Source: Eledone cirrhosa (taxonomy: Eukaryota). From it: a stretch of DNA of 64,000 nt. The notes under the pieces were generated by a model, which made no database searches, was not told the DNA's origin, and saw only the letters and a program-made list of their open reading frames with translations. Within the stretch, counting starts at the first letter, position 1. Each line of letters opens with the position of its first letter. The stretch is taken from the NCBI GenBank assembly GCA_964016885.1, contig OZ024742.1, positions 10,168,001 through 10,232,000 of the forward strand, written 5' to 3'. Below are positions 1 through 64,000 of the stretch, in pieces. Both the position numbers and the translations under genes were made by a program.

Positions 1-3000
1 GTGATAGTTGTGGTGATAGTGATGGGGAGGCGGTCTTGTTGGTGATAGTTGTGGTGATAGTGATGGGGAGGCGGTCTTGTTGGTGATAGTTGTGGTGATA
101 GTGATGGGGAGGCGGTCTTGTTGGTGATAGTTGTGGTGATAGTGATGGGGAGGCGGTCTTGTTGGTGATAGTTGTGGTGATAGTGATGGGGAGGCGGTCT
201 TGTTGGTGATAGTGGTGGTGATAGTGATGGGGAGGCGGTCTTGTTGGTGATAGTTGTGGTGATAGTGATGGGGAGGCGGTCTTGTTGGTGATAGTGGTGG
301 TGATAGTGATGGGGAGGCGGTCTTGTTGGTGATAGTTGTGGTGATAGTGATAGGGAGGCGGTCTTGTTGGTGATAGTGGTGGTGATAGTGATGGGGAGGC
401 GGTCTTGTTGGTGATAGTGGTGGTGATAGTGATGGGGAGGCGGTCTTGTTGGTGATAGTTGTGGTGATAGTGATGGGGAGGCGGTCTTGTTGGTGATAGT
501 TGTGGTGATAGTGATGGGGAGGCGGTCTTGTTGGTGATAGTGGTGGTGATAGTGATGGGGAGGCGGTCTTGTTGGTGATAGTGGTGGTGATAGTGATGGG
601 GAGGCGGTCTTGTTGGTGATAGTTGTGGTGATAGTGATAGGGAGGCGGTCTTGTTGGTGATAGTGGTGGTGATAGTGATGGGGAGGCGGTCTTGTTGGTG
701 ATAGTGGTGGTGATAGTGATGGGGAGGCGGTCTTGTTGGTGATAGTGGTGGTGATAGTGATGGGGAGGCGGTCTTGTTGGTGATAGTTGTGGTGATAGTG
801 ATAGGGAGGCGGTCTTGTTGGTGATAGTGGTGGTGATAGTGATGGGGAGGCGGTCTTGTTGGTGATAGTGGTGGTGATAGTGATGGGGAGGCGGTCTTGT
901 TGGTGATAGTTGTGGTGATAGTGATGGGGAGGCGGTCTTGTTGGTGATAGTGGTGGTGATAGTGATGGGGAGGCGGTCTTGTTGGTGATAGTTGTGGTGA
1001 TAGTGATAGGGAGGCGGTCTTGTTGGTGATAGTGGTGGTGATAGTGATGGGGAGGCGGTCTTGTTGGTGATAGTGGTGGTGATAGTGATGGGGAGGCGGT
1101 CTTGTTGGTGATAGTGGTGGGGATAGTGATGGGGAGGCGGTCTTGTTGGTGATAGTTGTGGTGATAGTGATAGGGAGGCGGTCTTGTTGGTGATAGTGGT
1201 GGTGATAGTGATGGGGAGGCGGTCTTGTTGGTGATAGTGGTGGTGATAGTGATGGGGAGGCGGTCTTGTTGGTGATAGTGGTGGGGATAGTGATGGGGAG
1301 GCGGTCTTGTTGGTGATAGTTGTGGTGATAGTGATAGGGAGGCGGTCTTGTTGGTGATAGTGGTGGTGATAGTGATGGGGAGGCGGTCTTGTTGGTGATA
1401 GTTGTGGTGATAGTGATGGGGAGGCGGTCTTGTTGGTGATAGTGGTGGTGATAGTGATGGGGAGGCGGTCTTGTTGGTGATAGTGGTGGTGATAGTGATG
1501 GGGAGGCGGTCTTGTTGGTGATAGTGGTGGTGATAGTGTTGGTGTTGGTGATAGTGATGGGGAGGCGGTCTTGTTGGTGATAGTTGTGGTGATAGTGATG
1601 GGGAGGCGGTCTTGTTGGTGATAGTTGTGGTGATAGTGATGGGGAGGCGGTCTTGTTGGTGATAGTGGTGGTGATAGTGATGGGGAGGCGGTCTTGTTGG
1701 TGATAGTGGTGGTGATAGTGTTGGTGTTGGTGATAGTGATAGGGAGGCGGTCTTGTTGGTGATAGTTGTGGTGATAGTGATGGGGAGGCGGTCTTGTTGG
1801 TGATAGTTGTGGTGATAGTGATGGGGAGGCGGTCTTGTTGGTGATAGTGGTGGTGATAGTGATAGGGAGGCGGTCTTGTTGGTGATAGTGGTGGTGATAG
1901 TGTTGGTGTTGGTGATAGTGATGGGGAGGCGGTCTTGTTGGTGATAGTTGTGGTGATAGTGATGGGGAGGCGGTCTTGTTGGTGATAGTGGTGGTGATAG
2001 TGATGGGGAGGCGGTCTTGTTGGTGATAGTGGTGGTGATAGTGATAGGGAGGCGGTCTTGTTGGTGATAGTTGTGGTGATAGTGATGGGGAGGCGGTCTT
2101 GTTGGTGATAGTGTTGGTGATAGTGATGGGGAGGCGGTCTTGTTGGTGATAGTTGTGGTGATAGTGATGGGGAGGCGGTCTTGTTGGTGATAGTTGTGGT
2201 GATAGTGATGGGGAGGCGGTCTTGTTGGTGATAGTGGTGGTGATAGTGATGGGGAGGCGGTCTTGTTGGTGATAGTGGTGGTGATAGTGATAGGGAGGCG
2301 GTCTTGTTGGTGATAGTTGTGGTGATAGTGATGGGGAGGCGGTCTTGTTGGTGATAGTTGTGGTGATAGTGATAGGGAGGCGGTCTTGTTGGTGATAGTG
2401 GTGGTGATAGTGATGGGGAGGCGGTCTTGTTGGTGATAGTGGTGGTGATAGTGATGGGGAGGCGGTCTTGTTGGTGATAGTGGTGGTGATAGTGATAGGG
2501 AGGCGGTCTTGTTGGTGATAGTTGTGGTGATAGTGATGGGGAGGCGGTCTTGTTGGTGATAGTGGTGGTGATAGTGATGGGGAGGCGGTCTTGTTGGTGA
2601 TAGTGGTGGTGATAGTGATGGGGAGGCGGTCTTGTTGGTGATAGTGGTGGTGATAGTGATGGGGAGGCGGTCTTGTTGGTGATAGTTGTGGTGATAGTGA
2701 TGGGGAGGCGGTCTTGTTGGTGATAGTGGTGGTGATAGTGATGGGGAGGCGGTCTTGTTGGTGATAGTTGTGGTGATAGTGATGGGGAGGCGGTCTTGTT
2801 GGTGATAGTGGTGGTGATAGTGATGGGGAGGCGGTCTTGTTGGTGATAGTTGTGGTGATAGTGATGGGGAGGCGGTCTTGTTGGTGATAGTTGTGGTGAT
2901 AGTGATGGGGAGGCGGTCTTGTTGGTGATAGTTGTGGTGATAGTGATGGGGAGGCGGTCTTGTTGGTGATAGTTGTGGTGATAGTGATGGGGAGGCGGTC

Positions 3001-5170
3001 TTGTTGGTGATAGTTGTGGTGATAGTGATGGGGAGGCGGTCTTGTTGGTGATAGTGGTGGTGATAGTGATGGGGAGGCGGTCTTGTTGGTGATAGTTGTG
3101 GTGATAGTGATGGGGAGGCGGTCTTGTTGGTGATAGTGGTGGTGATAGTGATGGGGAGGCGGTCTTGTTGGTGATAGTTGTGGTGATAGTGATAGGGAGG
3201 CGGTCTTGTTGGTGATAGTGGTGGTGATAGTGATGGGGAGGCGGTCTTGTTGGTGATAGTGGTGGTGATAGTGATGGGGAGGCGGTCTTGTTGGTGATAG
3301 TGGTGGTGATAGTGATGGGGAGGCGGTCTTGTTGGTGATAGTGGTGGGGATAGTGATGGGGAGGCGGTCTTGTTGGTGATAATGGTGGTGATAGTGATGG
3401 AGAGGCGGTCTTGTTGGTGATAGTGGTGGTGATAGTGATAGGGAGGCGGTCTTGTTGGTGATAGTGGTGGTGATAGTGATGGGGAGGCGGTCTTGTTGGT
3501 GATAGTGGTGGTGATAGTGATGGGGAGGCGGTCTTGTTGGTGATAGTGGTGGTGATAGTGATGGGGAGGCGGTCTTGTTGGTGATAGTGGTGGTGATAGT
3601 GTTGGTGTTGGTGATAGTGATGGGGAGGCGGTCTTGTTGGTGATAGTGGTGGTGATAGTGATGGGGAGGCGGTCTTGTTGGTGATAGTGGTGGTGATAGT
3701 GTTGGTGTTGGTGATAGTGATGGGGAGGCGGTCTTGTTGGTGATAGTGGTGGTGATAGTGATGGGGAGGCGGTCTTGTTGGTGATAGTTGTGGTGATAGT
3801 GATGGGGAGGCGGTCTTGTTGGTGATAGTGGTGGTGATAGTGATGGGGAGGCGGTCTTGTTGGTGATAGTGGTGGTGATAGTGTTGGTGTTGGTGATAGT
3901 GATGGGGAGGCGGTCTTGTTGGTGATAGTGGTGGTGATAGTGATGGGGAGGCGGTCTTGTTGGTGATAGTTGTGGTGATAGTGATGGGGAGGCGGTCTTG
4001 TTGGTGATAGTTGTGGTGATAGTGATGGGGAGGCGGTCTTGTTGGTGATAGTGGTGGTGATAGTGATGGGGAGGCGGTCTTGTTGGTGATAGTTGTGGTG
4101 ATAGTGATGGGGAGGCGGTCTTGTTGGTGATAGTGGTGGTGATAGTGTTGGTGTTGGTGATAGTGATGGGGAGGCGGTCTTGTTGGTGATAGTGGTGGTG
4201 ATAGTGATGGGGAGGCGGTCTTGTTGGTGATAGTTGTGGTGATAGTGATGGGGAGGCGGTCTTGTTGGTGATAGTGGTGGGGATAGTGATGGGGAGGCGG
4301 TCTTGTTGGTGATAGTGGTGGGGATAGTGATGGGGAGGCGGTCTTGTTGGTGATAGTTGTGGTGATAGTGATGGGGAGGCGGTCTTGTTGGTGATAGTGG
4401 TGGGGATAGTGATGGGGAGGCGGTCTTGTTGGTGATAGTTGTGGTGATAGTGATGGGGAGTCGGTCTTGTTGGTGATAGTGGTGGTGATAGTGATGGTGT
4501 TGGTGATAGTGATGGGAGGTGGTGTTGTTGGTGATAGTGGTGGTGATAGTGATAGGGAGGCGGTCTTGTTGGTGATAGTGGTGGTGATAGTGATGGGGAG
4601 GCGGTCTTGTTGGTGAAAGTTGTGGTGATAGTGATGGGGAGGCGGTCTTGTTGGTGATAGTGGTGGTGATAGTGATGGGGAGGCGGTCTTGTTGGTGAAA
4701 GTTGTGGTGATAGTGATGGGGAGGCGGTCTTGTTGGTGATAGTTGTGGTGATAGTGATGGGGAGGCAGTCTTGTTGGTGATAGTTGTGGTGATAGTGATG
4801 GGGAGGCGGTCTTGTTGGTGATAGTTGTGGTGATAGTGTTGGTGTTGGTGATAGTGATGGGGAGGCGGTCTTGTTGGTGATAGTTGTGGTGATAGTGTTG
4901 GTGTTGGTGATAGTGATGGGGAGGCGGTCTTGTTGGTGAAAGTTGTGGTGATAGTGATGGGGAGGCGGTCTTGTTGGTGATAGTTGTGGTGATAGTGATG
5001 GGGAGGCGGTCTTGTTGGTGATAGTTGTGGTGATAGTGTTGGTGTTGGTGATAGTGATGGGGAGGCGGTCTTGTTGGTGATAGTTGTGGTGATAGTGATG
5101 GGGAGGCGGTCTTGTTGGTGATAGTGGTGGTGATAGTGATGGGGAGGCGGTCTTGTTGGTGATAGTTGTG
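1..5170. repeat. 41-bp G/T-rich minisatellite array, about 125 copies, running off the left edge
   Basis: Unit GTGATAGTTGTGGTGATAGTGATGGGGAGGCGGTCTTGTTG repeats with few variants (TTGTGG/GGTGG, GATAGGG/GATGGGG, occasional units with an extra GTGTTGGTGTTG-type segment). Confidence 0.97.
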
Positions 5171-5542
5171 GTGTTGATAGTATTCTGTAATGGTTCTGGT
5201 GTTGGTAGTAGTGTTGTTGGGGGTATTGATGTTAGTGGTAGTCTGTGTTGGCGGTGATTGTAGTTATGGTAATGTTAGTGCTGTTGGTGCTAATGTTAAA
5301 TCTTCTAGCATTACCTCTCTCTCCAAGCCATAAGAAGTATTCTAGTAAAACTGACCAGCTATGTAAGGTTTCATTAAATATCAGCCACCAATAACTTTTC
5401 TATTTTTCTATTTTCTTGCTTCAATCAATTAATAACTCTCTTTTCTTTCTTTCTTTGTCTTTTGTAATTTTAGTCATATTATTCATGTGTTATCAATATT
5501 GATAATAATATGAATAATATGACTAAAATTATTGATAATAAT

Positions 5543-5643
5543 TGGTTCTACATTTGGCACAAGGCTAGCAATTAACCAGTGTATTACTGGTACTTTATTT
5601 TATCGACCCCGAAAGGATGAAAGGCAAAGTTAACCTCGGTGGG
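5543..5643 (-). mobile_element. 5'-truncated tRNA-derived SINE (family A) with 15-bp TSD
   Basis: Matches the 3' half of the SINE at 47423-47639; flanked by ATTATTGATAATAAT at 5528-5542 and 5644-5658. Confidence 0.85.
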
Positions 5644-5661
5644 ATTATTGATAATAATATT

Positions 5662-6298
5662 GATTGGCAGTATCGGTAGAAGGTCGGACGCCATGCATTG
5701 CTGCATTGAGTTACGGCCCTTTACAATCTGAGTTCAGTTCCTGCCGAGGTCAACTTTGCCTTTCAACCTTACGGGGTCGATAAAATAAAGTACCAGTAAT
5801 GCACTGTGTAATTGCTGGCCTTGTGCCTAAAGTAGAAACCATTATTTGGCAGTATCGGTAGAGGGTTGGACGCCATGCTTTTCAGCATAGAGATACGACC
5901 CTTTATGATCTGAGTTCAAATCTCGCAAATGTTTGCCTTTCATCCTTACGTGGTCGATAAAATAAAGTACCAGTAACGGACTGGGATCGACTTCCCCTTC
6001 CCCCCAAATTGCTGACCGAGGTCAACTTTGCCTTTCAACCTTACGGAGTCGATAAAATAAAGTACCAGTAATGCACTGGGTAATTGCTGCTTTTGTGCCA
6101 AATGTAGAGACAATTATTTGTCAATATCGGTAGAGTGTTTGACGCCATGCTTTCCAGCATAGTTACGTCCCTTTATGGTCTGAGTTCAAATCCCGTCGAG
6201 GTTGACTTTGCCTTTCATCCTTTCCGGGTCGATGAAATAAAGTACCAGTAATGAACTGGGTAATTTCTGGCCTTGTGCTAAAAGTAGAAACAGTTATT
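5662..6298 (+). mobile_element. Cluster of about 4 head-to-tail SINE family A copies or fragments
   Basis: Repeated TGGCAGTATCGGTAG (A-box-like) ... GAGTTCAAATCCC (B-box-like) ... TTTGCCTTTCATCCTT.CGGGGTCGATAAAATAAAGTACCAG ... GGCCTTGTGCC..AAGTAGAAAC, starting near 5665, 5846, 6015 (partial) and 6118. Confidence 0.85.
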
Positions 6299-6423
6299 TC
6301 ATTTAGCATCCTCCTCTCTACCTTTCTCTCTACTCCTTCCTAATTGAACTTATTCATTTATATTGATTGGCTGTTTGGTTGCTTATAGTATCTTTATTTC
6401 AAATGTAGCCATAACAATATTTC

Positions 6424-6467
<44 letters not shown>

Positions 6468-6910
6468 TATGTAGCTGTCTATTATTTATATATCTATACG
6501 TGTATGTGGAGGTGTAATACGTGTGGGTATATATGTTTATAAAATCATATATGATATATGCAGATATGTGAGAGTACAAAGAAAGATAGAGAGATACATG
6601 GAAGTATATAAAATATGATAACATTTATCAATTACCTCAGCCTCCATCAATTTCTCTTCCCGCCTCTTCCGCCTACTCTTCAGTAAATCTTAATACTTCA
6701 ATCCTGAAATAATTTTGATTCAGGTTTTTTAAAGCTATTACAGAAATGCAAGTATACGTGTGTAAATAGAAATATATGTTTATGTAATTAAATGCTGTAG
6801 ACGATCTCTCTAAATTAAAGAGGGCAGTTAATTGCTTCAATTCTCTACACCCCCCCCCCCGTCCCCGTATATATATATATATATGTGTGTGGGGGGGTGT
6901 ATTTATATAT

Positions 6911-6987
<77 letters not shown>

Positions 6988-7089
6988 TATATATATATAT
7001 ATGCATATATATATTTGTATATATATATGATAGTCGATATAGATTTTAACTTTGTTAATAATGAATTACTTATCAAAAATGAAGTACCT

Positions 7090-7340
7090 ATGTGTGTCTG
7101 TGTATATACATGCCTGATTACGTGAATATGTGTGTATGTATACATGCCTGATTACGTGAATATGTGTGTATGTATACATGCCTGATTACGTGAATATGTG
7201 TGTATGTATACATGCCTGATTACGTGAATATGTGTGTATGTATACATGCCTGAATACGTGTAGATGTGTGTTTGTGTATACATGCCTGAATACGTGTATG
7301 TGTGTGTTTGTGTATACATGTCTGAATACGTGTATATATA
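7090..7340. repeat. About 34-bp tandem repeat (TGTATACATGCCTGATTACGTGAATATGTGTGTA), about 7 copies
   Basis: Direct inspection; copies decay towards the right. Confidence 0.85.
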
Positions 7341-7769
7341 TGTGTGTTTGTGTATACATGCGTGAGTGAATGCAAATATATAAATGAGCGTGCGTGTATG
7401 CATGTTTCTACATGTGTGTGTGTGTGCGTGTGTCGACATGTGTGTGTGTGTGTATGTATGTGTGTGCGTGTCTTTCAATTCTATATTTTCGATTAGAAGT
7501 GTGATTACAGATACTTTATTCCTCATTTTCTTCAGTGAATATCTCACATTTGCTTCAGTCATTAGCAAATCTTTCGCCGAATAAAGAATTGTATTTTGAA
7601 GTATGATCCTGTTGTCTCAGAGGTCAGGGAAAGGAAGTGAATAGGATTGGGTTAGTGCTGATGAAGTTCAAGGGTTTCGAGATTGTAAGGAATCCCAGTA
7701 ATATCAAAGAACGCAGCACTTGTATTGAACAGTGAGAGGTACTTCAGCTCTTCGGAATCTATTAAAATT

Positions 7770-8077
7770 TCTGGTAAATATTCTATTTCTATGTGTAGTG
7801 TACCCCACTACCATCTCCCCTAACAGAAGAAAGAGTAAGTTAGCAACACTGGCGATTGAACTCAGCACCGCTGATTGCAGCCCTCATATATCACAGTCGA
7901 TCGACTTTCGTCAAATCGGACCGAGGAAACAATGTTTCCATAGGTCTTTCCAATTGCTAATACTATCTATCGGTGGCAACTCCAGGTAGAACGAACAACG
8001 TGAAATAAAGTGTCTTGCTCAAGGACATAACGCATCAACCGGTCCCCGGCATTCCAATCCTCTAACCACTCAGCCAC
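7770..8077 (-). mobile_element. Degenerate tRNA-derived SINE (family B, CORE-like)
   Basis: Minus strand starts CGTGGCTGAGTGGTTAGAGG (A box) and contains TGTCCTTGAGCAAGACACTTTATTTCAC, resembling the CORE-SINE motif. The 3' boundary is uncertain. Confidence 0.55.
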
Positions 8078-8085
8078 GACGCACC

Positions 8086-8399
<314 letters not shown>

Positions 8400-8590
8400 G
8401 GTTTGAGGTTCACCACTGTATAGAGCTGGTCTATTCCGTATGGTCAATCGTAATGCAATAATATAGAGAGTACTCAACGTAAAGCAGTTCAACCGTCTTT
8501 GTTTTTGTAGTTGGTGGTGCTATTACGGAGTTAAATATTATAATGAAATGACAGGAGGCTGGATTTGTGTAAATCCTTGAAAGGTTTATT

Positions 8591-8648
8591 ATACTATGAT
8601 CATTTCAATGACCGGGTTCCGTATGAATCCGGTGATATCATCAGGTAT
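8591..8648 (-). ncRNA. Type I hammerhead ribozyme, intact core
   Basis: Minus strand reads ATAC-CTGATGA-[TATCACCGG...CCGGTCATT]-GAAA-TGATCA-TA-GTAT-AATAAA: stem I ATAC/GTAT, palindromic stem III. Confidence 0.85.
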
Positions 8649-9111
8649 TCGAAATATAATACGTGAATGTAATAGGTAAAATCCATGGGGCTGAAAATCG
8701 AGACCTGAGGGCGACCGCTATTCTGTTCCTTCAACCTCAGCCGGTCGCGACCGGCTGTGGTTGAAGGAACAGAATATAAGAAATATAGAAGGCACGGAGA
8801 ATAGTGGGAGCGGTCGGAAAAAGGGGGCAAGTATCCGGGGTCTAAACCAACTGCTATAAAAGGCGGAGTCCGCCAAATCTATCATAGACTAGGGGAGGGG
8901 GTGGGGGTACTAAGGCTACAAGGGGCCAAAGGGCAGCCTCGGGTGGGCGAGAAAAGACGCCGACAAAGGAGAACTGCTGAGGGAGAAGGACTAAGGAGAG
9001 ATGGGGGGAAGGAAATAAAGGAAGCGATAAAAGAATAAAAAGAAGGTCTTACGTCTCCCTTGGCAAACAGGGGTTACCCATTGCAAAATCGGCAAGTGGG
9101 GTGTTATAGCC

Positions 9112-10318
9112 CTAGTCTACCCCCCCCCGGTCATTATGGGGTTTGAGGGCGAGGTAAGTCCTACGCAATCTACGTTTACATGCAGTAACCAGTTCATCGT
9201 TCTTGTTTAGGAGTTGGTCCGTCGAAAACAGCATTTGTAAAGTTTCCTCCGAGCATAAATTGTACGGACGGCGTCCTCCCGTGTAAGAATTGGTTCTGGA
9301 CAGTAATCTCCAAGTGAGATCATAGGTGATGTTGTTGTCCTTGAGGTCCCATATGTGGCCCGAAAGTGTAGTGGCGTGACGCCGGGCCGGGTTTCGGAAG
9401 GTATGTCTATGTTGGTATAGCCGGGTCTTGAAGTCACATGCGGTAAGTCCTATATAGGCTTTGTTGGAGGTATCCGTCCTCACGTTGCACTGGTAGATCA
9501 CATTACGGTCTCTGCATCTATTGTCGAGTTGGCAAATGGATCTATCCGGACAGTTACACCTCCTGGTCGGTTCTCCACTGCTATTTAGGTTATTTCTGCC
9601 ATCGGGGTTGAGTTTTTTGTTGTTGGAGGAGACGATGTTTTGTGCGAAGTTTGGTGTAGTGCTGTAAGAGAGTTTGATGGTATTTTTGTTAATTATGTTG
9701 TGGTAGCGGTGTTGTAATGGGAAGTGTTTTTCAATGAGCCTAAAGAATAGTTTCCCGATGGGAGTTGTCACCTCTGCGTTGTGGGGAGGATTGAACCATG
9801 TTACATTGCGTGAGCGGCGGTGTCTCCTGCTGGTTCCGCTAATGGGAGCTGGACAGTAGGATATTTCCTCCCGGAAACCACTCCGCTTGAGGGCCTGGTT
9901 GTAATAAGGCGCATGTTCATCAAATATCCGCTCATTAGCTGACAAACGGGATATGCGGAGGGAGATGTTTTTGACCAGGTTGTTTGTGATGTTCCTAGGA
10001 TGGTTTGATCGGCGGTGGATGTAGTGCAGATTGTCATTAGGTTTCCTGTATGGGTAGTACAGGTCGTTTTCGAGGTCGAGGGTCACGTCCAGGAAGTTTA
10101 CTCGGGTCAGGGACGTTTGTAGGGTTATTTTAAATCCCCAGTCGCGGAAGAATCTGATTAATTGTTTCCGGACCCGATCTGTACTACCGGGTTGTACCCT
10201 TTAAGGGTAAGGAGCCCATCATCACGGTACAATCCACCACCGAATGCAGGAAACATATCAGTGAGTTTGGCTATTAGGAATAATCCTATAAGGTCTGTGA
10301 CCTCCGCCGAATCCGTGG
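9112..10318 (-). pseudogene. Penelope-like RT + GIY-YIG endonuclease, C-terminal part (frameshift near 10200)
   Basis: DSAEVTDLIGLFL...GGGLYRDDGLL (10318-10210); VNFLDVTLDL...YRKPND...SNHP; WFNPP; KLSYSTTPN; CNCxxxxxC linker; NVIYQC...AYIGLT..FKTRLYQH. Confidence 0.92.
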
Positions 10319-10329
10319 TAGTCTCTTTA

Positions 10330-11015
10330 GTATTTTGACCCCATTTGTTGACCCGTCACCGTATCATTTACGTACTTATACCTCTTAAAAGGGTCCTTGC
10401 CTATCCGTCCCACCTAGTTCTTTTACTTATTTCGTTATTTCTTTATTTCTTTCTTTACTTCTTTCTTTCTTTATTTATTTATTTATTCTAGCCTAACAAT
10501 AGCTAGAGACCTAGGTCGTAGAACTTGCTTTACTCTTTTTTTTTTTCTTTACACTTATTCGCTTTTCTTCACTCTCAGTATTTTTTCTTTCATATGTATT
10601 TTTACCCCCCATTGTTCTACCTACCGTTCCGACTTCCTCCCCCTCCCCCTCCCCAGTATCTTCTTTGACCTCATGCCCAGCTGTAGCTGGCACTACCAAC
10701 GCTTGATTGGGTCTACTCCACCCCTCCCCTCTTTCTCCTACTGGCAGGTTTAGCCACCATCTCCCCTACTAATTTGCAATCACAGAATTACTACTGATTT
10801 TTGACAATCACTTTGACCATATATGGAATTACCCCTTGAGAAGATCGGCTATTTAAATACCAGGATAAATTTTCATTTAGTCCAGAATTAGCCGTCGAAA
10901 CGGCTTGAGCTCAGCTGTCGGGGTCTTACTGGTTCCTATTACCCACTCTACTACCCCAAGTATTGAGTACTTTGGTGCGTTATGGTCCACCTGGTTCCTT
11001 ACCACATTTCCTTCG

Positions 11016-11018
<3 letters not shown>
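10330..11018 (+). mobile_element. 3' terminal (pseudo-LTR) segment of another Penelope-like family, ending in (TA)n
   Basis: Contains a decayed hammerhead (10831-10924); its last 100 bp recur at about 11185-11283 and 40700-40800, each running directly into (TA)n. Confidence 0.7.
10831..10924 (+). ncRNA. Degenerate type I hammerhead ribozyme with long stem II and full stem III
   Basis: ACCCC-TTGAGAA-GATCGGCTA...TAGCCGTC-GAAA-CGGCTTGAGCTCAGCTG-TC-GGGGT. Stems and GAAA/GUC are present, but the CUGANGA box is corrupted. Confidence 0.6.
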
Positions 11019-11087
<69 letters not shown>

Positions 11088-11090
<3 letters not shown>

Positions 11091-11280
11091 GGAAAAAGTA
11101 TGACCCCGACGGCAGAGCTCAAGCCGTTTCGACGGCTATTTCTAGTCCAGAAATAGCCGTCGAAACGGCTTGAGCTCTGCCGTCGGGATCATACTTTTTC
11201 CTATTTCCCACTCTACTACCCTAAGTATTGAGTACTCTGGTGCGGTATGGTCCATCTGGTTCCTTACCACAATTCATTTG

Positions 11281-11283
<3 letters not shown>
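11088..11283 (+). mobile_element. Short Penelope-like 3' end with inverted 5' duplication (palindrome 11088-11204) inside (TA)n
   Basis: 56-bp arms with one mismatch around the loop AGTCC (11144-11148); the right arm continues into the family 3' end. Confidence 0.85.
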
Positions 11284-11352
<69 letters not shown>

Positions 11353-11357
<5 letters not shown>

Positions 11358-14103
11358 TTAAATAAAAGTCAAATGATTAAAATTTAGCTTCGTTTATTAC
11401 TGCTATATATATTTCAGTGACAGCCATCTTTGGCTGTGACCTCTTCAGGCAGTTTGAATTAGTATGGTATAAACAAGTACATATGTTGTTTAAGTGTATG
11501 ATATTGTCAATACTCTGATATGCCCAGTTCCTTGTTGGGTTGTTAATTCACTGGGGAACTGGAGTCATATGAATTCAAACAAACGAATTTCAGTGTCACA
11601 GGTCCCCTTCTCCTCTCATTGGTCAGTTATTAGAACATTCCTCATTCTAAGTGTTGTTATTGTTGGAGTTAGCTTAAAAATTGATAAAATGGTAGAAAGG
11701 ACAAGGTGTTAAAGGAACAAAATAACAAAAAAAGTGTCAGACTTCCCATTGTTCAGTTCTGAGAGCATTCCTCAGTCAGAAGTCTATAGAATTCTTTCTG
11801 GGGTGAGGCTCCCTGTAGTGTTTTTGCCTGCTATTGTTCAGTACATTTGACCTCCACCATTATTTTGGTACTGTTGTTGTTGTAGTGGTCAGCTTATATC
11901 TTGCTGCTGCTCACAATTTAGAAGTATCCAGTTTGTGTTTTTTCTTCATCCCTCCCGCCACCATCGTAGTGGTGGTGGTGGTGGGGGGGGGGGTTCTTTC
12001 ATGTATATGAAGAAATATAAGGCAATAAATGAAGAAAACAGAGAATAAATGAATAATATAATAAAATAATTAATATAATTTGTGTAATTTGAAAATAAAT
12101 AAATAAATAGAGAATAAAGAATAAAGAGTAAATGAGAGATTGGTGAAAAAGTAATGATAATGTATATGGAGAAGTGAGAAATAATGTAGGATAGAGTGTG
12201 TGTGTGTGTGCTATAACCAATCTCAAGGTCAGAATATGTTGGATAGATTGGTATGAGACAAGATGTTAAGATGAGATATTCAATGTGTTTGTGTTATAAT
12301 CTATCTCAACTTAAAATAAATATAAGGTGATACAGTGAAGAGGGCAGAAAACAAATAACAAATTAATAAAGAGAAATCAAGATTTAAGATTGGAACTTGA
12401 AAGTCAGAAATCTGGTAAATTAAAAGTGTTTGTGTTATAGATGTTGGCCAAATTATTATGGCTGTGTCGGATTCTATCTCTAGGCTATCATGGTGTCTGC
12501 TCCGCCTGGGTTATTCCCTGTGGCTTGAGGGGAGTTCACAACCTAGGGTGTTGTTATTGCCCATATAGCTTGAGGGAGGTCTGGCCGAGAGGTATTTTCA
12601 TGTTCTGTAGAAGTCCCTATAGCTTGAGGGGAGTTCACATCTTCTTGTGTTGCTACTGTCCATATATCTTGAGAAAGGTCCCGGCTCTAAGGTGTCTGCA
12701 TGTCCCGAAGAAGTCGGTTCTGAGGTTTATCAGGCCGCTTCCACCTCTTAGTATCTCGAGGGTCTCGTTCAGGCATAGTTTGCATATGCAAGATCCCCCT
12801 TTATCGGGTGGTACTTTCCTGATTATGTACCAGGCCAGAGAGTATGGGGTCCTGTCCAGCTTAAGCTTCCAGATCAGGTCGGAGAGAGCTGTGCTTTTCC
12901 TTTTGGCCTCCTTCTTGAATGAATGGCGATGGTTGTACCAGCGGTCCTTAAAGCTCGTTGATGTGGATCCTATGTAGAGGTGTTCGGAGTTGGGGGTTTT
13001 AACCCTGCAACCGTACACTAGGTTCTTCTTGAGACATTCATTATCAAGGGGGCATGATTCGGGGTTTCTGCAGTTGCAGAGGGTGGTCGGCCTCTGTGTG
13101 CCTAGATTAGGGTTCTCATTATGTGTTACATGTGGTCTTCCCCCATGCTCGGTGGGGGGTCCTTGGGTCTGTTTGTGTTTCTTGGGTGGGCTCTGGGTCC
13201 CCCCTTCCCTCCTTTCACATGGTTCTGTTGAGTGTTTGTATTGCCATCTTCTGGTTGTGTGTGGTTTTTAAGCCTACTTCTGTTGATGCTAGCTATGTGT
13301 TGGGCCAAATTTCTCGTGGTGGAATACGAAAGCTTCACAGTGTGTCTGTTGAAGATCCTGTGGTATCTGTGATCCCTCGGGAAGCATTTGTCAAGTGCTC
13401 CAAAGAATAATCGGGCCAAGGTTTTATTTAGGGCCGCTGAGTAGGGTGGGTTGTACCACGTGATTTTTCGGTGTCTCCTCCTATATGTGTGGGTTGGGGC
13501 CTTCGTGATTTGTTGGAGATTTGTTGGGTTGCTGGTGGTTTCCGCACTGTTGCTTCCCTTTTGGGCTCTACACTTTTTGTTATCTTCGCGGCCCGGATTT
13601 GTGGGGTGGTTGTTGTCCTCCCCGGGAGATCCATCATGGGGTGGTCGCCCCCCCCCCCCACGTGTCCTGCGGTTGGGGTTGTCCGTCCTGGGGTAGTTAG
13701 CGTCACGCCTGAGACTGCTACTCATATTGTGCTCCATCTCGTGGTCAAGCGCACTAGTCCCCCCCCCCCGCCCGTGTGGTGGTGTCTGGTACATGGTGCC
13801 TATTTGATTCTGCTCTGCCTGTATTGTTAGGGTTCGCCCGCCCCCCTCTGGCAACGCGGTTGTGGGTGTCTGTTGGGCTATCCACCTCCCGGCTTTTCGG
13901 ACTATATGTTATATTTTGTCCATGTGCCGCCTTCTTTAGAGCTGCGTTGTAATATTCCGCGTGGTTGTTGAATATTTCCTTACTTGCGGACAGGCTGGAG
14001 ATCCTGTCCGAGACACTCTTCACCACTGCCTTGGTTATGGATCTAGGGTGGTGCAGGAAGTTAACTACCTTCCTATTTGGGTCTATTTCTATGCTGAGCC
14101 CCT
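11353..14103 (-). mobile_element. Penelope-like retroelement 2 (Naiad-like), left arm with 3' region
   Basis: Fragmented ORFs 13754-14026, 13126-13854 (ITWYNPPYS, IFNRHTVKLSYSTT) and 12653-13018 (LVYGC...LYIGST..FKDRWYNHRHSF...CKLCLNE...CRH). Whether 11353-12450 belongs to the same insertion is less certain. Confidence 0.85.
11399..11453 (-). ncRNA. Type I hammerhead ribozyme, intact core
   Basis: Minus strand reads ACTGC-CTGAAGA-GGTCACAGCCA-AAGA-TGGCTGTCACT-GAAA-TATATA-TA-GCAGT-AATAAA. Confidence 0.88.
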
Positions 14104-14116
14104 GGTTCTTAAAGAA

Positions 14117-15365
14117 AGGGGCTCATCATAGAAATAGACCCAAATAGGAAGGTAGTTAACTTCCTGTACCACCCTAAACCTGAACACCGAGCAATACTAC
14201 CCCTACCACAAGCCCAACGAGAAACTCGTATATGTTAACGCCAAATAAAACCACCCTAGATCCATAACCAAGGCAGTGGTGAAGAGTGTCTCGGACAGGA
14301 TCTCCAGCCTGTCCGCAAGTAAGGAAATATTCAACAACCACGCGGAATATTACAACGCAGCTCTAAAGAAGGCGGCACATGGACAAAATATAACATATAG
14401 TCCGAAAAGCCGGGAGGTGGATAGCCCAACAGACACCCACAACCGCGTTGCCAGAGGGGGGAGGGCGAACCCTAACAATACAGGCAGAGCAGAATCAAAT
14501 AGGCACCATGTACCAGACACCACCACACGGGCGGGGGGGGGACTAGTGCGCTTGACCACGAGATGGAGCACAATATGAGTAGCAGTCTCAGGCGTGACGC
14601 TAACTACCCCAGGACGGACAACCCCAACCGCAGGACACGTGGGGGGGGGGAACGGGCGACCCCCCATGATGGATCTCCCGGGGAGGACAACAACCACCCC
14701 ACAAATCCGGGCCGCGAAGATAACAAAAAGTGTAGAGCCCAAAAGGGAAGCAACAGTGCGGAAACCACCAGCAACCCAACAAATCTCCAACAAATCACGA
14801 AGGCCCCAACCCACACATATAGGAGGAGACACCGAAAAATCACGTGGTACAACCCACCCTACTCAGCGGCCCTAAATAAAACCTTGGCCCGATTATTCTT
14901 TGGAGCACTTGACAAATGCTTCCCGAGGGATCACAGATACCACAGGATCTTCAACAGACACACTGTGAAGCTTTCGTATTCCACCACGAGAAATTTGGCC
15001 CAACACATAGCTAGCATCAACAGAAGTAGGCTTAAAAACCACACACAACCAGAAGATGGCAATACAAACACTCAACAGAACCATGTGAAAGGAGGGAAGG
15101 GGGGACCCAGAGCCCACCCAAGAAACACAAACAGACCCAAGGACCCCCCACCGAGCATGGGGGAAGACCACATGTAACACATAATGAGAACCCTAATCTA
15201 GGCACACAGAGGCCGACCACCCTCTGCAACTGCAGAAACCCCGAATCATGCCCCCTTGATAATGAATGTCTCAAGAAGAACCTAGTGTACGGTTGTAGGG
15301 TTAAAACCCCAACTCCGAACACCTCTACATAGGATCCACATCAACGAGCTTTAAGGACCGCTGGT
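14117..15365 (+). mobile_element. Inverted copy of Penelope-like element 2 (right arm), ending at the 60-bp satellite
   Basis: Near-identical reverse complement of 12937-14103; ORFs 14276-14578 and 14563-15177 mirror the left-arm ORFs. Confidence 0.92.
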
Positions 15366-17905
15366 GTAACATATGTCTATATATGTCCCTATATTGTTGT
15401 TGTTGTCTATGTTATTGTCTCAGGTGTAACATATGTCTATATATGTCTGTATATTATTGTTGTTGTCTATGCCATTGTCTCAGGTGTAACATATGTCTAT
15501 ATATGTCTGTATATTGTTGTTGTTGTCTATGTTATTGTCTCAGGTGTAACATATGTCTATATATGTCTGTATATTGTTGTTGTTGTCTATGTTATTGCCT
15601 CAGGTGTAACATATGTCTAAATATCTCTGTATATTGTTGTTGTTGTCTATGTTATTGTCTCATGTGTAACATATGTCTATATATATCTGTATATTGTTGT
15701 TGTTGTCTATGTTATTGTCTCAGGTGTAACATATGTCTATATATGTCCTTATATTGTTGTTGTTGGCTATGTTATCGTCTCAGGTGTAACATATGTGTAT
15801 ATATGTCTGTATAATGTTGTTGTTGTCTATGTTATTGTCTCAGGTGTAACATATGTCTATATATGTCCCTATATTGGTGTTGTTGTCTATGTTATTGTCT
15901 CAGGTGTAACATATGTCTATATATGTCTGTATATTTTTGTTGTTGTCTATGTCATTGTCTCAGGTGTAACATATGTCTATATATGTCCCTATATTGGTGT
16001 TGTTGTCTATGTCATTGTCTCAGGTGTAACATATGTCTATATATGTCCCTATATTGGTGTTGTTGTCTATGTCATTGTCTCAGGTGTAACATATGTCTAT
16101 ATATGTCCCTATATTGTTGTTGTTGTCTATGTCATTGTCTCAGGTGTAACATATGTCTATATATGTCTGTATATTGTTGTTGTTGTCTATGTCATTGTCT
16201 CAGGTGTTACATATGTCTATATATGTCCCTATATTGTTGTTGTTGTCTATGTTATTGTCTCAGGTGTAACATATCTCTATATATGTCCCTATATTGTTGT
16301 TGTTGTCTATGTTATTGTCTCAGGTGTAACATATGTCTATATATGTCCCTATATTGTTGTTGTCTATGTTATTGTCTCAGGTGTAACATAACTCTATATA
16401 TGTCTGTATATTATTGTTGTTGTCTATGCCATTGTCTCAAGTGTAACATAAGTCTATATATGTCCCTATATTGTTGTTGTTGTCTATGCCATTGTCTCAG
16501 GTGTAACATATGTCTATATATGTCTGTATATTGTTGTTGTTGTCTATGTTATTGTCGCAGGTGTAACATATGTCTATATATGTCTGTATATTGTTGTTGT
16601 TGTCTATGTCATTGTCTCAGGTGTAACATATGTCTATATATGTCTGTATATTGTTGTGGTTGTCTATGTTATTGTCTCAGGTGTAACATATGTCTATATA
16701 TGTCTGTATATTGTTGTTGTTGTCTATGTTATTGTCTCAGGTGTAACATATGTCTATATATGTCTGTATATTGTTGTTGTTGTCTATGTTATTGTCTCAG
16801 GTGTAACATATGTCTATATATGTCCCTATATTGTTGTTGTTGTCTATGTTATTGTCTCAGGTGTAACATATGTCTATATATGTCCCTATATTGTTGTGGT
16901 TGTCTATGTTATTGTCTCAGGTGTAACATATGTCTATATATGTCTGTATATTGTTGTTGTTGTCTATGTTATTGCCTCAGGTGTAACATATGTCTAAATA
17001 TGTTTGTATTTTGTTGTTGTTGTTTATGTTATTGTCTCATGTGTAACATATGTCTATATATGTCTGTATATTGTTGTTGTTGTCTATGTTATTGTCTCAG
17101 GTGTAACATATGTCTATATATGTCCTTATATTGTTGTTGTTGTCTATGTTATTGTCTCAGGTGTAACATATGTGTATATATGTCTGTATATTGTTTTTGT
17201 TGTCTATGTTATTGTCTCAGGTGTAACATATGTCTATATATGTCCCTATATTGGTGTTGTTGTCTATGTCATTGTCTCAGGTGTAACATATGTCTATATA
17301 TGTCCCTATATTATTGTTGTTGTCTATGTCATTGTCTCAGGTGTAACATATGTCTATATATGTCCCTATATTGGTGTTGTTGTCTATGTCATTGTCTCAG
17401 GTGTAACATATGTCTATATATGTCCCTATATTGTTGTTGTTGTCTATGTCATTGTCTCAGGTGTAACATATGTCTATATATGTCTGTATATTGTTGTTGT
17501 TGTCTATGTCATTGTCTCAGGTGTTACATATGTCTATATATGTCCCTATATTGTTGTTGTTGTCTATGTTATTGTCTCAGGTGTAACATATGTCTATATA
17601 TGTCCCTATATTGTTGTTGTTGTCTATGTTATTGTCTAAGGTGTAACATATCTCTATATATGTCCCTATATTGTTGTTGTTGTCTATGTTATTGTCTCAG
17701 GTGTAACATATGTCTATATATGTCCCTATATTGTTGTTGTTGTCTATGTTATTGTCTCAGGTGTAACATATGTCTATATATGTCTGTATATTGTTGTTGT
17801 TGTCTCTGTTATTGTCTCAGATGTAACATATGTCTATATATATGTCTGTATATTGTTGTTGTTGTCTATGTTATTGTCTCAGGTGTAACATATGTCTATA
17901 TATAT
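15363..17905. repeat. 60-bp minisatellite array, about 42 copies
   Basis: Unit CAGGTGTAACATATGTCTATATATGTC(CC/TG)TATATTGTTGTTGTTGTCTATGTTATTGTCT; aligns column-wise with the 60-base lines; one 3-bp deletion near 16360. Confidence 0.98.
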
Positions 17906-18309
17906 GTCAGTATAGTATTCACTTGTAATTATTGTCTTATCCTAACTCTACCACATTTCTCTATGTATTTCCCTACATTTTGCTTCTGTCTCTTCTGCAT
18001 CGTTTCACAGTATCTCTCATTCACGGCTGTTGACAAAGCGGATAATGTAGCCATTCTGTTCATCGTCTTTAATATTCAACATGGCAGTAATCACAGTTTT
18101 GTGGGGCAGCTGATGAACATATATTGATGTTTTCTTTCCGTTTCGCTTCATTTAATCTCTCGATATTTTCGTTTTCTCATTCTCTTCCCGAGTTCGACAT
18201 CACTTTCAATTTTCTACTTAGAAAACACTATTCACTGGTATTGAGTACTCATTCAGTTAATGTTGAAATGTCGGAAATACTAAGGTTTTTAAACACAATC
18301 TAATACACA

Positions 18310-18413
<104 letters not shown>

Positions 18414-18657
18414 GGAGGTGAATTTTATTGTAGCACAATAAAGCAATGCAAATATCGGATAAGTAGCACTCATCAGTTTATAGGACTTTATTTTCTTTAT
18501 TTTCTGTCTTCCTCTTCCTTACCTTTTCCTTACCTTTTCCTTCCTCCTTCCTTCTTTTTTTTCCCTATCTCACATATCCATCTTATTTTATCTTTCATAT
18601 GCAGATTTAACACATCACTGTTCGCAAGTGTTTTTTAAGCTTCCTATCATGTCTCCC

Positions 18658-18728
18658 TATTTTATCTGATGAGAACGCAAATACCATCCCATGATGATAT
18701 TTGTTTTTGAAATGCGCATAATAAAATA
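18658..18728 (+). ncRNA. Type I hammerhead ribozyme, intact core, in a non-coding unit (about 18410-18762) between two (TA)n runs
   Basis: TATTTTAT-CTGATGA-[GAACGCAAATACC...GATATTTGTTTTT]-GAAA-TGCGCA-TA-ATAAAATA: 8-bp stem I, palindromic stem III. Confidence 0.82.
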
Positions 18729-18758
18729 CATGGAACTCTTTTAACCATCTTTTGATCT

Positions 18759-18845
<87 letters not shown>

Positions 18846-18932
18846 GAAAAATTGAACAGGGACAGAACAGAGAGGCAGTACAATAAATGTTTATTAAATT
18901 CACGCTCAGGAGAGTGGGGGGTAGGTGGGGGG

Positions 18933-18964
18933 ACGACGTTTCGTGCATAAGCGCTTCTTCAGGT
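18933..18964 (-). ncRNA. Minimal type I hammerhead motif in the 3' end of element 3
   Basis: Minus strand reads AC-CTGAAGA-AGCGCTTATGCAC-GAAA-CG-TC-GT. Core intact, stems I and II weak. Confidence 0.6.
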
Positions 18965-20325
18965 GAGAAGTGTGTGGGAACAGAGTTCAAAAGGTGTGTA
19001 GGGGAGTGGTGGAGAGACATATAGCGAAAGGAAACGGTGCGAATGAAAAAAAACAAATAAAGATAATAAATAGAAATAAAGCATGATCAAAATACAAGGA
19101 ATGAGAAAATTTAAAAATAAAGGCATGATCAAAATAAACTGAAATTAAAAGGGGGGTAAACAGGTGGTGGAAGGGTGTGGGGTGAGTAGGGGTGGTGGCG
19201 GGTGGAGTGGGGAGAGGGAGACGGGGTGTCCGAGCGGGAAGGGCTGAAGGTGGTGTGTGTGGTTAGGTGTGCGTGTGTGTGTGTGTGTATGTGAAAGTGA
19301 GGGTTGGGGGAAGAACGGGGTTGCATGTTCAGGAAGGTGTGTGTGGGGGGTGTTTTTTGGGGTCGGAGTGTCTGTGCGTGTGTGGATAGGGGGTGGGGGG
19401 AGAGGAATCAGGAGGCTGAGGGTGTAAATATGTGGTGGGAAGCACGTGTGTGTGGTTTAAGCGTGTTGTGGGTGTGGGTGGCGTGTGGATAAAAAAATTT
19501 GTTTGGGGTGTGTGTGTGGGTGAGTTATATAGGTGATGGCATAAGAGGATGGTTGAAAAGTTGGTAAGTTCCACGGATGTTTGGAGATTTGTTTAGAAGT
19601 CAATTTCGCGTGTGGGTAATCCAAGAAGCGGTGGTCGGAAGAGGAGAGATGTGGGGTGCGCGCGCAACAGGAAGTGGTCAGCAGTGGGAGTGCTGTGGTC
19701 AGTTGGTGCTGAGAGGTGGTCGGAAGCGCATAGCAGCAGTCGGTGGAATGAAAGGGAGGCGAGGATGTGTAGGTGTGAGAGTTGGAGTGAGGAGGGTGTG
19801 TGTGTGTGTGTGTGTATTAGTAGGGGTGTTAGTGGGATGAGTGAGTGTGGAGCGGGGAGAGAAGGGTGTGTGTGGTTCTATGGAGGGAGTGTGGTGTACT
19901 GGTGTGTGTGTAGTTTGGTGAAGAGGTGTTAGTGGGTGTTAGTATACGGGAGGTGGGGAGGGGTGGAATGCAGGTGTGAGTGGGGGTTAGTGGTGGTAGG
20001 GTGTGTAGAGTTGGTGGTGTATGAGGGTGTGTGGGTACGTGTGCGTGGGGTTGGGGGTGTTAGTGATGTTAGTTGCGTGTGGGGTGGGTGGTGTAAGTGG
20101 GTGCGTGTGTGCGTGTGATAAGGAGGGGGGAGGAGGAGAAGAGGGGAGGGAAGGGATGTTAGTATGTTAGTTGGGGAAGGGTGGTCAGATGAGGGGTGGA
20201 GTGGAGGTGTTAGTATTGTTAGTGTGGGGTGGGCGGTGAAAAGGAGGGGTGTGTTAGTGGTGGTAGTGGGGGATAAGTGTGGGGGGAGGGGGCGGTCGAA
20301 CGCTAAAGGAATAAGGGTGGGGAGT

Positions 20326-21568
20326 TCAGGCCGGGGGGAGTGTGGGTCTGTAAGATGAAGATAGTGCGTTGTTCGACCGTAAGGCGATGGGCGGGTGTTC
20401 CGTGGCACTGGAGTAGGCCACAGACTGTGAGATGGCGTGCGGAGTGTCCAGGGCCACCAAAGTGGCGGGCGATGGGGGAACTGCCCCCGAGACGAATATC
20501 CCGGAGGTGCTCCGTGACTCGATCCGCCAGGCGACGTCCCGTCTGTCCGACATAAGTCGCGCTGCACTCCGTGCAACGAAGTCCGTAGACTAGGTTGGAG
20601 GAGGTGCAGCGGAAGGCATGCCGGACCGAGAGAGAGTGGCCGTTGGGACCCTGGAAGGTGGTGGTGTTGGTGATGTGGGGACAGGTGTTGCAGCGGGGCC
20701 TAGAACAGGGGAAGGAACCGGGGGGGGAACCAGAGCGTGGGTTGGGGGGTAGGGAGCTGTGGACGAGGAGGGTGCGGGATTGCGTGCGCGTTTGAAGGAG
20801 GGGAGTGGTGGGGTTGGGAAGATGTGGGAGGTGTAGGGGTCGGACTGGAGGCGTCGGAAGAGGCGGCGGATGGTGCGGTGGAGGGGTTAGGTGGAGGGGT
20901 GGTAGGTGATGGGGAAGGGGAGACGGTGGGTGAGTGTGCGGTGGCGTGGGGTGAGGGTGGTGGAGCGGGGGATAGCACGGGCGCGGGTGAGAGCGGTGTA
21001 GAAGAGAGAGGGGGGTAACCTCTGCGGATGAAATGGCTGACTAGGGAAAGGGCCTGGGACTCGAAGTCAGCATCACGGCTACAGAGGCGGCGGATCCTGA
21101 GAAGTTGGGAGTAAGGAATGGAGAGTTTAGTGTGGGTGGGGTAGGAAGAGGTGAAGTCGAGGTAAGAGTGGGAGTCGGTGGGTTTGAAGAAGGCGGAGGT
21201 GACGAGGGAGTGGTGGGAGGGGTCGAAGGCGACGGAGATGTCTAAGAAGTGGACGTGGGTGGTGGAGATAGAGGTGGTGAAGTGGAGGGAGGGGTGGAAG
21301 GAGCAGAAGAAGGAGAGAAAGGAGTCGAGCTGTACTCGGGTGAGGGTCGTGGCTCCGATACAGTCGTCAATGTAACGACCGTACAGTTCGGGCGTGGGGC
21401 CGGTGTACTGGGCAAAGATTTGGGCCTCAACATGGCCAACAAAAAGGTTGGCATAGTTCGGGCCCATTCTTGTGCCCATGGCTACCGCCGTGACCTGTTG
21501 GTAAAACTCACCCGAGAAGGAGAAACAATTTAGGGTGAGGACCAGCTCGGCGAGGCGAAGGAGGGTGG

Positions 21569-21570
<2 letters not shown>
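20326..21570 (-). pseudogene. Penelope-like RT + GIY-YIG, frameshifted
   Basis: ORF 20700-21479 is in frame only to about RGYP; the endonuclease lies in another frame at about 20330-20620. Confidence 0.85.
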
Positions 21571-21634
<64 letters not shown>

Positions 21635-21771
21635 TAGGAACGCGATGTCAAAATATCATCATTATGTTTATATATATATGTCAACATGAATGGACCTGTT
21701 ATGTTTATCTAAAGACATTTTTTCCAATTCCATCCCACCTGTCCTATCAATCTATTTTATTTCTCATTATT

Positions 21772-21807
21772 TCTTCTAATGAAGGACTAGCGTCTGAAAC
21801 GTTAAGA
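21772..21807 (+). ncRNA. Decayed minimal hammerhead motif (probable solo Penelope terminus)
   Basis: TCTT-CTAATGA-AGGACTAGCGTCT-GAAA-CG-TT-AAGA; core G mutated to A. Confidence 0.45.
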
Positions 21808-22055
21808 CCCTCTTCCTGCTATATCAAGCGTTAACCTAATATATACCTTCCATATACTGTAACGATTGTGTTGCTATTGCTGTTTGCCTTTTACATACAT
21901 ATATATGTGTGTGTGTATGTTTGTGTGTGTGTGGGGGGGGGGGAGATTTGAAGAGAGCTCCTAATGTGCTTTTATTTTAAATACATGGCACGTGTATATT
22001 ACACAACGAAAATAATTGTTTCCACATCAAAAAGAATAGTTTTTGTACTTTATTA

Positions 22056-22091
22056 CTTGACTGGTTTCGCCTAAAACAGATTTTCAAAAAG
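22056..22091 (-). ncRNA. Highly decayed hammerhead remnant
   Basis: Minus strand CTTT-TTGAAAA-TCTGTTTTAGGC-GAAA-CCAG-TC-AAG-TAATAAA; the 3' half fits, the 5' box is corrupted. Confidence 0.3.
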
Positions 22092-22549
22092 ATTTATCGT
22101 GTTTAAAGTATTCTAAATTGTGACTTTATATTATATACAGAAAACAACAGATAGGGTCAATGGATTATCTCCCTTGGTTATGTCCTGTCACCAATGTCGT
22201 TCAGTATGATATTATAATATTAAATTATTGTGTACAGTTCTTAGGTGCACGACATCTTATCAAAGGTGCATGTACAGTACATAGAATAATATACAAATGT
22301 CAGGGAAGTAAATATTCTAACAAATTACACATTTAAAAATAGAAACAGTTATTTACATTATTAGAGCCAGGATCTATGTTTTTCATCCTTCTGAGATTAA
22401 TAAATTAAGTATTGGTATTGATGTAAAACAGGTTGGGTCCCAACACAATAAAACCAATAAATGAAATCAATAACAAAAAATATTCCCAAGAGTATCACAT
22501 ATGCATATTTATAGATTCATAACCAGGTATGTGTGTAAATTGATAGATA

Positions 22550-22998
22550 TGTTTCTTTTTATTTGCCACCAGGGCATCAAAAAGTGGGACAAGTACAATG
22601 GGGGGAGTTTACACAAAAAGGCGAGTAAAGAAAACAAATAACAAATATAAAATTAACAATAAAGTCCTCAATAGGGAGGGGGCGTTTGGGAGGTCGCACA
22701 CACACCCGAAAAAAGTGTGCAACCCCTTCTCCTCAGGAGCACAGAGAGAGGGTGCTCCCTCGTTCCTTCCTCTTTTCCACCTACAGGCTGATGTAAAGAA
22801 AAGGCCCATTCACACGGGCCATTCTCGCCACTTTCACCCACCTTTCATAAAAACGACTGGGGTGCAGCACCTCTCTCTCCATCCTGATCCTTCTTCCGAA
22901 ATGATATCGGAAGAAACGGATCAGTTGTTGGCCAGAGAGAAAGGTGCCTGACCTGAGTCCTTTCAGACGCGTCCACCATACAACCTCTTGGATATTAC
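22550..22998 (-). mobile_element. Tx1-clade LINE copy 1 (3' fragment) with 15-bp TSD
   Basis: ORF2 C-terminus (EVVWWTRLKGLRSG...) plus 3' UTR; GTAAATTGATAGATA duplicated at 22535-22549 and 22999-23013. Confidence 0.9.
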
Positions 22999-23038
22999 GT
23001 AAATTGATAGATAGATAGATATATAGATAAACATAGAC

Positions 23039-23106
<68 letters not shown>

Positions 23107-23110
23107 GGAC

Positions 23111-23146
<36 letters not shown>

Positions 23147-23174
23147 GGACAGATAGATAGATAGATATATAGAT

Positions 23175-23207
<33 letters not shown>

Positions 23208-23259
23208 TAGATAGCTGGACAGACAGACAGATAGATAGCTGGACAGACAGACAGATAGA

Positions 23260-26200
23260 TATCTTTCTTTATTTGCCACAGGGGCGTACAAAAATGGGAC
23301 ATTACAATACGTGAGGGCGGGGGTTAACATTAATAAATAACAATAAACTATATATAATAAAATAACAATTGAAATCCCCCGTAGGGGGGAACGTTACTAC
23401 AGGGTTGTTTTACACCCCGTGGATAGAACAACCCTCAACGCCAGGAACACGTTTTGTAGGTGTTCCCGTCTTCCCTCTGTTTATCTTCCTCAACCTACAG
23501 GTTTATATACAGAGAAGGCGCATTCACTCGGGCCATTTTTGCCACATTCACCCACCTTTCAGCGAATTTACTGGGGTGTAGCACCTCTCTCTCCACTCTC
23601 ACCTTCCTTCTGAAGTGATACTTAAAGAAGGGCATAAGTTGTTGTCCGGAGAGAAAGGTGTTTGCCCTCAGTCCTTTTAACCTCGTCCACCATATTACCT
23701 CTTTCGCCATAGCCACCAGACAGAGGAAAACCGCCTCTCCTTCGTTCTTAAACGAAGGCGGCGGGGTGATCCTCACGATGGACTCGGCTGACAACTGGAT
23801 GCGTCCCACATGTGACAGCAGCTGTTCGACATAATTCCACAGGTCGGTCACCCCTGGGCACTGAACAATTGCGTGCAGAACGGTTTCAATGTCCTGCTCG
23901 CATCTTGGACAGGTCCTTTTGGCAGGATCTCTGCCAGGGCGTCTGTGCCTGTAGATTTTGTCTCGAACTGGTAGAGCTCCTCGGTAGCACTGCCAGGCCA
24001 GAGACCTCTGGAAGTTATCCATAAGCCCTGGACGGAAAGTCCTCCCGAACAGACTGGTCAGCCCGTCCTCCTCGATGCCTAGAGTTTCCCCGAGAACGTC
24101 GTCGCACTTATCCTCCACTAATCCCCTATAGAATGTCAAAGTAGAGTCTCCGCTGATTGCCGTTTCCGCTTGGTAGAGGGCTGTGAGCGTCTGTAGGCAT
24201 TCGAGGTGCCAGGCTCCCATTTTCGGTCTTCGCTTGACCTAGGACTGCAGCTCTGTTAGTGAGACGAGTTGTGGAAGAGCTTGTCTCACAAACGACAGCC
24301 ACACCGGTTCACCGGTCAGAAATACCTGGAGATGGCGTAGCCTCAGCGCATGTTTGCGCATCATCAGCCACGGCCTGCCCAGGTCTCCGTTAGAAGGGTG
24401 TTGACAGCAGATGGATCTCCTCACCAATGGAGCCTGTTTCTTCCAGAGGAACTTGAAGAGTAGGCGTTCCATTTTGGTAAGGTATTCGCGGGGGCAATGC
24501 ACAACTGTCAAGCGGTAGTAGATGACGGACGCTATGTAAGTGTTCGCCACCTCCGCTCGACCTTTCAAGGACAGTTTGCACTCAGCCCACTTCTGGGTGA
24601 GTGCAAACAACTTCGCCGTGACCTCGTTCCACTTCTTGTCCACCTGGAGGTCTGGACCGAACCACACCCCGAGCAATTTCACCGGTCCTTCTGTCCAGCG
24701 TCCAACGACACTGTCGGAAGGCATGGGTTTGCCTCTCCATGTGCCGAGTTGCAAACCGACAGACTTGTTTGGGTTTAGTCTTGCTCCTGTCGACGTTTCG
24801 TATTCCTGTAATAGGTTGCCGATTACACTGATTTCCGAGGTTTTCGACACCATTACGGTTATGTCGTCGGCATAGGCTGTCGCCGCTTTCCGCAGTCCTG
24901 GTTCGATCGGGATGCCATGCAACAGCTCCAATTTCCGCAGTAACGGCTCGAGAGTCAGTACATACAGAATGGAGGAGAGAGGGCATCCCTGACGGATGAA
25001 ACGCATGATTTGGAATGGCTCTGATAGGTATCCATTCCCCTTGATTGCCGAGCAGATGCTGGTGTGCATGACAGCGATCCAGCCTCTGAAGACGGGACCG
25101 AAGCCGGCCGCCTTGAGAACTGCTTCCAAGTATTGATGGTCGACCCTATCAAATGCTTCAGACTGATCTAAATTGATCAGAGCCCCACCAAAGCCATGTT
25201 TACACCCTACCCTCTCTATGATGTATCGCATGAGGTGGAGGTTGTCGTGTATGGACCTGGTCGGGATTGCACACATTTGGGCTTCCCCTACCAGGTTCTC
25301 GACGACAAGCGCCAGCCTTGCTGCTAACACCTTGGCCAAAATCTTTAACTCTGTGTTGAGTAGAGCTATGGTCCTGAAATTGCTTATCTCATCCCCTTTG
25401 TTCTCATCTTTCATGACCAGCGTTACTACGCCTCTGCCTACAGAACTGGGAATCCTCCCGTTCTGCTGCCAGTTGCAGTAAACCGCTTCGAAGACGCCAG
25501 AGAACAAGTCTGGCATGCCTATATAAAACTCATAGGGTAGACCATCTAAACCGGGTGATTTGCGTTTCCCGCAGCGGCCTAGGGCATCTTCTATTTCTCC
25601 CGCTGTGATCAGCCTTTCGCAACTCTCCGCATCCGTGCTCGAGAGTCGCGGTACGCCGTCGAGGTAGTAGCTGAAGTCCATCACCTCGCTAGATGTACCG
25701 CTTTGCCCGAACAGTTGTGCAAAATGCTGCTGGAAGGCCGCGCACATCTGCTTGGATTCAAGTATAATGCGTCCATCTTTGTCTTGCAAAGACCGAATTG
25801 TGGATTTGTTGCCACTTTTCGCCTCTGCCACTCGGGCCCAGCTAACAGCTTTGGCTCCCTCGTTTCTTAGAGCACGTGTTCTAATTCTGACAATACAACC
25901 TTCGTGTTTCATGTTGAAGAACTGGTCTAGTGCCGTTCTCGCCGCTAGCACGTCAGCTGTACTGCCATTCCTAAGTGCCTCTTCTATTTTAGCTACCAGT
26001 TCCTTTTCAGTTTTGTTTTTTTCTAAAGCTACTTCCTTGCTAAATGCTATTGATTCTATTCTAATTGCTCTCTTGAGAGGGCTCCACCACCTGTTGTTGA
26101 CGATCGCCCCCGTCAACTGGCACTTAACTAAGGTGCTAATCCGTTTACTGTAGGCCTTACGCGCCGGGAGCGACATGTTTCGCTTCCAGTATCCGGGTCC

Positions 26201-27247
26201 CTGTCTATGTGTTCTATCAAGGTTGACTACGCAGGTGACTAATTTGTGGTTTGAATAGGCAACCATGTGCATTTGTGGACAGCTTAATGTTTCCTTATCA
26301 TTCTGTCTAATTAAAAATCTATCTAAATACGATCTAGAAGACCCAGTGCGGTTGCTCCACGTCCACAGTGGTGCACTTGGGAAGTCTAGTCACTATCTAT
26401 CAGCCAGTTGGAATTGGCTGATGAGATTTTTGAGGCTATTACACCCCCCTCTATTATCACAAGCTCCTACATAGTCCCAACGTGCGTCTAAGATGCCATT
26501 TCAGTCCCCCAATAACACTAAGGAGCGAGATGTTTCTAGGAATGGCTCCAGACGCTTTAAGAACTCTGGTCGCGATGTCCCAGTTGGGGCATATACGGCC
26601 ACCAGTCTGAAAGCTCCACTTTCACTACCATTCACGTCCAGGACCACCAGGCTGCCCTCCGGGTCAAAGTGAATCGTCTATATTTTGAGATCCAAGTTTT
26701 TTCGAAACAGAACAGCAACTCCCCCTCCACCACCTGGCTGACAGAGAGATGCGTAGATCTCAAAATAATCGAACATGGGGGTTAGCTGCTGCTTGTCGTG
26801 AATTCTGGACTCGGTGATGGTTATCACATCTATACAATGTGACCTGAGATCACTTAAAACCTGGCCCTGTTTCCATGACATGCCCAGGCCACGTACATTC
26901 AAACATCCAGCTTGTATAGTCGCCATGTTGGTGAAGAAGAGTTAAGGAGAGAAAAGGCAGGAACACTTACCTTTTCGTTTCCTGGAGGTCGGGTTGTTCG
27001 ATCTCCATGTCCAGATTGGTGGTGTTTGGGGAGGGAGGGAATCATTTTAGCAGAACACGGTTGAGGGGCTTTTGGCAAGGGGGGCCCACATCATGTCGGA
27101 GGTTCTCTTTTAAAGTTTGATAAGTTTGAGGTTTGGTGGTGGGTCGTTGTTGGGGAAAGTTTTCCCTTCCGTTTGTATTGTGGGGTCCTTTCGGACAGTT
27201 TCCACCTGTTCTTTGTTTCTTGTTTTTATGTATGTGTAGTGTGTTTT
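23260..27247 (-). mobile_element. Tx1-clade LINE copy 2 (divergent subfamily): end of ORF1 plus complete but disrupted ORF2
   Basis: ORF2 from ATG 26926 (GCLNVRGL, APE endonuclease), RT (PGLDGLP, RQGCPLS, YADD) and C-terminal CPRC...H...C to about 23495, with in-frame stops; bounded by GATA/GACA runs. Confidence 0.93.
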
Positions 27248-27309
27248 ATAGATAGACAGACAGACAGATAGATAGACAGACAGACAGATAGACAGATAGC
27301 TGGACAGAC

Positions 27310-27384
<75 letters not shown>

Positions 27385-27386
<2 letters not shown>

Positions 27387-28448
27387 TGTTTCTTTTATTT
27401 GCCACAAGGGCATCAAAAGTGGGACAAGTACAATGGGGGGAGTTTACAAAACAAGGCGTCCTCAATAAGGAGGAGGCAATAACAATATATAAAAATAAAA
27501 TAAAATATAACAAAAAATAGAATTATAACAAAATCCTCAATAGAGGATTTTGTTATGAAATATAACAAAAAATAGAATTATAACAAAATCCTCAATAGAG
27601 GATTTTGTTATAAAATATAACAAAAAATAGAATTATAACAAAATCCTCAATAGAGGATTTTGTTATAAAATATAACAAAAAATAAAATTTATAACAAAAT
27701 CCTCAATAGAGAGGAGGCGCCTTGGGGGGTCGCACACACCCCCGAAAAAAGTGTGCAACCCTTTTCCTCAGGAGCACAGAGAGGGGGTGCTCCCTCGTTC
27801 CTTCCTCTTTTCCACCTACAGGCTCATGTAAAGAGAAGGCCCATTCACACGGGCCATTCTCGCCACTTTCACCCACCTTTCATAAAAACGACTGGGGTGC
27901 AGCACCTCTCTCTCCATCCTGATCCTTCTTCCGAAATGATATCGGAAGAAACGCACCAGTTGTTGGCCAGAGAGAAAGGTGCCTGACCTCAGTCCTTTCA
28001 GACGCGTCCACCATACAACCTCTTTCGCCATGGCTATTACGCACAGAAACACCGCCTCTGCTTCATCTTTGAAGGGGGGAGGCGGCTTGATCATTACAAT
28101 AGACTCGGTGGTCAACCGGATCGGTCCCACCCTTGACAGCAGTTGTTCGACATAGCCCCACAGATCGGCTACGCCCGAGCAGTGTACCAATGCGTGTGCA
28201 ACGGTTTCCTCGTCGCACACGCATCTGGGACAGATCTTTTTGGCGGGGTCCCTACCCGGGCGCCCGTGTCTGTAGAGCCTTTCTCGAACGGGTAAAGCTC
28301 CTCGGTAGCACTGCCAGGCCAGGGACTTCTGGAAGTTGTCCATAGGTCCCGGGCTGAATGTCCTACCGAACAGGCCGGCCAGTTCGTCCTCCTCCATGTC
28401 TAGGGCTTCTCCGAGGGCGTCGTCGCACCTGCTGCGTACCAGCCCTCT

Positions 28449-28449
<1 letters not shown>
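27385..28449 (-). mobile_element. Tx1-clade LINE copy 3 (5'-truncated)
   Basis: ORF2 C-terminus nearly identical to copy 4; (GATA)n on both sides. Confidence 0.92.
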
Positions 28450-28483
<34 letters not shown>

Positions 28484-28747
28484 TGTTTCTTTTATTTGCC
28501 ATCAGGGCATCAAAAGTGGGACAAGTACAAAGGGGGGAGTTTACACAAAAAGGCGTCCTCAATAAGGAGGAGGCAATAACAAAATATAAAAATAAAATAA
28601 AATATAACAAAAAATAAAATTTATAACAAAATCCTCAATAGAGAGGAGGCGCCTTGGGGGGTCGCACACACCCCCGAAAAAAGTGTGCAACCCTTTTCCT
28701 CAGGAGCACAGAGAGGGGGTGCTCCCTCGTTCCTTCCTCTTTTCCAC

Positions 28748-31700
28748 CTACAGGCTTATGTAAAGAGAAGGCCCATTCACACGAGCCATTCTCTCCACTT
28801 TCACCCACCTTTCATAAAAACGACTGGGGTGGAGCACCTCTCTCTCCATCCTGATCCTTCATCCGAAATGATATCGGAAGAAACGGACCAGTTGTTGGCC
28901 AGAGAGAAAGGTGCCTGACCTCAGTCCTTTCAGACGCGTCCACCATACAACCTATTTCGCCATGGCTATTACGCACAGAAACACCGCCTCTGCTTCATCT
29001 TTGAAGGGGGGAGGCGGCTTGATCATTACAATAGACTCGGTGGACAACCGGATCGGTCCCACCCTTGACAGCAGTTGTTCGACATAGCCCAACAGATCGG
29101 CTACGCCCGAGCAGTGTACCAATGCGTGTGCAACGGTTTCCTCGTCACACACGCATCTGGGACAGATCTTTTTGGCGGGGTCCCTACCCGGGCGCCCGTG
29201 TCTGTAGAGCCTTTCTCGAACGGGTAAAGCCCCTCGGTAGCACTGCCAGGCCAGGGACTTCTGGAAGTTGTCCATAGGTCCCGGGCTGAATGTCCTACCG
29301 AACAGGCTGGCCAGTTCGTCCTCCTCCATGTCTAGGGCCTCTCCGAGGGCGTCGTCGCACCTGCTGCGTACCAGCCCTCTATAGAATGTTGCGGTGGAGT
29401 CTCCACTGATAACCGGATCCGCCTGCCAGAGGGCGGTGAGCGCCTGGGCACACTCAGTGTGCCAGGCGCCCAGTTTTCTCGGTCTTTGCTTGACCCAGGA
29501 TTGCAGCTCGGTGAGTGAGACGAGTCTGGGAAAGGTTCGTCTCACAAGCGAGGCCCACACCGGTTGACCGGTGAGGAATACGTAGAGGTGCCGTAGCCTT
29601 AATGCGCGTTTACGCATCATTAGCCACGGCATCCCAGCCTTGCTTTCGAAGGGTGTTGACAGCAGATGGATCTCCTCACCATAGGAGCCCGCCTCTTCCA
29701 AAGGAATTGGAAGAGTGCGCGCTCCATCTTGGTGAGGGTTTCCCTTGGGCAGGGCACTACGGTTAGGCGGTAGTAGATGACGGACGCTATGTAGGTGTTC
29801 GCCACCTCCGCCCGACCTTTCAGGGATAGTTTGCACCTGGCCCACTTCTGGGTCAGTGCAAACACCCTGTTCGTAACCTCCGCCCAGTTTTTCTCCACCT
29901 GGAGGTCCGGTCCGAACCAGACCCCGAGCAACTTCACCGGGCCCTCCGTCCAGCGTCCGACGACGCCATCGGAGGGCATCGGTCTGACCCTCCACGTGCC
30001 GAGTTGCAAACCGATCGACTTGTCCCGGTTCAGCTTAGCCCCTGTGAACCTTTCGTACTCCTCCAGTAAGGTGCCGACCGCCTCGATTTCGGAGGCCGTC
30101 GACACCATTACTGTCACGTCATCGGCGTAGGCCGACACCGCTTTCCGCAATCCCGGTTCCAAAGGGATGCCCTGCAACAACTCCAACTTCCGCAGTAGTG
30201 GCTCGAGAGTCAACACATACAGAAGGGAGGAGAGAGGGCACCCTTGTCGGATGGACCGCGCGATTTTGAACGGCTCCGAGAGGTAGCCGTTCACTTTGAC
30301 CCTAGAGCAGATGTGGCTGCTGTGCATGACATTGATCCAGCCCCTGAAAACGGGTCCGAACCCTGCCGCTGCTAGCACCGCATCCAGGTAACTATGGTCG
30401 ACCCTATCGAATGCCTTAGATTGATCCAAGTTGATCAGGGCCCCACCAAAGCCGGGTTCGTTCCCAACCCTCTCTATGATGTATCGCATGAGGTGGAGGT
30501 TATCGTGGATGGACCTGGACGGGATAGCACATGTCTGCGCATCTCCCACCAGGTTGCCCAGGACAAGCGCCAACCGCTTTGCTAGCACCTTGGCCAAAAT
30601 CTGTAACTCTGTATTTAGCAGAGTTATGAGCCTGAAGTTACTTATTTCGTTCCCCTTGTTCTCGTCCTTCCTCACTAGCGTGACTACGCCCTTGGTCACA
30701 GTACAGGGAATTCTCCCGTTCTGTTGCCAGTTGCAGTAGGCCGCCTCGAGGAGATCGGGGAACAAGTCCGGCATAGCTAGATATAATTCGTAAGGAAGAC
30801 CATCGAGACCCGGGGATTTGCGTTTGCCGCATTGGCTCAGCACGTCCTCTATCTCAGCGGCCGAAATCGGCTCCTCGCAGGACTTCGCCTCCTTGTCCGA
30901 GAGGCGCGGCAGGCCGTCGAGGTATGGACCGAAGTCCACGTTCCCAACCGGCTCCCCGCCCCTCCCGAACAGTCGGGCAAAGTGCCTTTGAAAGGCCTCA
31001 CACATCTGCTTAGGCTCAAGAATCGCCCGTCCATCCAGGTCTCGCAAAGACCGGATGGTGGATTTAGTTCCACTGTTGGCCTCTGTCACGCGGGCCCAGC
31101 TAACAGCTTTGGTCCCCTCGTTCCCTAGAGCACGTATTTTACTTCGGACAACGCAACCTTCGTGCTTCGCGTCGAAAAACTGGCTCAAAGCCGTTCTCGA
31201 CGCTAGCACTCTGGCCACGTCGCCGCTTCTAAAAGCCTCTTCTACTCTATCTATTAGCTCCCTTTCCTTCCTATTCCTATCCGCAGCTAGAACCTTACTA
31301 AATTCTATCGAGACTACTCTAATCTCTCTCTTTAGAGATACCCACCACCTGCTGTTGACGATCGCTCCAGTCAACCGTTCCTTAACTAACGTACTAATCC
31401 GATCCCTGTAGGCTCTACTTGCCGGCAAGGACAAGTTGAGCTTCCAGTAACCGGGGCCCTGTCTATGCGTTCTATCAAGGTTGACCATGCAGGTCACCAA
31501 CTTGTGGTCTGAATAGCCAACCATGAGCATTTCTGGACAACTTAAAAAGTCCCTGTCCTTATTTCTAACTAAAAATCTATCTAGGTACGACCTAGATGAT
31601 CCGCTGCGATTTGACCAAGACCAGGTTGGCACCGTCGGAAAATCTAGTCGAAATCTATCGGCCAGATCAAATCGGCCGAGTAACCCCTTGAGGCTTTTGC

Positions 31701-32184
31701 ACCCCTCTCTATCGGGACATGCCCCTGCATAGTCCCAACGTGCATCCAGGATACCATTCCAATCCCCCACTAAAAGCAGGGAACGGGACGTCCCTAGAAA
31801 AGACTCCAGACGCTGGAAAAAGTCGGGCCGCTCAGTCCCAAAAGGGGCATATGCGGCTACCAGCCTAAAGGCTCTACCTTCACCACTGCCAAGGTCCAGC
31901 ACAACCAGTCGACCCCCTGGGTCCAAGTGAACTATCTGTGTTGCAAGGCCCATATGTTTTTGCAGCAGAACGACAACCCCACCCCCACCTCCGGGCTGAC
32001 AGAGAGATGCGTGCATCTCAAAGTCGTCGAAGGTGGGGGCTAGCTGTCGCATGCTGCTGATCCGGGCATCGCAGATAACCATCACATTTATAGATTGTGA
32101 CCTGAGGTCATTTAGAAGCATTGCTTGCTTCCAAGACGAGCCCAGGCCACGCGCATTTAGACACCCTACTCTTAGCACAGCCAT
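28748..32184 (-). pseudogene. Tx1 ORF2 (APE endonuclease + reverse transcriptase + C-terminal zinc motif)
   Basis: VGCLNARGL, LVGDWN, SYLDRFL, SDHKL; PGLDGLPYE, LDQSKAFDRVDH, RQGCPLS, YADDV; CPRC...ETVAHALVHC. One frameshift near 29640 and a premature TAG at 28952. Confidence 0.93.
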
Positions 32185-32208
32185 GTTGGTGGTAAGGAGA
32201 AAAGGCAC

Positions 32209-33854
32209 TTACCTCTCTGCGTCCCGGGAAACGGGCCGCTCAATTTCCATGCTGGTTGGGGATGGGTTGTTGGGTGGGGTGGTGGTTTGTGGAAGTGAAG
32301 GGGCATCGGTGTGTTGTGGGTTTGGGGTGTTTGTGGTTGAGTGGGTGTCTGGGTGGGGTGGGGTGGGGGGTGAATTTTTTTAGGAGGACGCGGTTGATTG
32401 GTTTGGCGCAGGGGGGGCCCACGTCCTCCGTGAAATTTATTTTCAGTGTTTTGTACAAGTGCATTGGGACTTTTATCATTTTTAAATGAGGTAGTCCCAC
32501 AGCAGTTTTAAAGTTAGGCCCTTCAGTGGACCGAAGGGTTTGCTGAAATTGTTTTCCGTAATTCTTTGTTGTCTGTGTTCATGTATGTATATTGTAAGGT
32601 CTTTTTTTGTGTAGCAGATAGTGTTGTGTGACAGGGAGGGGTGGTTTGTGTGTAGTTTGTGTTCTCTTGGGGGAGGGTTAAAGTTAACATGTGTGTCTGT
32701 GGTGCGTCTCCTCTTCTTTCTTTTTATTTGTTGGAAGGGATCTTTTTCGTCTTGCGACGAAAGGGGTTCGTCTTCCTTGTTGGGTGGGAGGGGTATGTTT
32801 TCTGGTAGTGTTTGCGGTGTGTGTGTTTTTGTATTTGTTCTGGGTGGGGAGGGATTGGGTGGGACGGTATTCTGTGTTATTTTTTCACGTGTTTGTTGTT
32901 GTTGTTGTGGTGGTGGTGGTGGGGTTGTTGGTTTTTGTTGTTGTTGTTGTTGTGGTTGTTTTTGTTGTTGTTGTTGGGGTGGTGTTGGTGTTGGTAGCAG
33001 TGTTTTTTTCTGTGTGAGCTGGGGACAGGCAGCCCTCAGGTGACCTCTATTGCCACAGAGGTAACAGGAGGGACGCCTACCCTCCACAATAATGTTGAGG
33101 TGGGTACGGTCATCCAGCATGACGCGCTCAGGGATTTGGGCGATGCGTTCTGGCCTTATTTGGGTCAGAACTTCGATGCTCGTTCCACTGAACGCGTCGC
33201 CGGATGCCTTCCCTATTGAAATGAGGTTGTCCTCGTCTAAATTGAGGAAGCCGGTTAGTAACCACCAGTAGTTTATGTTTGGGGTGATGGTGGTTATCCA
33301 TATCCTCTGGGTTTTTTTACCCATGTAGGTGGGGAAGAAGGTGTAGTGTGTGGACCGAATTGGCGACACAGAGTATTTTTTCGCCGCCAATTCGTCTTTC
33401 ATCAATATGGATAAACTCCCATAGAGTTTATCCTTTTGTATAAAAGTGATATCTCTCATCGCGTCTTTCAAGACTAACTGAATTTCGGCTTGAGATGGTT
33501 GCGCTGGTTTTTTTGTTTTATTTAAAATTGTTCGGAATACGACAGTTCGTAATTCCGTCTGTTTTTTTAGTTCTGGAGGTGAATGTATAGAAAACGAACC
33601 GTTTTCGCCAAAAGATACATATTTCTTGGCTTTTTCCAGCATTTCTTTTGCTTTTGAAATGTCTTCAAGCACATAAGCGACTGATAATTTAGCCGTTTGT
33701 GCAAAAGATATTTTGTTTTCGCTTTGGATTTTAGTATTGTTTTGTTTCTCGTCGTTTGAGTTGTTTTCATCTTTGTTGTTGTTGTCTTTCTCGTTTGGTG
33801 TGTGGATACTTGTGACGTTTGTGTTGTTGTTGTTTTTGTTGTCTTTATTGTTGC

Positions 33855-33885
<31 letters not shown>

Positions 33886-34108
33886 GTTTTCAAATTCTTG
33901 TGTAGTTGTGGCTACATCTAGTGGTCGGTCAACAGGTGAAGACAATTCTTCCTCTCTCTGACCTCTGCCTTTGGCATCTGCTGCTGTGACAGTGGCAGGG
34001 GGAAGCTGTGAGTATGACTTCCCCTTTCCTTCTTTGATTGATGGTGAAGATGCTTCGCCATTTTTCTCAAAATAGGGTTTTTCGAAGTTTTTCGAAAGAT
34101 AAAATGTT
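32209..34108 (-). pseudogene. Tx1 ORF1 (gag-like, zinc knuckle), frameshifted near the 3' end
   Basis: CYLCGNRGHLRAAC (CX2CX4HX4C) in ORF 32482-33945; N-rich and Q/P-rich tracts; frame open upstream to about 34108 without an ATG; C-terminus MEIERPVSRDAER* at 32209 has counterparts in copies 2 and 6. Confidence 0.8.
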
Positions 34109-34310
34109 CACAATACTATTTCGCCCAAAGGCGCAGAATATTTTGAGAGACCGACCAGATCAAAATTTGACCTGGCAGTCCCTCTACAAAATGGTACAAA
34201 AATGAAAGTTTACAGTTTACAATTTCCGTATGAATTTAAACAAAAACTTACCGAGCGAGCTCAGCACATGTGTCCATCGTAAAGAGAGATAGATAGATAG
34301 ATAGATAGAG

Positions 34311-34373
<63 letters not shown>

Positions 34374-34418
34374 CAGAGACATATAGAGACAGACAGAAAG
34401 ATAAACACAAATAGACAG

Positions 34419-35820
34419 ATATGTTTCTTTATTAGCCACAGGGGCACAAAAGAAGGGGACAAATACAAAGGTGGAAGTTTACATACAATACAAACGTGTA
34501 AAATACTATCACAAATGCAACTTAAAAATTAATCGATTTTCCCCAATAGCGGGAGACATTACATATGGGTAACGCATACCCCCGAATAAAAAATGTGCAA
34601 CCCTCATCTCCAGGAGTACGAAGTGTTTGTACTCCTTTCCTCTCCTCCTCTTTTTCCTCAACCTACAGGCTGATATAGAGAGAAGGCCCATTCACTCGGG
34701 CCATTCTCGCCACTTTCACCCACCTTTCATAAAACTTGCTGGGGTACAGCACCTCTCTCTCCATCCTGATTCTTCTTCCAAAGTGGTATTTGAAAAAAAG
34801 AATCAGTTGTTGACCGGAGAGAAAGGTGTCTGACCTCAGCCCTTTCAGCCTTGTCCACCATACAACCTCTTTCACCATAGTTATCACACAAAGGAAAACC
34901 ACCTCTCCTTCGTTTTTGAAAGAGGGTGGGGGTTTGATCATGACAATGAAATCGGTGGTCAACTGGATTGGTCCCACCCGCGACAATAGTCGTTCCACAT
35001 AGCCCCACAGGTCGGTGACGCCCGGGCAGTGTATGAATGCGTGCGCAACGGTTTCTTCGTCTCGCACGCACCTCGGACAGGTCTTTTTTGCAGGGTCCCT
35101 GCCCGGGCGCCCATGTCTGTAGAGCTTGCCTCGAACTGGTAGAGCTCCTCGGTAGCACTGCCAGGCCAGGGACTTTTGGAAGTTGTCCATCGGTCCCGGG
35201 CGGAAGGTCCTACCGAACAGACTGGCCAGTTCGTCCTACTCTACGCCCAGAGTTTCACCGAGCACGTCGTCGCACTTGCTGCGGATCAACGCTCTATAGA
35301 ATGAAGACGTGGAGATGCCGCAGCCTGAGCGCGTGTTTGCGCATCGTCAGCCACGGCATCCCCAGCCCTGCGTTGGAAGAGCGTTGGCAGCAGATGGATC
35401 TCCTCATCAAAGGAGCCCGCCTCTTCCAAAGGAATTGGAAGAGCGCGCGCTCCATTTTGGCGAGCGTTTTGACTGGACAAGGCACGACGGACAAGGCACG
35501 ACGGTCAAGCGGTAGTAGATGGCGGACGCTATAAAAGTGTTCGCCATCTCCGCTCGACCTTTCAAGGATAGTTTGCACTCGGCCCCATTCTGGGTGAGTG
35601 CAAACACCTTGGCCGACACCTCGTTCCAGTTCTTCTCCACCTCGAGGTCCGGACCAAACCAGACTCCGAGAAGCTTTACCGGTCCTTCCGTCCAGCGTCC
35701 GACGACGCCATCGGAAGGCATCGTTTGCCTCTCCACGATCCGAGTTGCAAACCGATGGACTTGTCCCGGTTCAGCTTCGCTCCTGTGAAACTTTCGTATT
35801 CCTTCAGTAAGGTGCGGAAT
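34419..35820 (-). mobile_element. Tx1-clade LINE copy 5 (third subfamily; 5'-truncated, internal deletion near 35300)
   Basis: ORF2 C-terminal ORFs 34663-35190 and 35407-35736; distinct 3' UTR; GATA runs on both sides. Confidence 0.9.
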
Positions 35821-35821
35821 G

Positions 35822-35889
<68 letters not shown>

Positions 35890-35892
<3 letters not shown>

Positions 35893-38628
35893 TTCTTTTT
35901 ATTTGCCACCAAAGGAATTGGAAGAGTGCGCGCTCTATTTTGGCGAGCGTTTCCCTTGGGCAAGGCACAACGGTCAGGCGGTAGCAGATGACGGACGTTA
36001 TATAAGTGTTCCCCACCTCCACCCGACCTTTCAGGGACAGTTTGCACTCGGCCCACTTCTAAGTCAGTGCAAAGATCCTGTCGTTACCTCACCTTAGTTC
36101 TTCCCCACCTGGAGGTCTGGTCCGAACCAGACCCCGAGCAACTTCACCGGGCCCTCCGTCCAGCGCCCGACGACGGCATCGGAGGGCATCGATCTGCCCC
36201 TCCACGTGCCGAGTTGCAGACCGATCGACTTGTCCTGGTTCAGCTTAGCCCCTGTAAACCTTTCGTACTCCTCCAGTAAGGTGCCGATCGTCCCGATTTC
36301 CGAGGCCGTCGAAACCATTACTGTTACGTCATCGGCTTAGGCCGACACCGCTTTCCGCAATCCCGGTTCCAACGGGATGCCCTGCAGCAACTCCAACTTC
36401 CGCAGCAGTGGCTCTAGAGTCATTACATACAGAAGGAAGGAGAGAGGGCACCCTTGTCGGATGGACCGCGCGATTTCGAACGGCTCCGAGAGGTAGCCGT
36501 TCACCTTGACCCTAGAGCAGATGCGGCTGCTGTGCATGGCAGTGATCCAGCCCCTGAAAACGGGTCCAAGGCCTGCCGCCGCTAGCACCGCATCCAGGTA
36601 ACTATGGTCGACCCTATCTAACGCCTTAGATTGATCCAAGTTGATCAGGGCCCCACCACAGCCAGGTTCGTTCCCAACCCTCTCTATGATGTATCGCATG
36701 AGGTGGAGGTTGTCGTGAATGGACCTGGATGGGATAGCAAATGTCTGCGCATCTCCCACCAGGTTGCTCACGACAAGCGCCAACCTCTTTGCTAGCACCT
36801 TGGCCAAAATCTGCAACTCTGTATTTAGCAGAGTTATGGGCCTGAAATTATTTATATCGTCCCCCTTGTTCTCGTCCTTCCTCACTAGCGTGACTACGCC
36901 CTTGGTCACAGCACAGGGAATTCTCCCGTTCTGTTGCCAGTTGCAGTAGGCCGCCTCGAGGAGATCGGGGAACAAGTCCGGCATAGCTAGATATAGTTCG
37001 TATGGAAGACCATCGAGACCCGGAGATTTGCGTTTGCCGCATTGGCTCAGCACGTCCTCTATCACAGTGGCTGAAATCGGCTCCTCGCAGGACTTCGCCT
37101 CCCTGTCCGAGAGACGCGGCAGGCCGTCGAGGTATGGACCGAAGTCCACTTCCCCAACCGGTTCCCCGCCACTTCCGAACAATCTGGCAAAGTGCTTTTG
37201 AAAAGCCTCGCACATCTGCTTAGGTTCAAGGATCACCCGTCCATGCTGGTCTCGCAAAGACCGGATAGTGGATCTACTCCCTCTTTTGGCTTCTGTCACG
37301 CGGGCCCAGCTAACAGCTTTGGTCCCCTCGTTTCCCAGAGCACGTATTTTGCTTCGGACGATGCAGCCTTCGTGTTTCGCGTCGAAGAACTGTCCCAAGG
37401 CCGTTCTCGACGTTAGCACTCTGGCTACGTCGCCGCTTCTAATTGCCTCTTCTACACTATCTACCAACTCCCTTTCTATTTGAGGCTAACTCCCTACTAA
37501 ATTCTATAGAGACTACTCTAATCTCTCTTTTGAGAGATCCCCACCACCTGCTGTTGACGATGGCGCCCGTCAACCGCTCCTTAACTAAAGTGTTAATCCG
37601 GTCCCTCTAGGCCTTACTTGCCGGTAAGGACAAGTTGAGCTTCCAGTAACCGGGTCCCTGTCTATGCATTCTGTCAAGGTTGACTATGCTTGTGGTCTGA
37701 ATAGCCAACCATGAGCATTTTTGGACAACTTAAAAAGTCCTTATCCTTATTTCTAACTAAGAACCTATGTAGGTACGACCTAGATGATCCGCTGCGATTT
37801 GCCCAAGTCCAGGTTGGCGCAGTCGGAAAATCTAGTCGATATCTATCGGCCAGGTCAGATCGACCGATTAACCCTTTGAGGCTGTTACACCCCTCTCTAT
37901 CGGGACCATCCCCTACGTAGTCCCAACGTGCATCTAGGATACCATTCCCCACTAATAGCAAGGAGCGGGACGTCCCTAGAAAAGCCTCCAGACGATGGAA
38001 GAAGTCCGGCCGCGTTGACCCGAAAGGGTCGTAGACGGCTACCAGCCTAAACGCTCCGCCTTCACCACTGCCAAGGTCCAGAACCACTAGTCGACCCTCC
38101 GGGTCCAAATGTACCGTCTGTGTTGCGAGACCCAGATGTTTTTGCAGCAGAACGACAACCCCACCCCCACCTCCGGGCTGACAGAGAGATGCGTGCATCT
38201 CAAAGTCATCAAGGGTGGGGGCCCGCTATCGCACGTTGCTGATCCGGGCCTCGCAAATAAACATCACATCTATACGTTGTGACCAGAGGTCATTTAGAAG
38301 CATTGCTTGCTTCCAAGTTGAGCCCAGGCCACGCGCATTTAGACAGCCTACTCTTAGCATAGCCATGTTGGTGGTGAAGAGAAAAGGCACTTACCTCTCT
38401 GCGTCCCGGGTATCGGGCTGCACAATTTCCATGAGAGTGGGGGTGGGTTGTTGGGTGGGGTGGTGGTTTGTGGAAGTGTAGGGGCATCAGTGTGTTGTGT
38501 GGTTGGGGTGTTTGGAGTTGTGTGGGTGTTTGGGGAGGGGGTCGGCAAGTTTTTTAGGAGGACGCGGTTAATGGGCCCGACGCAGAGGGGGGGGGGGGGC
38601 GCACGTCCTCTTTAAAGTTGTTTTTTAT
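35890..38628 (-). mobile_element. Tx1-clade LINE copy 6 (end of ORF1 plus most of ORF2; about 1.2 kb deleted just inside the 3' end)
   Basis: ORFs 36337-37467 and 37674-38198 parallel copy 4; the terminal 20 bp (ATTTCTTTTTATTTGCCACC) join directly to mid-ORF2 (AAAGGAATTGG). Confidence 0.9.
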
Positions 38629-38644
38629 TAGATAGATAGATAGA

Positions 38645-39473
38645 TATGTTTCTTTTATTTGCCACTAGGGCATCAAAAGTGGGACAAGTACAAAGGGGGG
38701 GGGGGGAGTTTACACAAAAAGGCGTCCTCAATAAGGAGGAGGCAATAACAAAATATAAAAATAAAATAAGATATAACAAAAAATAAAATGTTTAACAAAA
38801 TCCTCAATAGAGAGGAGGCGCCTTGGGGGGTCGCACACACCCCCGAAAAAAGTGTGCAACCCTTCTCCTCAGGAGCACAGAGAAGGGGTTCTCCCTTGGT
38901 CTTTCATCTTCCTCACCTATAGTCTGATGTAGAGTGAAGGCCCATTCACACGGGCCATTCTCGCCACTTTCACCCATCTTTCATAGAAACGGCTGGGGTG
39001 CAGCACCTCTCTCTCCATCCTGATCCTTCTTCCGAAATGATATCGGAAGAAACGGACCAGTTGTTGGCCAGAGAGAAAGGTGCCTGACCTCAGTCCTTTC
39101 AGACGCGTCCACCATACAACCTCTTTCGCCATGGCTATTACGCACAGAAACACCGCCTCTGCTTCATCTTTGAAGGGGGGAGGCGGCTTGATCATTACAA
39201 TAGACTCGGTGGTCAACCGGATCGGTCCCACCCTTGACAGCAGTTGTTCGACATAGCCCCACAGATCGGCTACGCCCGAGCAGTGTACCAATGCGTGTGC
39301 AACGGTTTCCTCGTCGCACACGCATCTGGGACAGATCTTTTTGGCGGGGTCCCTACCCGGGCGCCCGTGTCTGTAGAGCCTTTCTCGAACGGGTAAAGCC
39401 CCTCGGTAGCACTGCCAGGCCAGGGACTTCTGGAAGTTGTCCATAGGTCCCGGGCTGAATGTCCTACCGAACA
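38645..39473 (-). mobile_element. Tx1-clade LINE copy 7 (5'-truncated)
   Basis: Nearly identical to copies 3 and 4 over the ORF2 C-terminus; GATA runs on both sides. Confidence 0.92.
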
Positions 39474-39502
39474 TTAGATAGATAGATAGATAGATAGATA
39501 GA

Positions 39503-39718
39503 TATATTTCTTTATTTGCCACAAGGGAGCACAAGAAAAGGGGACAATACAAGGACACATGCCACGGATTTTACATACAGTCGGGTAAAAAAATGTTAAC
39601 ATACAAATTCAACAATCGAAATCCCCAACAGGCGGGAGGCGTTACAAATACTCCGTAGATAGAACAACCCTCAACTCCAGGAGCGTGTTGTGCAAGTGCT
39701 TCTTTCTTCCTTTTGTGG
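39503..39718 (-). mobile_element. Tx1-clade LINE copy 8 (3' UTR only, related to copy 2)
   Basis: Same terminal motif TTTCTTTATTTGCCACAAGGG; GATAGAACAACCCTCAAC.CCAGGA shared with copy 2 (about 23420-23450); followed by GACA/GATA and (GA)n. Confidence 0.75.
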
Positions 39719-39799
39719 ACAGACAGACAGATAAATATAGACAAACAGACATACAGATAGACAGACAGATAGATAGATAAATAGATAGATAGATAGATT

Positions 39800-39875
<76 letters not shown>

Positions 39876-40212
39876 AACAGAAAGACAGACAGACACTCAG
39901 ACAGATATATCGGAGTTGCACAAATTTGATACGTGACTTGACTTGAGACTGTGTGTTGTAACAAACATCATAGAAATAACATTTTATTATTTAAAAACAT
40001 GAACATCCAAGTATATTTCGTTTTAGTTCTGAATAAATAACTGCAGTAAATAAACATGAAAGATTTTCGTCACACTTCTGCGACCTGGTCATAGACTTAC
40101 CTTTGTATTCTCTCAGTGGACATTTTCAGGTATGTCACGAAGTGTTTTGACTTTTAATAACAGAGTGAAAGGAGGTAGAATTGGTATATTTGGATAGATT
40201 GTACTGTGGTAT

Positions 40213-40350
40213 AGAAGAAGAAGAAGAAGAAGAAGAAGAAGAAGAAGAAGAAGAAGAAGAAGAAGAAGAAGAAGAAGAAGAAGAAGAAGAAGAAGAAGAA
40301 GAAGAAGAAGAAGAAGAAGAAGAAGAAGAAGAAGAAGAAGAAGAAGAAGA
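40213..40350. repeat. (GAA)n microsatellite
   Basis: Pure run of about 46 units. Confidence 0.98.
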
Positions 40351-40638
40351 ATGTTATAATAAGCCTGAAGAGTGTGTAATATTGGTGAGTTACTTTCTAG
40401 AGACAAGAAAGAAATAGTGAGAAGGAATATAAAATAAATTATAAGATGTTATAAGTGGTTCTTTTATTTATATATCACTACAAAGGTACTGACATGGTGT
40501 AATGGTGTGCTGTGGTTTGGTCAGGTGTCTGGTTATATATACATACTGAATATATATACAGAATATATATACACATATATATATATATACAAAGTAGATA
40601 TATATCATATACAAAATATATACACAAACAAAGTATAT

Positions 40639-40898
<260 letters not shown>

Positions 40899-40971
40899 GG
40901 TTTTGAATGCTTAAAGCGTCCGTGTGCGGTAGGCCGTATGAGCACTCGATGCTCTCATAGAGCAGAGTACG

Positions 40972-41250
40972 ATATCACAGAAAAAAAGAGAATCAGTGTT
41001 GCGACGAATGGAATTTATTGGACACATTACAATCGTTTTTCTGGCGACCAGCTCGACGCACGATCGATGTGATAATCGAACCTGACTCTGAAAATGGCAA
41101 GGTCCTCAGATACGTCTTGATTCTACGAAAAATCTGTTAGGAAAATCTGGTTCGTAGAATCTAGACGTATCTGAGGACCTTGCGATTTTAAGAGTCAGGT
41201 TCGATCATCACATCGATCGCGCCTCAACACTGATTCCCTTTTTTTCTGTG

Positions 41251-41254
<4 letters not shown>
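40972..41254. mobile_element. Fold-back element containing a decayed hammerhead (41021-41116, minus strand)
   Basis: Arms ATATCACAGAAAAAAAGAGAATCAGTGTTG / CAACACTGATTCCCTTTTTTTCTGTGATAT plus inner arms around 41130-41150; minus strand GACGTAT-CTGAGGA...GAAAAACGATTG-TA-ATGTGTC-CAATAAA. Confidence 0.7.
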
Positions 41255-41305
<51 letters not shown>

Positions 41306-41313
<8 letters not shown>

Positions 41314-41983
41314 ATACTTTGGGAGGGTCATGTTGCCAATAAGAAACACACGCACCAGTTGCTTTCACTTCAATTTATTATAAATTAAATTTATAAATTT
41401 AGGAATTTATAAAATTCCGGTTGGTTGGTTGGTTCCACAAATCATAGAGGCAATAAACATAAATGAACTCCAACCAAAATTAAATAGAAAGCATGAAGGG
41501 AATAACAACATCACAACTTACAATTAAGGACAAAATGAAAACACACACACACACATAGAACAAACAACCAACCAGTAACATGTAAATAAACAAATAAATA
41601 AACAAATATAAACACACACAGACATCCGGATGTAACACATGCGCAAACTAAGCACACAACACACACAAAAACAAGATGGCGTAGGACAGAACAAAGGAGA
41701 GGCACAAAAACAAAGAAGATGATCCCCTTGTCACTGAAGAGGTCACAGAATGTGTGACGAAAGAATTTTGACAATATACGAACAATCGTCTGGTTGTGGA
41801 ACCAACCAACCAACCGGAAATTTATGAATTCCTAAATTTATAAATTTAATTTATAATAAATTGAAGTGAAAACTGACTGGTACGTGTGTTTCTTATTGGC
41901 AACATGACCCTCCCAAAGTATAACAATATCGTTTTCAACACACGTTTTCAGATAAAGAATCTTGCTAAACAAATTCAGAAACG

Positions 41984-41985
<2 letters not shown>
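41306..41985 (+). mobile_element. Non-coding Penelope-like terminus with about 135-bp inverted repeats and a hammerhead motif, inside (TA)n
   Basis: 41306-41440 is the reverse complement of 41794-41929; TTGTCA-CTGAAGA-GGTCACAGAATGTGTGAC-GAAA-GAAT-TT-TGACAA at 41728-41774. Confidence 0.75.
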
Positions 41986-42062
<77 letters not shown>

Positions 42063-42260
42063 AAATATATATATATATACAATATATATATAGTATATAT
42101 ATATGTATATATACAAAATATGTATATATATATACACACAATATATATATGTATATATACAAAATATATATATATATATGCAATATATACGTGTATGTGT
42201 CTGTGTGTTTGTGTGTGCGTGTGTGTATACAATATATATATATATTATATATATATATAT

Positions 42261-42346
<86 letters not shown>

Positions 42347-42779
42347 TATATAATATATATTACAAAGCTGACGGCCGTATGTATGTAGCAAACCTTTTCG
42401 CCAAACGGCTGGACCAGACAGCACCATAGATGTAACTTTTTCCAAGTAAGAAAGTGAGGGTATTTTTGTCTTCTAAGTTTCGTTAAATGATATTTTATCG
42501 TTTATTTAAATATTCACTTCTTTAAAATTTTCAAGTCTCAACACTTCCGGTTATACGACATTCCCCTCTCTTTCTTAGTATGTCTTTTTAGATAGATACA
42601 TAGCTATAACGTCGCGCCATTATAATATGTCTCTGTATGTCTGGCTGTCTGCATTAGATACATAGCTATAACGTCGCACGCTTATAATATCTGTCTGTTA
42701 TCACGAACCAAAGTATCTTTCTGTTTTCTTCGTTTCGAAGTTGATGTCATCCTCAATGCCGTAAGTCGGTGTTTAATTT

Positions 42780-45120
42780 CGACGACTCTATTTGGATTAA
42801 AAAATTCCAATAGTACCCCATTCGACGTGAGTATGGGCGCCAGCGATTCTGCGGAGGCTACTGATCTTATCGGCCTTTTCCTTCTTTTCTCTATCAAGGA
42901 CGAATTCCCCAACGTGGGCGGTGGTTTGTACCGTGACGATGGTCTTTTGACCATGACTAAGTGCGGCCCTCGTGCTTGCGACAGGTTCAGAAAAGAACTC
43001 ACAGCCTTCTTTAAAGGCTTCAACCTCTCTATACAGGTTGAGGCAAACCTCTCGGTCGTTAATTACCTCGACGTTACCCCTCAATTTATCGAATGGCTTT
43101 TATTACCCGGTATAGAAAGCCGAATGATACGCTTAATTACATAAGTAAGCATTCCAACCATCCTGCCAGCAGAACCAAGTACCTGGTAAGAAACCGTTTC
43201 GTTGAGGCTTTCCCGTCTATCTACTAACGAGCATATTTTCAACGACCATTCCACATATTACAATGAGGCTCTTGCTCGGAGTGGATTTGACGATAAGGTA
43301 GCATATACAGAGTACGAGAATAGACCTAGAAGAAATAGATCCCGACGCATTATATGGTATAACCCACCATATAATATGGAGGTGGCCACACCATTAGCTA
43401 AGATCTTTCTATCCCTTATTACGAAGCATTTTCCCCCTACACATAAATATAGTAAAATTTTTAATAGAAATACTATTAAAAATTTCTTACTCTACGACTC
43501 CTAACCTTGCACATAACATCACAGCTTCAAAAATTTAGCTAAAACTACCTAGCCGTAGGAACACGTGCAACCCTGTAGTTAGTACTAACTGTAATTGTAG
43601 GAATCGGTTGATTGCCCCCTATCCGGGAAAATGCCTCTCTAGTAATATTGTCTACAAATGTAAGGTTGAAACACCCACGTCCCGTAGGGCCTACATAGGT
43701 TAACCGCCAATAGATTCAAGCAGCGTCTTTACATGCATATCCATTCTTTCGTTACCCTCTAAGAAGGAATATGACGTCACTTTCAGCTTATATCTGTAGT
43801 CTAAAAGACAACTACACCCAATATAAGTTACACTGGGAGATCCTAGCTAGGGCTAGATCGTATAACGGAAATAAAAGACCATGTGACCTCTGCGCACGCT
43901 GAGGCCCTGGAAATACTCTACGCCACAGACCACATCTTAACAAAAAATCTGAGGCAATTTCGGCTTGTAAACATAATTGCACAAAACTTTCCTGTATTAC
44001 AGCCCCACATTATACCCTAACGGATAGTACGAACTATACGCGGATATTTTACGTCTTGATGTGGTAGCTAAGTATATGTTATGTTTAAACCATTACTTAT
44101 TTGTATAGGTAAGTATATATTACCTGTATGTTTTGTGAAGGTACGTATACTTTCTCGTACGTATATTTGATTGTATATGTTATGGCGTATATTTTTATAT
44201 ATTCTGGTACATATGCTTTTGTTATGTGTATACGTGAGTTTTGCGTCTGTGTGAGTATGCGGGTTCGTACGTATGTAGGGTGTGTGTATATGTGTACTTC
44301 GTGTTTCGGTTGACGTGGTCTCCGAACATTTGTCTATTTACATGTAGGTATGTGTGTGCGCTTGTTATATACGTATTTATTTATTTATATACGTTTATTT
44401 AATTATTTGTATACACGCGCACACACACACACACACACACACACATATTTATATGTGCCTGTATTGGTATACCTATGCGAGTGTTTTCGCGTATGCTTGT
44501 GTATGTACGTATTTGGATGCATGTATGTATTTATTTAATTTCAATTACCTCTGTATTTTATTTACTTTATTCTTAACTCTGAAGCGGAGAATCATTCGGT
44601 TTCCTAGATAGAATTTTAGTCTATGACTTCAGTTATACCGTTTTACGTGGTTTGTGTCTTTGCGTGCAATTGTTCTCCACGATCCACATATGACGTATTA
44701 TCTTCGTTTTTTCCGTTCATTGCCAGAGAACGTCTCTATGAACCACCTAAGAGAATATTAGTCTACGACTTACTTCTTTTATACCATAAACGTGGTTCTG
44801 TCTTTGCGTGTAATTGTTTTTCACTGCTCCAAATAATGACGTTTTATATTCGTTTTTTCCCGTTCTTTGCCAGGGAAGGTTTCCACGAACTAAAGTATCG
44901 TCTTCCTCCGGTTGCAACGTTTTTTGAAATATCCACTTCTGCGTTTACAGATTGACTTTGTTAGTTTCAGAAGATCCCGTTAAGGGTGAAAGCAGCGATT
45001 CTTTGCTTAAACTTTAATCTGTTATTTTAATAAATATTTGCTCTACGGTTCTTATATATTTGATATATATTTATCCTTATCGAGCCCTCTTTGGATTTTA
45101 GTCTTCAAATTTATTATTAT

Positions 45121-45122
<2 letters not shown>
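42780..45122 (+). mobile_element. Penelope-like retroelement 4 (Naiad-like), many frameshifts
   Basis: FDVSMGASDSAEATDLIGLFLL...GGGLYRDDGLL...VNYLDVT; IIWYNPPYN; IFNRNTIK; CNCRNR; GIY-YIG remnants to about 44000; long 3' region ending in (TA)n. Confidence 0.88.
44963..45013 (+). ncRNA. Type I hammerhead motif with one core substitution, 3' end of element 4
   Basis: AGTTT-CAGAAGA-TCCCGTTAAGGGT-GAAA-GCAGCGATTCTTTGC-TT-AAACT, with AATAAA about 15 bp downstream. Confidence 0.65.
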
Positions 45123-45173
<51 letters not shown>

Positions 45174-45544
45174 ACATATATGCATATATATATGTATATG
45201 TATATGTATATATATATACATAATTACACACACACATATATAAGAGCATATTCGTTTATGTGTGTATATAGCTAATTTTAGATGTAATTACACACACACA
45301 CATACACACACTCTTACATGCTCAAGCACACACACACATATATAAGTGTGTGTGTGTGTGAGCATGTAAGAGTGTGTGTATTTTCATATATACAAAAAAG
45401 ATCGCGAAAAAAGAGAGAGAGTGTATATAGCTATATATATGTATATATGTCGGCAAGTATGTATACAGGTGTGCGTACATATGTGTGTGAGTATGTTTGT
45501 GCGAGTGTGAGTGTATTTCTTTATAACGTCTTACACACTCGTAG

Positions 45545-45598
<54 letters not shown>

Positions 45599-45617
45599 TA
45601 AAATAATTTATTATTAT

Positions 45618-45694
<77 letters not shown>

Positions 45695-45695
45695 A

Positions 45696-45764
<69 letters not shown>

Positions 45765-45769
45765 TATAG

Positions 45770-45859
<90 letters not shown>

Positions 45860-46429
45860 ATATATGTGTATGTATATATATATATATACATATATATAAG
45901 TATATATACATACATACAAATATATATATATAGTTGTATATCTATGTTTCTGTATTGGTGTCGCTACCTATTCGTTTGTAAGTATCATTTTAGTTTTAAT
46001 AAGCATGTTACATTTCTATTTGAAAACCTCAAATTATAGTTGATTGTGTTCCTCGGAGCCAGGAGGAGGCAACTTCTAGAGAGATCTGGCAATTTTAGAG
46101 GTGGAAATATTATTTTAGCTTTTTCCAATTAGTTATCTAGATATAAGTCTACACACTTCATTTCATGTGGAATTGCACATGGATACAAACACACACCACG
46201 CATACACCACATACACACAAACACACACACACTCACACACGCACACACACATATACACACTCATATATATATATAACTAGCGTGCAGAGACAATGGTGTT
46301 ACGTATTAAGATAAAATATACAACTGGACACATACACAGGCATGTGTGTGAGTGTATACAATAAAACATAATATAATATATATACATACATACACATACA
46401 CACACACACAAACATTTATATATACATAT

Positions 46430-46497
<68 letters not shown>

Positions 46498-46504
46498 ATA
46501 TATA

Positions 46505-46588
<84 letters not shown>

Positions 46589-47422
46589 CGTTCACACATT
46601 TTACTAATTCAATAGTTTAATGAATATATATTTGTTAAGATATCAATCGCAAAGTACATTTAAAAACATGAAACATTTTGTTAGAAGAAAATAGAAAAAA
46701 ATAATATTGAAGGGAAAGAGAAGGAAACTATAAAATTTGATGAAGAAATATATATTGGGTTATGATGATAGTAACGACAGCTTCTGGTGGAGGAGGGGGG
46801 GGGGGGGAGAAGAAGAAGAAGAAGAAGAAGAATTACAAAAAGTAAAAGAAAAAGAAGGAAAACAAAAAGAAAAAGAAAAGAAGAAAAGGAAGTAAAAGAA
46901 AAAGAATTACAAAATGTAAAAGTAAATGAAGATCAAAAATTGAAAGAAAAAAGACGAAAAAGACGAACAGCAAGAAGACGAAAAGCAGAAAAAGACAAAG
47001 AGAAAAACGATTTCCTAGCTAAATCGTTTAAGATCGATATCGATATGTTCTAGAACAATCATGTGATATTTTAAAATTTGAATTAATTCACCGGACATTG
47101 ACTTAAGACGTTTGGTTTCGGGTTCCAAACATGTCATTTCACATTGGCAGAGACACTTTAAACTGGTCCTTCATGGAGACAAATATACAGTGGTGGTCAT
47201 AATTGGAACCCGAATTGACTAATGGCCACACATATATGTTCAGTGTATGAAACATTGTTCATACTAAATAAGCTCTCTTGCAATAGAGTGAGCATTTTTC
47301 TTTGATCTTTCATCTACCGATTCCAACACACACACATATATATATGAAACTAATAAGACTTGTTCTACCTGTTTGTTGTCTCCTTTAACTATATATATAT
47401 ATATATACGTGTCTATTATAAT

Positions 47423-47639
47423 GGTTTCTTATATAGGCACAAGGCCAGTAATTTTGGGGGAGGGAAAAGTCGATTTAATCGATCCAGTGCGTGACTGGTA
47501 CTTTATTTTATCGAACCCGTAAAGATGAAAGGCAAAGTTAATCTCGGCGGGATTTGAACTCAGATTGGAAAGGACCGCAACTCTATGCTGTAAAGCATGG
47601 CGTCCGACCCTCTACCGATGCTGCCAATCCACCGCCCTT
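47423..47639 (-). mobile_element. Full-length tRNA-derived SINE (family A) with 19-bp TSD
   Basis: Minus strand GGGCGGTGGATTGGCAGCATCGG ... GAGTTCAAATCCCGCC ... GGCCTTGTGCC; TATACGTGTCTATTATAAT at 47404-47422 and 47640-47658. Confidence 0.92.
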
Positions 47640-48399
47640 TATACGTGTCTATTATAATAAAACATATAGAAGGTAAAGTTAGCTTTTAAATCATGTTGCT
47701 CTGTGTTTATGTCTGCCTAGCCAACCATTCCCGCCACGCAAAAAAACCCCTCATCTACAGACCAACATAATATATAAACACATTGAACTAATCTTGAAAC
47801 TACGTGACAATTATATACCATCATATATAATTCTCTACATATATTTCAGCTTTGTGTATATAGTTTTCCTTTAAGTGTATTATTATATATACATTTAGGA
47901 AAAGAGAGCGAGAGTGGGGAGGTTAAAGGCAGGTGTTTAAGAGATGATGTGGTAGAAAGTGAATCAACAGTAAGAAACTAATAGAGAGATAGGATGTAAA
48001 GGTGAACAGAGTCCAGTTAATGAAATTAGGTTTTTCCAGGTAAAAAAAAAATAAATACCGCTCCACAACATCAACAACAAGCAGAACAACAACATAAACA
48101 AGCACAACAACAACAACAAGCAGAACAACAACATAAATCACGTTTTTTTCCACAACAACGATTCACTTTGGCATCAGGCTCATGTCTCGGATAAGACACC
48201 AGACCAAGATACAATAATGGAAGCAACACAGCAATGACAATGTCTGGGATTAAAAAATGTAAAATATATTAGATTGTGGAGTGTAAGAGGTAGAGGGGGG
48301 AGATGGTGGGGGTAAGGAGTAGTGTGGGGGAGACGTGGTGTAGGGGAGTCGTGATGGGGGAGACGTGGTGAGGTCGAGGGGGGAACGGAGGTACAAGAC

Positions 48400-49135
48400 A
48401 ATGGTGTGGTGTGGAGGTGGTGTGGTGTAGTGTGGAGGTGGGGTGGTGGTGGTGTGGAGGTGGTGTGGAGGTAGTGTGGTGTGGTGTGGAGGTGGTGTGG
48501 AGGTGGTGTGGAGGTGGTGTGGCGGTGGTGTGGTGTGGTGTTGTGGTGTGCTGTGGTGTGGAAGTGGAGGTGGAGGTGGTGTGGTGTGGTGGTGTGGAGG
48601 TGGTGTGGAGGTGGTGTGGAGGTGGTGTGGTGTGCTCTGGTGTGCTCTGGTCGTGTGGTCGTGTGGTGGTGTAGTGTGGTGTGGTGAGGTGTGGTGTGGA
48701 GGTGGTGTGGTGTGGTGTGGAGGTGGTGTGGAGGTGGTGTGGTGTGGTGGTGTGGAGGTGGTGTGGTGTGGTGTGGTGTGGTGTGGAGGTGGTGTGGTGT
48801 GGAGGTGGTGTGGAGGTGGTGTGGTGTGGTGGTGTGGAGGTGGTGTGGTGTGGTGTGGTGTGGAGGTGGTGTGGTGTGGTGTGGAGGTGGTGTGGAGGTG
48901 GTGTGGTGTGGTGTGGTGGTGTGGAGGTGGTGTGGTGTGGTGTGGTGGTGTGGTGTGGTGTGGTGTGGAGGTGGATGTGGAGGTGGTGTGGTGGTGTGGT
49001 GGTGTGGAGATGGTGTGGTGGTGTGGAGGTGTGGAGGTGTGGAGGTGTGGAGGAGGTGTGGAGGTGGTGTGGAGGTGATGTGGTGTGGTGTGGTGTGGTG
49101 TGGTGTGGTGGTGTGGTGGTGTGGTGTGGAGGTGT
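48400..49135. repeat. Compound (GGTGT)n/(GGA)(GGT) simple repeat
   Basis: Direct inspection. Confidence 0.92.
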
Positions 49136-49239
49136 TGAGAGGAGATGTAAAACAAAGTCAATATTAAATTATCTATTAGAAGCGTAAATTTTTTATGTTG
49201 TGAGTAATTTGTTTGGTAAATGGAGGTTGTGTCTAGACT

Positions 49240-52200
49240 GGTGGAGTGGTGTAGTGGAGAGTAGTTTATAGTGTGGTGCAGTGGTGTAGTGGAGGGGGGT
49301 GGTATAGTGTAGTGGAGGGTGGGGTATAGTGTGGTGGAGTGGTGTAGTGGAGGGTGGGGTATAGTGTGGTGGAGTGGTGTATTGGAGGGTGGCTTATAGT
49401 GTGGTGCAGTGGTGTAGTGGAGGGGGTGGTATAGTGTAGTGGAGGGTGGGGTATAGTGTGGTGGAGGGTGGGGTATAGTGTGGTGGAGTGAAGGATGGGG
49501 TATAGTGTGGTGGAGTGGAGAGTGTGGTATAGTGTAGTGGAGTGGTGTAGTGGAGGGTGGGATATAGAATGGTGGAGTGGTGTAGTGTAGGGTGGGGTAT
49601 AGTGTGGTGGAGTTGTGTAGTGAAGGGTGGGGTATTGTGTGGTCGAGTGGTGGAGTGGAGGGTGGGGTATAATGTGGTGGAGTGGAGAGTGGGGTATAGT
49701 GTGGTGGAGTGGTGTAGTGGAGGGTGAGGTATAGTGTGGTGGAGTTGTGTAGTGAAGGGTGGGGTATTGTGTGGTCGAGTGGTGGAGTGGAGGGTGGGGT
49801 ATAATGTGGTGGAGTGGAGAGTGGGGTATAGTGTGGTGGAGTGGTGTAGTGGAGGGTAGGGTATAGTGTGGTGGAGTTGTGTAGTGGAGGGTGGGGTATA
49901 GTGTGGTGGAGTGGTGGAGTGGAGGGTGGGATATAGTGTGGTGGAGTGGTGTAGTGGAGTGTGAGGTATAGTGTAGTGGAGGGTGGGGTATAGTGTGGTG
50001 GAGTGGTGTAGTAGAGTGGTGGAGTGGAGGGTGAGGTATAGTGTAGTGGAGGATGGGTTATAGTGTGAAGGAGTGGTGTAGTGGTTGGTGAGGTAAAATG
50101 TGGTGGACTTGTGTAGTGGTGGGCGGGGTATAATGTGGTGGAGTGCTGGAGTGGAGTGTGGGGTATAGTGTGGTGGAGTGGTGGAGTGGAGTGTGGTGTA
50201 TAGTGTGGTAGAGTGGTGGAGTGGAGGATGGGGTATAGTGTGGTGGAGTGGTGTAGTGGAAGGTGGGTTATAGTGTAGTGGATTGGTATAGTGGACGGTG
50301 GGGTATAGTCTGGTGGAGTGCTGGAGTGGAGTGTGGGGTATAGTGTGGTGGAGTGCTGGAATGGAGGGTGAGGTATAGTCTGGTGGAGTGTGGGGTATAG
50401 TGTGGTGGAGGGTGGGGTATACTGTGGTTGAGTGGTGAAGAGGTAGGGTGCGGTATAGTGTGGTGGAGGGTGGGGAATAGTGTGGTGGAGTGGTGTAGTG
50501 TAGTGTGGGTATAGTGTGCTGGAGTGGTGTAGTGGAGGGTGGGGTATAGTGTGGTGGAGTGGTGGAGTGGAGGGTGGTATATAGTTTGGTGGAGTGGTGT
50601 AGTGGAGTGTGAGGTATAGTGTAGTGGAGGGTGGAGTATAGTGTGCTGGAGTGGTGTAGTGGAGGGTGGGATATAGAGTGGTGGAGTGGTGTAGTGTAGG
50701 GTGGTCTATAGTCTAGTGGAGTGGTGGAGGGTGGGGTATTGTGTGGTGGAGTGGAAGGTGGGGTATAGTGTGGTGGAGTGAAGGGTGAGGTATTGTGTGG
50801 TCGAGCGGTGGAGTGGAGGGTGGGGTATAATGTGGTGGAGTGGAGAGTGGGTATAGTGTGGTGGAGTGTTGTATTGGAGGGTGAGGTATAGTGTGGTGGA
50901 GTGGTGTAGTGGAGGGTGGTGTATAGTGTGGTGGAGTTGTGTGGTGGAGGGTGGGGTATAGTGTGGTGGAGTGGTGGAGTGGAGGGTGGGATATAGTGTG
51001 GTGGAGTGGTGTAGGGGAGTGTGAGGTATAGTGTAGTGGAGGGTGGGGTATAGTGTGGTGGAGTGGTGTAGTAGAGTGGTGGAGTGGAGGGTGAGGTATA
51101 GTGTAGTGGAGGATGGGTTATAGTGTGAAGGAGTGATGTAGTGGAGGGTGAGGTAGAATGTGGTGGACTTGTGTAGCGGAGGGCGGGATATAATGTGGTG
51201 GAGTGCTGGAGTGGAGTGTGGGGTATAGTGTGGTGGAGTGGTGGAGTGGAGTGTGGTGTATAGTGTGGTAGAGTGATGGAGTGGAGGATGGGGTATAGTG
51301 TGGTGGAGTGGTGTAGTGGAAGGTGGGTTATAGTGTAGTGGAGTGGTATAGTGGACGGTGGGGTATAGTCTGGTGGAGTGCTGGAGTGGAGTGTGGGGTA
51401 TAGTGTGGTGGAGTGCTGGAATGGAGGTTGAGGTATAGTCTGGTGGAGTGTGGGGTATAGTGTGGTGGAGGGTGGGGTATACTGTGGTGGAGTGGTGGAG
51501 TGGAGAGTGGGGTATAGTGTGGTGGAGGGTGGAGTAGAGTGTAGTGGAGAGTGGGATATAGTGCGGTGGAGTGCTGGAATGGAGGTTGAGGTATAGTCTG
51601 GTGGAGTGTGGGGTATAGTGTGGTGGAGGGTGGGGTATACTGTGGTGGAGTGGTGGAGTGGAGAGTGGGGTATAGTGTGGTGGAGGGTGGAGTAGAGTGT
51701 AGTGGAGAGTGGGATATAGTGCGGTGGAGTGGTTTAGTGGACGGTGGGGTATAGTGTGGTGGAGTGGTATAGTTGAGGGTGGGGTGTAGTGTAGTGGAGT
51801 GGTATAGTGGACGGTGAGGTATAGTGTGGTGGAGTGCTGGATTGGAGTGCGGGGTATAGTGTGGTGGAGTGCTGGAGTAGAGTGTGGGGTATAATGTGGT
51901 GGAGTGGTGGAGTGGAATGTGGTGTATAGTGTGGTAGAGTGGTGGAGTGGAAGGTGGGGTATAGTGTAGTTGAGTGGTATAGTGGACGGTGGGGTATAGT
52001 GTGGTGGAGTGCTGGAGTGGAGGATGGGGTATAGTGTGGTGGAGTGCTGGAGTGGAGTGTGGGGTATAGTGTGGTGGAGTGGTGGAGTGGAGTGTGAAGT
52101 ATAGTGTGGTAGAGTGGTGGAGTGGAGGATTGAGTATAGTATGGTGCAGTGGTGTAGTGGAAGGTGGGGTGGAGGGTGGGGTATAGTGTGGTGGAGTGGT

Positions 52201-52262
52201 TTAGTGGAGGGTGGGGTATAGTGTAGTGGAGTGGTGTAGTGTAGGGTGGGGTATAGTGTAGT
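49240..52262. repeat. Degenerate G-rich minisatellite (about 25-35 bp, GAGGGTGGGGTATAGTGTGGTGGAGTGGTGTAGTG)
   Basis: Recurring GGGGTATAGTGTGGTGGAGT core with variable numbers of 5-bp subunits. Confidence 0.92.
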
Positions 52263-53033
52263 AAACTTATGATTAAATTTTTGAAAGGTTCTTTTGAAAG
52301 ATACGAAAAACCACTATTTTCATATCTTCCATTACCCCTACATCTTCCAATATTCTAATGATGTTTAATACCTATGTATTTTCTTATATATACAATCATT
52401 TATATTATTTATATATATGTGGAATAATTATGTCTTATATTTTAATTATATTTTAAGATGAATTTTTATAACTATCCTTGGAGTCATTTGGGTTTTTAAA
52501 AATCCCTTTTAACTTCCTTTAAACTTCCTTATTGTTTTTATAATCTTAATCTTTATAGTCTTAATGTATAGTCGAAATTGTAAATTGTTTTAATATATAC
52601 TCCTAATTAAATAACTTTTTTCCTTTCTAAACGCTCGTAAATCTTCATAAATATTTGATGTTTTAGATTTGACTTACAACTATTAATAAACTCTGGCTAA
52701 ATATAATTTTGCCAAACTTACTTTAATCAATTAAACTATACTTGGTTTTTTTCCAATGCAAAATACTATACATTCAAATAATTTATAACCTATAACTTAA
52801 AATACCCATCTAAACCTACATAGTATTAATACATCTTAATAAATTTTAAATACCTCTTTTTGTAATATTTCTTATTGTAATTAATTAAATTTTAATTAAA
52901 TTCTAATTAAATTTTAATTAAATTTCTGGTTAAATTTTTAACTAAATTATAACAATATTCTTTTTTAAAGATTTTTTATCAATAATTTAATTTTTTAACT
53001 TTACTTTTATAAATAATATAAACACAACATAAT

Positions 53034-53207
53034 TGTTTCTACTTTAGGCACAAGGCCAGCAAATACCCAGTGCATTACTGGTACTTTATTTTATCGACCC
53101 CGTAAGGATGAAAGGCAAAGTCAACCTCGGTGGGATTTGAACTCAGATCATAAAGGGACGTAACTATGCTGGAAAGCATGGTGTCCGACCCTCTACCGAT
53201 ACTGCCA
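53034..53207 (-). mobile_element. SINE family A with TSD
   Basis: Same core; AAACACAACATAAT on both sides (about 53020-53033 and 53208-53221). Confidence 0.88.
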
Positions 53208-53922
53208 AAACACAACATAATGATGATATATTTATATTCTGACTACTCCTCTATATAAATTTATTTCTTCGCTCCATCGCCCCTCTTTCTCTTTCTCTTT
53301 CTTCTCTCTCCCTCTCAATACTCTTTCTCCCTCTCTTTTTTTCAATATTATTTTCAATATTCTTTTCTCTCTCCCTCTCAATGCTTTTTCCTTTCTCTCT
53401 CTATCTCAATATTTGTTCTTTCCTTCACTCTTTCTCAATATTATATCTTTTCTCTTTTTTCTTCTACCTCTCTATTTCTCTTCTCTTCTCTCTCCACTTT
53501 CACTATTCTATCTCCCTCCCTTTCAATATATTTTTCTCTTTATCTCTCTCCCTCTCAATGTTTTGTCTCTCTCCCTTTTACATTTATCTTGTCTCTCTCC
53601 CTTTTACATCTATTTTGTCTCTCTCCATTTTACATCTATTTTATTCCAACAGTTTAATTTAAATAAACCGTTGTTTTTTTTCAATTTTTCCGACACTCAT
53701 TTGCATACTCACTCACTAATTTGTATCACCCTCAATTATCTCCACTATCCAGCGAATTTTAACCTTTGAGGTTGTCTTTTTTCCCGGTATGTCAATATTT
53801 ATTTATAAAACAAATCTGTATTTTATCTGATGAAAGCGCACCATAATTTACCTTGGTCGTCCTTGAAATATATATAATAAAATAATTATGGTTTTATAAA
53901 TATAGTTTCCATTTATTAATAT

Positions 53923-54033
<111 letters not shown>

Positions 54034-54412
54034 CTCAAGTATGTGTAGAAGATTGTATATTGTATATAATAGTATATAATTGCTATGAAACCTTATTCGA
54101 ATAATTTGACGTAGAACTCGTTTGAAAGATGTGTAAGGAATAATGTTAAAATGATTTAAAAGCTCCGTCAATGGACCATACTCAGGCCAGACAACTTGCA
54201 AATAGAATGTTTTTCTATATTCGCTCTGATATTCCTTCCTGCACTTTGTCTTTTCTCAGTTCAACTTCCAAGGACGGCAATTTTGAATTTTATCCTTTCG
54301 AGTTCGATAAGAAATAGTACAAGTAAAGAACTAGGGTCGATTCCATCTCCTCATCCCTCTCCTCTTCTCTCTTTCTCTCTCTCTCGCTGTCTGTCTTTCT
54401 CTCTCCCTCCCT

Positions 54413-54473
<61 letters not shown>

Positions 54474-55046
54474 CTCTCTCTCTCGTTCTCTGGAAGAAAC
54501 GGGCTGTTTCCCAACCTAGTGACGGGATGGGCTCCACCTGGTAACGGGATGGACTCCACCAGGTTTAAAACACCCAAGTCACGCCCTATGTCAAAATGGC
54601 GTTTCTACGACTCCAACTCCAGCAGCAGTTACGGTTCCATACATACAAACAACATCAATAAAACCCCAGAAAGCATTACATTAAACTATAAAACATACAT
54701 TTCATCCGGAGAAGTCAGTTCTTGTCTTATCTGTTTACTAAAGTATGGATGAGCGAAATTGTTACAAGATCTAATCCTAAAACACCGGGTAAGTTAATGG
54801 GTTCAACTTTATTTAAAGAAAATTGCTTAGCTTGAGGACGGAGACCCGGGTAAGATAGATTTCTGATTAGTAATGTCATAATTAGTAATGTTAATTTATA
54901 CTAAATTATATTACATTAATCTAAAATTAAGTGACAACAAGATGGCGTTCTGTTAGGTAAAGTTATAATTGATTAAATTTAATATAATGGGATAATATTG
55001 ACTGGAAAGGTGACGTCAGCATTCGGTGATCAGAATGGTGGGGGGT

Positions 55047-55500
55047 GTAAAAGTCAAACTCGCTATCTTCAACATGGTATTCGTTCTAGCCCTTACTTAT
55101 GTTCATGAATCTTGGGAAATGACCGAAAGAATACGATCGCGAATACAAGCGGTCGAAATGGGGTTCCTCCGAAGGGTCTTAGTGTGACGTTATTTGATAG
55201 AGTGCGTAGTTTGGAGATCAGAGAGTCACTCCAGGTAGAGCCACTACTTCTCCGAATTGAGAGATCATATGGACATGTGGTTAGAATGTCTCCGATAATA
55301 TGGGTACGTGGTTAGAATGTCTCGGTAGATAATCGCTGGACAGATTTGTAGCTCGGAGATGAGAGAGTTACTCCAGGTAGAGCTGCTACATCTCCGAATT
55401 GAGAGATCACAGATCCGATACTATGGACACGTGGTTAGAATGTCTCGGTAGATAATCGCTGGACAGATTTTACGGGCAAAGCCAACCGGCAGAAGGCTCA
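55047..55500 (+). mobile_element. RTE-clade LINE fragment (Rex3/Expander-like C-terminus) with internal duplication
   Basis: Translates as KVKLAIFNMVFVLALTYVHESWEMTERIRSRIQAVEMGFLRR and DRVRSLEIRESLQVEPLLLRIERS.YGHVVRM; the last part is repeated at about 55345-55470. Confidence 0.8.
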
Positions 55501-55508
55501 GGTGGTGA

Positions 55509-55865
<357 letters not shown>

Positions 55866-56989
55866 ATGCAAGAAAGAGTAAACGCTGTGAACGTGAAATG
55901 CGGAAAGCAGAAATTCGGTTAACTTAGACATGTCAGAAGTTCCACAGACAACAGGTGGAACCATGCAACTGTCAATTGCTATCCAAGATATTGGAGAAAA
56001 CAATGACTTGTAATTCCTCCACGACTATTGAAAGACAACACAGTCAAACTATCAGGAACAACATGGAAATAAAGGTTACCGTCAAGGAAAGAATAAAAAT
56101 ACATTTGACAGTTTGGTAGATCCAAAGATTTGAGGGGTAATATTTCTTAATTTAACCAGTTTATTATAATTATATAATAATTCTAATTAATTTAAAGGAG
56201 TATTAGAAATACTAACTAAATTATGAGTGATTCCTTTAGTTAGCAGAACATAAACCAAATTAATATTGGCTATACTCACCTTCAACGAATTAAACTACAT
56301 TACGTAATGTCAGATTAACCTAAATTGTATTAAGTAAAATTGAGGTGGGATTCTAATTAAATGATTCACACTAATCACTAATAAAACCAATTTTCCCTAA
56401 ATTAAAATTGCATTAGATAAAAATTTGATAGAGTTACAGGGAATAGGAATTTTATATTGTTAACTGGTAGTATTAAAATGGGAATTACAAATAATTATTA
56501 GGTGTAAATTGTACGCTGGAAGATTCCGTAAGATTGGTCGGGCTTAGTAATATATTAACAGTTATCTCCACTTAGCTGGAAAGAGAATAATGGTGCAGAA
56601 TTCTGGTGCTACCATTGCCAGTTGTCTTCACCGGATTAAAGTATTTCAAGGAAACACTCTTATCATATCGAGGCCTCAGAGATTAGTAAGTCCATCTAGG
56701 AATCTAACTTATAAGTGTTATAGTATATTTAGATCTACAAAGAAAAAGGATCTGGATGTAGATATTGACTGTAACCCATTTGGTGCACTATTCAGGTGGT
56801 ATGTTTTAATAGGTTGGAAGTAAATTAATAGAACCAGAGTGTGGAATGTGTTAGGTTATAGCGATATTAAAGGTTAAGTCATTCAGATTCGTTTTCCTCA
56901 TACTGTGGTCCTCAATATATCGCTATTTTACTTGGAGCCCAATATGGCTTCATTGTTTAAATACATCTTTAAACGTGTTTGTAAGGCAT

Positions 56990-57260
56990 CTAATATTTCT
57001 ATTTAGAACCTGTGTTTTTTGTTAAGAAAATTTGCATAGCTTCTTCCGTACATATGCGGTATATCTGTTAATTTCTTGCGTATGACATAACATTCGTTAA
57101 TCATATTTAATCGAGTTGGTAGGTCTTTTGGCTTTCCTTGTGCTATCGTATATAGCTGGAGAGTGTATTGCGTTTCTTCATTTTGGATTTTGAAAGGAGT
57201 GTAGATGTATGTTGATTATATCAACATACATCTACATATTTAGGCAGAAATTTAATAGGA
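56990..57260 (-). mobile_element. Possible highly decayed Penelope GIY-YIG fragment
   Basis: Minus strand gives HLHSFQNPK.RN...LSSYI and ICTEEAMQIF, echoing HRHTFRNPARRHATTLSGHI and LCSEETLQML of element 1; many stops and frameshifts. Confidence 0.35.
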
Positions 57261-58002
57261 TGAGACCAGTTAAAGTCTAAATATTTGATCTAATCGCTAT
57301 ATCTGATATTGTGGGTACTATTAAGTCTAGATAGATTTGCCGATATAAATAGTATGCAAAGCTGTGTATTCTGGAAGAAGAGAGCCCAACTGTATTTCGG
57401 CAGAAAATTTCGGTTAAACATTCTGATTTGAAGACTTACATTTACAAATATTGTTTTATTTGTGTTCGAGTAAGTAGGCAGAATCCATGATATTAATGTG
57501 TGTGTGTGGGGGGGGGGGGTCTCCGGGATTACTTTTCGATGCGATTCATTCACACGAATGCGTTCTAGTATCGGGTGTAGGGCTGCCTAACAGCACCCAT
57601 TTGGTATCAACGGGGTTCGCAGAGTATATAAAACGTTGAGAGGGAAATGACAGCTTAACAAGTGTTTATTCATATCTATTTCAATAAACCTTTGTTAAAC
57701 TTTCATTTCACACTCTAATCTATGATTATATACACATATTACATATATGTGTGTCTGTGTGTGTGTGGATGGATGCCTGTGCGTAAGCATGCGCGCGTGT
57801 GTGTATGTGTGGTATGTAGTGTGAATTATGTGGTGTGTGTGAGTGGTGTTGTGTGTGGTGAGTATGTTTATTGTGTGGTTTGTGGTGTGTGCCGTTCATG
57901 TGCATCTCATCAAGGTATATGTTTGCTTAATTTACTCAGACAGAAAGTAATAGCACCGACTACTTGTTTAGTTGTTGAGTACTCATAGTGATCGTGAAAA
58001 CA

Positions 58003-58250
58003 CGTAGAGTAGTAGTTAGAGTGCTGACATCATGATCGTAAGGTCATGAGTTCAATTCCCGACGGTCAGTTGATTCTATGGTCAAGACACTTTCTCACGT
58101 GCTCCAGTTCACTCAGTTGAGCTGTACCTTTAATTCAAGAGGCTGACCTTACCATACCTTGTGTCAAGCTGTATCTCCCTGAGAACTACGTTAAGGTTGC
58201 TTGTGCTTGTGGAACGTTCAGCCACTTACACGTTAATTCCAGGCGCACTC
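58003..58250 (+). mobile_element. Degenerate tRNA-derived SINE (family B-like)
   Basis: GTAGTAGTTAGAGTGCTGAC...GAGTTCAATTCCC (A/B boxes), then CAAGACACTTT...GCTCCAGTTCACTCAG. Confidence 0.6.
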
Positions 58251-58836
58251 GTCGTCGGAACCGAGGAATGTCCATAAATTTATAACTTCCAATCCAGGGC
58301 CCTTGTGGGGCTATAGTTGGGGTACATACATATACATATATGTATATACGCGTATATACATATATATCCAATCTATTACATGGCCATCTCACTCCTGTTG
58401 GAGGAACCCCTCCCTCGTTGACCTCCACCACTTTCTGTTTGGTTTTAGTCATGTCTTCAGGAGTGTGGCCTTACTCACAATACTTGGCCAACTGTGGGTT
58501 GATGAGGCAATTTAATCCATAGTTAGGTTGGATGGCCATTGACTGTGAGGAGTTTATCCATCATTTAACAACTGCTGGGGATCCACTTACTCTAGAACAG
58601 TATCTAGTGAGAGGAGTGGGTTTAGTTGGCGACCACAAACCATGTAGCAAGTTATACTAGGTTATATGGTACCAATAGCAGGCAGAAGTCTGACCTGACC
58701 AATAGATAGCTTAGATGTACTAAAACTCTACATCTTGGCTCATGGGTGCCAATGAACAAAAATAGCTCCTGTTCTTTCTTTAAGCTTCCCAACAGTAGAG
58801 CCACCTAAATCTATGTCTAGTTTCCTTTATAAGACA

Positions 58837-59731
58837 CTAGCAGTAAAGCCCGGCGTTGCTCGGGGTCGCTCAGTAGCTGTGTTAAAGTTACAATGTTAAG
58901 TTTCTTTATTGGCTTAAAAACTGTAGTGTCTACTGTGCAGACTTGCATGTGGTGTTTTTGATTAATATTCCCTCAACCAACAATATGCCTTATGAAGTTA
59001 AGAAAACATAACGATAACCCGAATGTTATAACAAAAGAGGATGCTGGGGATAGAAACTGCACTGGTTATTTATTAACAAAGATCGAAAATGTAAACACTG
59101 CAACGCAGAGAAAAACATTAGCGTAACCAAATTATCAGTTATGTCTGTCTGCACGCCTATATCACCTCTCTGCACGACTGTCTGTCTGCACGCCTATATC
59201 ACCTCTCTGCACGACTGTCTGTCTGCACGCGTATATCACCTCTCTGCACGACTGTCTGTCTGCACGCCTAACGACGAAATATTTGCTTGTTTTACGTAGT
59301 CTTTAAATAGACTTGTTTTCAAGTAAAAATATTGTTTTAAAATGCTTTTAAATGGAAATGAAGCAAAACGGAAGCTTAGTGTTCGAACTGATGAATTTTG
59401 CAGGTCAATATTTTGCTGGCTCGACAACTGTTCGTGTATTGTGTTAATGTCATTTTAAACGCTGAGAAAGCCAGCGTAATTTTTTACGTAAGACGCACAA
59501 TGTAAACAGAACAAAGGGAAATAACTGATAACTTACGCTCAAAAATCGATACATTATATTCGATTTCGTCACATAGGGTGGGTCAATTTGAAATATTTTT
59601 TTTCCGATGTCTTCGCTAGGGCTCAATGTACAAGTATAGCAATTTCGGTGCAATTCCGTCAGAGATTCTAAGAGGAGATGTGTGCCAAAAATCGATAGAC
59701 AGACAGACAACCACAGTTTTATATATATAGA
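58837..59731 (-). mobile_element. Non-autonomous Helitron (895 bp)
   Basis: Minus strand reads A|TCTATATATATAAAAC ... CCCGAGCAACGCCGGGC-TTTACTG-CTAG|T: 5' TC, subterminal GC hairpin, 3' CTAG, inserted between A and T with no TSD. Internal tandem of about 38 bp at 59143-59270. Confidence 0.85.
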
Positions 59732-59786
59732 TTTCCAATTTGGTCACGTCAATAAACGCTGGATATTCTATGGCTAAAGGAATAAT

Positions 59787-59970
59787 TGTCTCTACTTTTG
59801 GCACAAGGGCAGTAATTACCCAGTGCATTACTGGTACTTTATTTTATCGACTCCGTAAGGATGAAAAGCAAAGTTAACCTCGGCGGGATTTGAACTCAGA
59901 CGGTAAAGGGACGTAACTATGCTGGAAAGTATGGAGTCCGACCCTCTCCTGATACTGCCAGTCCACCGCC
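59787..59970 (-). mobile_element. Full-length SINE family A with TSD
   Basis: Same core; AAAGGAATAAT on both sides (about 59776 and 59971). Confidence 0.88.
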
Positions 59971-60574
59971 AAAGGAATAATAGTGTTTAGTTCAAAAACT
60001 GCTGCCGAGGTGAAAAGTCAGCGACACAACGAAATGTCACATAAAATAATGTGTATTAAATATGTTATAATTATTTATGCTGTATATCTGTAGTCGATTC
60101 TTCTTGTATCACCTTACATATTCTTCTTTAAATTGAATTACATAATAATTCGTAGTGCAGCTACTGCTTAAAAGTGATTTTACACACCAGTGATGAAATA
60201 CGTGACCAAACTGAACTACAATTTCACAGAGGATGCTCATATTTGTCTGTGTACGTCATATGCAATTGTGTACACGTGTGAGTGCGTATGTGTTCGCAAT
60301 ATCGAAACATGTATACGTTACAAGACATATAAATATATAACATTCACAGACACATTCAAAATAAGAATTACTTTGAAATCAAGTTACTATGACGGTCAAA
60401 CCACCACCATCACCACCGCCACCACCGCCACCACCGCCACTACCACCACCACCAACACCATCACCATCACCACCGTCACCACTACCGCCACCACTACCGC
60501 AACCACCATCCGCTAGCATAACAAAGAATACTGGTTGAGTTCAAGAATAAACACGACTTTAGTTCTCTAAAGTA

Positions 60575-63850
<3,276 letters not shown>

Positions 63851-64000
63851 TAAACACGTACTTGCACATAACCATTCAGAGAGGGTGTGGGGGTCGAGAT
63901 GCTTTGGGAGTCTTATTTACATAAATATGCATGTTTTCATGGTTTGATATGAGCATCAAACACATATAACACATTCAGAATTACACAAATATATACACAA

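Follow-up and report, generated by a model that had tools for sequence, protein, structure and literature searches.

A 15-bp direct repeat around a 5′-truncated LINE as a probable target-site duplication at the edge of a GATA run in an octopod genome

A 449-bp LINE fragment is bracketed by an exact direct repeat of 15 bp, which we regard, with better than even confidence, as the target-site duplication of a 5′-truncated, Tx1-like LINE of the L1 group that inserted by TPRT into a GATA run, two units inward from its edge. This run likely pre-existed. The fragment is the leftmost member of a stack of eight related copies, and evidence from the other members bears more directly than the duplication itself on the question whether the GATA run was target or tail.

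The repeat, GTAAATTGATAGATA, is located at positions 22535-22549 and 22999-23013 of the window, i.e. the whole stretch of 64 kb that was analysed, on either side of the element that we term copy 1. These two sites are its only exact matches in the window. With up to two mismatches we found four matches, compared to 0.36 expected, and this number was reached in none of 100 shuffled sequences. All 15 bases are identical between the two sites, the repeat adjoins both ends of copy 1 with an offset of zero, and it is maximal, the adjoining bases being mismatched on both sides. The 15-mer is a genuine feature. Its make-up is that described in the earlier note, namely 7 bp of unique flank followed by two GATA units at the 3′ end of the element, with a long GATA run (23006-23261) continuing beyond the 5′ end. 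A larger tandem duplication, which the earlier note had named beforehand as evidence against its reading, was looked for and is ruled out as the source of the 15-mer, because the match does not extend and the 30 bp beyond it on either side are unrelated. Likewise, the unique flank is not the remnant of another family copy, as blastn and tblastn detected no family sequence on the left side of position 22550 or on the right side of position 39716.

Copy 1 lies on the minus strand and represents the 3′-terminal 449 bp of a LINE. At its 5′ end, the family sequence resumes after a skip of 7 nt and one substitution and continues to position 22999 (10 of 11 bases), which rules out that nine bases at this junction are untemplated. 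The G at position 22999 also matches the family sequence and thus constitutes a 1-nt microhomology at the 5′ junction. Since this base is common to the element and the repeat, the independent unique part of the 15-mer comprises 6-7 bp. Based on the composition of the flank, the chance that six or seven non-repeat bases recur at the junction amounts to 1.6e-3 or 3e-4, respectively; 2 million random anchored pairs gave a value of ~0.002, which rises to 0.024 when a generous 15-fold positional slack is granted. We therefore weighed whether the 15-mer could be something other than a TPRT duplication, that is, a chance match, a DNA-level duplication or the product of a staggered-break repair that captured cDNA. 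The few bases that are independent of the microsatellite, the upper chance value and the skip and substitution at the 5′ end would be compatible with such an origin; nevertheless, we deem it highly improbable, given the zero offset at both ends of the element, the unrelated flanks beyond the repeat, a 3′ junction that conforms to the family standard and a length that is typical for L1 according to the data reported in PMC2912911.

As shown in Table 1, the eight LINE copies are arranged head to tail on the minus strand between positions 22550 and 39716, with a GATA/GACA run between each pair. In a comparison of six of the eight copies over a common segment of 214 nt, the identity of copy 1 amounted to 97.7% with copy 3, 95.8% with copy 4 and 94.4% with copy 7, and to 87.4% with copy 5 and 78.5% with copy 2. 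The divergent identities among the copies indicate that at least four LINE subfamilies are present at this one site. Copy 1 would represent a late, outermost addition to the stack.

Table 1. Positions of the direct repeats, LINE copies and GATA/GACA runs in the window
Feature	Position	Strand	Remarks
Left copy of the 15-bp direct repeat	22535..22549		7 bp unique + 2 GATA; at copy 1 3′ end
Copy 1, 449-bp 5′-truncated LINE	22550..22998	-	ORF2 end + 3′ UTR; AATAAA, no poly(A)
Right copy of the 15-bp direct repeat	22999..23013		at copy 1 5′ end
Compound GATA/GACA run	23006..23261		65 units, 85% matches; left edge 4 pure units; GCTG near 23214 and 23238
Copy 2, ~4.0 kb, 5′-truncated	23262..27247	-	5′ end approximate; stops in ORF2; divergent subfamily, 76-81% to others
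GACA/GATA run	27248..27386		GCTG unit near 27299, then 19 pure GATA
Copy 3, 1.06 kb, 5′-truncated	27387..28448	-	~5-nt microhomology with the run at 5′ junction
(GATA)8 spacer	28449..28483		
Copy 4, 5.8 kb, apparently full length	28484..34282	-	5′ end approximate
GATA run	34283..34421		degenerate beside copy 5 (1 pure unit at junction)
Copy 5, 1.4 kb, 5′-truncated	34422..35821	-	internal deletion near 35303-35314; 81-82% to copy 4
(GATA)17 spacer	35822..35889		
Copy 6, 2.7 kb, 5′-truncated	35890..38624	-	~1.2-kb internal deletion 19 bp from 3′ end; 89% to copy 4
Left copy, candidate 20-bp duplication of copy 7	38627..38646		2 non-periodic bases only; weak
Copy 7, 0.83 kb, 5′-truncated	38647..39473	-	95.5% to copy 4
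Spacer	39473..39504		opens with right copy of candidate 20-bp duplication (39473-39492); 7 pure GATA
Copy 8, 212-bp 3′-UTR fragment	39505..39716	-	divergent, 68% to copy 2
Degenerate GACA/GATA/(GA)n run beyond copy 8 5′ end	39717..39905		no family sequence after

Copy 4 harbors an ORF1 at 32482-34107 (stop to stop) with a CCHC knuckle and an ORF2 that extends from 32181 and comprises APE, RT and zf-RVT. Its C-terminal part is damaged by a frameshift near 29650 and two in-frame stops. Moreover, the endonuclease motif ICDAR (region 32069-32074), which aligns with QET of the L1 endonuclease, contains a D where copies 2 and 6 have an E. Judged by this D together with the frameshift and the stops, copy 4 is probably inactive. 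Two further peculiarities concern the 3′ parts of other copies. The 3′ UTR of copy 3 contains a 55-bp unit repeated 3.8 times with 97% matches (27500-27711), which the sister copies lack. In copy 6 the last 19 bp of the 3′ end are kept (35890-35909) and are followed by a jump of ~1.2 kb upstream at a short CCA overlap, which may have arisen by internal deletion or, alternatively, by a jump of the template shortly after priming. A search of positions 18000-48000 against Rfam yielded no match.

The domain content of ORF2, with PF03372 (APE) at the N-terminus, PF00078 (RT) and PF13966 (zf-RVT, below the cut-off) at the C-terminus, and its similarity to human L1 ORF2p, the best solved relative (E 2e-43, compared to E 2e-17 for R2), place the element in the L1 group of non-LTR retrotransposons. 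ORF1 yielded a zf-CCHC match with an E value of 0.003, i.e. below the Pfam cut-off, and no Transposase_22 domain, and it scored 0.89-0.92 against the CCHC and ZCCHC3-RBD clusters of the Atlas (0.92 for CCHC). As outlined in PMC5203782, ORF1 of the Tx1 type is distinguished by a CCHC knuckle or, as a type I variant, an RRM in place of Transposase_22. With the weak scores mentioned, ORF1 thus conforms to this type, and the element appears to be Tx1-like. Among the 90 and 107 matches of the protein searches there was no named Tx1 reference, and the best named relative was a protein of Argonauta hians with 61% identity over 60% of the query, which points to a probable octopod host. In an RT tree of 28 rows, from which three of 29 candidate proteins were left out owing to short matches and which is uninformative for named clades, the copies of the window grouped in a supported clade whose other members are all unnamed proteins. 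A named fish protein whose domain order is Tx1-like was linked with values of 85/90 (unstarred) in this tree, and a comparison of ORF1 with a named fish protein gave no significant match. In bacterial and archaeal genomes, a protein scan gave 13 pattern matches, none of which was confirmed, and a scan for the junction motif gave a single match that we dismissed as chance, since there was neither homology beyond the 26-bp pattern nor a GATA run.

The window contains several repeats besides the stack. A Penelope-like fragment, in which GIY-YIG was matched weakly (E 2e-4), is present as a 1.1-kb inverted duplication of 99% identity (12937-14052 and 14250-15365), which ends where a 60-bp satellite of 42 copies begins (15363-17903). 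The ORFs 9112-10200, 20303-21647 and 42626-43144 resemble Penelope-like fragments as well; a weak GIY-YIG match (E 0.016) was obtained solely for the part 20306-21040, and the others are assigned by eye. G-rich satellites occupy positions 1-5173 and 48402-52259, with a 41-bp unit in ~125 copies and units of 35, 70 and 105 bp, and display a GC skew of 0.8-0.9. Finally, a dispersed repeat of 140-190 bp with 85-92% identity is found on both strands (5530-6307, 47443-47636, 53024-53209, 59773-59970 and 62485-62624) and is probably a SINE or a MITE.

With respect to the junctions, all eight copies contain AATAAA 6-8 nt from their end and lack poly(A), whereas human LINE-1 carries a poly(A) tail. 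On the plus strand, the 3′ junction reads GATA followed by TNTTTC in seven of the eight copies, copy 6 being the sole exception. At least one GATA unit is present at the 3′ junction of every copy, always on the same strand, although the eight copies belong to a single locus and hence are not independent loci for either repeat type or orientation. From copy 1 to copy 8, the 3′ ends bear 2, 2, 19, 8, 1, 17, 4 and 7 pure GATA units, respectively. When folded, the terminal 70 nt, taken from four of the eight copies, formed only weak hairpins (-6 to -9 kcal/mol, without a shuffled control). Directly beyond the 5′ ends, a GATA-like 24-mer (GATA/GACA score of at least 0.9) was found in six of the eight copies, compared to none at 46,526 positions outside the cluster; the two 5′ ends below 0.9 are those of copy 6, where the spacer measures only 22 bp, and copy 8, where the run is degenerate. 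Among the GATA/GACA runs of at least three units that were listed, 17 of 18 fall in the cluster. Apart from copy 1 and the weak candidate at copy 7, a further weak candidate duplication of 20 bp was seen at copy 2 (23242-23261 and 27255-27274), 7 nt off the estimated end. For copies 5 and 8 no flanking repeat of at least 8 bp was found, and the flanking matches of copies 3, 4 and 6 consist of pure repeat and are uninformative. The length of both candidates, 20 bp instead of 15 bp, and the deviating 3′ junction of copy 6 speak against our reading of the insertion.

The earlier note had put forward the 15-bp duplication as proof that the GATA run pre-existed and as the best evidence for target over tail. 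The first statement holds insofar as part of the duplication is unique flank and the run extends past the 5′ end of the element, which means that the run predates copy 1. However, the long run also borders the 3′ end of copy 2 (from 23262 onwards), and it may therefore be the tail of this copy. Consequently, the duplication alone cannot settle for the family whether the run was target or tail, and the second statement is not borne out. Two other observations at the locus seem to us to be stronger evidence for a target than the 15-mer: a GCTG unit on both sides of copy 2 and an orphan run beyond copy 8.

Of the eight runs counted, the one to the left of copy 2 contains the GCTG unit (in the context GATA-GCTG-GACA) twice, the one to its right contains it once and the six others lack it, and the 10-mers flanking this unit are found only at these three sites in the window. 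The identity between copies 2 and 3 is only 79%, and the GCTG variant is missing from copies 4 and 7, which belong to the subfamily of copy 3. It is thus unlikely that two independent tails would both have acquired it, and the simple reading would be a single degenerate run that was split by copy 2. At the other end of the stack, blastn and tblastn detected no family element after the outer run of copy 8. This run is therefore not a tail of the present family, unless the element has been deleted; it is possible that it is the tail of an unrelated element. Moreover, 18 bases at 39716-39733 are identical to the run to the left of copy 2, the longest match among seven spacers (the next one being 16), as might be expected of an old duplication enclosing copies 2-8 as a block. 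A similar irregularity, GATA followed by AACA or AATA and then by a phase shift, was observed in three runs (23026, 34400 and 39730), including both outer ones; it is suggestive of one ancestral run, albeit without a control.

These observations weigh against a scenario in which no host microsatellite existed beforehand, the long run arose by expansion and mutation of the 3′ tail of copy 2, every spacer is likewise the tail of its right-hand neighbour, and the family targets its own tails. The position of the long run at the 3′ end of copy 2, the concentration of the listed runs in the cluster and the pure runs of 7-19 units at four 3′ ends (19, 8, 17 and 7 units at copies 3, 4, 6 and 8, which fit tails or slippage) would be in line with this scenario. 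In contrast, the absence of a family element behind the run at the 5′ end of copy 8, the GCTG unit on either side of copy 2 despite the divergence of copies 2 and 3 and its lack in copies 4 and 7, and the 18 bases that bracket the block of copies 2-8 are difficult to reconcile with it, and we consider it unlikely.

We then come back to the duplication of copy 1 as the mark of a targeted insertion, for which the position of the first nick and the number of added units are to be considered. According to the earlier note, the duplication locates the nick and no repeat tail was added. Neither is determined by the sequence. Given an RNA that ends in UAUC, an idea of the earlier note itself, the nick could lie anywhere across the two GATA units and the gap would be filled in identically. 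The first nick is bounded only within 8 bp, and a duplication of 15, 11 or 7 bp combined with 0, 1 or 2 RNA-templated units, respectively, would result in the same sequence. Copy 1 would accordingly have added at most two GATA units. The second nick is fixed to within one base, owing to the 1-nt microhomology at the G that starts the right repeat. The proposed priming geometry with a plus-strand primer ending in GATA proved to be correctly oriented. Regarding the terminal ATATC, which was assumed to pair with the target, TATC could indeed do so, but the preceding A could not, as it is the first base copied; genomic copies cannot tell whether TATC belongs to the element.

Thus, the same targeted insertion may also have proceeded from a nick at the edge of the run or one unit from it, leaving a duplication of 7 or 11 bp to which one or two GATA units were copied from the UAUC end of the RNA as a short tail. 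We regard this as a less probable course of events, though one to be taken seriously. It predicts an identical sequence, and the candidate duplications of 20 bp at copies 2 and 7 might represent 16 bp plus one added unit. Furthermore, microsatellite-like 3′ ends are reported as common in other LINE clades (PMC6007223), and 5′-truncated L1 copies are described in PMC2912911 as enriched for duplications of at most 9 bp. The latter source states, however, that long duplications still predominate among truncated L1 copies and that L1 duplications peak at 14-16 bp, which places 15 bp at the mode (PMC2912911). A nick exactly at the edge would, moreover, leave the recognised repeat on one side only, and with one pure 3′ unit in copy 5 and two in copies 1 and 2, any tail must be short. 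An L1 insertion in DT40 cells likewise gave a duplication of 15 bp (PMC4245944). Prior knowledge of L1 duplications therefore favours 15 bp as the true length.

For a 15-bp duplication, we propose the following course of insertion. The APE endonuclease would nick the GATA strand among the first units of the run, no further in than the end of the second GATA. Cleavage of mRNAs normally takes place 10-30 nt after the poly(A) signal; with a donor element that resides in (TATC)n and a signal located 6-8 nt from its end, the RNA probably carries a few read-through UAUC units. These units would anneal to the GATA-3′OH primer, and reverse transcription would begin at the element boundary, whereby poly(A) would be skipped and no net unit added. 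Synthesis would stop after ~450 nt, and the 1-nt microhomology would join the cDNA end to the second nick, 14-15 bp away in the unique flank, with the result that the interval between the nicks would be duplicated. As each insertion leaves the target intact, copies can stack, and members of at least four subfamilies that inserted repeatedly into a single compound microsatellite already in place would, together with slippage of the spacers, have given rise to the 17-kb stack. Pairing between RNA and target at the start of TPRT is reported for the I factor, R1Bm and R2Ol (PMC6007223) and proposed for SART1 (PMC7265360).

Insertion of LINEs into microsatellites is a known kind of behavior, and it is possibly only the GATA/TATC unit that is new. 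In teleost fish, Kibi and Koshi of the Tx1 clade, a clade that encodes an APE (PMC4640811), are associated with (TC)n and (TTC)n, respectively, and Tx1 families of crocodilians with (TTCC)n or (TTTC)n (PMC4494074). The present family resembles them as a LINE inserted in a short pyrimidine-rich microsatellite, and (TATC)n, written on the sense strand of the element, would fit into the Kibi/Koshi series, provided that the published units refer to that strand as well. In contrast to these families, the unit is TATC, with TGTC in several spacers, instead of TC, TTC, TTTC or TTCC, and the host is an octopod and not a vertebrate. The element is thus neither Kibi nor Koshi itself. Preference for a microsatellite is defined in PMC4494074 by more than 20% of the flanks genome-wide, whereas our evidence for a target preference stems from one locus. 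The stacking follows the same logic as that described there for SINEU-3/Tx1-Mar of crocodilians, where Tx1-driven insertions occurred sequentially in tandem around a 16-bp duplication, although the target in that case is a Mariner transposon and the SINEU elements bear poly(A) tails, whereas here it is a microsatellite and poly(A) is absent.

The family shares with human LINE-1 duplications of 14-16 bp, 5′ truncation and a short microhomology at the 5′ junction as reported in PMC2912911; it differs in its CCHC-type ORF1 in place of Transposase_22 (PMC5203782) and in its GATA target in place of the TT/AAAA preference (PMC2912911). SART1 and R1Bm of the R1 clade, as repeat- or site-specific APE LINEs for which RNA-target pairing was proposed to set the start of reverse transcription, provide a model for the priming step, although they belong to another clade with another target, and SART1 inserts with a poly(A) tail (PMC7265360). 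For Octopus vulgaris, 421 insertions of 13 L1-Tx1 families with recent activity are reported, and 80 families are given in the supplement (PMC13282606); the present family may be among them. The word 'target' does not occur in the main text of that paper or in the supplement searched. We found no Tx1 family targeting GATA or TATC in the literature searched (Repbase and the per-family target tables of PMC4494074 lie outside that search). It is conceivable, at somewhat less than even odds in our estimation, that the stack belongs to an undescribed Tx1-like lineage of octopods, specific for (TATC)n and split into at least four subfamilies with up to ~25% divergence, which has neither poly(A) nor another tail, anneals through UAUC and builds stacks of several kb in single GATA microsatellites.

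Taken together, the duplication of copy 1 is in itself ordinary and owes its value to the site at the edge of the repeat. Since duplications inside pure repeats are invisible, an insertion at the edge belongs to the few whose duplication is measurable. In combination, the duplication, the split GCTG unit and the orphan run argue that GATA runs are the target of this LINE family and are not seeded by it. If this applies throughout the genome, (TATC)n would join the short list of microsatellites that are targeted by Tx1-like elements, GATA loci of the host would readily become polymorphic through large insertions, and the family would lend itself, with its simple repeat substrate, to probing the specificity of the endonuclease and the pairing of RNA and primer. 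Should the reading as a distinct octopod lineage be true, the series of TC, TTC and TTTC targets would extend to a mollusc and provide a natural series for studying how an APE reads repeat units.

Follow-up and report, generated by a model that had tools for sequence, protein, structure and literature searches.

A tail-less LINE lineage at GATA repeats in Eledone cirrhosa and a head-to-tail array of eight copies

In the genome of Eledone cirrhosa, a high-copy, tail-less LINE lineage of the L1 group occupies GATA-ending sites with a fixed orientation. This preference, though strong, is not strict: a short AGATA/ATATA motif serves as the site, and single sites are also used. Eight copies form an array within the window (the whole 64-kb stretch of DNA that was analyzed). 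We consider it probable that the array represents eight independent insertions at GATA sites, most likely made by an endonuclease that nicks the GATA strand, with each insertion duplicating the next site. A sister lineage uses (AAT)n.

The array and its elements

Eight APE-RT LINE copies, all on the minus strand and with GATA/GACA runs between them, occupy positions 22550 to 39717. The minus strand of the window has eight 3′ termini, while the other strand and the DNA outside the array have none, and window matches of copy 4 (blastn) and of unbroken genomic ORF1 and ORF2 (tblastn) are confined to the array. The original prediction of eight minus-strand copies, with none elsewhere in the window, is therefore borne out, as is the predicted lack of poly(A), which is absent from the 3′ ends of all array copies. 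At least three diverged subfamilies had been proposed; pairwise identities among the eight copies range from approximately 75% to 98%, and the copies therefore represent at least four sequence classes.

Copy 1 (22550-22998, 449 bp) is 5′-truncated and flanked by a 15-bp target-site duplication, whose left repeat (22535-22549) consists of 7 unique nucleotides and two GATA units and whose right repeat (the same 15-mer at 22999-23013) begins a GATA/GACA spacer that ends at 23261. Copy 2 (23262-27250) belongs to a diverged subfamily (approximately 75% identical to copy 4), has a whole ORF2 with stops, and is missing most of ORF1. Beyond a GACA/GATA spacer (27251-27386), the 5′-truncated copy 3 (27387-28449) carries a 55-bp tandem expansion in its 3′ UTR (27500-27711), and a GATA spacer (28450-28483) separates it from copy 4 (28484-34283). 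The latter is the only full-length copy of the array (5.8 kb) and is broken, being 97.0 to 97.6% identical to full-length genomic copies. Its ORF2 (28751-32184, minus strand) encodes APE (32184-31465), RT (approximately 30654-29920), and zf-RVT (approximately 29260-29108) domains and has a frameshift near 29635; its ORF1 (32417-34059, minus strand) is interrupted by several indels and has one weak CCHC knuckle (approximately 33069-33019). In the APE of copy 4, Asp replaces a conserved Glu that is kept in 40 of 42 GATA-lineage copies. A GAGA/GATA/GACA spacer (34284-34421) is followed by copy 5 (34422-35821), a 5′-truncated member of another subfamily (81 to 82% identical to copy 4) with an internal deletion, and by a pure GATA spacer (35822-35889). 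In copy 6 (35890-38630), approximately 19 nucleotides of the terminus are joined to element position ~1215, after which comes the APE-RT region, 89% identical to copy 4. Four GATA units (38631-38646) precede the 5′-truncated copy 7 (38647-39476, 830 bp), and seven (39477-39504) precede copy 8 (39505-39717), a 213-bp 3′ fragment of a further subfamily. A GACA/GATA run, followed by (GA)n, closes the array (39718-39800). Copy 8 was also considered as a SINE and rejected as such, as its relatives, longer copies in L110, L073, L057, and L048 with 82 to 84% identity, continue into the LINE body.

The expectation that every copy is bounded by GATA/GACA holds in general but not at the 3′ end of copy 1, where there are only two GATA units, inside the duplication that includes unique flank. 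Nor are the terminal runs uniform, with GACAGATA ahead of copy 5 and GACA at the end of copy 8.

The order of domains, with ORF1 followed by an ORF2 that has an N-terminal APE, an RT, and a C-terminal cysteine-rich domain, is that of the L1 group, and one copy (L092) has both an unbroken 564-aa ORF1 and a 1145-aa ORF2. Copy 4 matches PF03372 (E = 5.5e−7) and PF00078 (E = 6.3e−26), while its matches to PF13966 (zf-RVT, E = 8.2e−5) and, in ORF1, to PF00098 (one CCHC knuckle, E = 0.0029) are below the Pfam cut-off. A CCHC zinc knuckle in ORF1 is common in Tx1. The 5′ truncation and the variable length of the duplications (7 to 20 bp) are also L1-group traits. A 3′ poly(A) tail is typical of that group without being a strict criterion; here, the terminus directly abuts the duplication at 19 sites. 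In a comparison with PDB proteins, which is coarse because few clades have solved structures, the best match of the RT is human L1 ORF2p (E = 3e−40), with R2 proteins at E = 2e−17 or weaker. In an RT tree, the lineage groups with unnamed relatives and away from five L1-like proteins of plants. Protein searches and cluster look-ups returned no named Tx1 member, and the ESM Atlas gave generic APE-RT clusters only. Placement in the Tx1 clade, as originally suggested, is putative. Relatives of the 3′ region occur in contigs without flanks from four runs of other organisms, with one to three contigs per run having GATA-like loose ends at the terminus.

Genome-wide target sites and junctions

Across the genome, ATA-NN precedes 3827 of 4061 matches (94%) of one GATA-lineage 3′ terminus. 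Specifically, GATAGATA-NN precedes 2466 of these termini (61%), TATATATA-NN precedes 267 (approximately 7%), and AATAAT-NN precedes 25. In 400 kb of background sequence, GATAGATA occurs at 63 positions and TATATATA at 9144, making the latter approximately 145-fold more common. Per site, GATA repeats are favored over (TA)n approximately a thousand-fold, a ratio that any growth of the repeat runs since insertion would inflate. The claimed (GATA)n specificity therefore stands as a strong preference and not as a strict rule, the remaining copies being at single AGATA/ATATA sites, in satellites, and in unique DNA; likewise, avoidance of (TA)n holds inside the window but not genome-wide. Raw DNA reads of a second sample labeled as this species include 1041 that run from the terminus into an (ATAG)n consensus.

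Junctions were examined in the first 100 places on one contig, a sample that includes neighbors from the same arrays. Five places without an element body (L058, L113, L128, L129, and L130) were dropped, leaving 95 copies, and six more were set aside for unresolved 5′ ends. The 3′ junction is AGATA in 81 and ATATA in 12 of the 95 copies. Truncation at the 5′ end is found in 71 of the 89 resolved copies, and (GATA)2 or more is present at the 5′ junction in 41 of these 71 (versus 26 of 10800 background windows). The result that would have spoken against targeting, most copies having (GATA)n at the 3′ end only with unique 5′ flanks, was not found. Both the 41 of 71 at 5′ junctions and the 61% at 3′ junctions exceed the 20% of flanks with one sequence type that serves as the criterion in PMC4494074. 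Twelve of the 71, including one interrupted copy, have neither a repeat nor a duplication at the aligned 5′ end. No TATC run was found at any junction of the 71 truncated copies. A family neighbor within 300 bp accompanies 45 of the 95 copies and is always co-oriented, which agrees with the predicted fixed orientation relative to the repeat. Such arrays are therefore common, and the one in the window is at the long extreme of this pattern.

At 19 of 20 hand-picked sites, an exact target-site duplication of 7 to 20 bp abuts the terminus with no added repeat, and in none of 18 copies that were re-searched does an added GATA run separate a unique duplication from the terminus. Because the exact duplications abut the terminus without added repeat, GATA is the target and not a tail, as predicted. 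The duplications also bear out the idea that insertion regenerates the site.

Several further observations were made on the junctions. The GATA run is longer on the 5′ side in 21 of 29 truncated copies, a weak trend with subsequent slippage and the sharing of spacers as confounders. A G follows the duplication at 4 of 9 non-repeat sites, which are too few to interpret. A 12-mer used to look for the 5′ ends of full-length copies was not specific enough, with 1314 matches versus 479 for the control.

A sister lineage and the mode of insertion

The sister lineage has 9703 termini genome-wide, of which 8340 follow AATAAT-NN. In a quick APE tree, the GATA and AAT classes fall on opposite sides of one branch (support of 99), and their endonucleases are approximately 60% identical. 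Because the RT (also placed by a quick tree) and the 3′ end track the target class as APE does, the endonuclease is not singled out as the site selector. Twenty sites that seemed to cross the classes yielded no chimera between the lineages. Twelve AAT-type termini lie at AGATA sites; 11 of them belong to bodies that resemble the GATA lineage more, and the twelfth lacks a body. None of eight GATA-type termini at AATAAT sites has a GATA-lineage body; these sites therefore reflect look-alike termini and not mis-targeting. The truncated 5′ junctions of the AAT lineage (N = 7) are mixed and uninformative.

We propose that the endonuclease would nick at GAT^A, or one position further on, and that the freed 3′ end would prime reverse transcription on RNA ending in ...GAAA-NN. 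Priming would probably be steadied by pairing with 2 to 4 nucleotides of read-through UAU(C), and the second nick may fall 7 to 20 nucleotides upstream. In SART1 and TRAS1, swapping of the endonuclease moves specificity, and the TRAS1 endonuclease nicks T^A (PMC7265360). The duplicated site would retain its polarity, so that subsequent copies, whatever their subfamily, would land head to tail.

Local tandem duplication or an assembly error could also yield an array, and copies 3, 4, and 7 are indeed 95.5 to 98.3% identical across their common 3′ part. We regard this origin as highly improbable: the eight copies have eight different 5′ ends and diverse identities, terminus-GATA junctions are present in the raw reads (none of which spans the array itself), and copies 3, 4, 6, and 7 are closer to copies elsewhere in the genome than to their array neighbors, the closest matches being L071 for copy 3 (99.5%) and L065 for copy 7 (98.9%). 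Because each copy checked is closer to copies elsewhere, the array grew by repeated insertion, in line with the predicted one-directional growth. Equally improbable is near-random insertion of an element with its own (TATC)n tail, with arrays arising because the tail attracts later copies or because only such sites tolerate insertion. Seven of 38 truncated copies with at least two 3′ GATA units do lack 5′ GATA; however, truncated copies cannot carry a 5′ repeat of their own, yet most have one, single-GATA targets give a single GATA at the 3′ junction (L038, L039, L045, L066, L074, L076, L095, and L103), and no displaced duplication was found among the 18 copies re-searched; the last two results largely refute the model.

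A more serious, if doubtful, possibility is that an endonuclease of loose specificity cuts at many TpA steps, of which only those whose 3′ end pairs with read-through (UAUC)n on the element RNA are used, the target being inherited from the donor flank. The ATA before most termini is consistent with it, and short RNA-target annealing has been proposed for SART1Bm (PMC7265360). In L090, the satellite target lacks the final A that precedes the terminus, and at least that base therefore came from RNA. The full-length copies L092, L107, and L123 have 11 to 20 extra, partly GATA-like nucleotides between the element 5′ end and the duplication, and transcripts therefore likely include flanking repeat. 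Against this possibility, the 19 exact duplications show no extra repeat units copied, and pure flank inheritance is expected to drift to the far more common (TA)n, yet only approximately 7% of termini are there. A link of a terminal AG to (TA)n, suggested by the sample (5 of 13 versus 7 of 82, P = 0.01), was not upheld among the genome matches listed, where AG was counted by eye in 17 of 100 at TATATATA sites and 12 of 100 at GATAGATA sites. Nicking of the GATA strand by the endonuclease thus remains our preferred explanation.

A broader conjecture, to which we give little credence at present, is that an octopod LINE lineage with more than 27,000 terminus matches split into tail-less (GATA)n and (AAT)n branches, with young unbroken copies in both, and that the read-through repeat at both RNA ends partly carries the address. 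If true, a change of landing repeat would be heritable without endonuclease change, and a swap of a few RNA bases would retarget the element. Because the sister endonucleases have cleanly separated targets and unbroken copies are present in both the GATA (L092) and the AAT (L202) lineage, the shares of endonuclease and RNA-DNA pairing are testable.

Comparison with known systems

Microsatellite targeting and double-insertion tandems are themselves already known, and (GATA)n is likely a new target repeat for this known habit. We found no published GATA-targeting LINE in a search of the literature that did not extend to Repbase/Dfam entries. Two repeats join the list of LINE targets: (GATA)n and, as far as APE elements are concerned, (AAT)n. 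The GATA microsatellites of the E. cirrhosa genome are active insertion sinks, which bears on repeat annotation and on microsatellite markers.

The clades R1 and R4 are represented among Waldo, Mino, Dong, and Togen. These non-LTR elements also insert into microsatellites, (ACAY)n, (AC)n, (TAA)n, and (TG)n, respectively (PMC3812793, PMC4640811), so that Dong already uses TAA repeats; they belong to other clades, NeSL-related ones included. For the RT described here, the nearest solved structure is that of human L1 ORF2p. Kibi on (TC)n, Koshi on (TTC)n, and, in crocodilians, Tx1 families on (TTCC)n/(TTTC)n (PMC4494074, PMC3812793) are, similarly, APE-type LINEs that prefer a microsatellite. Compared by target repeat alone, our lineage differs from Kibi and Koshi in using sense-strand (TATC)n, and its sister (ATT)n, with junctions of AGATA or ATATA in place of (TC)n, (TTC)n, (TTCC)n, or (TTTC)n; neither (TATC)n nor (ATT)n is among the Tx1 targets given in the available text of PMC4494074 and PMC3812793.

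TRAS1 and SART1 in (TTAGG)n share the APE, the fixed orientation inside a short repeat, and the short recognition site, but they are telomeric and SART1 has a poly(A) tail (PMC7265360), whereas the array here has no evident telomere role. It lies approximately 10.2 Mb inward of one end of a 378.9-Mb contig (window at 10.17 to 10.23 Mb), copies are dispersed along contigs, and the chromosome-end, telomeric-repeat location of HeT-A/TART and TRAS/SART arrays does not apply. The proposed analogy to telomeric arrays is therefore one of structure and nothing beyond. Closest in form are the R1 arrays and double-insertion tandems of Drosophila, which are also head-to-tail, with distinct 5′ truncations and a duplicated target between copies (PMC5932611); in E. 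cirrhosa, by comparison, there is no sign of unequal-exchange expansion, the target is a dispersed microsatellite, and several subfamilies share a site.

The target site of the GATA lineage

Junctions of the GATA lineage, the LINE family that forms the array, were sampled at the first 100 places on contig 1 (8 kb each). Five places with no element body were dropped, leaving 95 copies, of which 89 remained once six with unresolved 5′ ends were set aside. The 3′ junctions end in AGATA in 81 of the 95 copies, in ATATA in 12, and in other sequences in 2. Copies truncated at the 5′ end cannot bring a 5′ repeat of their own, and at least two GATA units are found at the 5′ junction of 41 of the 71 truncated copies (background, 26 of 10,800 windows); the remaining truncated junctions have (TA)n (7), another duplication (11), or nothing recognisable (12). 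Among 20 informative, hand-picked sites, 19 have an exact target-site duplication of 7 to 20 bp, abutting the terminus and with GATA or TATA as its last bases, and eight of these 19 have a single GATA in the target and a single GATA at the junction. A search of 18 copies gave no convincing case of a duplication pushed away by added repeat. The 5′ repeat at truncated copies, the abutting duplications, and the lack of displaced duplications rule out that GATA is a tail of the element; in this sample, the flank tabulation proposed with the original prediction places GATA at 5′ junctions too, so its alternative of a 3′ tail did not materialize. We conclude that the element targets a short motif, supplied in bulk by GATA repeats and used also within (TA)n, in satellites, and in unique DNA. 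The predicted targeting of (GATA)n therefore stands, but not as an exclusive preference, and the predicted fixed polarity is borne out by the absence of the opposite orientation from every junction of the sample. Insertions at GATA/TATA/GGTA-like positions of minisatellite units are seen at loci L033, L065, L074, L075, L090, and L091.

Across the genome, one 16-nt terminus is matched exactly at 4061 places, against 3 for its reversed control. Allowing for two variable nucleotides (NN), ATA-NN precedes 3827 of these matches, GATAGATA-NN 2466, TATATATA-NN 267, and AATAAT-NN 25. With 40 evenly spaced 10-kb stretches as the background for repeat frequency (GATAGATA at 63 positions, TATATATA at 9144), the per-site preference for GATAGATA over TATATATA is near 1300-fold, a value good to an order of magnitude only, background GATA runs being few. 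Matches to a second variant of the terminus number 13,502, and the first 30 of them are preceded by AGATA (22), ATATA (4), or other sequences (4). Because 1041 raw DNA reads, taken from a different sample labelled as the same species, pass from the terminus to an (ATAG)n consensus, the junction is not a product of assembly.

Independent insertions in the array and other stacks

As predicted, the array (22535..39800) has eight 3′ termini of the family, every one of them on the minus strand; the rest of the 64-kb window has none. Between the copies lie runs of GATA alone or of GATA mixed with GACA, 16 to about 260 nt long; the sole such run well outside the array (59694-59709, 16 nt) has no adjoining element. 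No two of the eight copies share a 5′ end, and in pairwise comparisons they are 75 to 98% alike. Copy 3 is 99.5% identical to locus L071 versus 98.3% to copy 4, copy 7 is 98.9% identical to L065 versus 96.8% to copy 3, and copy 6 is 94.9% identical to L054 versus 88.9% to copy 4. Copy 1 has a 15-bp duplication, seven unique bases included, on both its sides. The different 5′ ends, the range of likeness, the closer matches outside the array, and the copy 1 duplication argue against local duplication as the origin of the array: its copies are independent insertions, in the same pattern as the double insertion described in PMC5932611.

In the contig 1 sample, another member of the family lies no more than 300 bp from 45 of the 95 copies, and every neighbour with an assignable orientation is co-directional. 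Of the 8-kb loci, 55 contain a single terminus, 30 contain two, 7 contain three, and 3 contain four, with no reversed termini among them; reversed family fragments occur only at greater distance. The eight-copy array is long, yet it is the outcome of the same rule as the other stacks. At L081-L083 (C1:42.26-42.27 Mb), nothing but duplications (14-20 nt) of a single short GATAGATA site separates three stacked copies, which shows that an array can grow without a real microsatellite.

The window also contains minisatellites with units of 41 bp (1-5173, about 125 copies), 60 bp (15363-17903, 42 copies), and 35 bp, G/T-rich (49239-52259, about 83 copies). A minus-strand ORF at 12656-13267 weakly matches GIY-YIG (E 2.4e-4, below the cut-off) and is possibly a Penelope-like remnant.

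Element structure and age

Copy 4 is full length, and encodes an ORF1 with a weakly matching CCHC knuckle and an ORF2 with APE, RT, and weak zf-RVT domains. It is broken by a one-base loss near 29635 and several ORF1 indels, and its APE has Asp in place of a conserved Glu kept by 40 of 42 GATA-lineage APE domains. The relative at L092 is unbroken: its ORF1 and ORF2 encode 564 and 1145 aa, its 5′ UTR measures 220 nt, and its 3′ UTR, about 260 nt long, has AATAAA adjoining the end and, as predicted for the family, no poly(A). Among named proteins, the closest one comes from Argonauta hians (61%), which makes an octopod source likely. Membership of the lineage in the L1 group is supported. The clusters formed by ORF2 relatives P0003, P0015, P0019, and P0026 (42-43% identity) comprise 109-732 members and lie on long contigs.

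The GATA lineage is young: full-length copies make up 18 of the 89, an ORF2 of at least 1100 aa survives in 8 of these 18, and dispersed copies are up to 99.8% identical. Compared as whole elements, L092 and L063 show 96-100% identity over the stretch between about position 2800 and the 3′ end, 66-76% in the 5′ UTR and ORF1, and 88-91% in APE; these two young subfamilies form a mosaic, which recombination or template switching likely produced. At the other extreme of truncation, only 16-27 nt of the terminus were inserted at L058:801-816, L128:801-818, L249, and L256, some with GATA on both sides.

The AAT sister lineage, mechanism, and known systems

Diverged relatives ending in (AAT)n, the AAT lineage, are present in the background stretches. 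The terminus of this sister class has 9703 matches, with AATAAT-NN before 8340 and AGATA-NN before 60. Its full-length copies have (AAT)n also at the 5′ end and form tandems; loci L201-L216 and L171-L200 (G000 contig 1) include several distinct full-length 5′ ends and tandem pairs about 6 kb apart. Twenty apparent cases of targeting across the classes are terminus look-alikes. Further diverged families (L113, L129, L130, L244, L259-L266) have the terminus motif in common, mostly after AAT or GAT repeats.

Polarity, site preference, duplication geometry, and the absence of a tail are established. Target-primed reverse transcription would start at a nick on the GATA strand, as the original prediction proposed. 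The position of the cut is ambiguous to the bond; cleavage at T^A, as performed by the TRAS1 endonuclease (PMC7265360), would be compatible with both lineages and with L090, where the last A before the terminus is absent from the target. The APE domains share about 60% identity between the classes, fall on two sides of one branch in a quick tree (support 99), and differ at 52 class-diagnostic alignment columns. Position 194, Ser/Thr versus Ile by class, lies within a stretch aligned to the L1-EN hairpin loop, which is tied to target selectivity (PMC1950540). The RT tree has the same class split, and therefore the split does not single out the endonuclease. Site choice led by the RNA would be rather unlikely; choice led by the endonuclease, with short RNA pairing, is probable. 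Transcripts may start in the upstream repeat, as is weakly suggested by three full-length copies that have additional repeat-like sequence at their 5′ end.

Literature searches returned no GATA-targeting family; Repbase, Dfam, Kojima and Fujiwara 2004, or the figure and supplements of PMC4494074 may record one. The repeat annotation of Octopus vulgaris describes 13 recently active L1-Tx1 families (PMC13282606), and the word "target" is absent from its main text. The target preference is real and well supported, the array is real, and both are explained by known principles. The main value lies in the GATA/AAT sister pair as a test system. Microsatellite targeting is a habit that the GATA lineage has in common with the known APE LINEs Kibi, Koshi, and crocodilian Tx1 (PMC4494074) and with Waldo, Mino, and Dong (PMC3812793).
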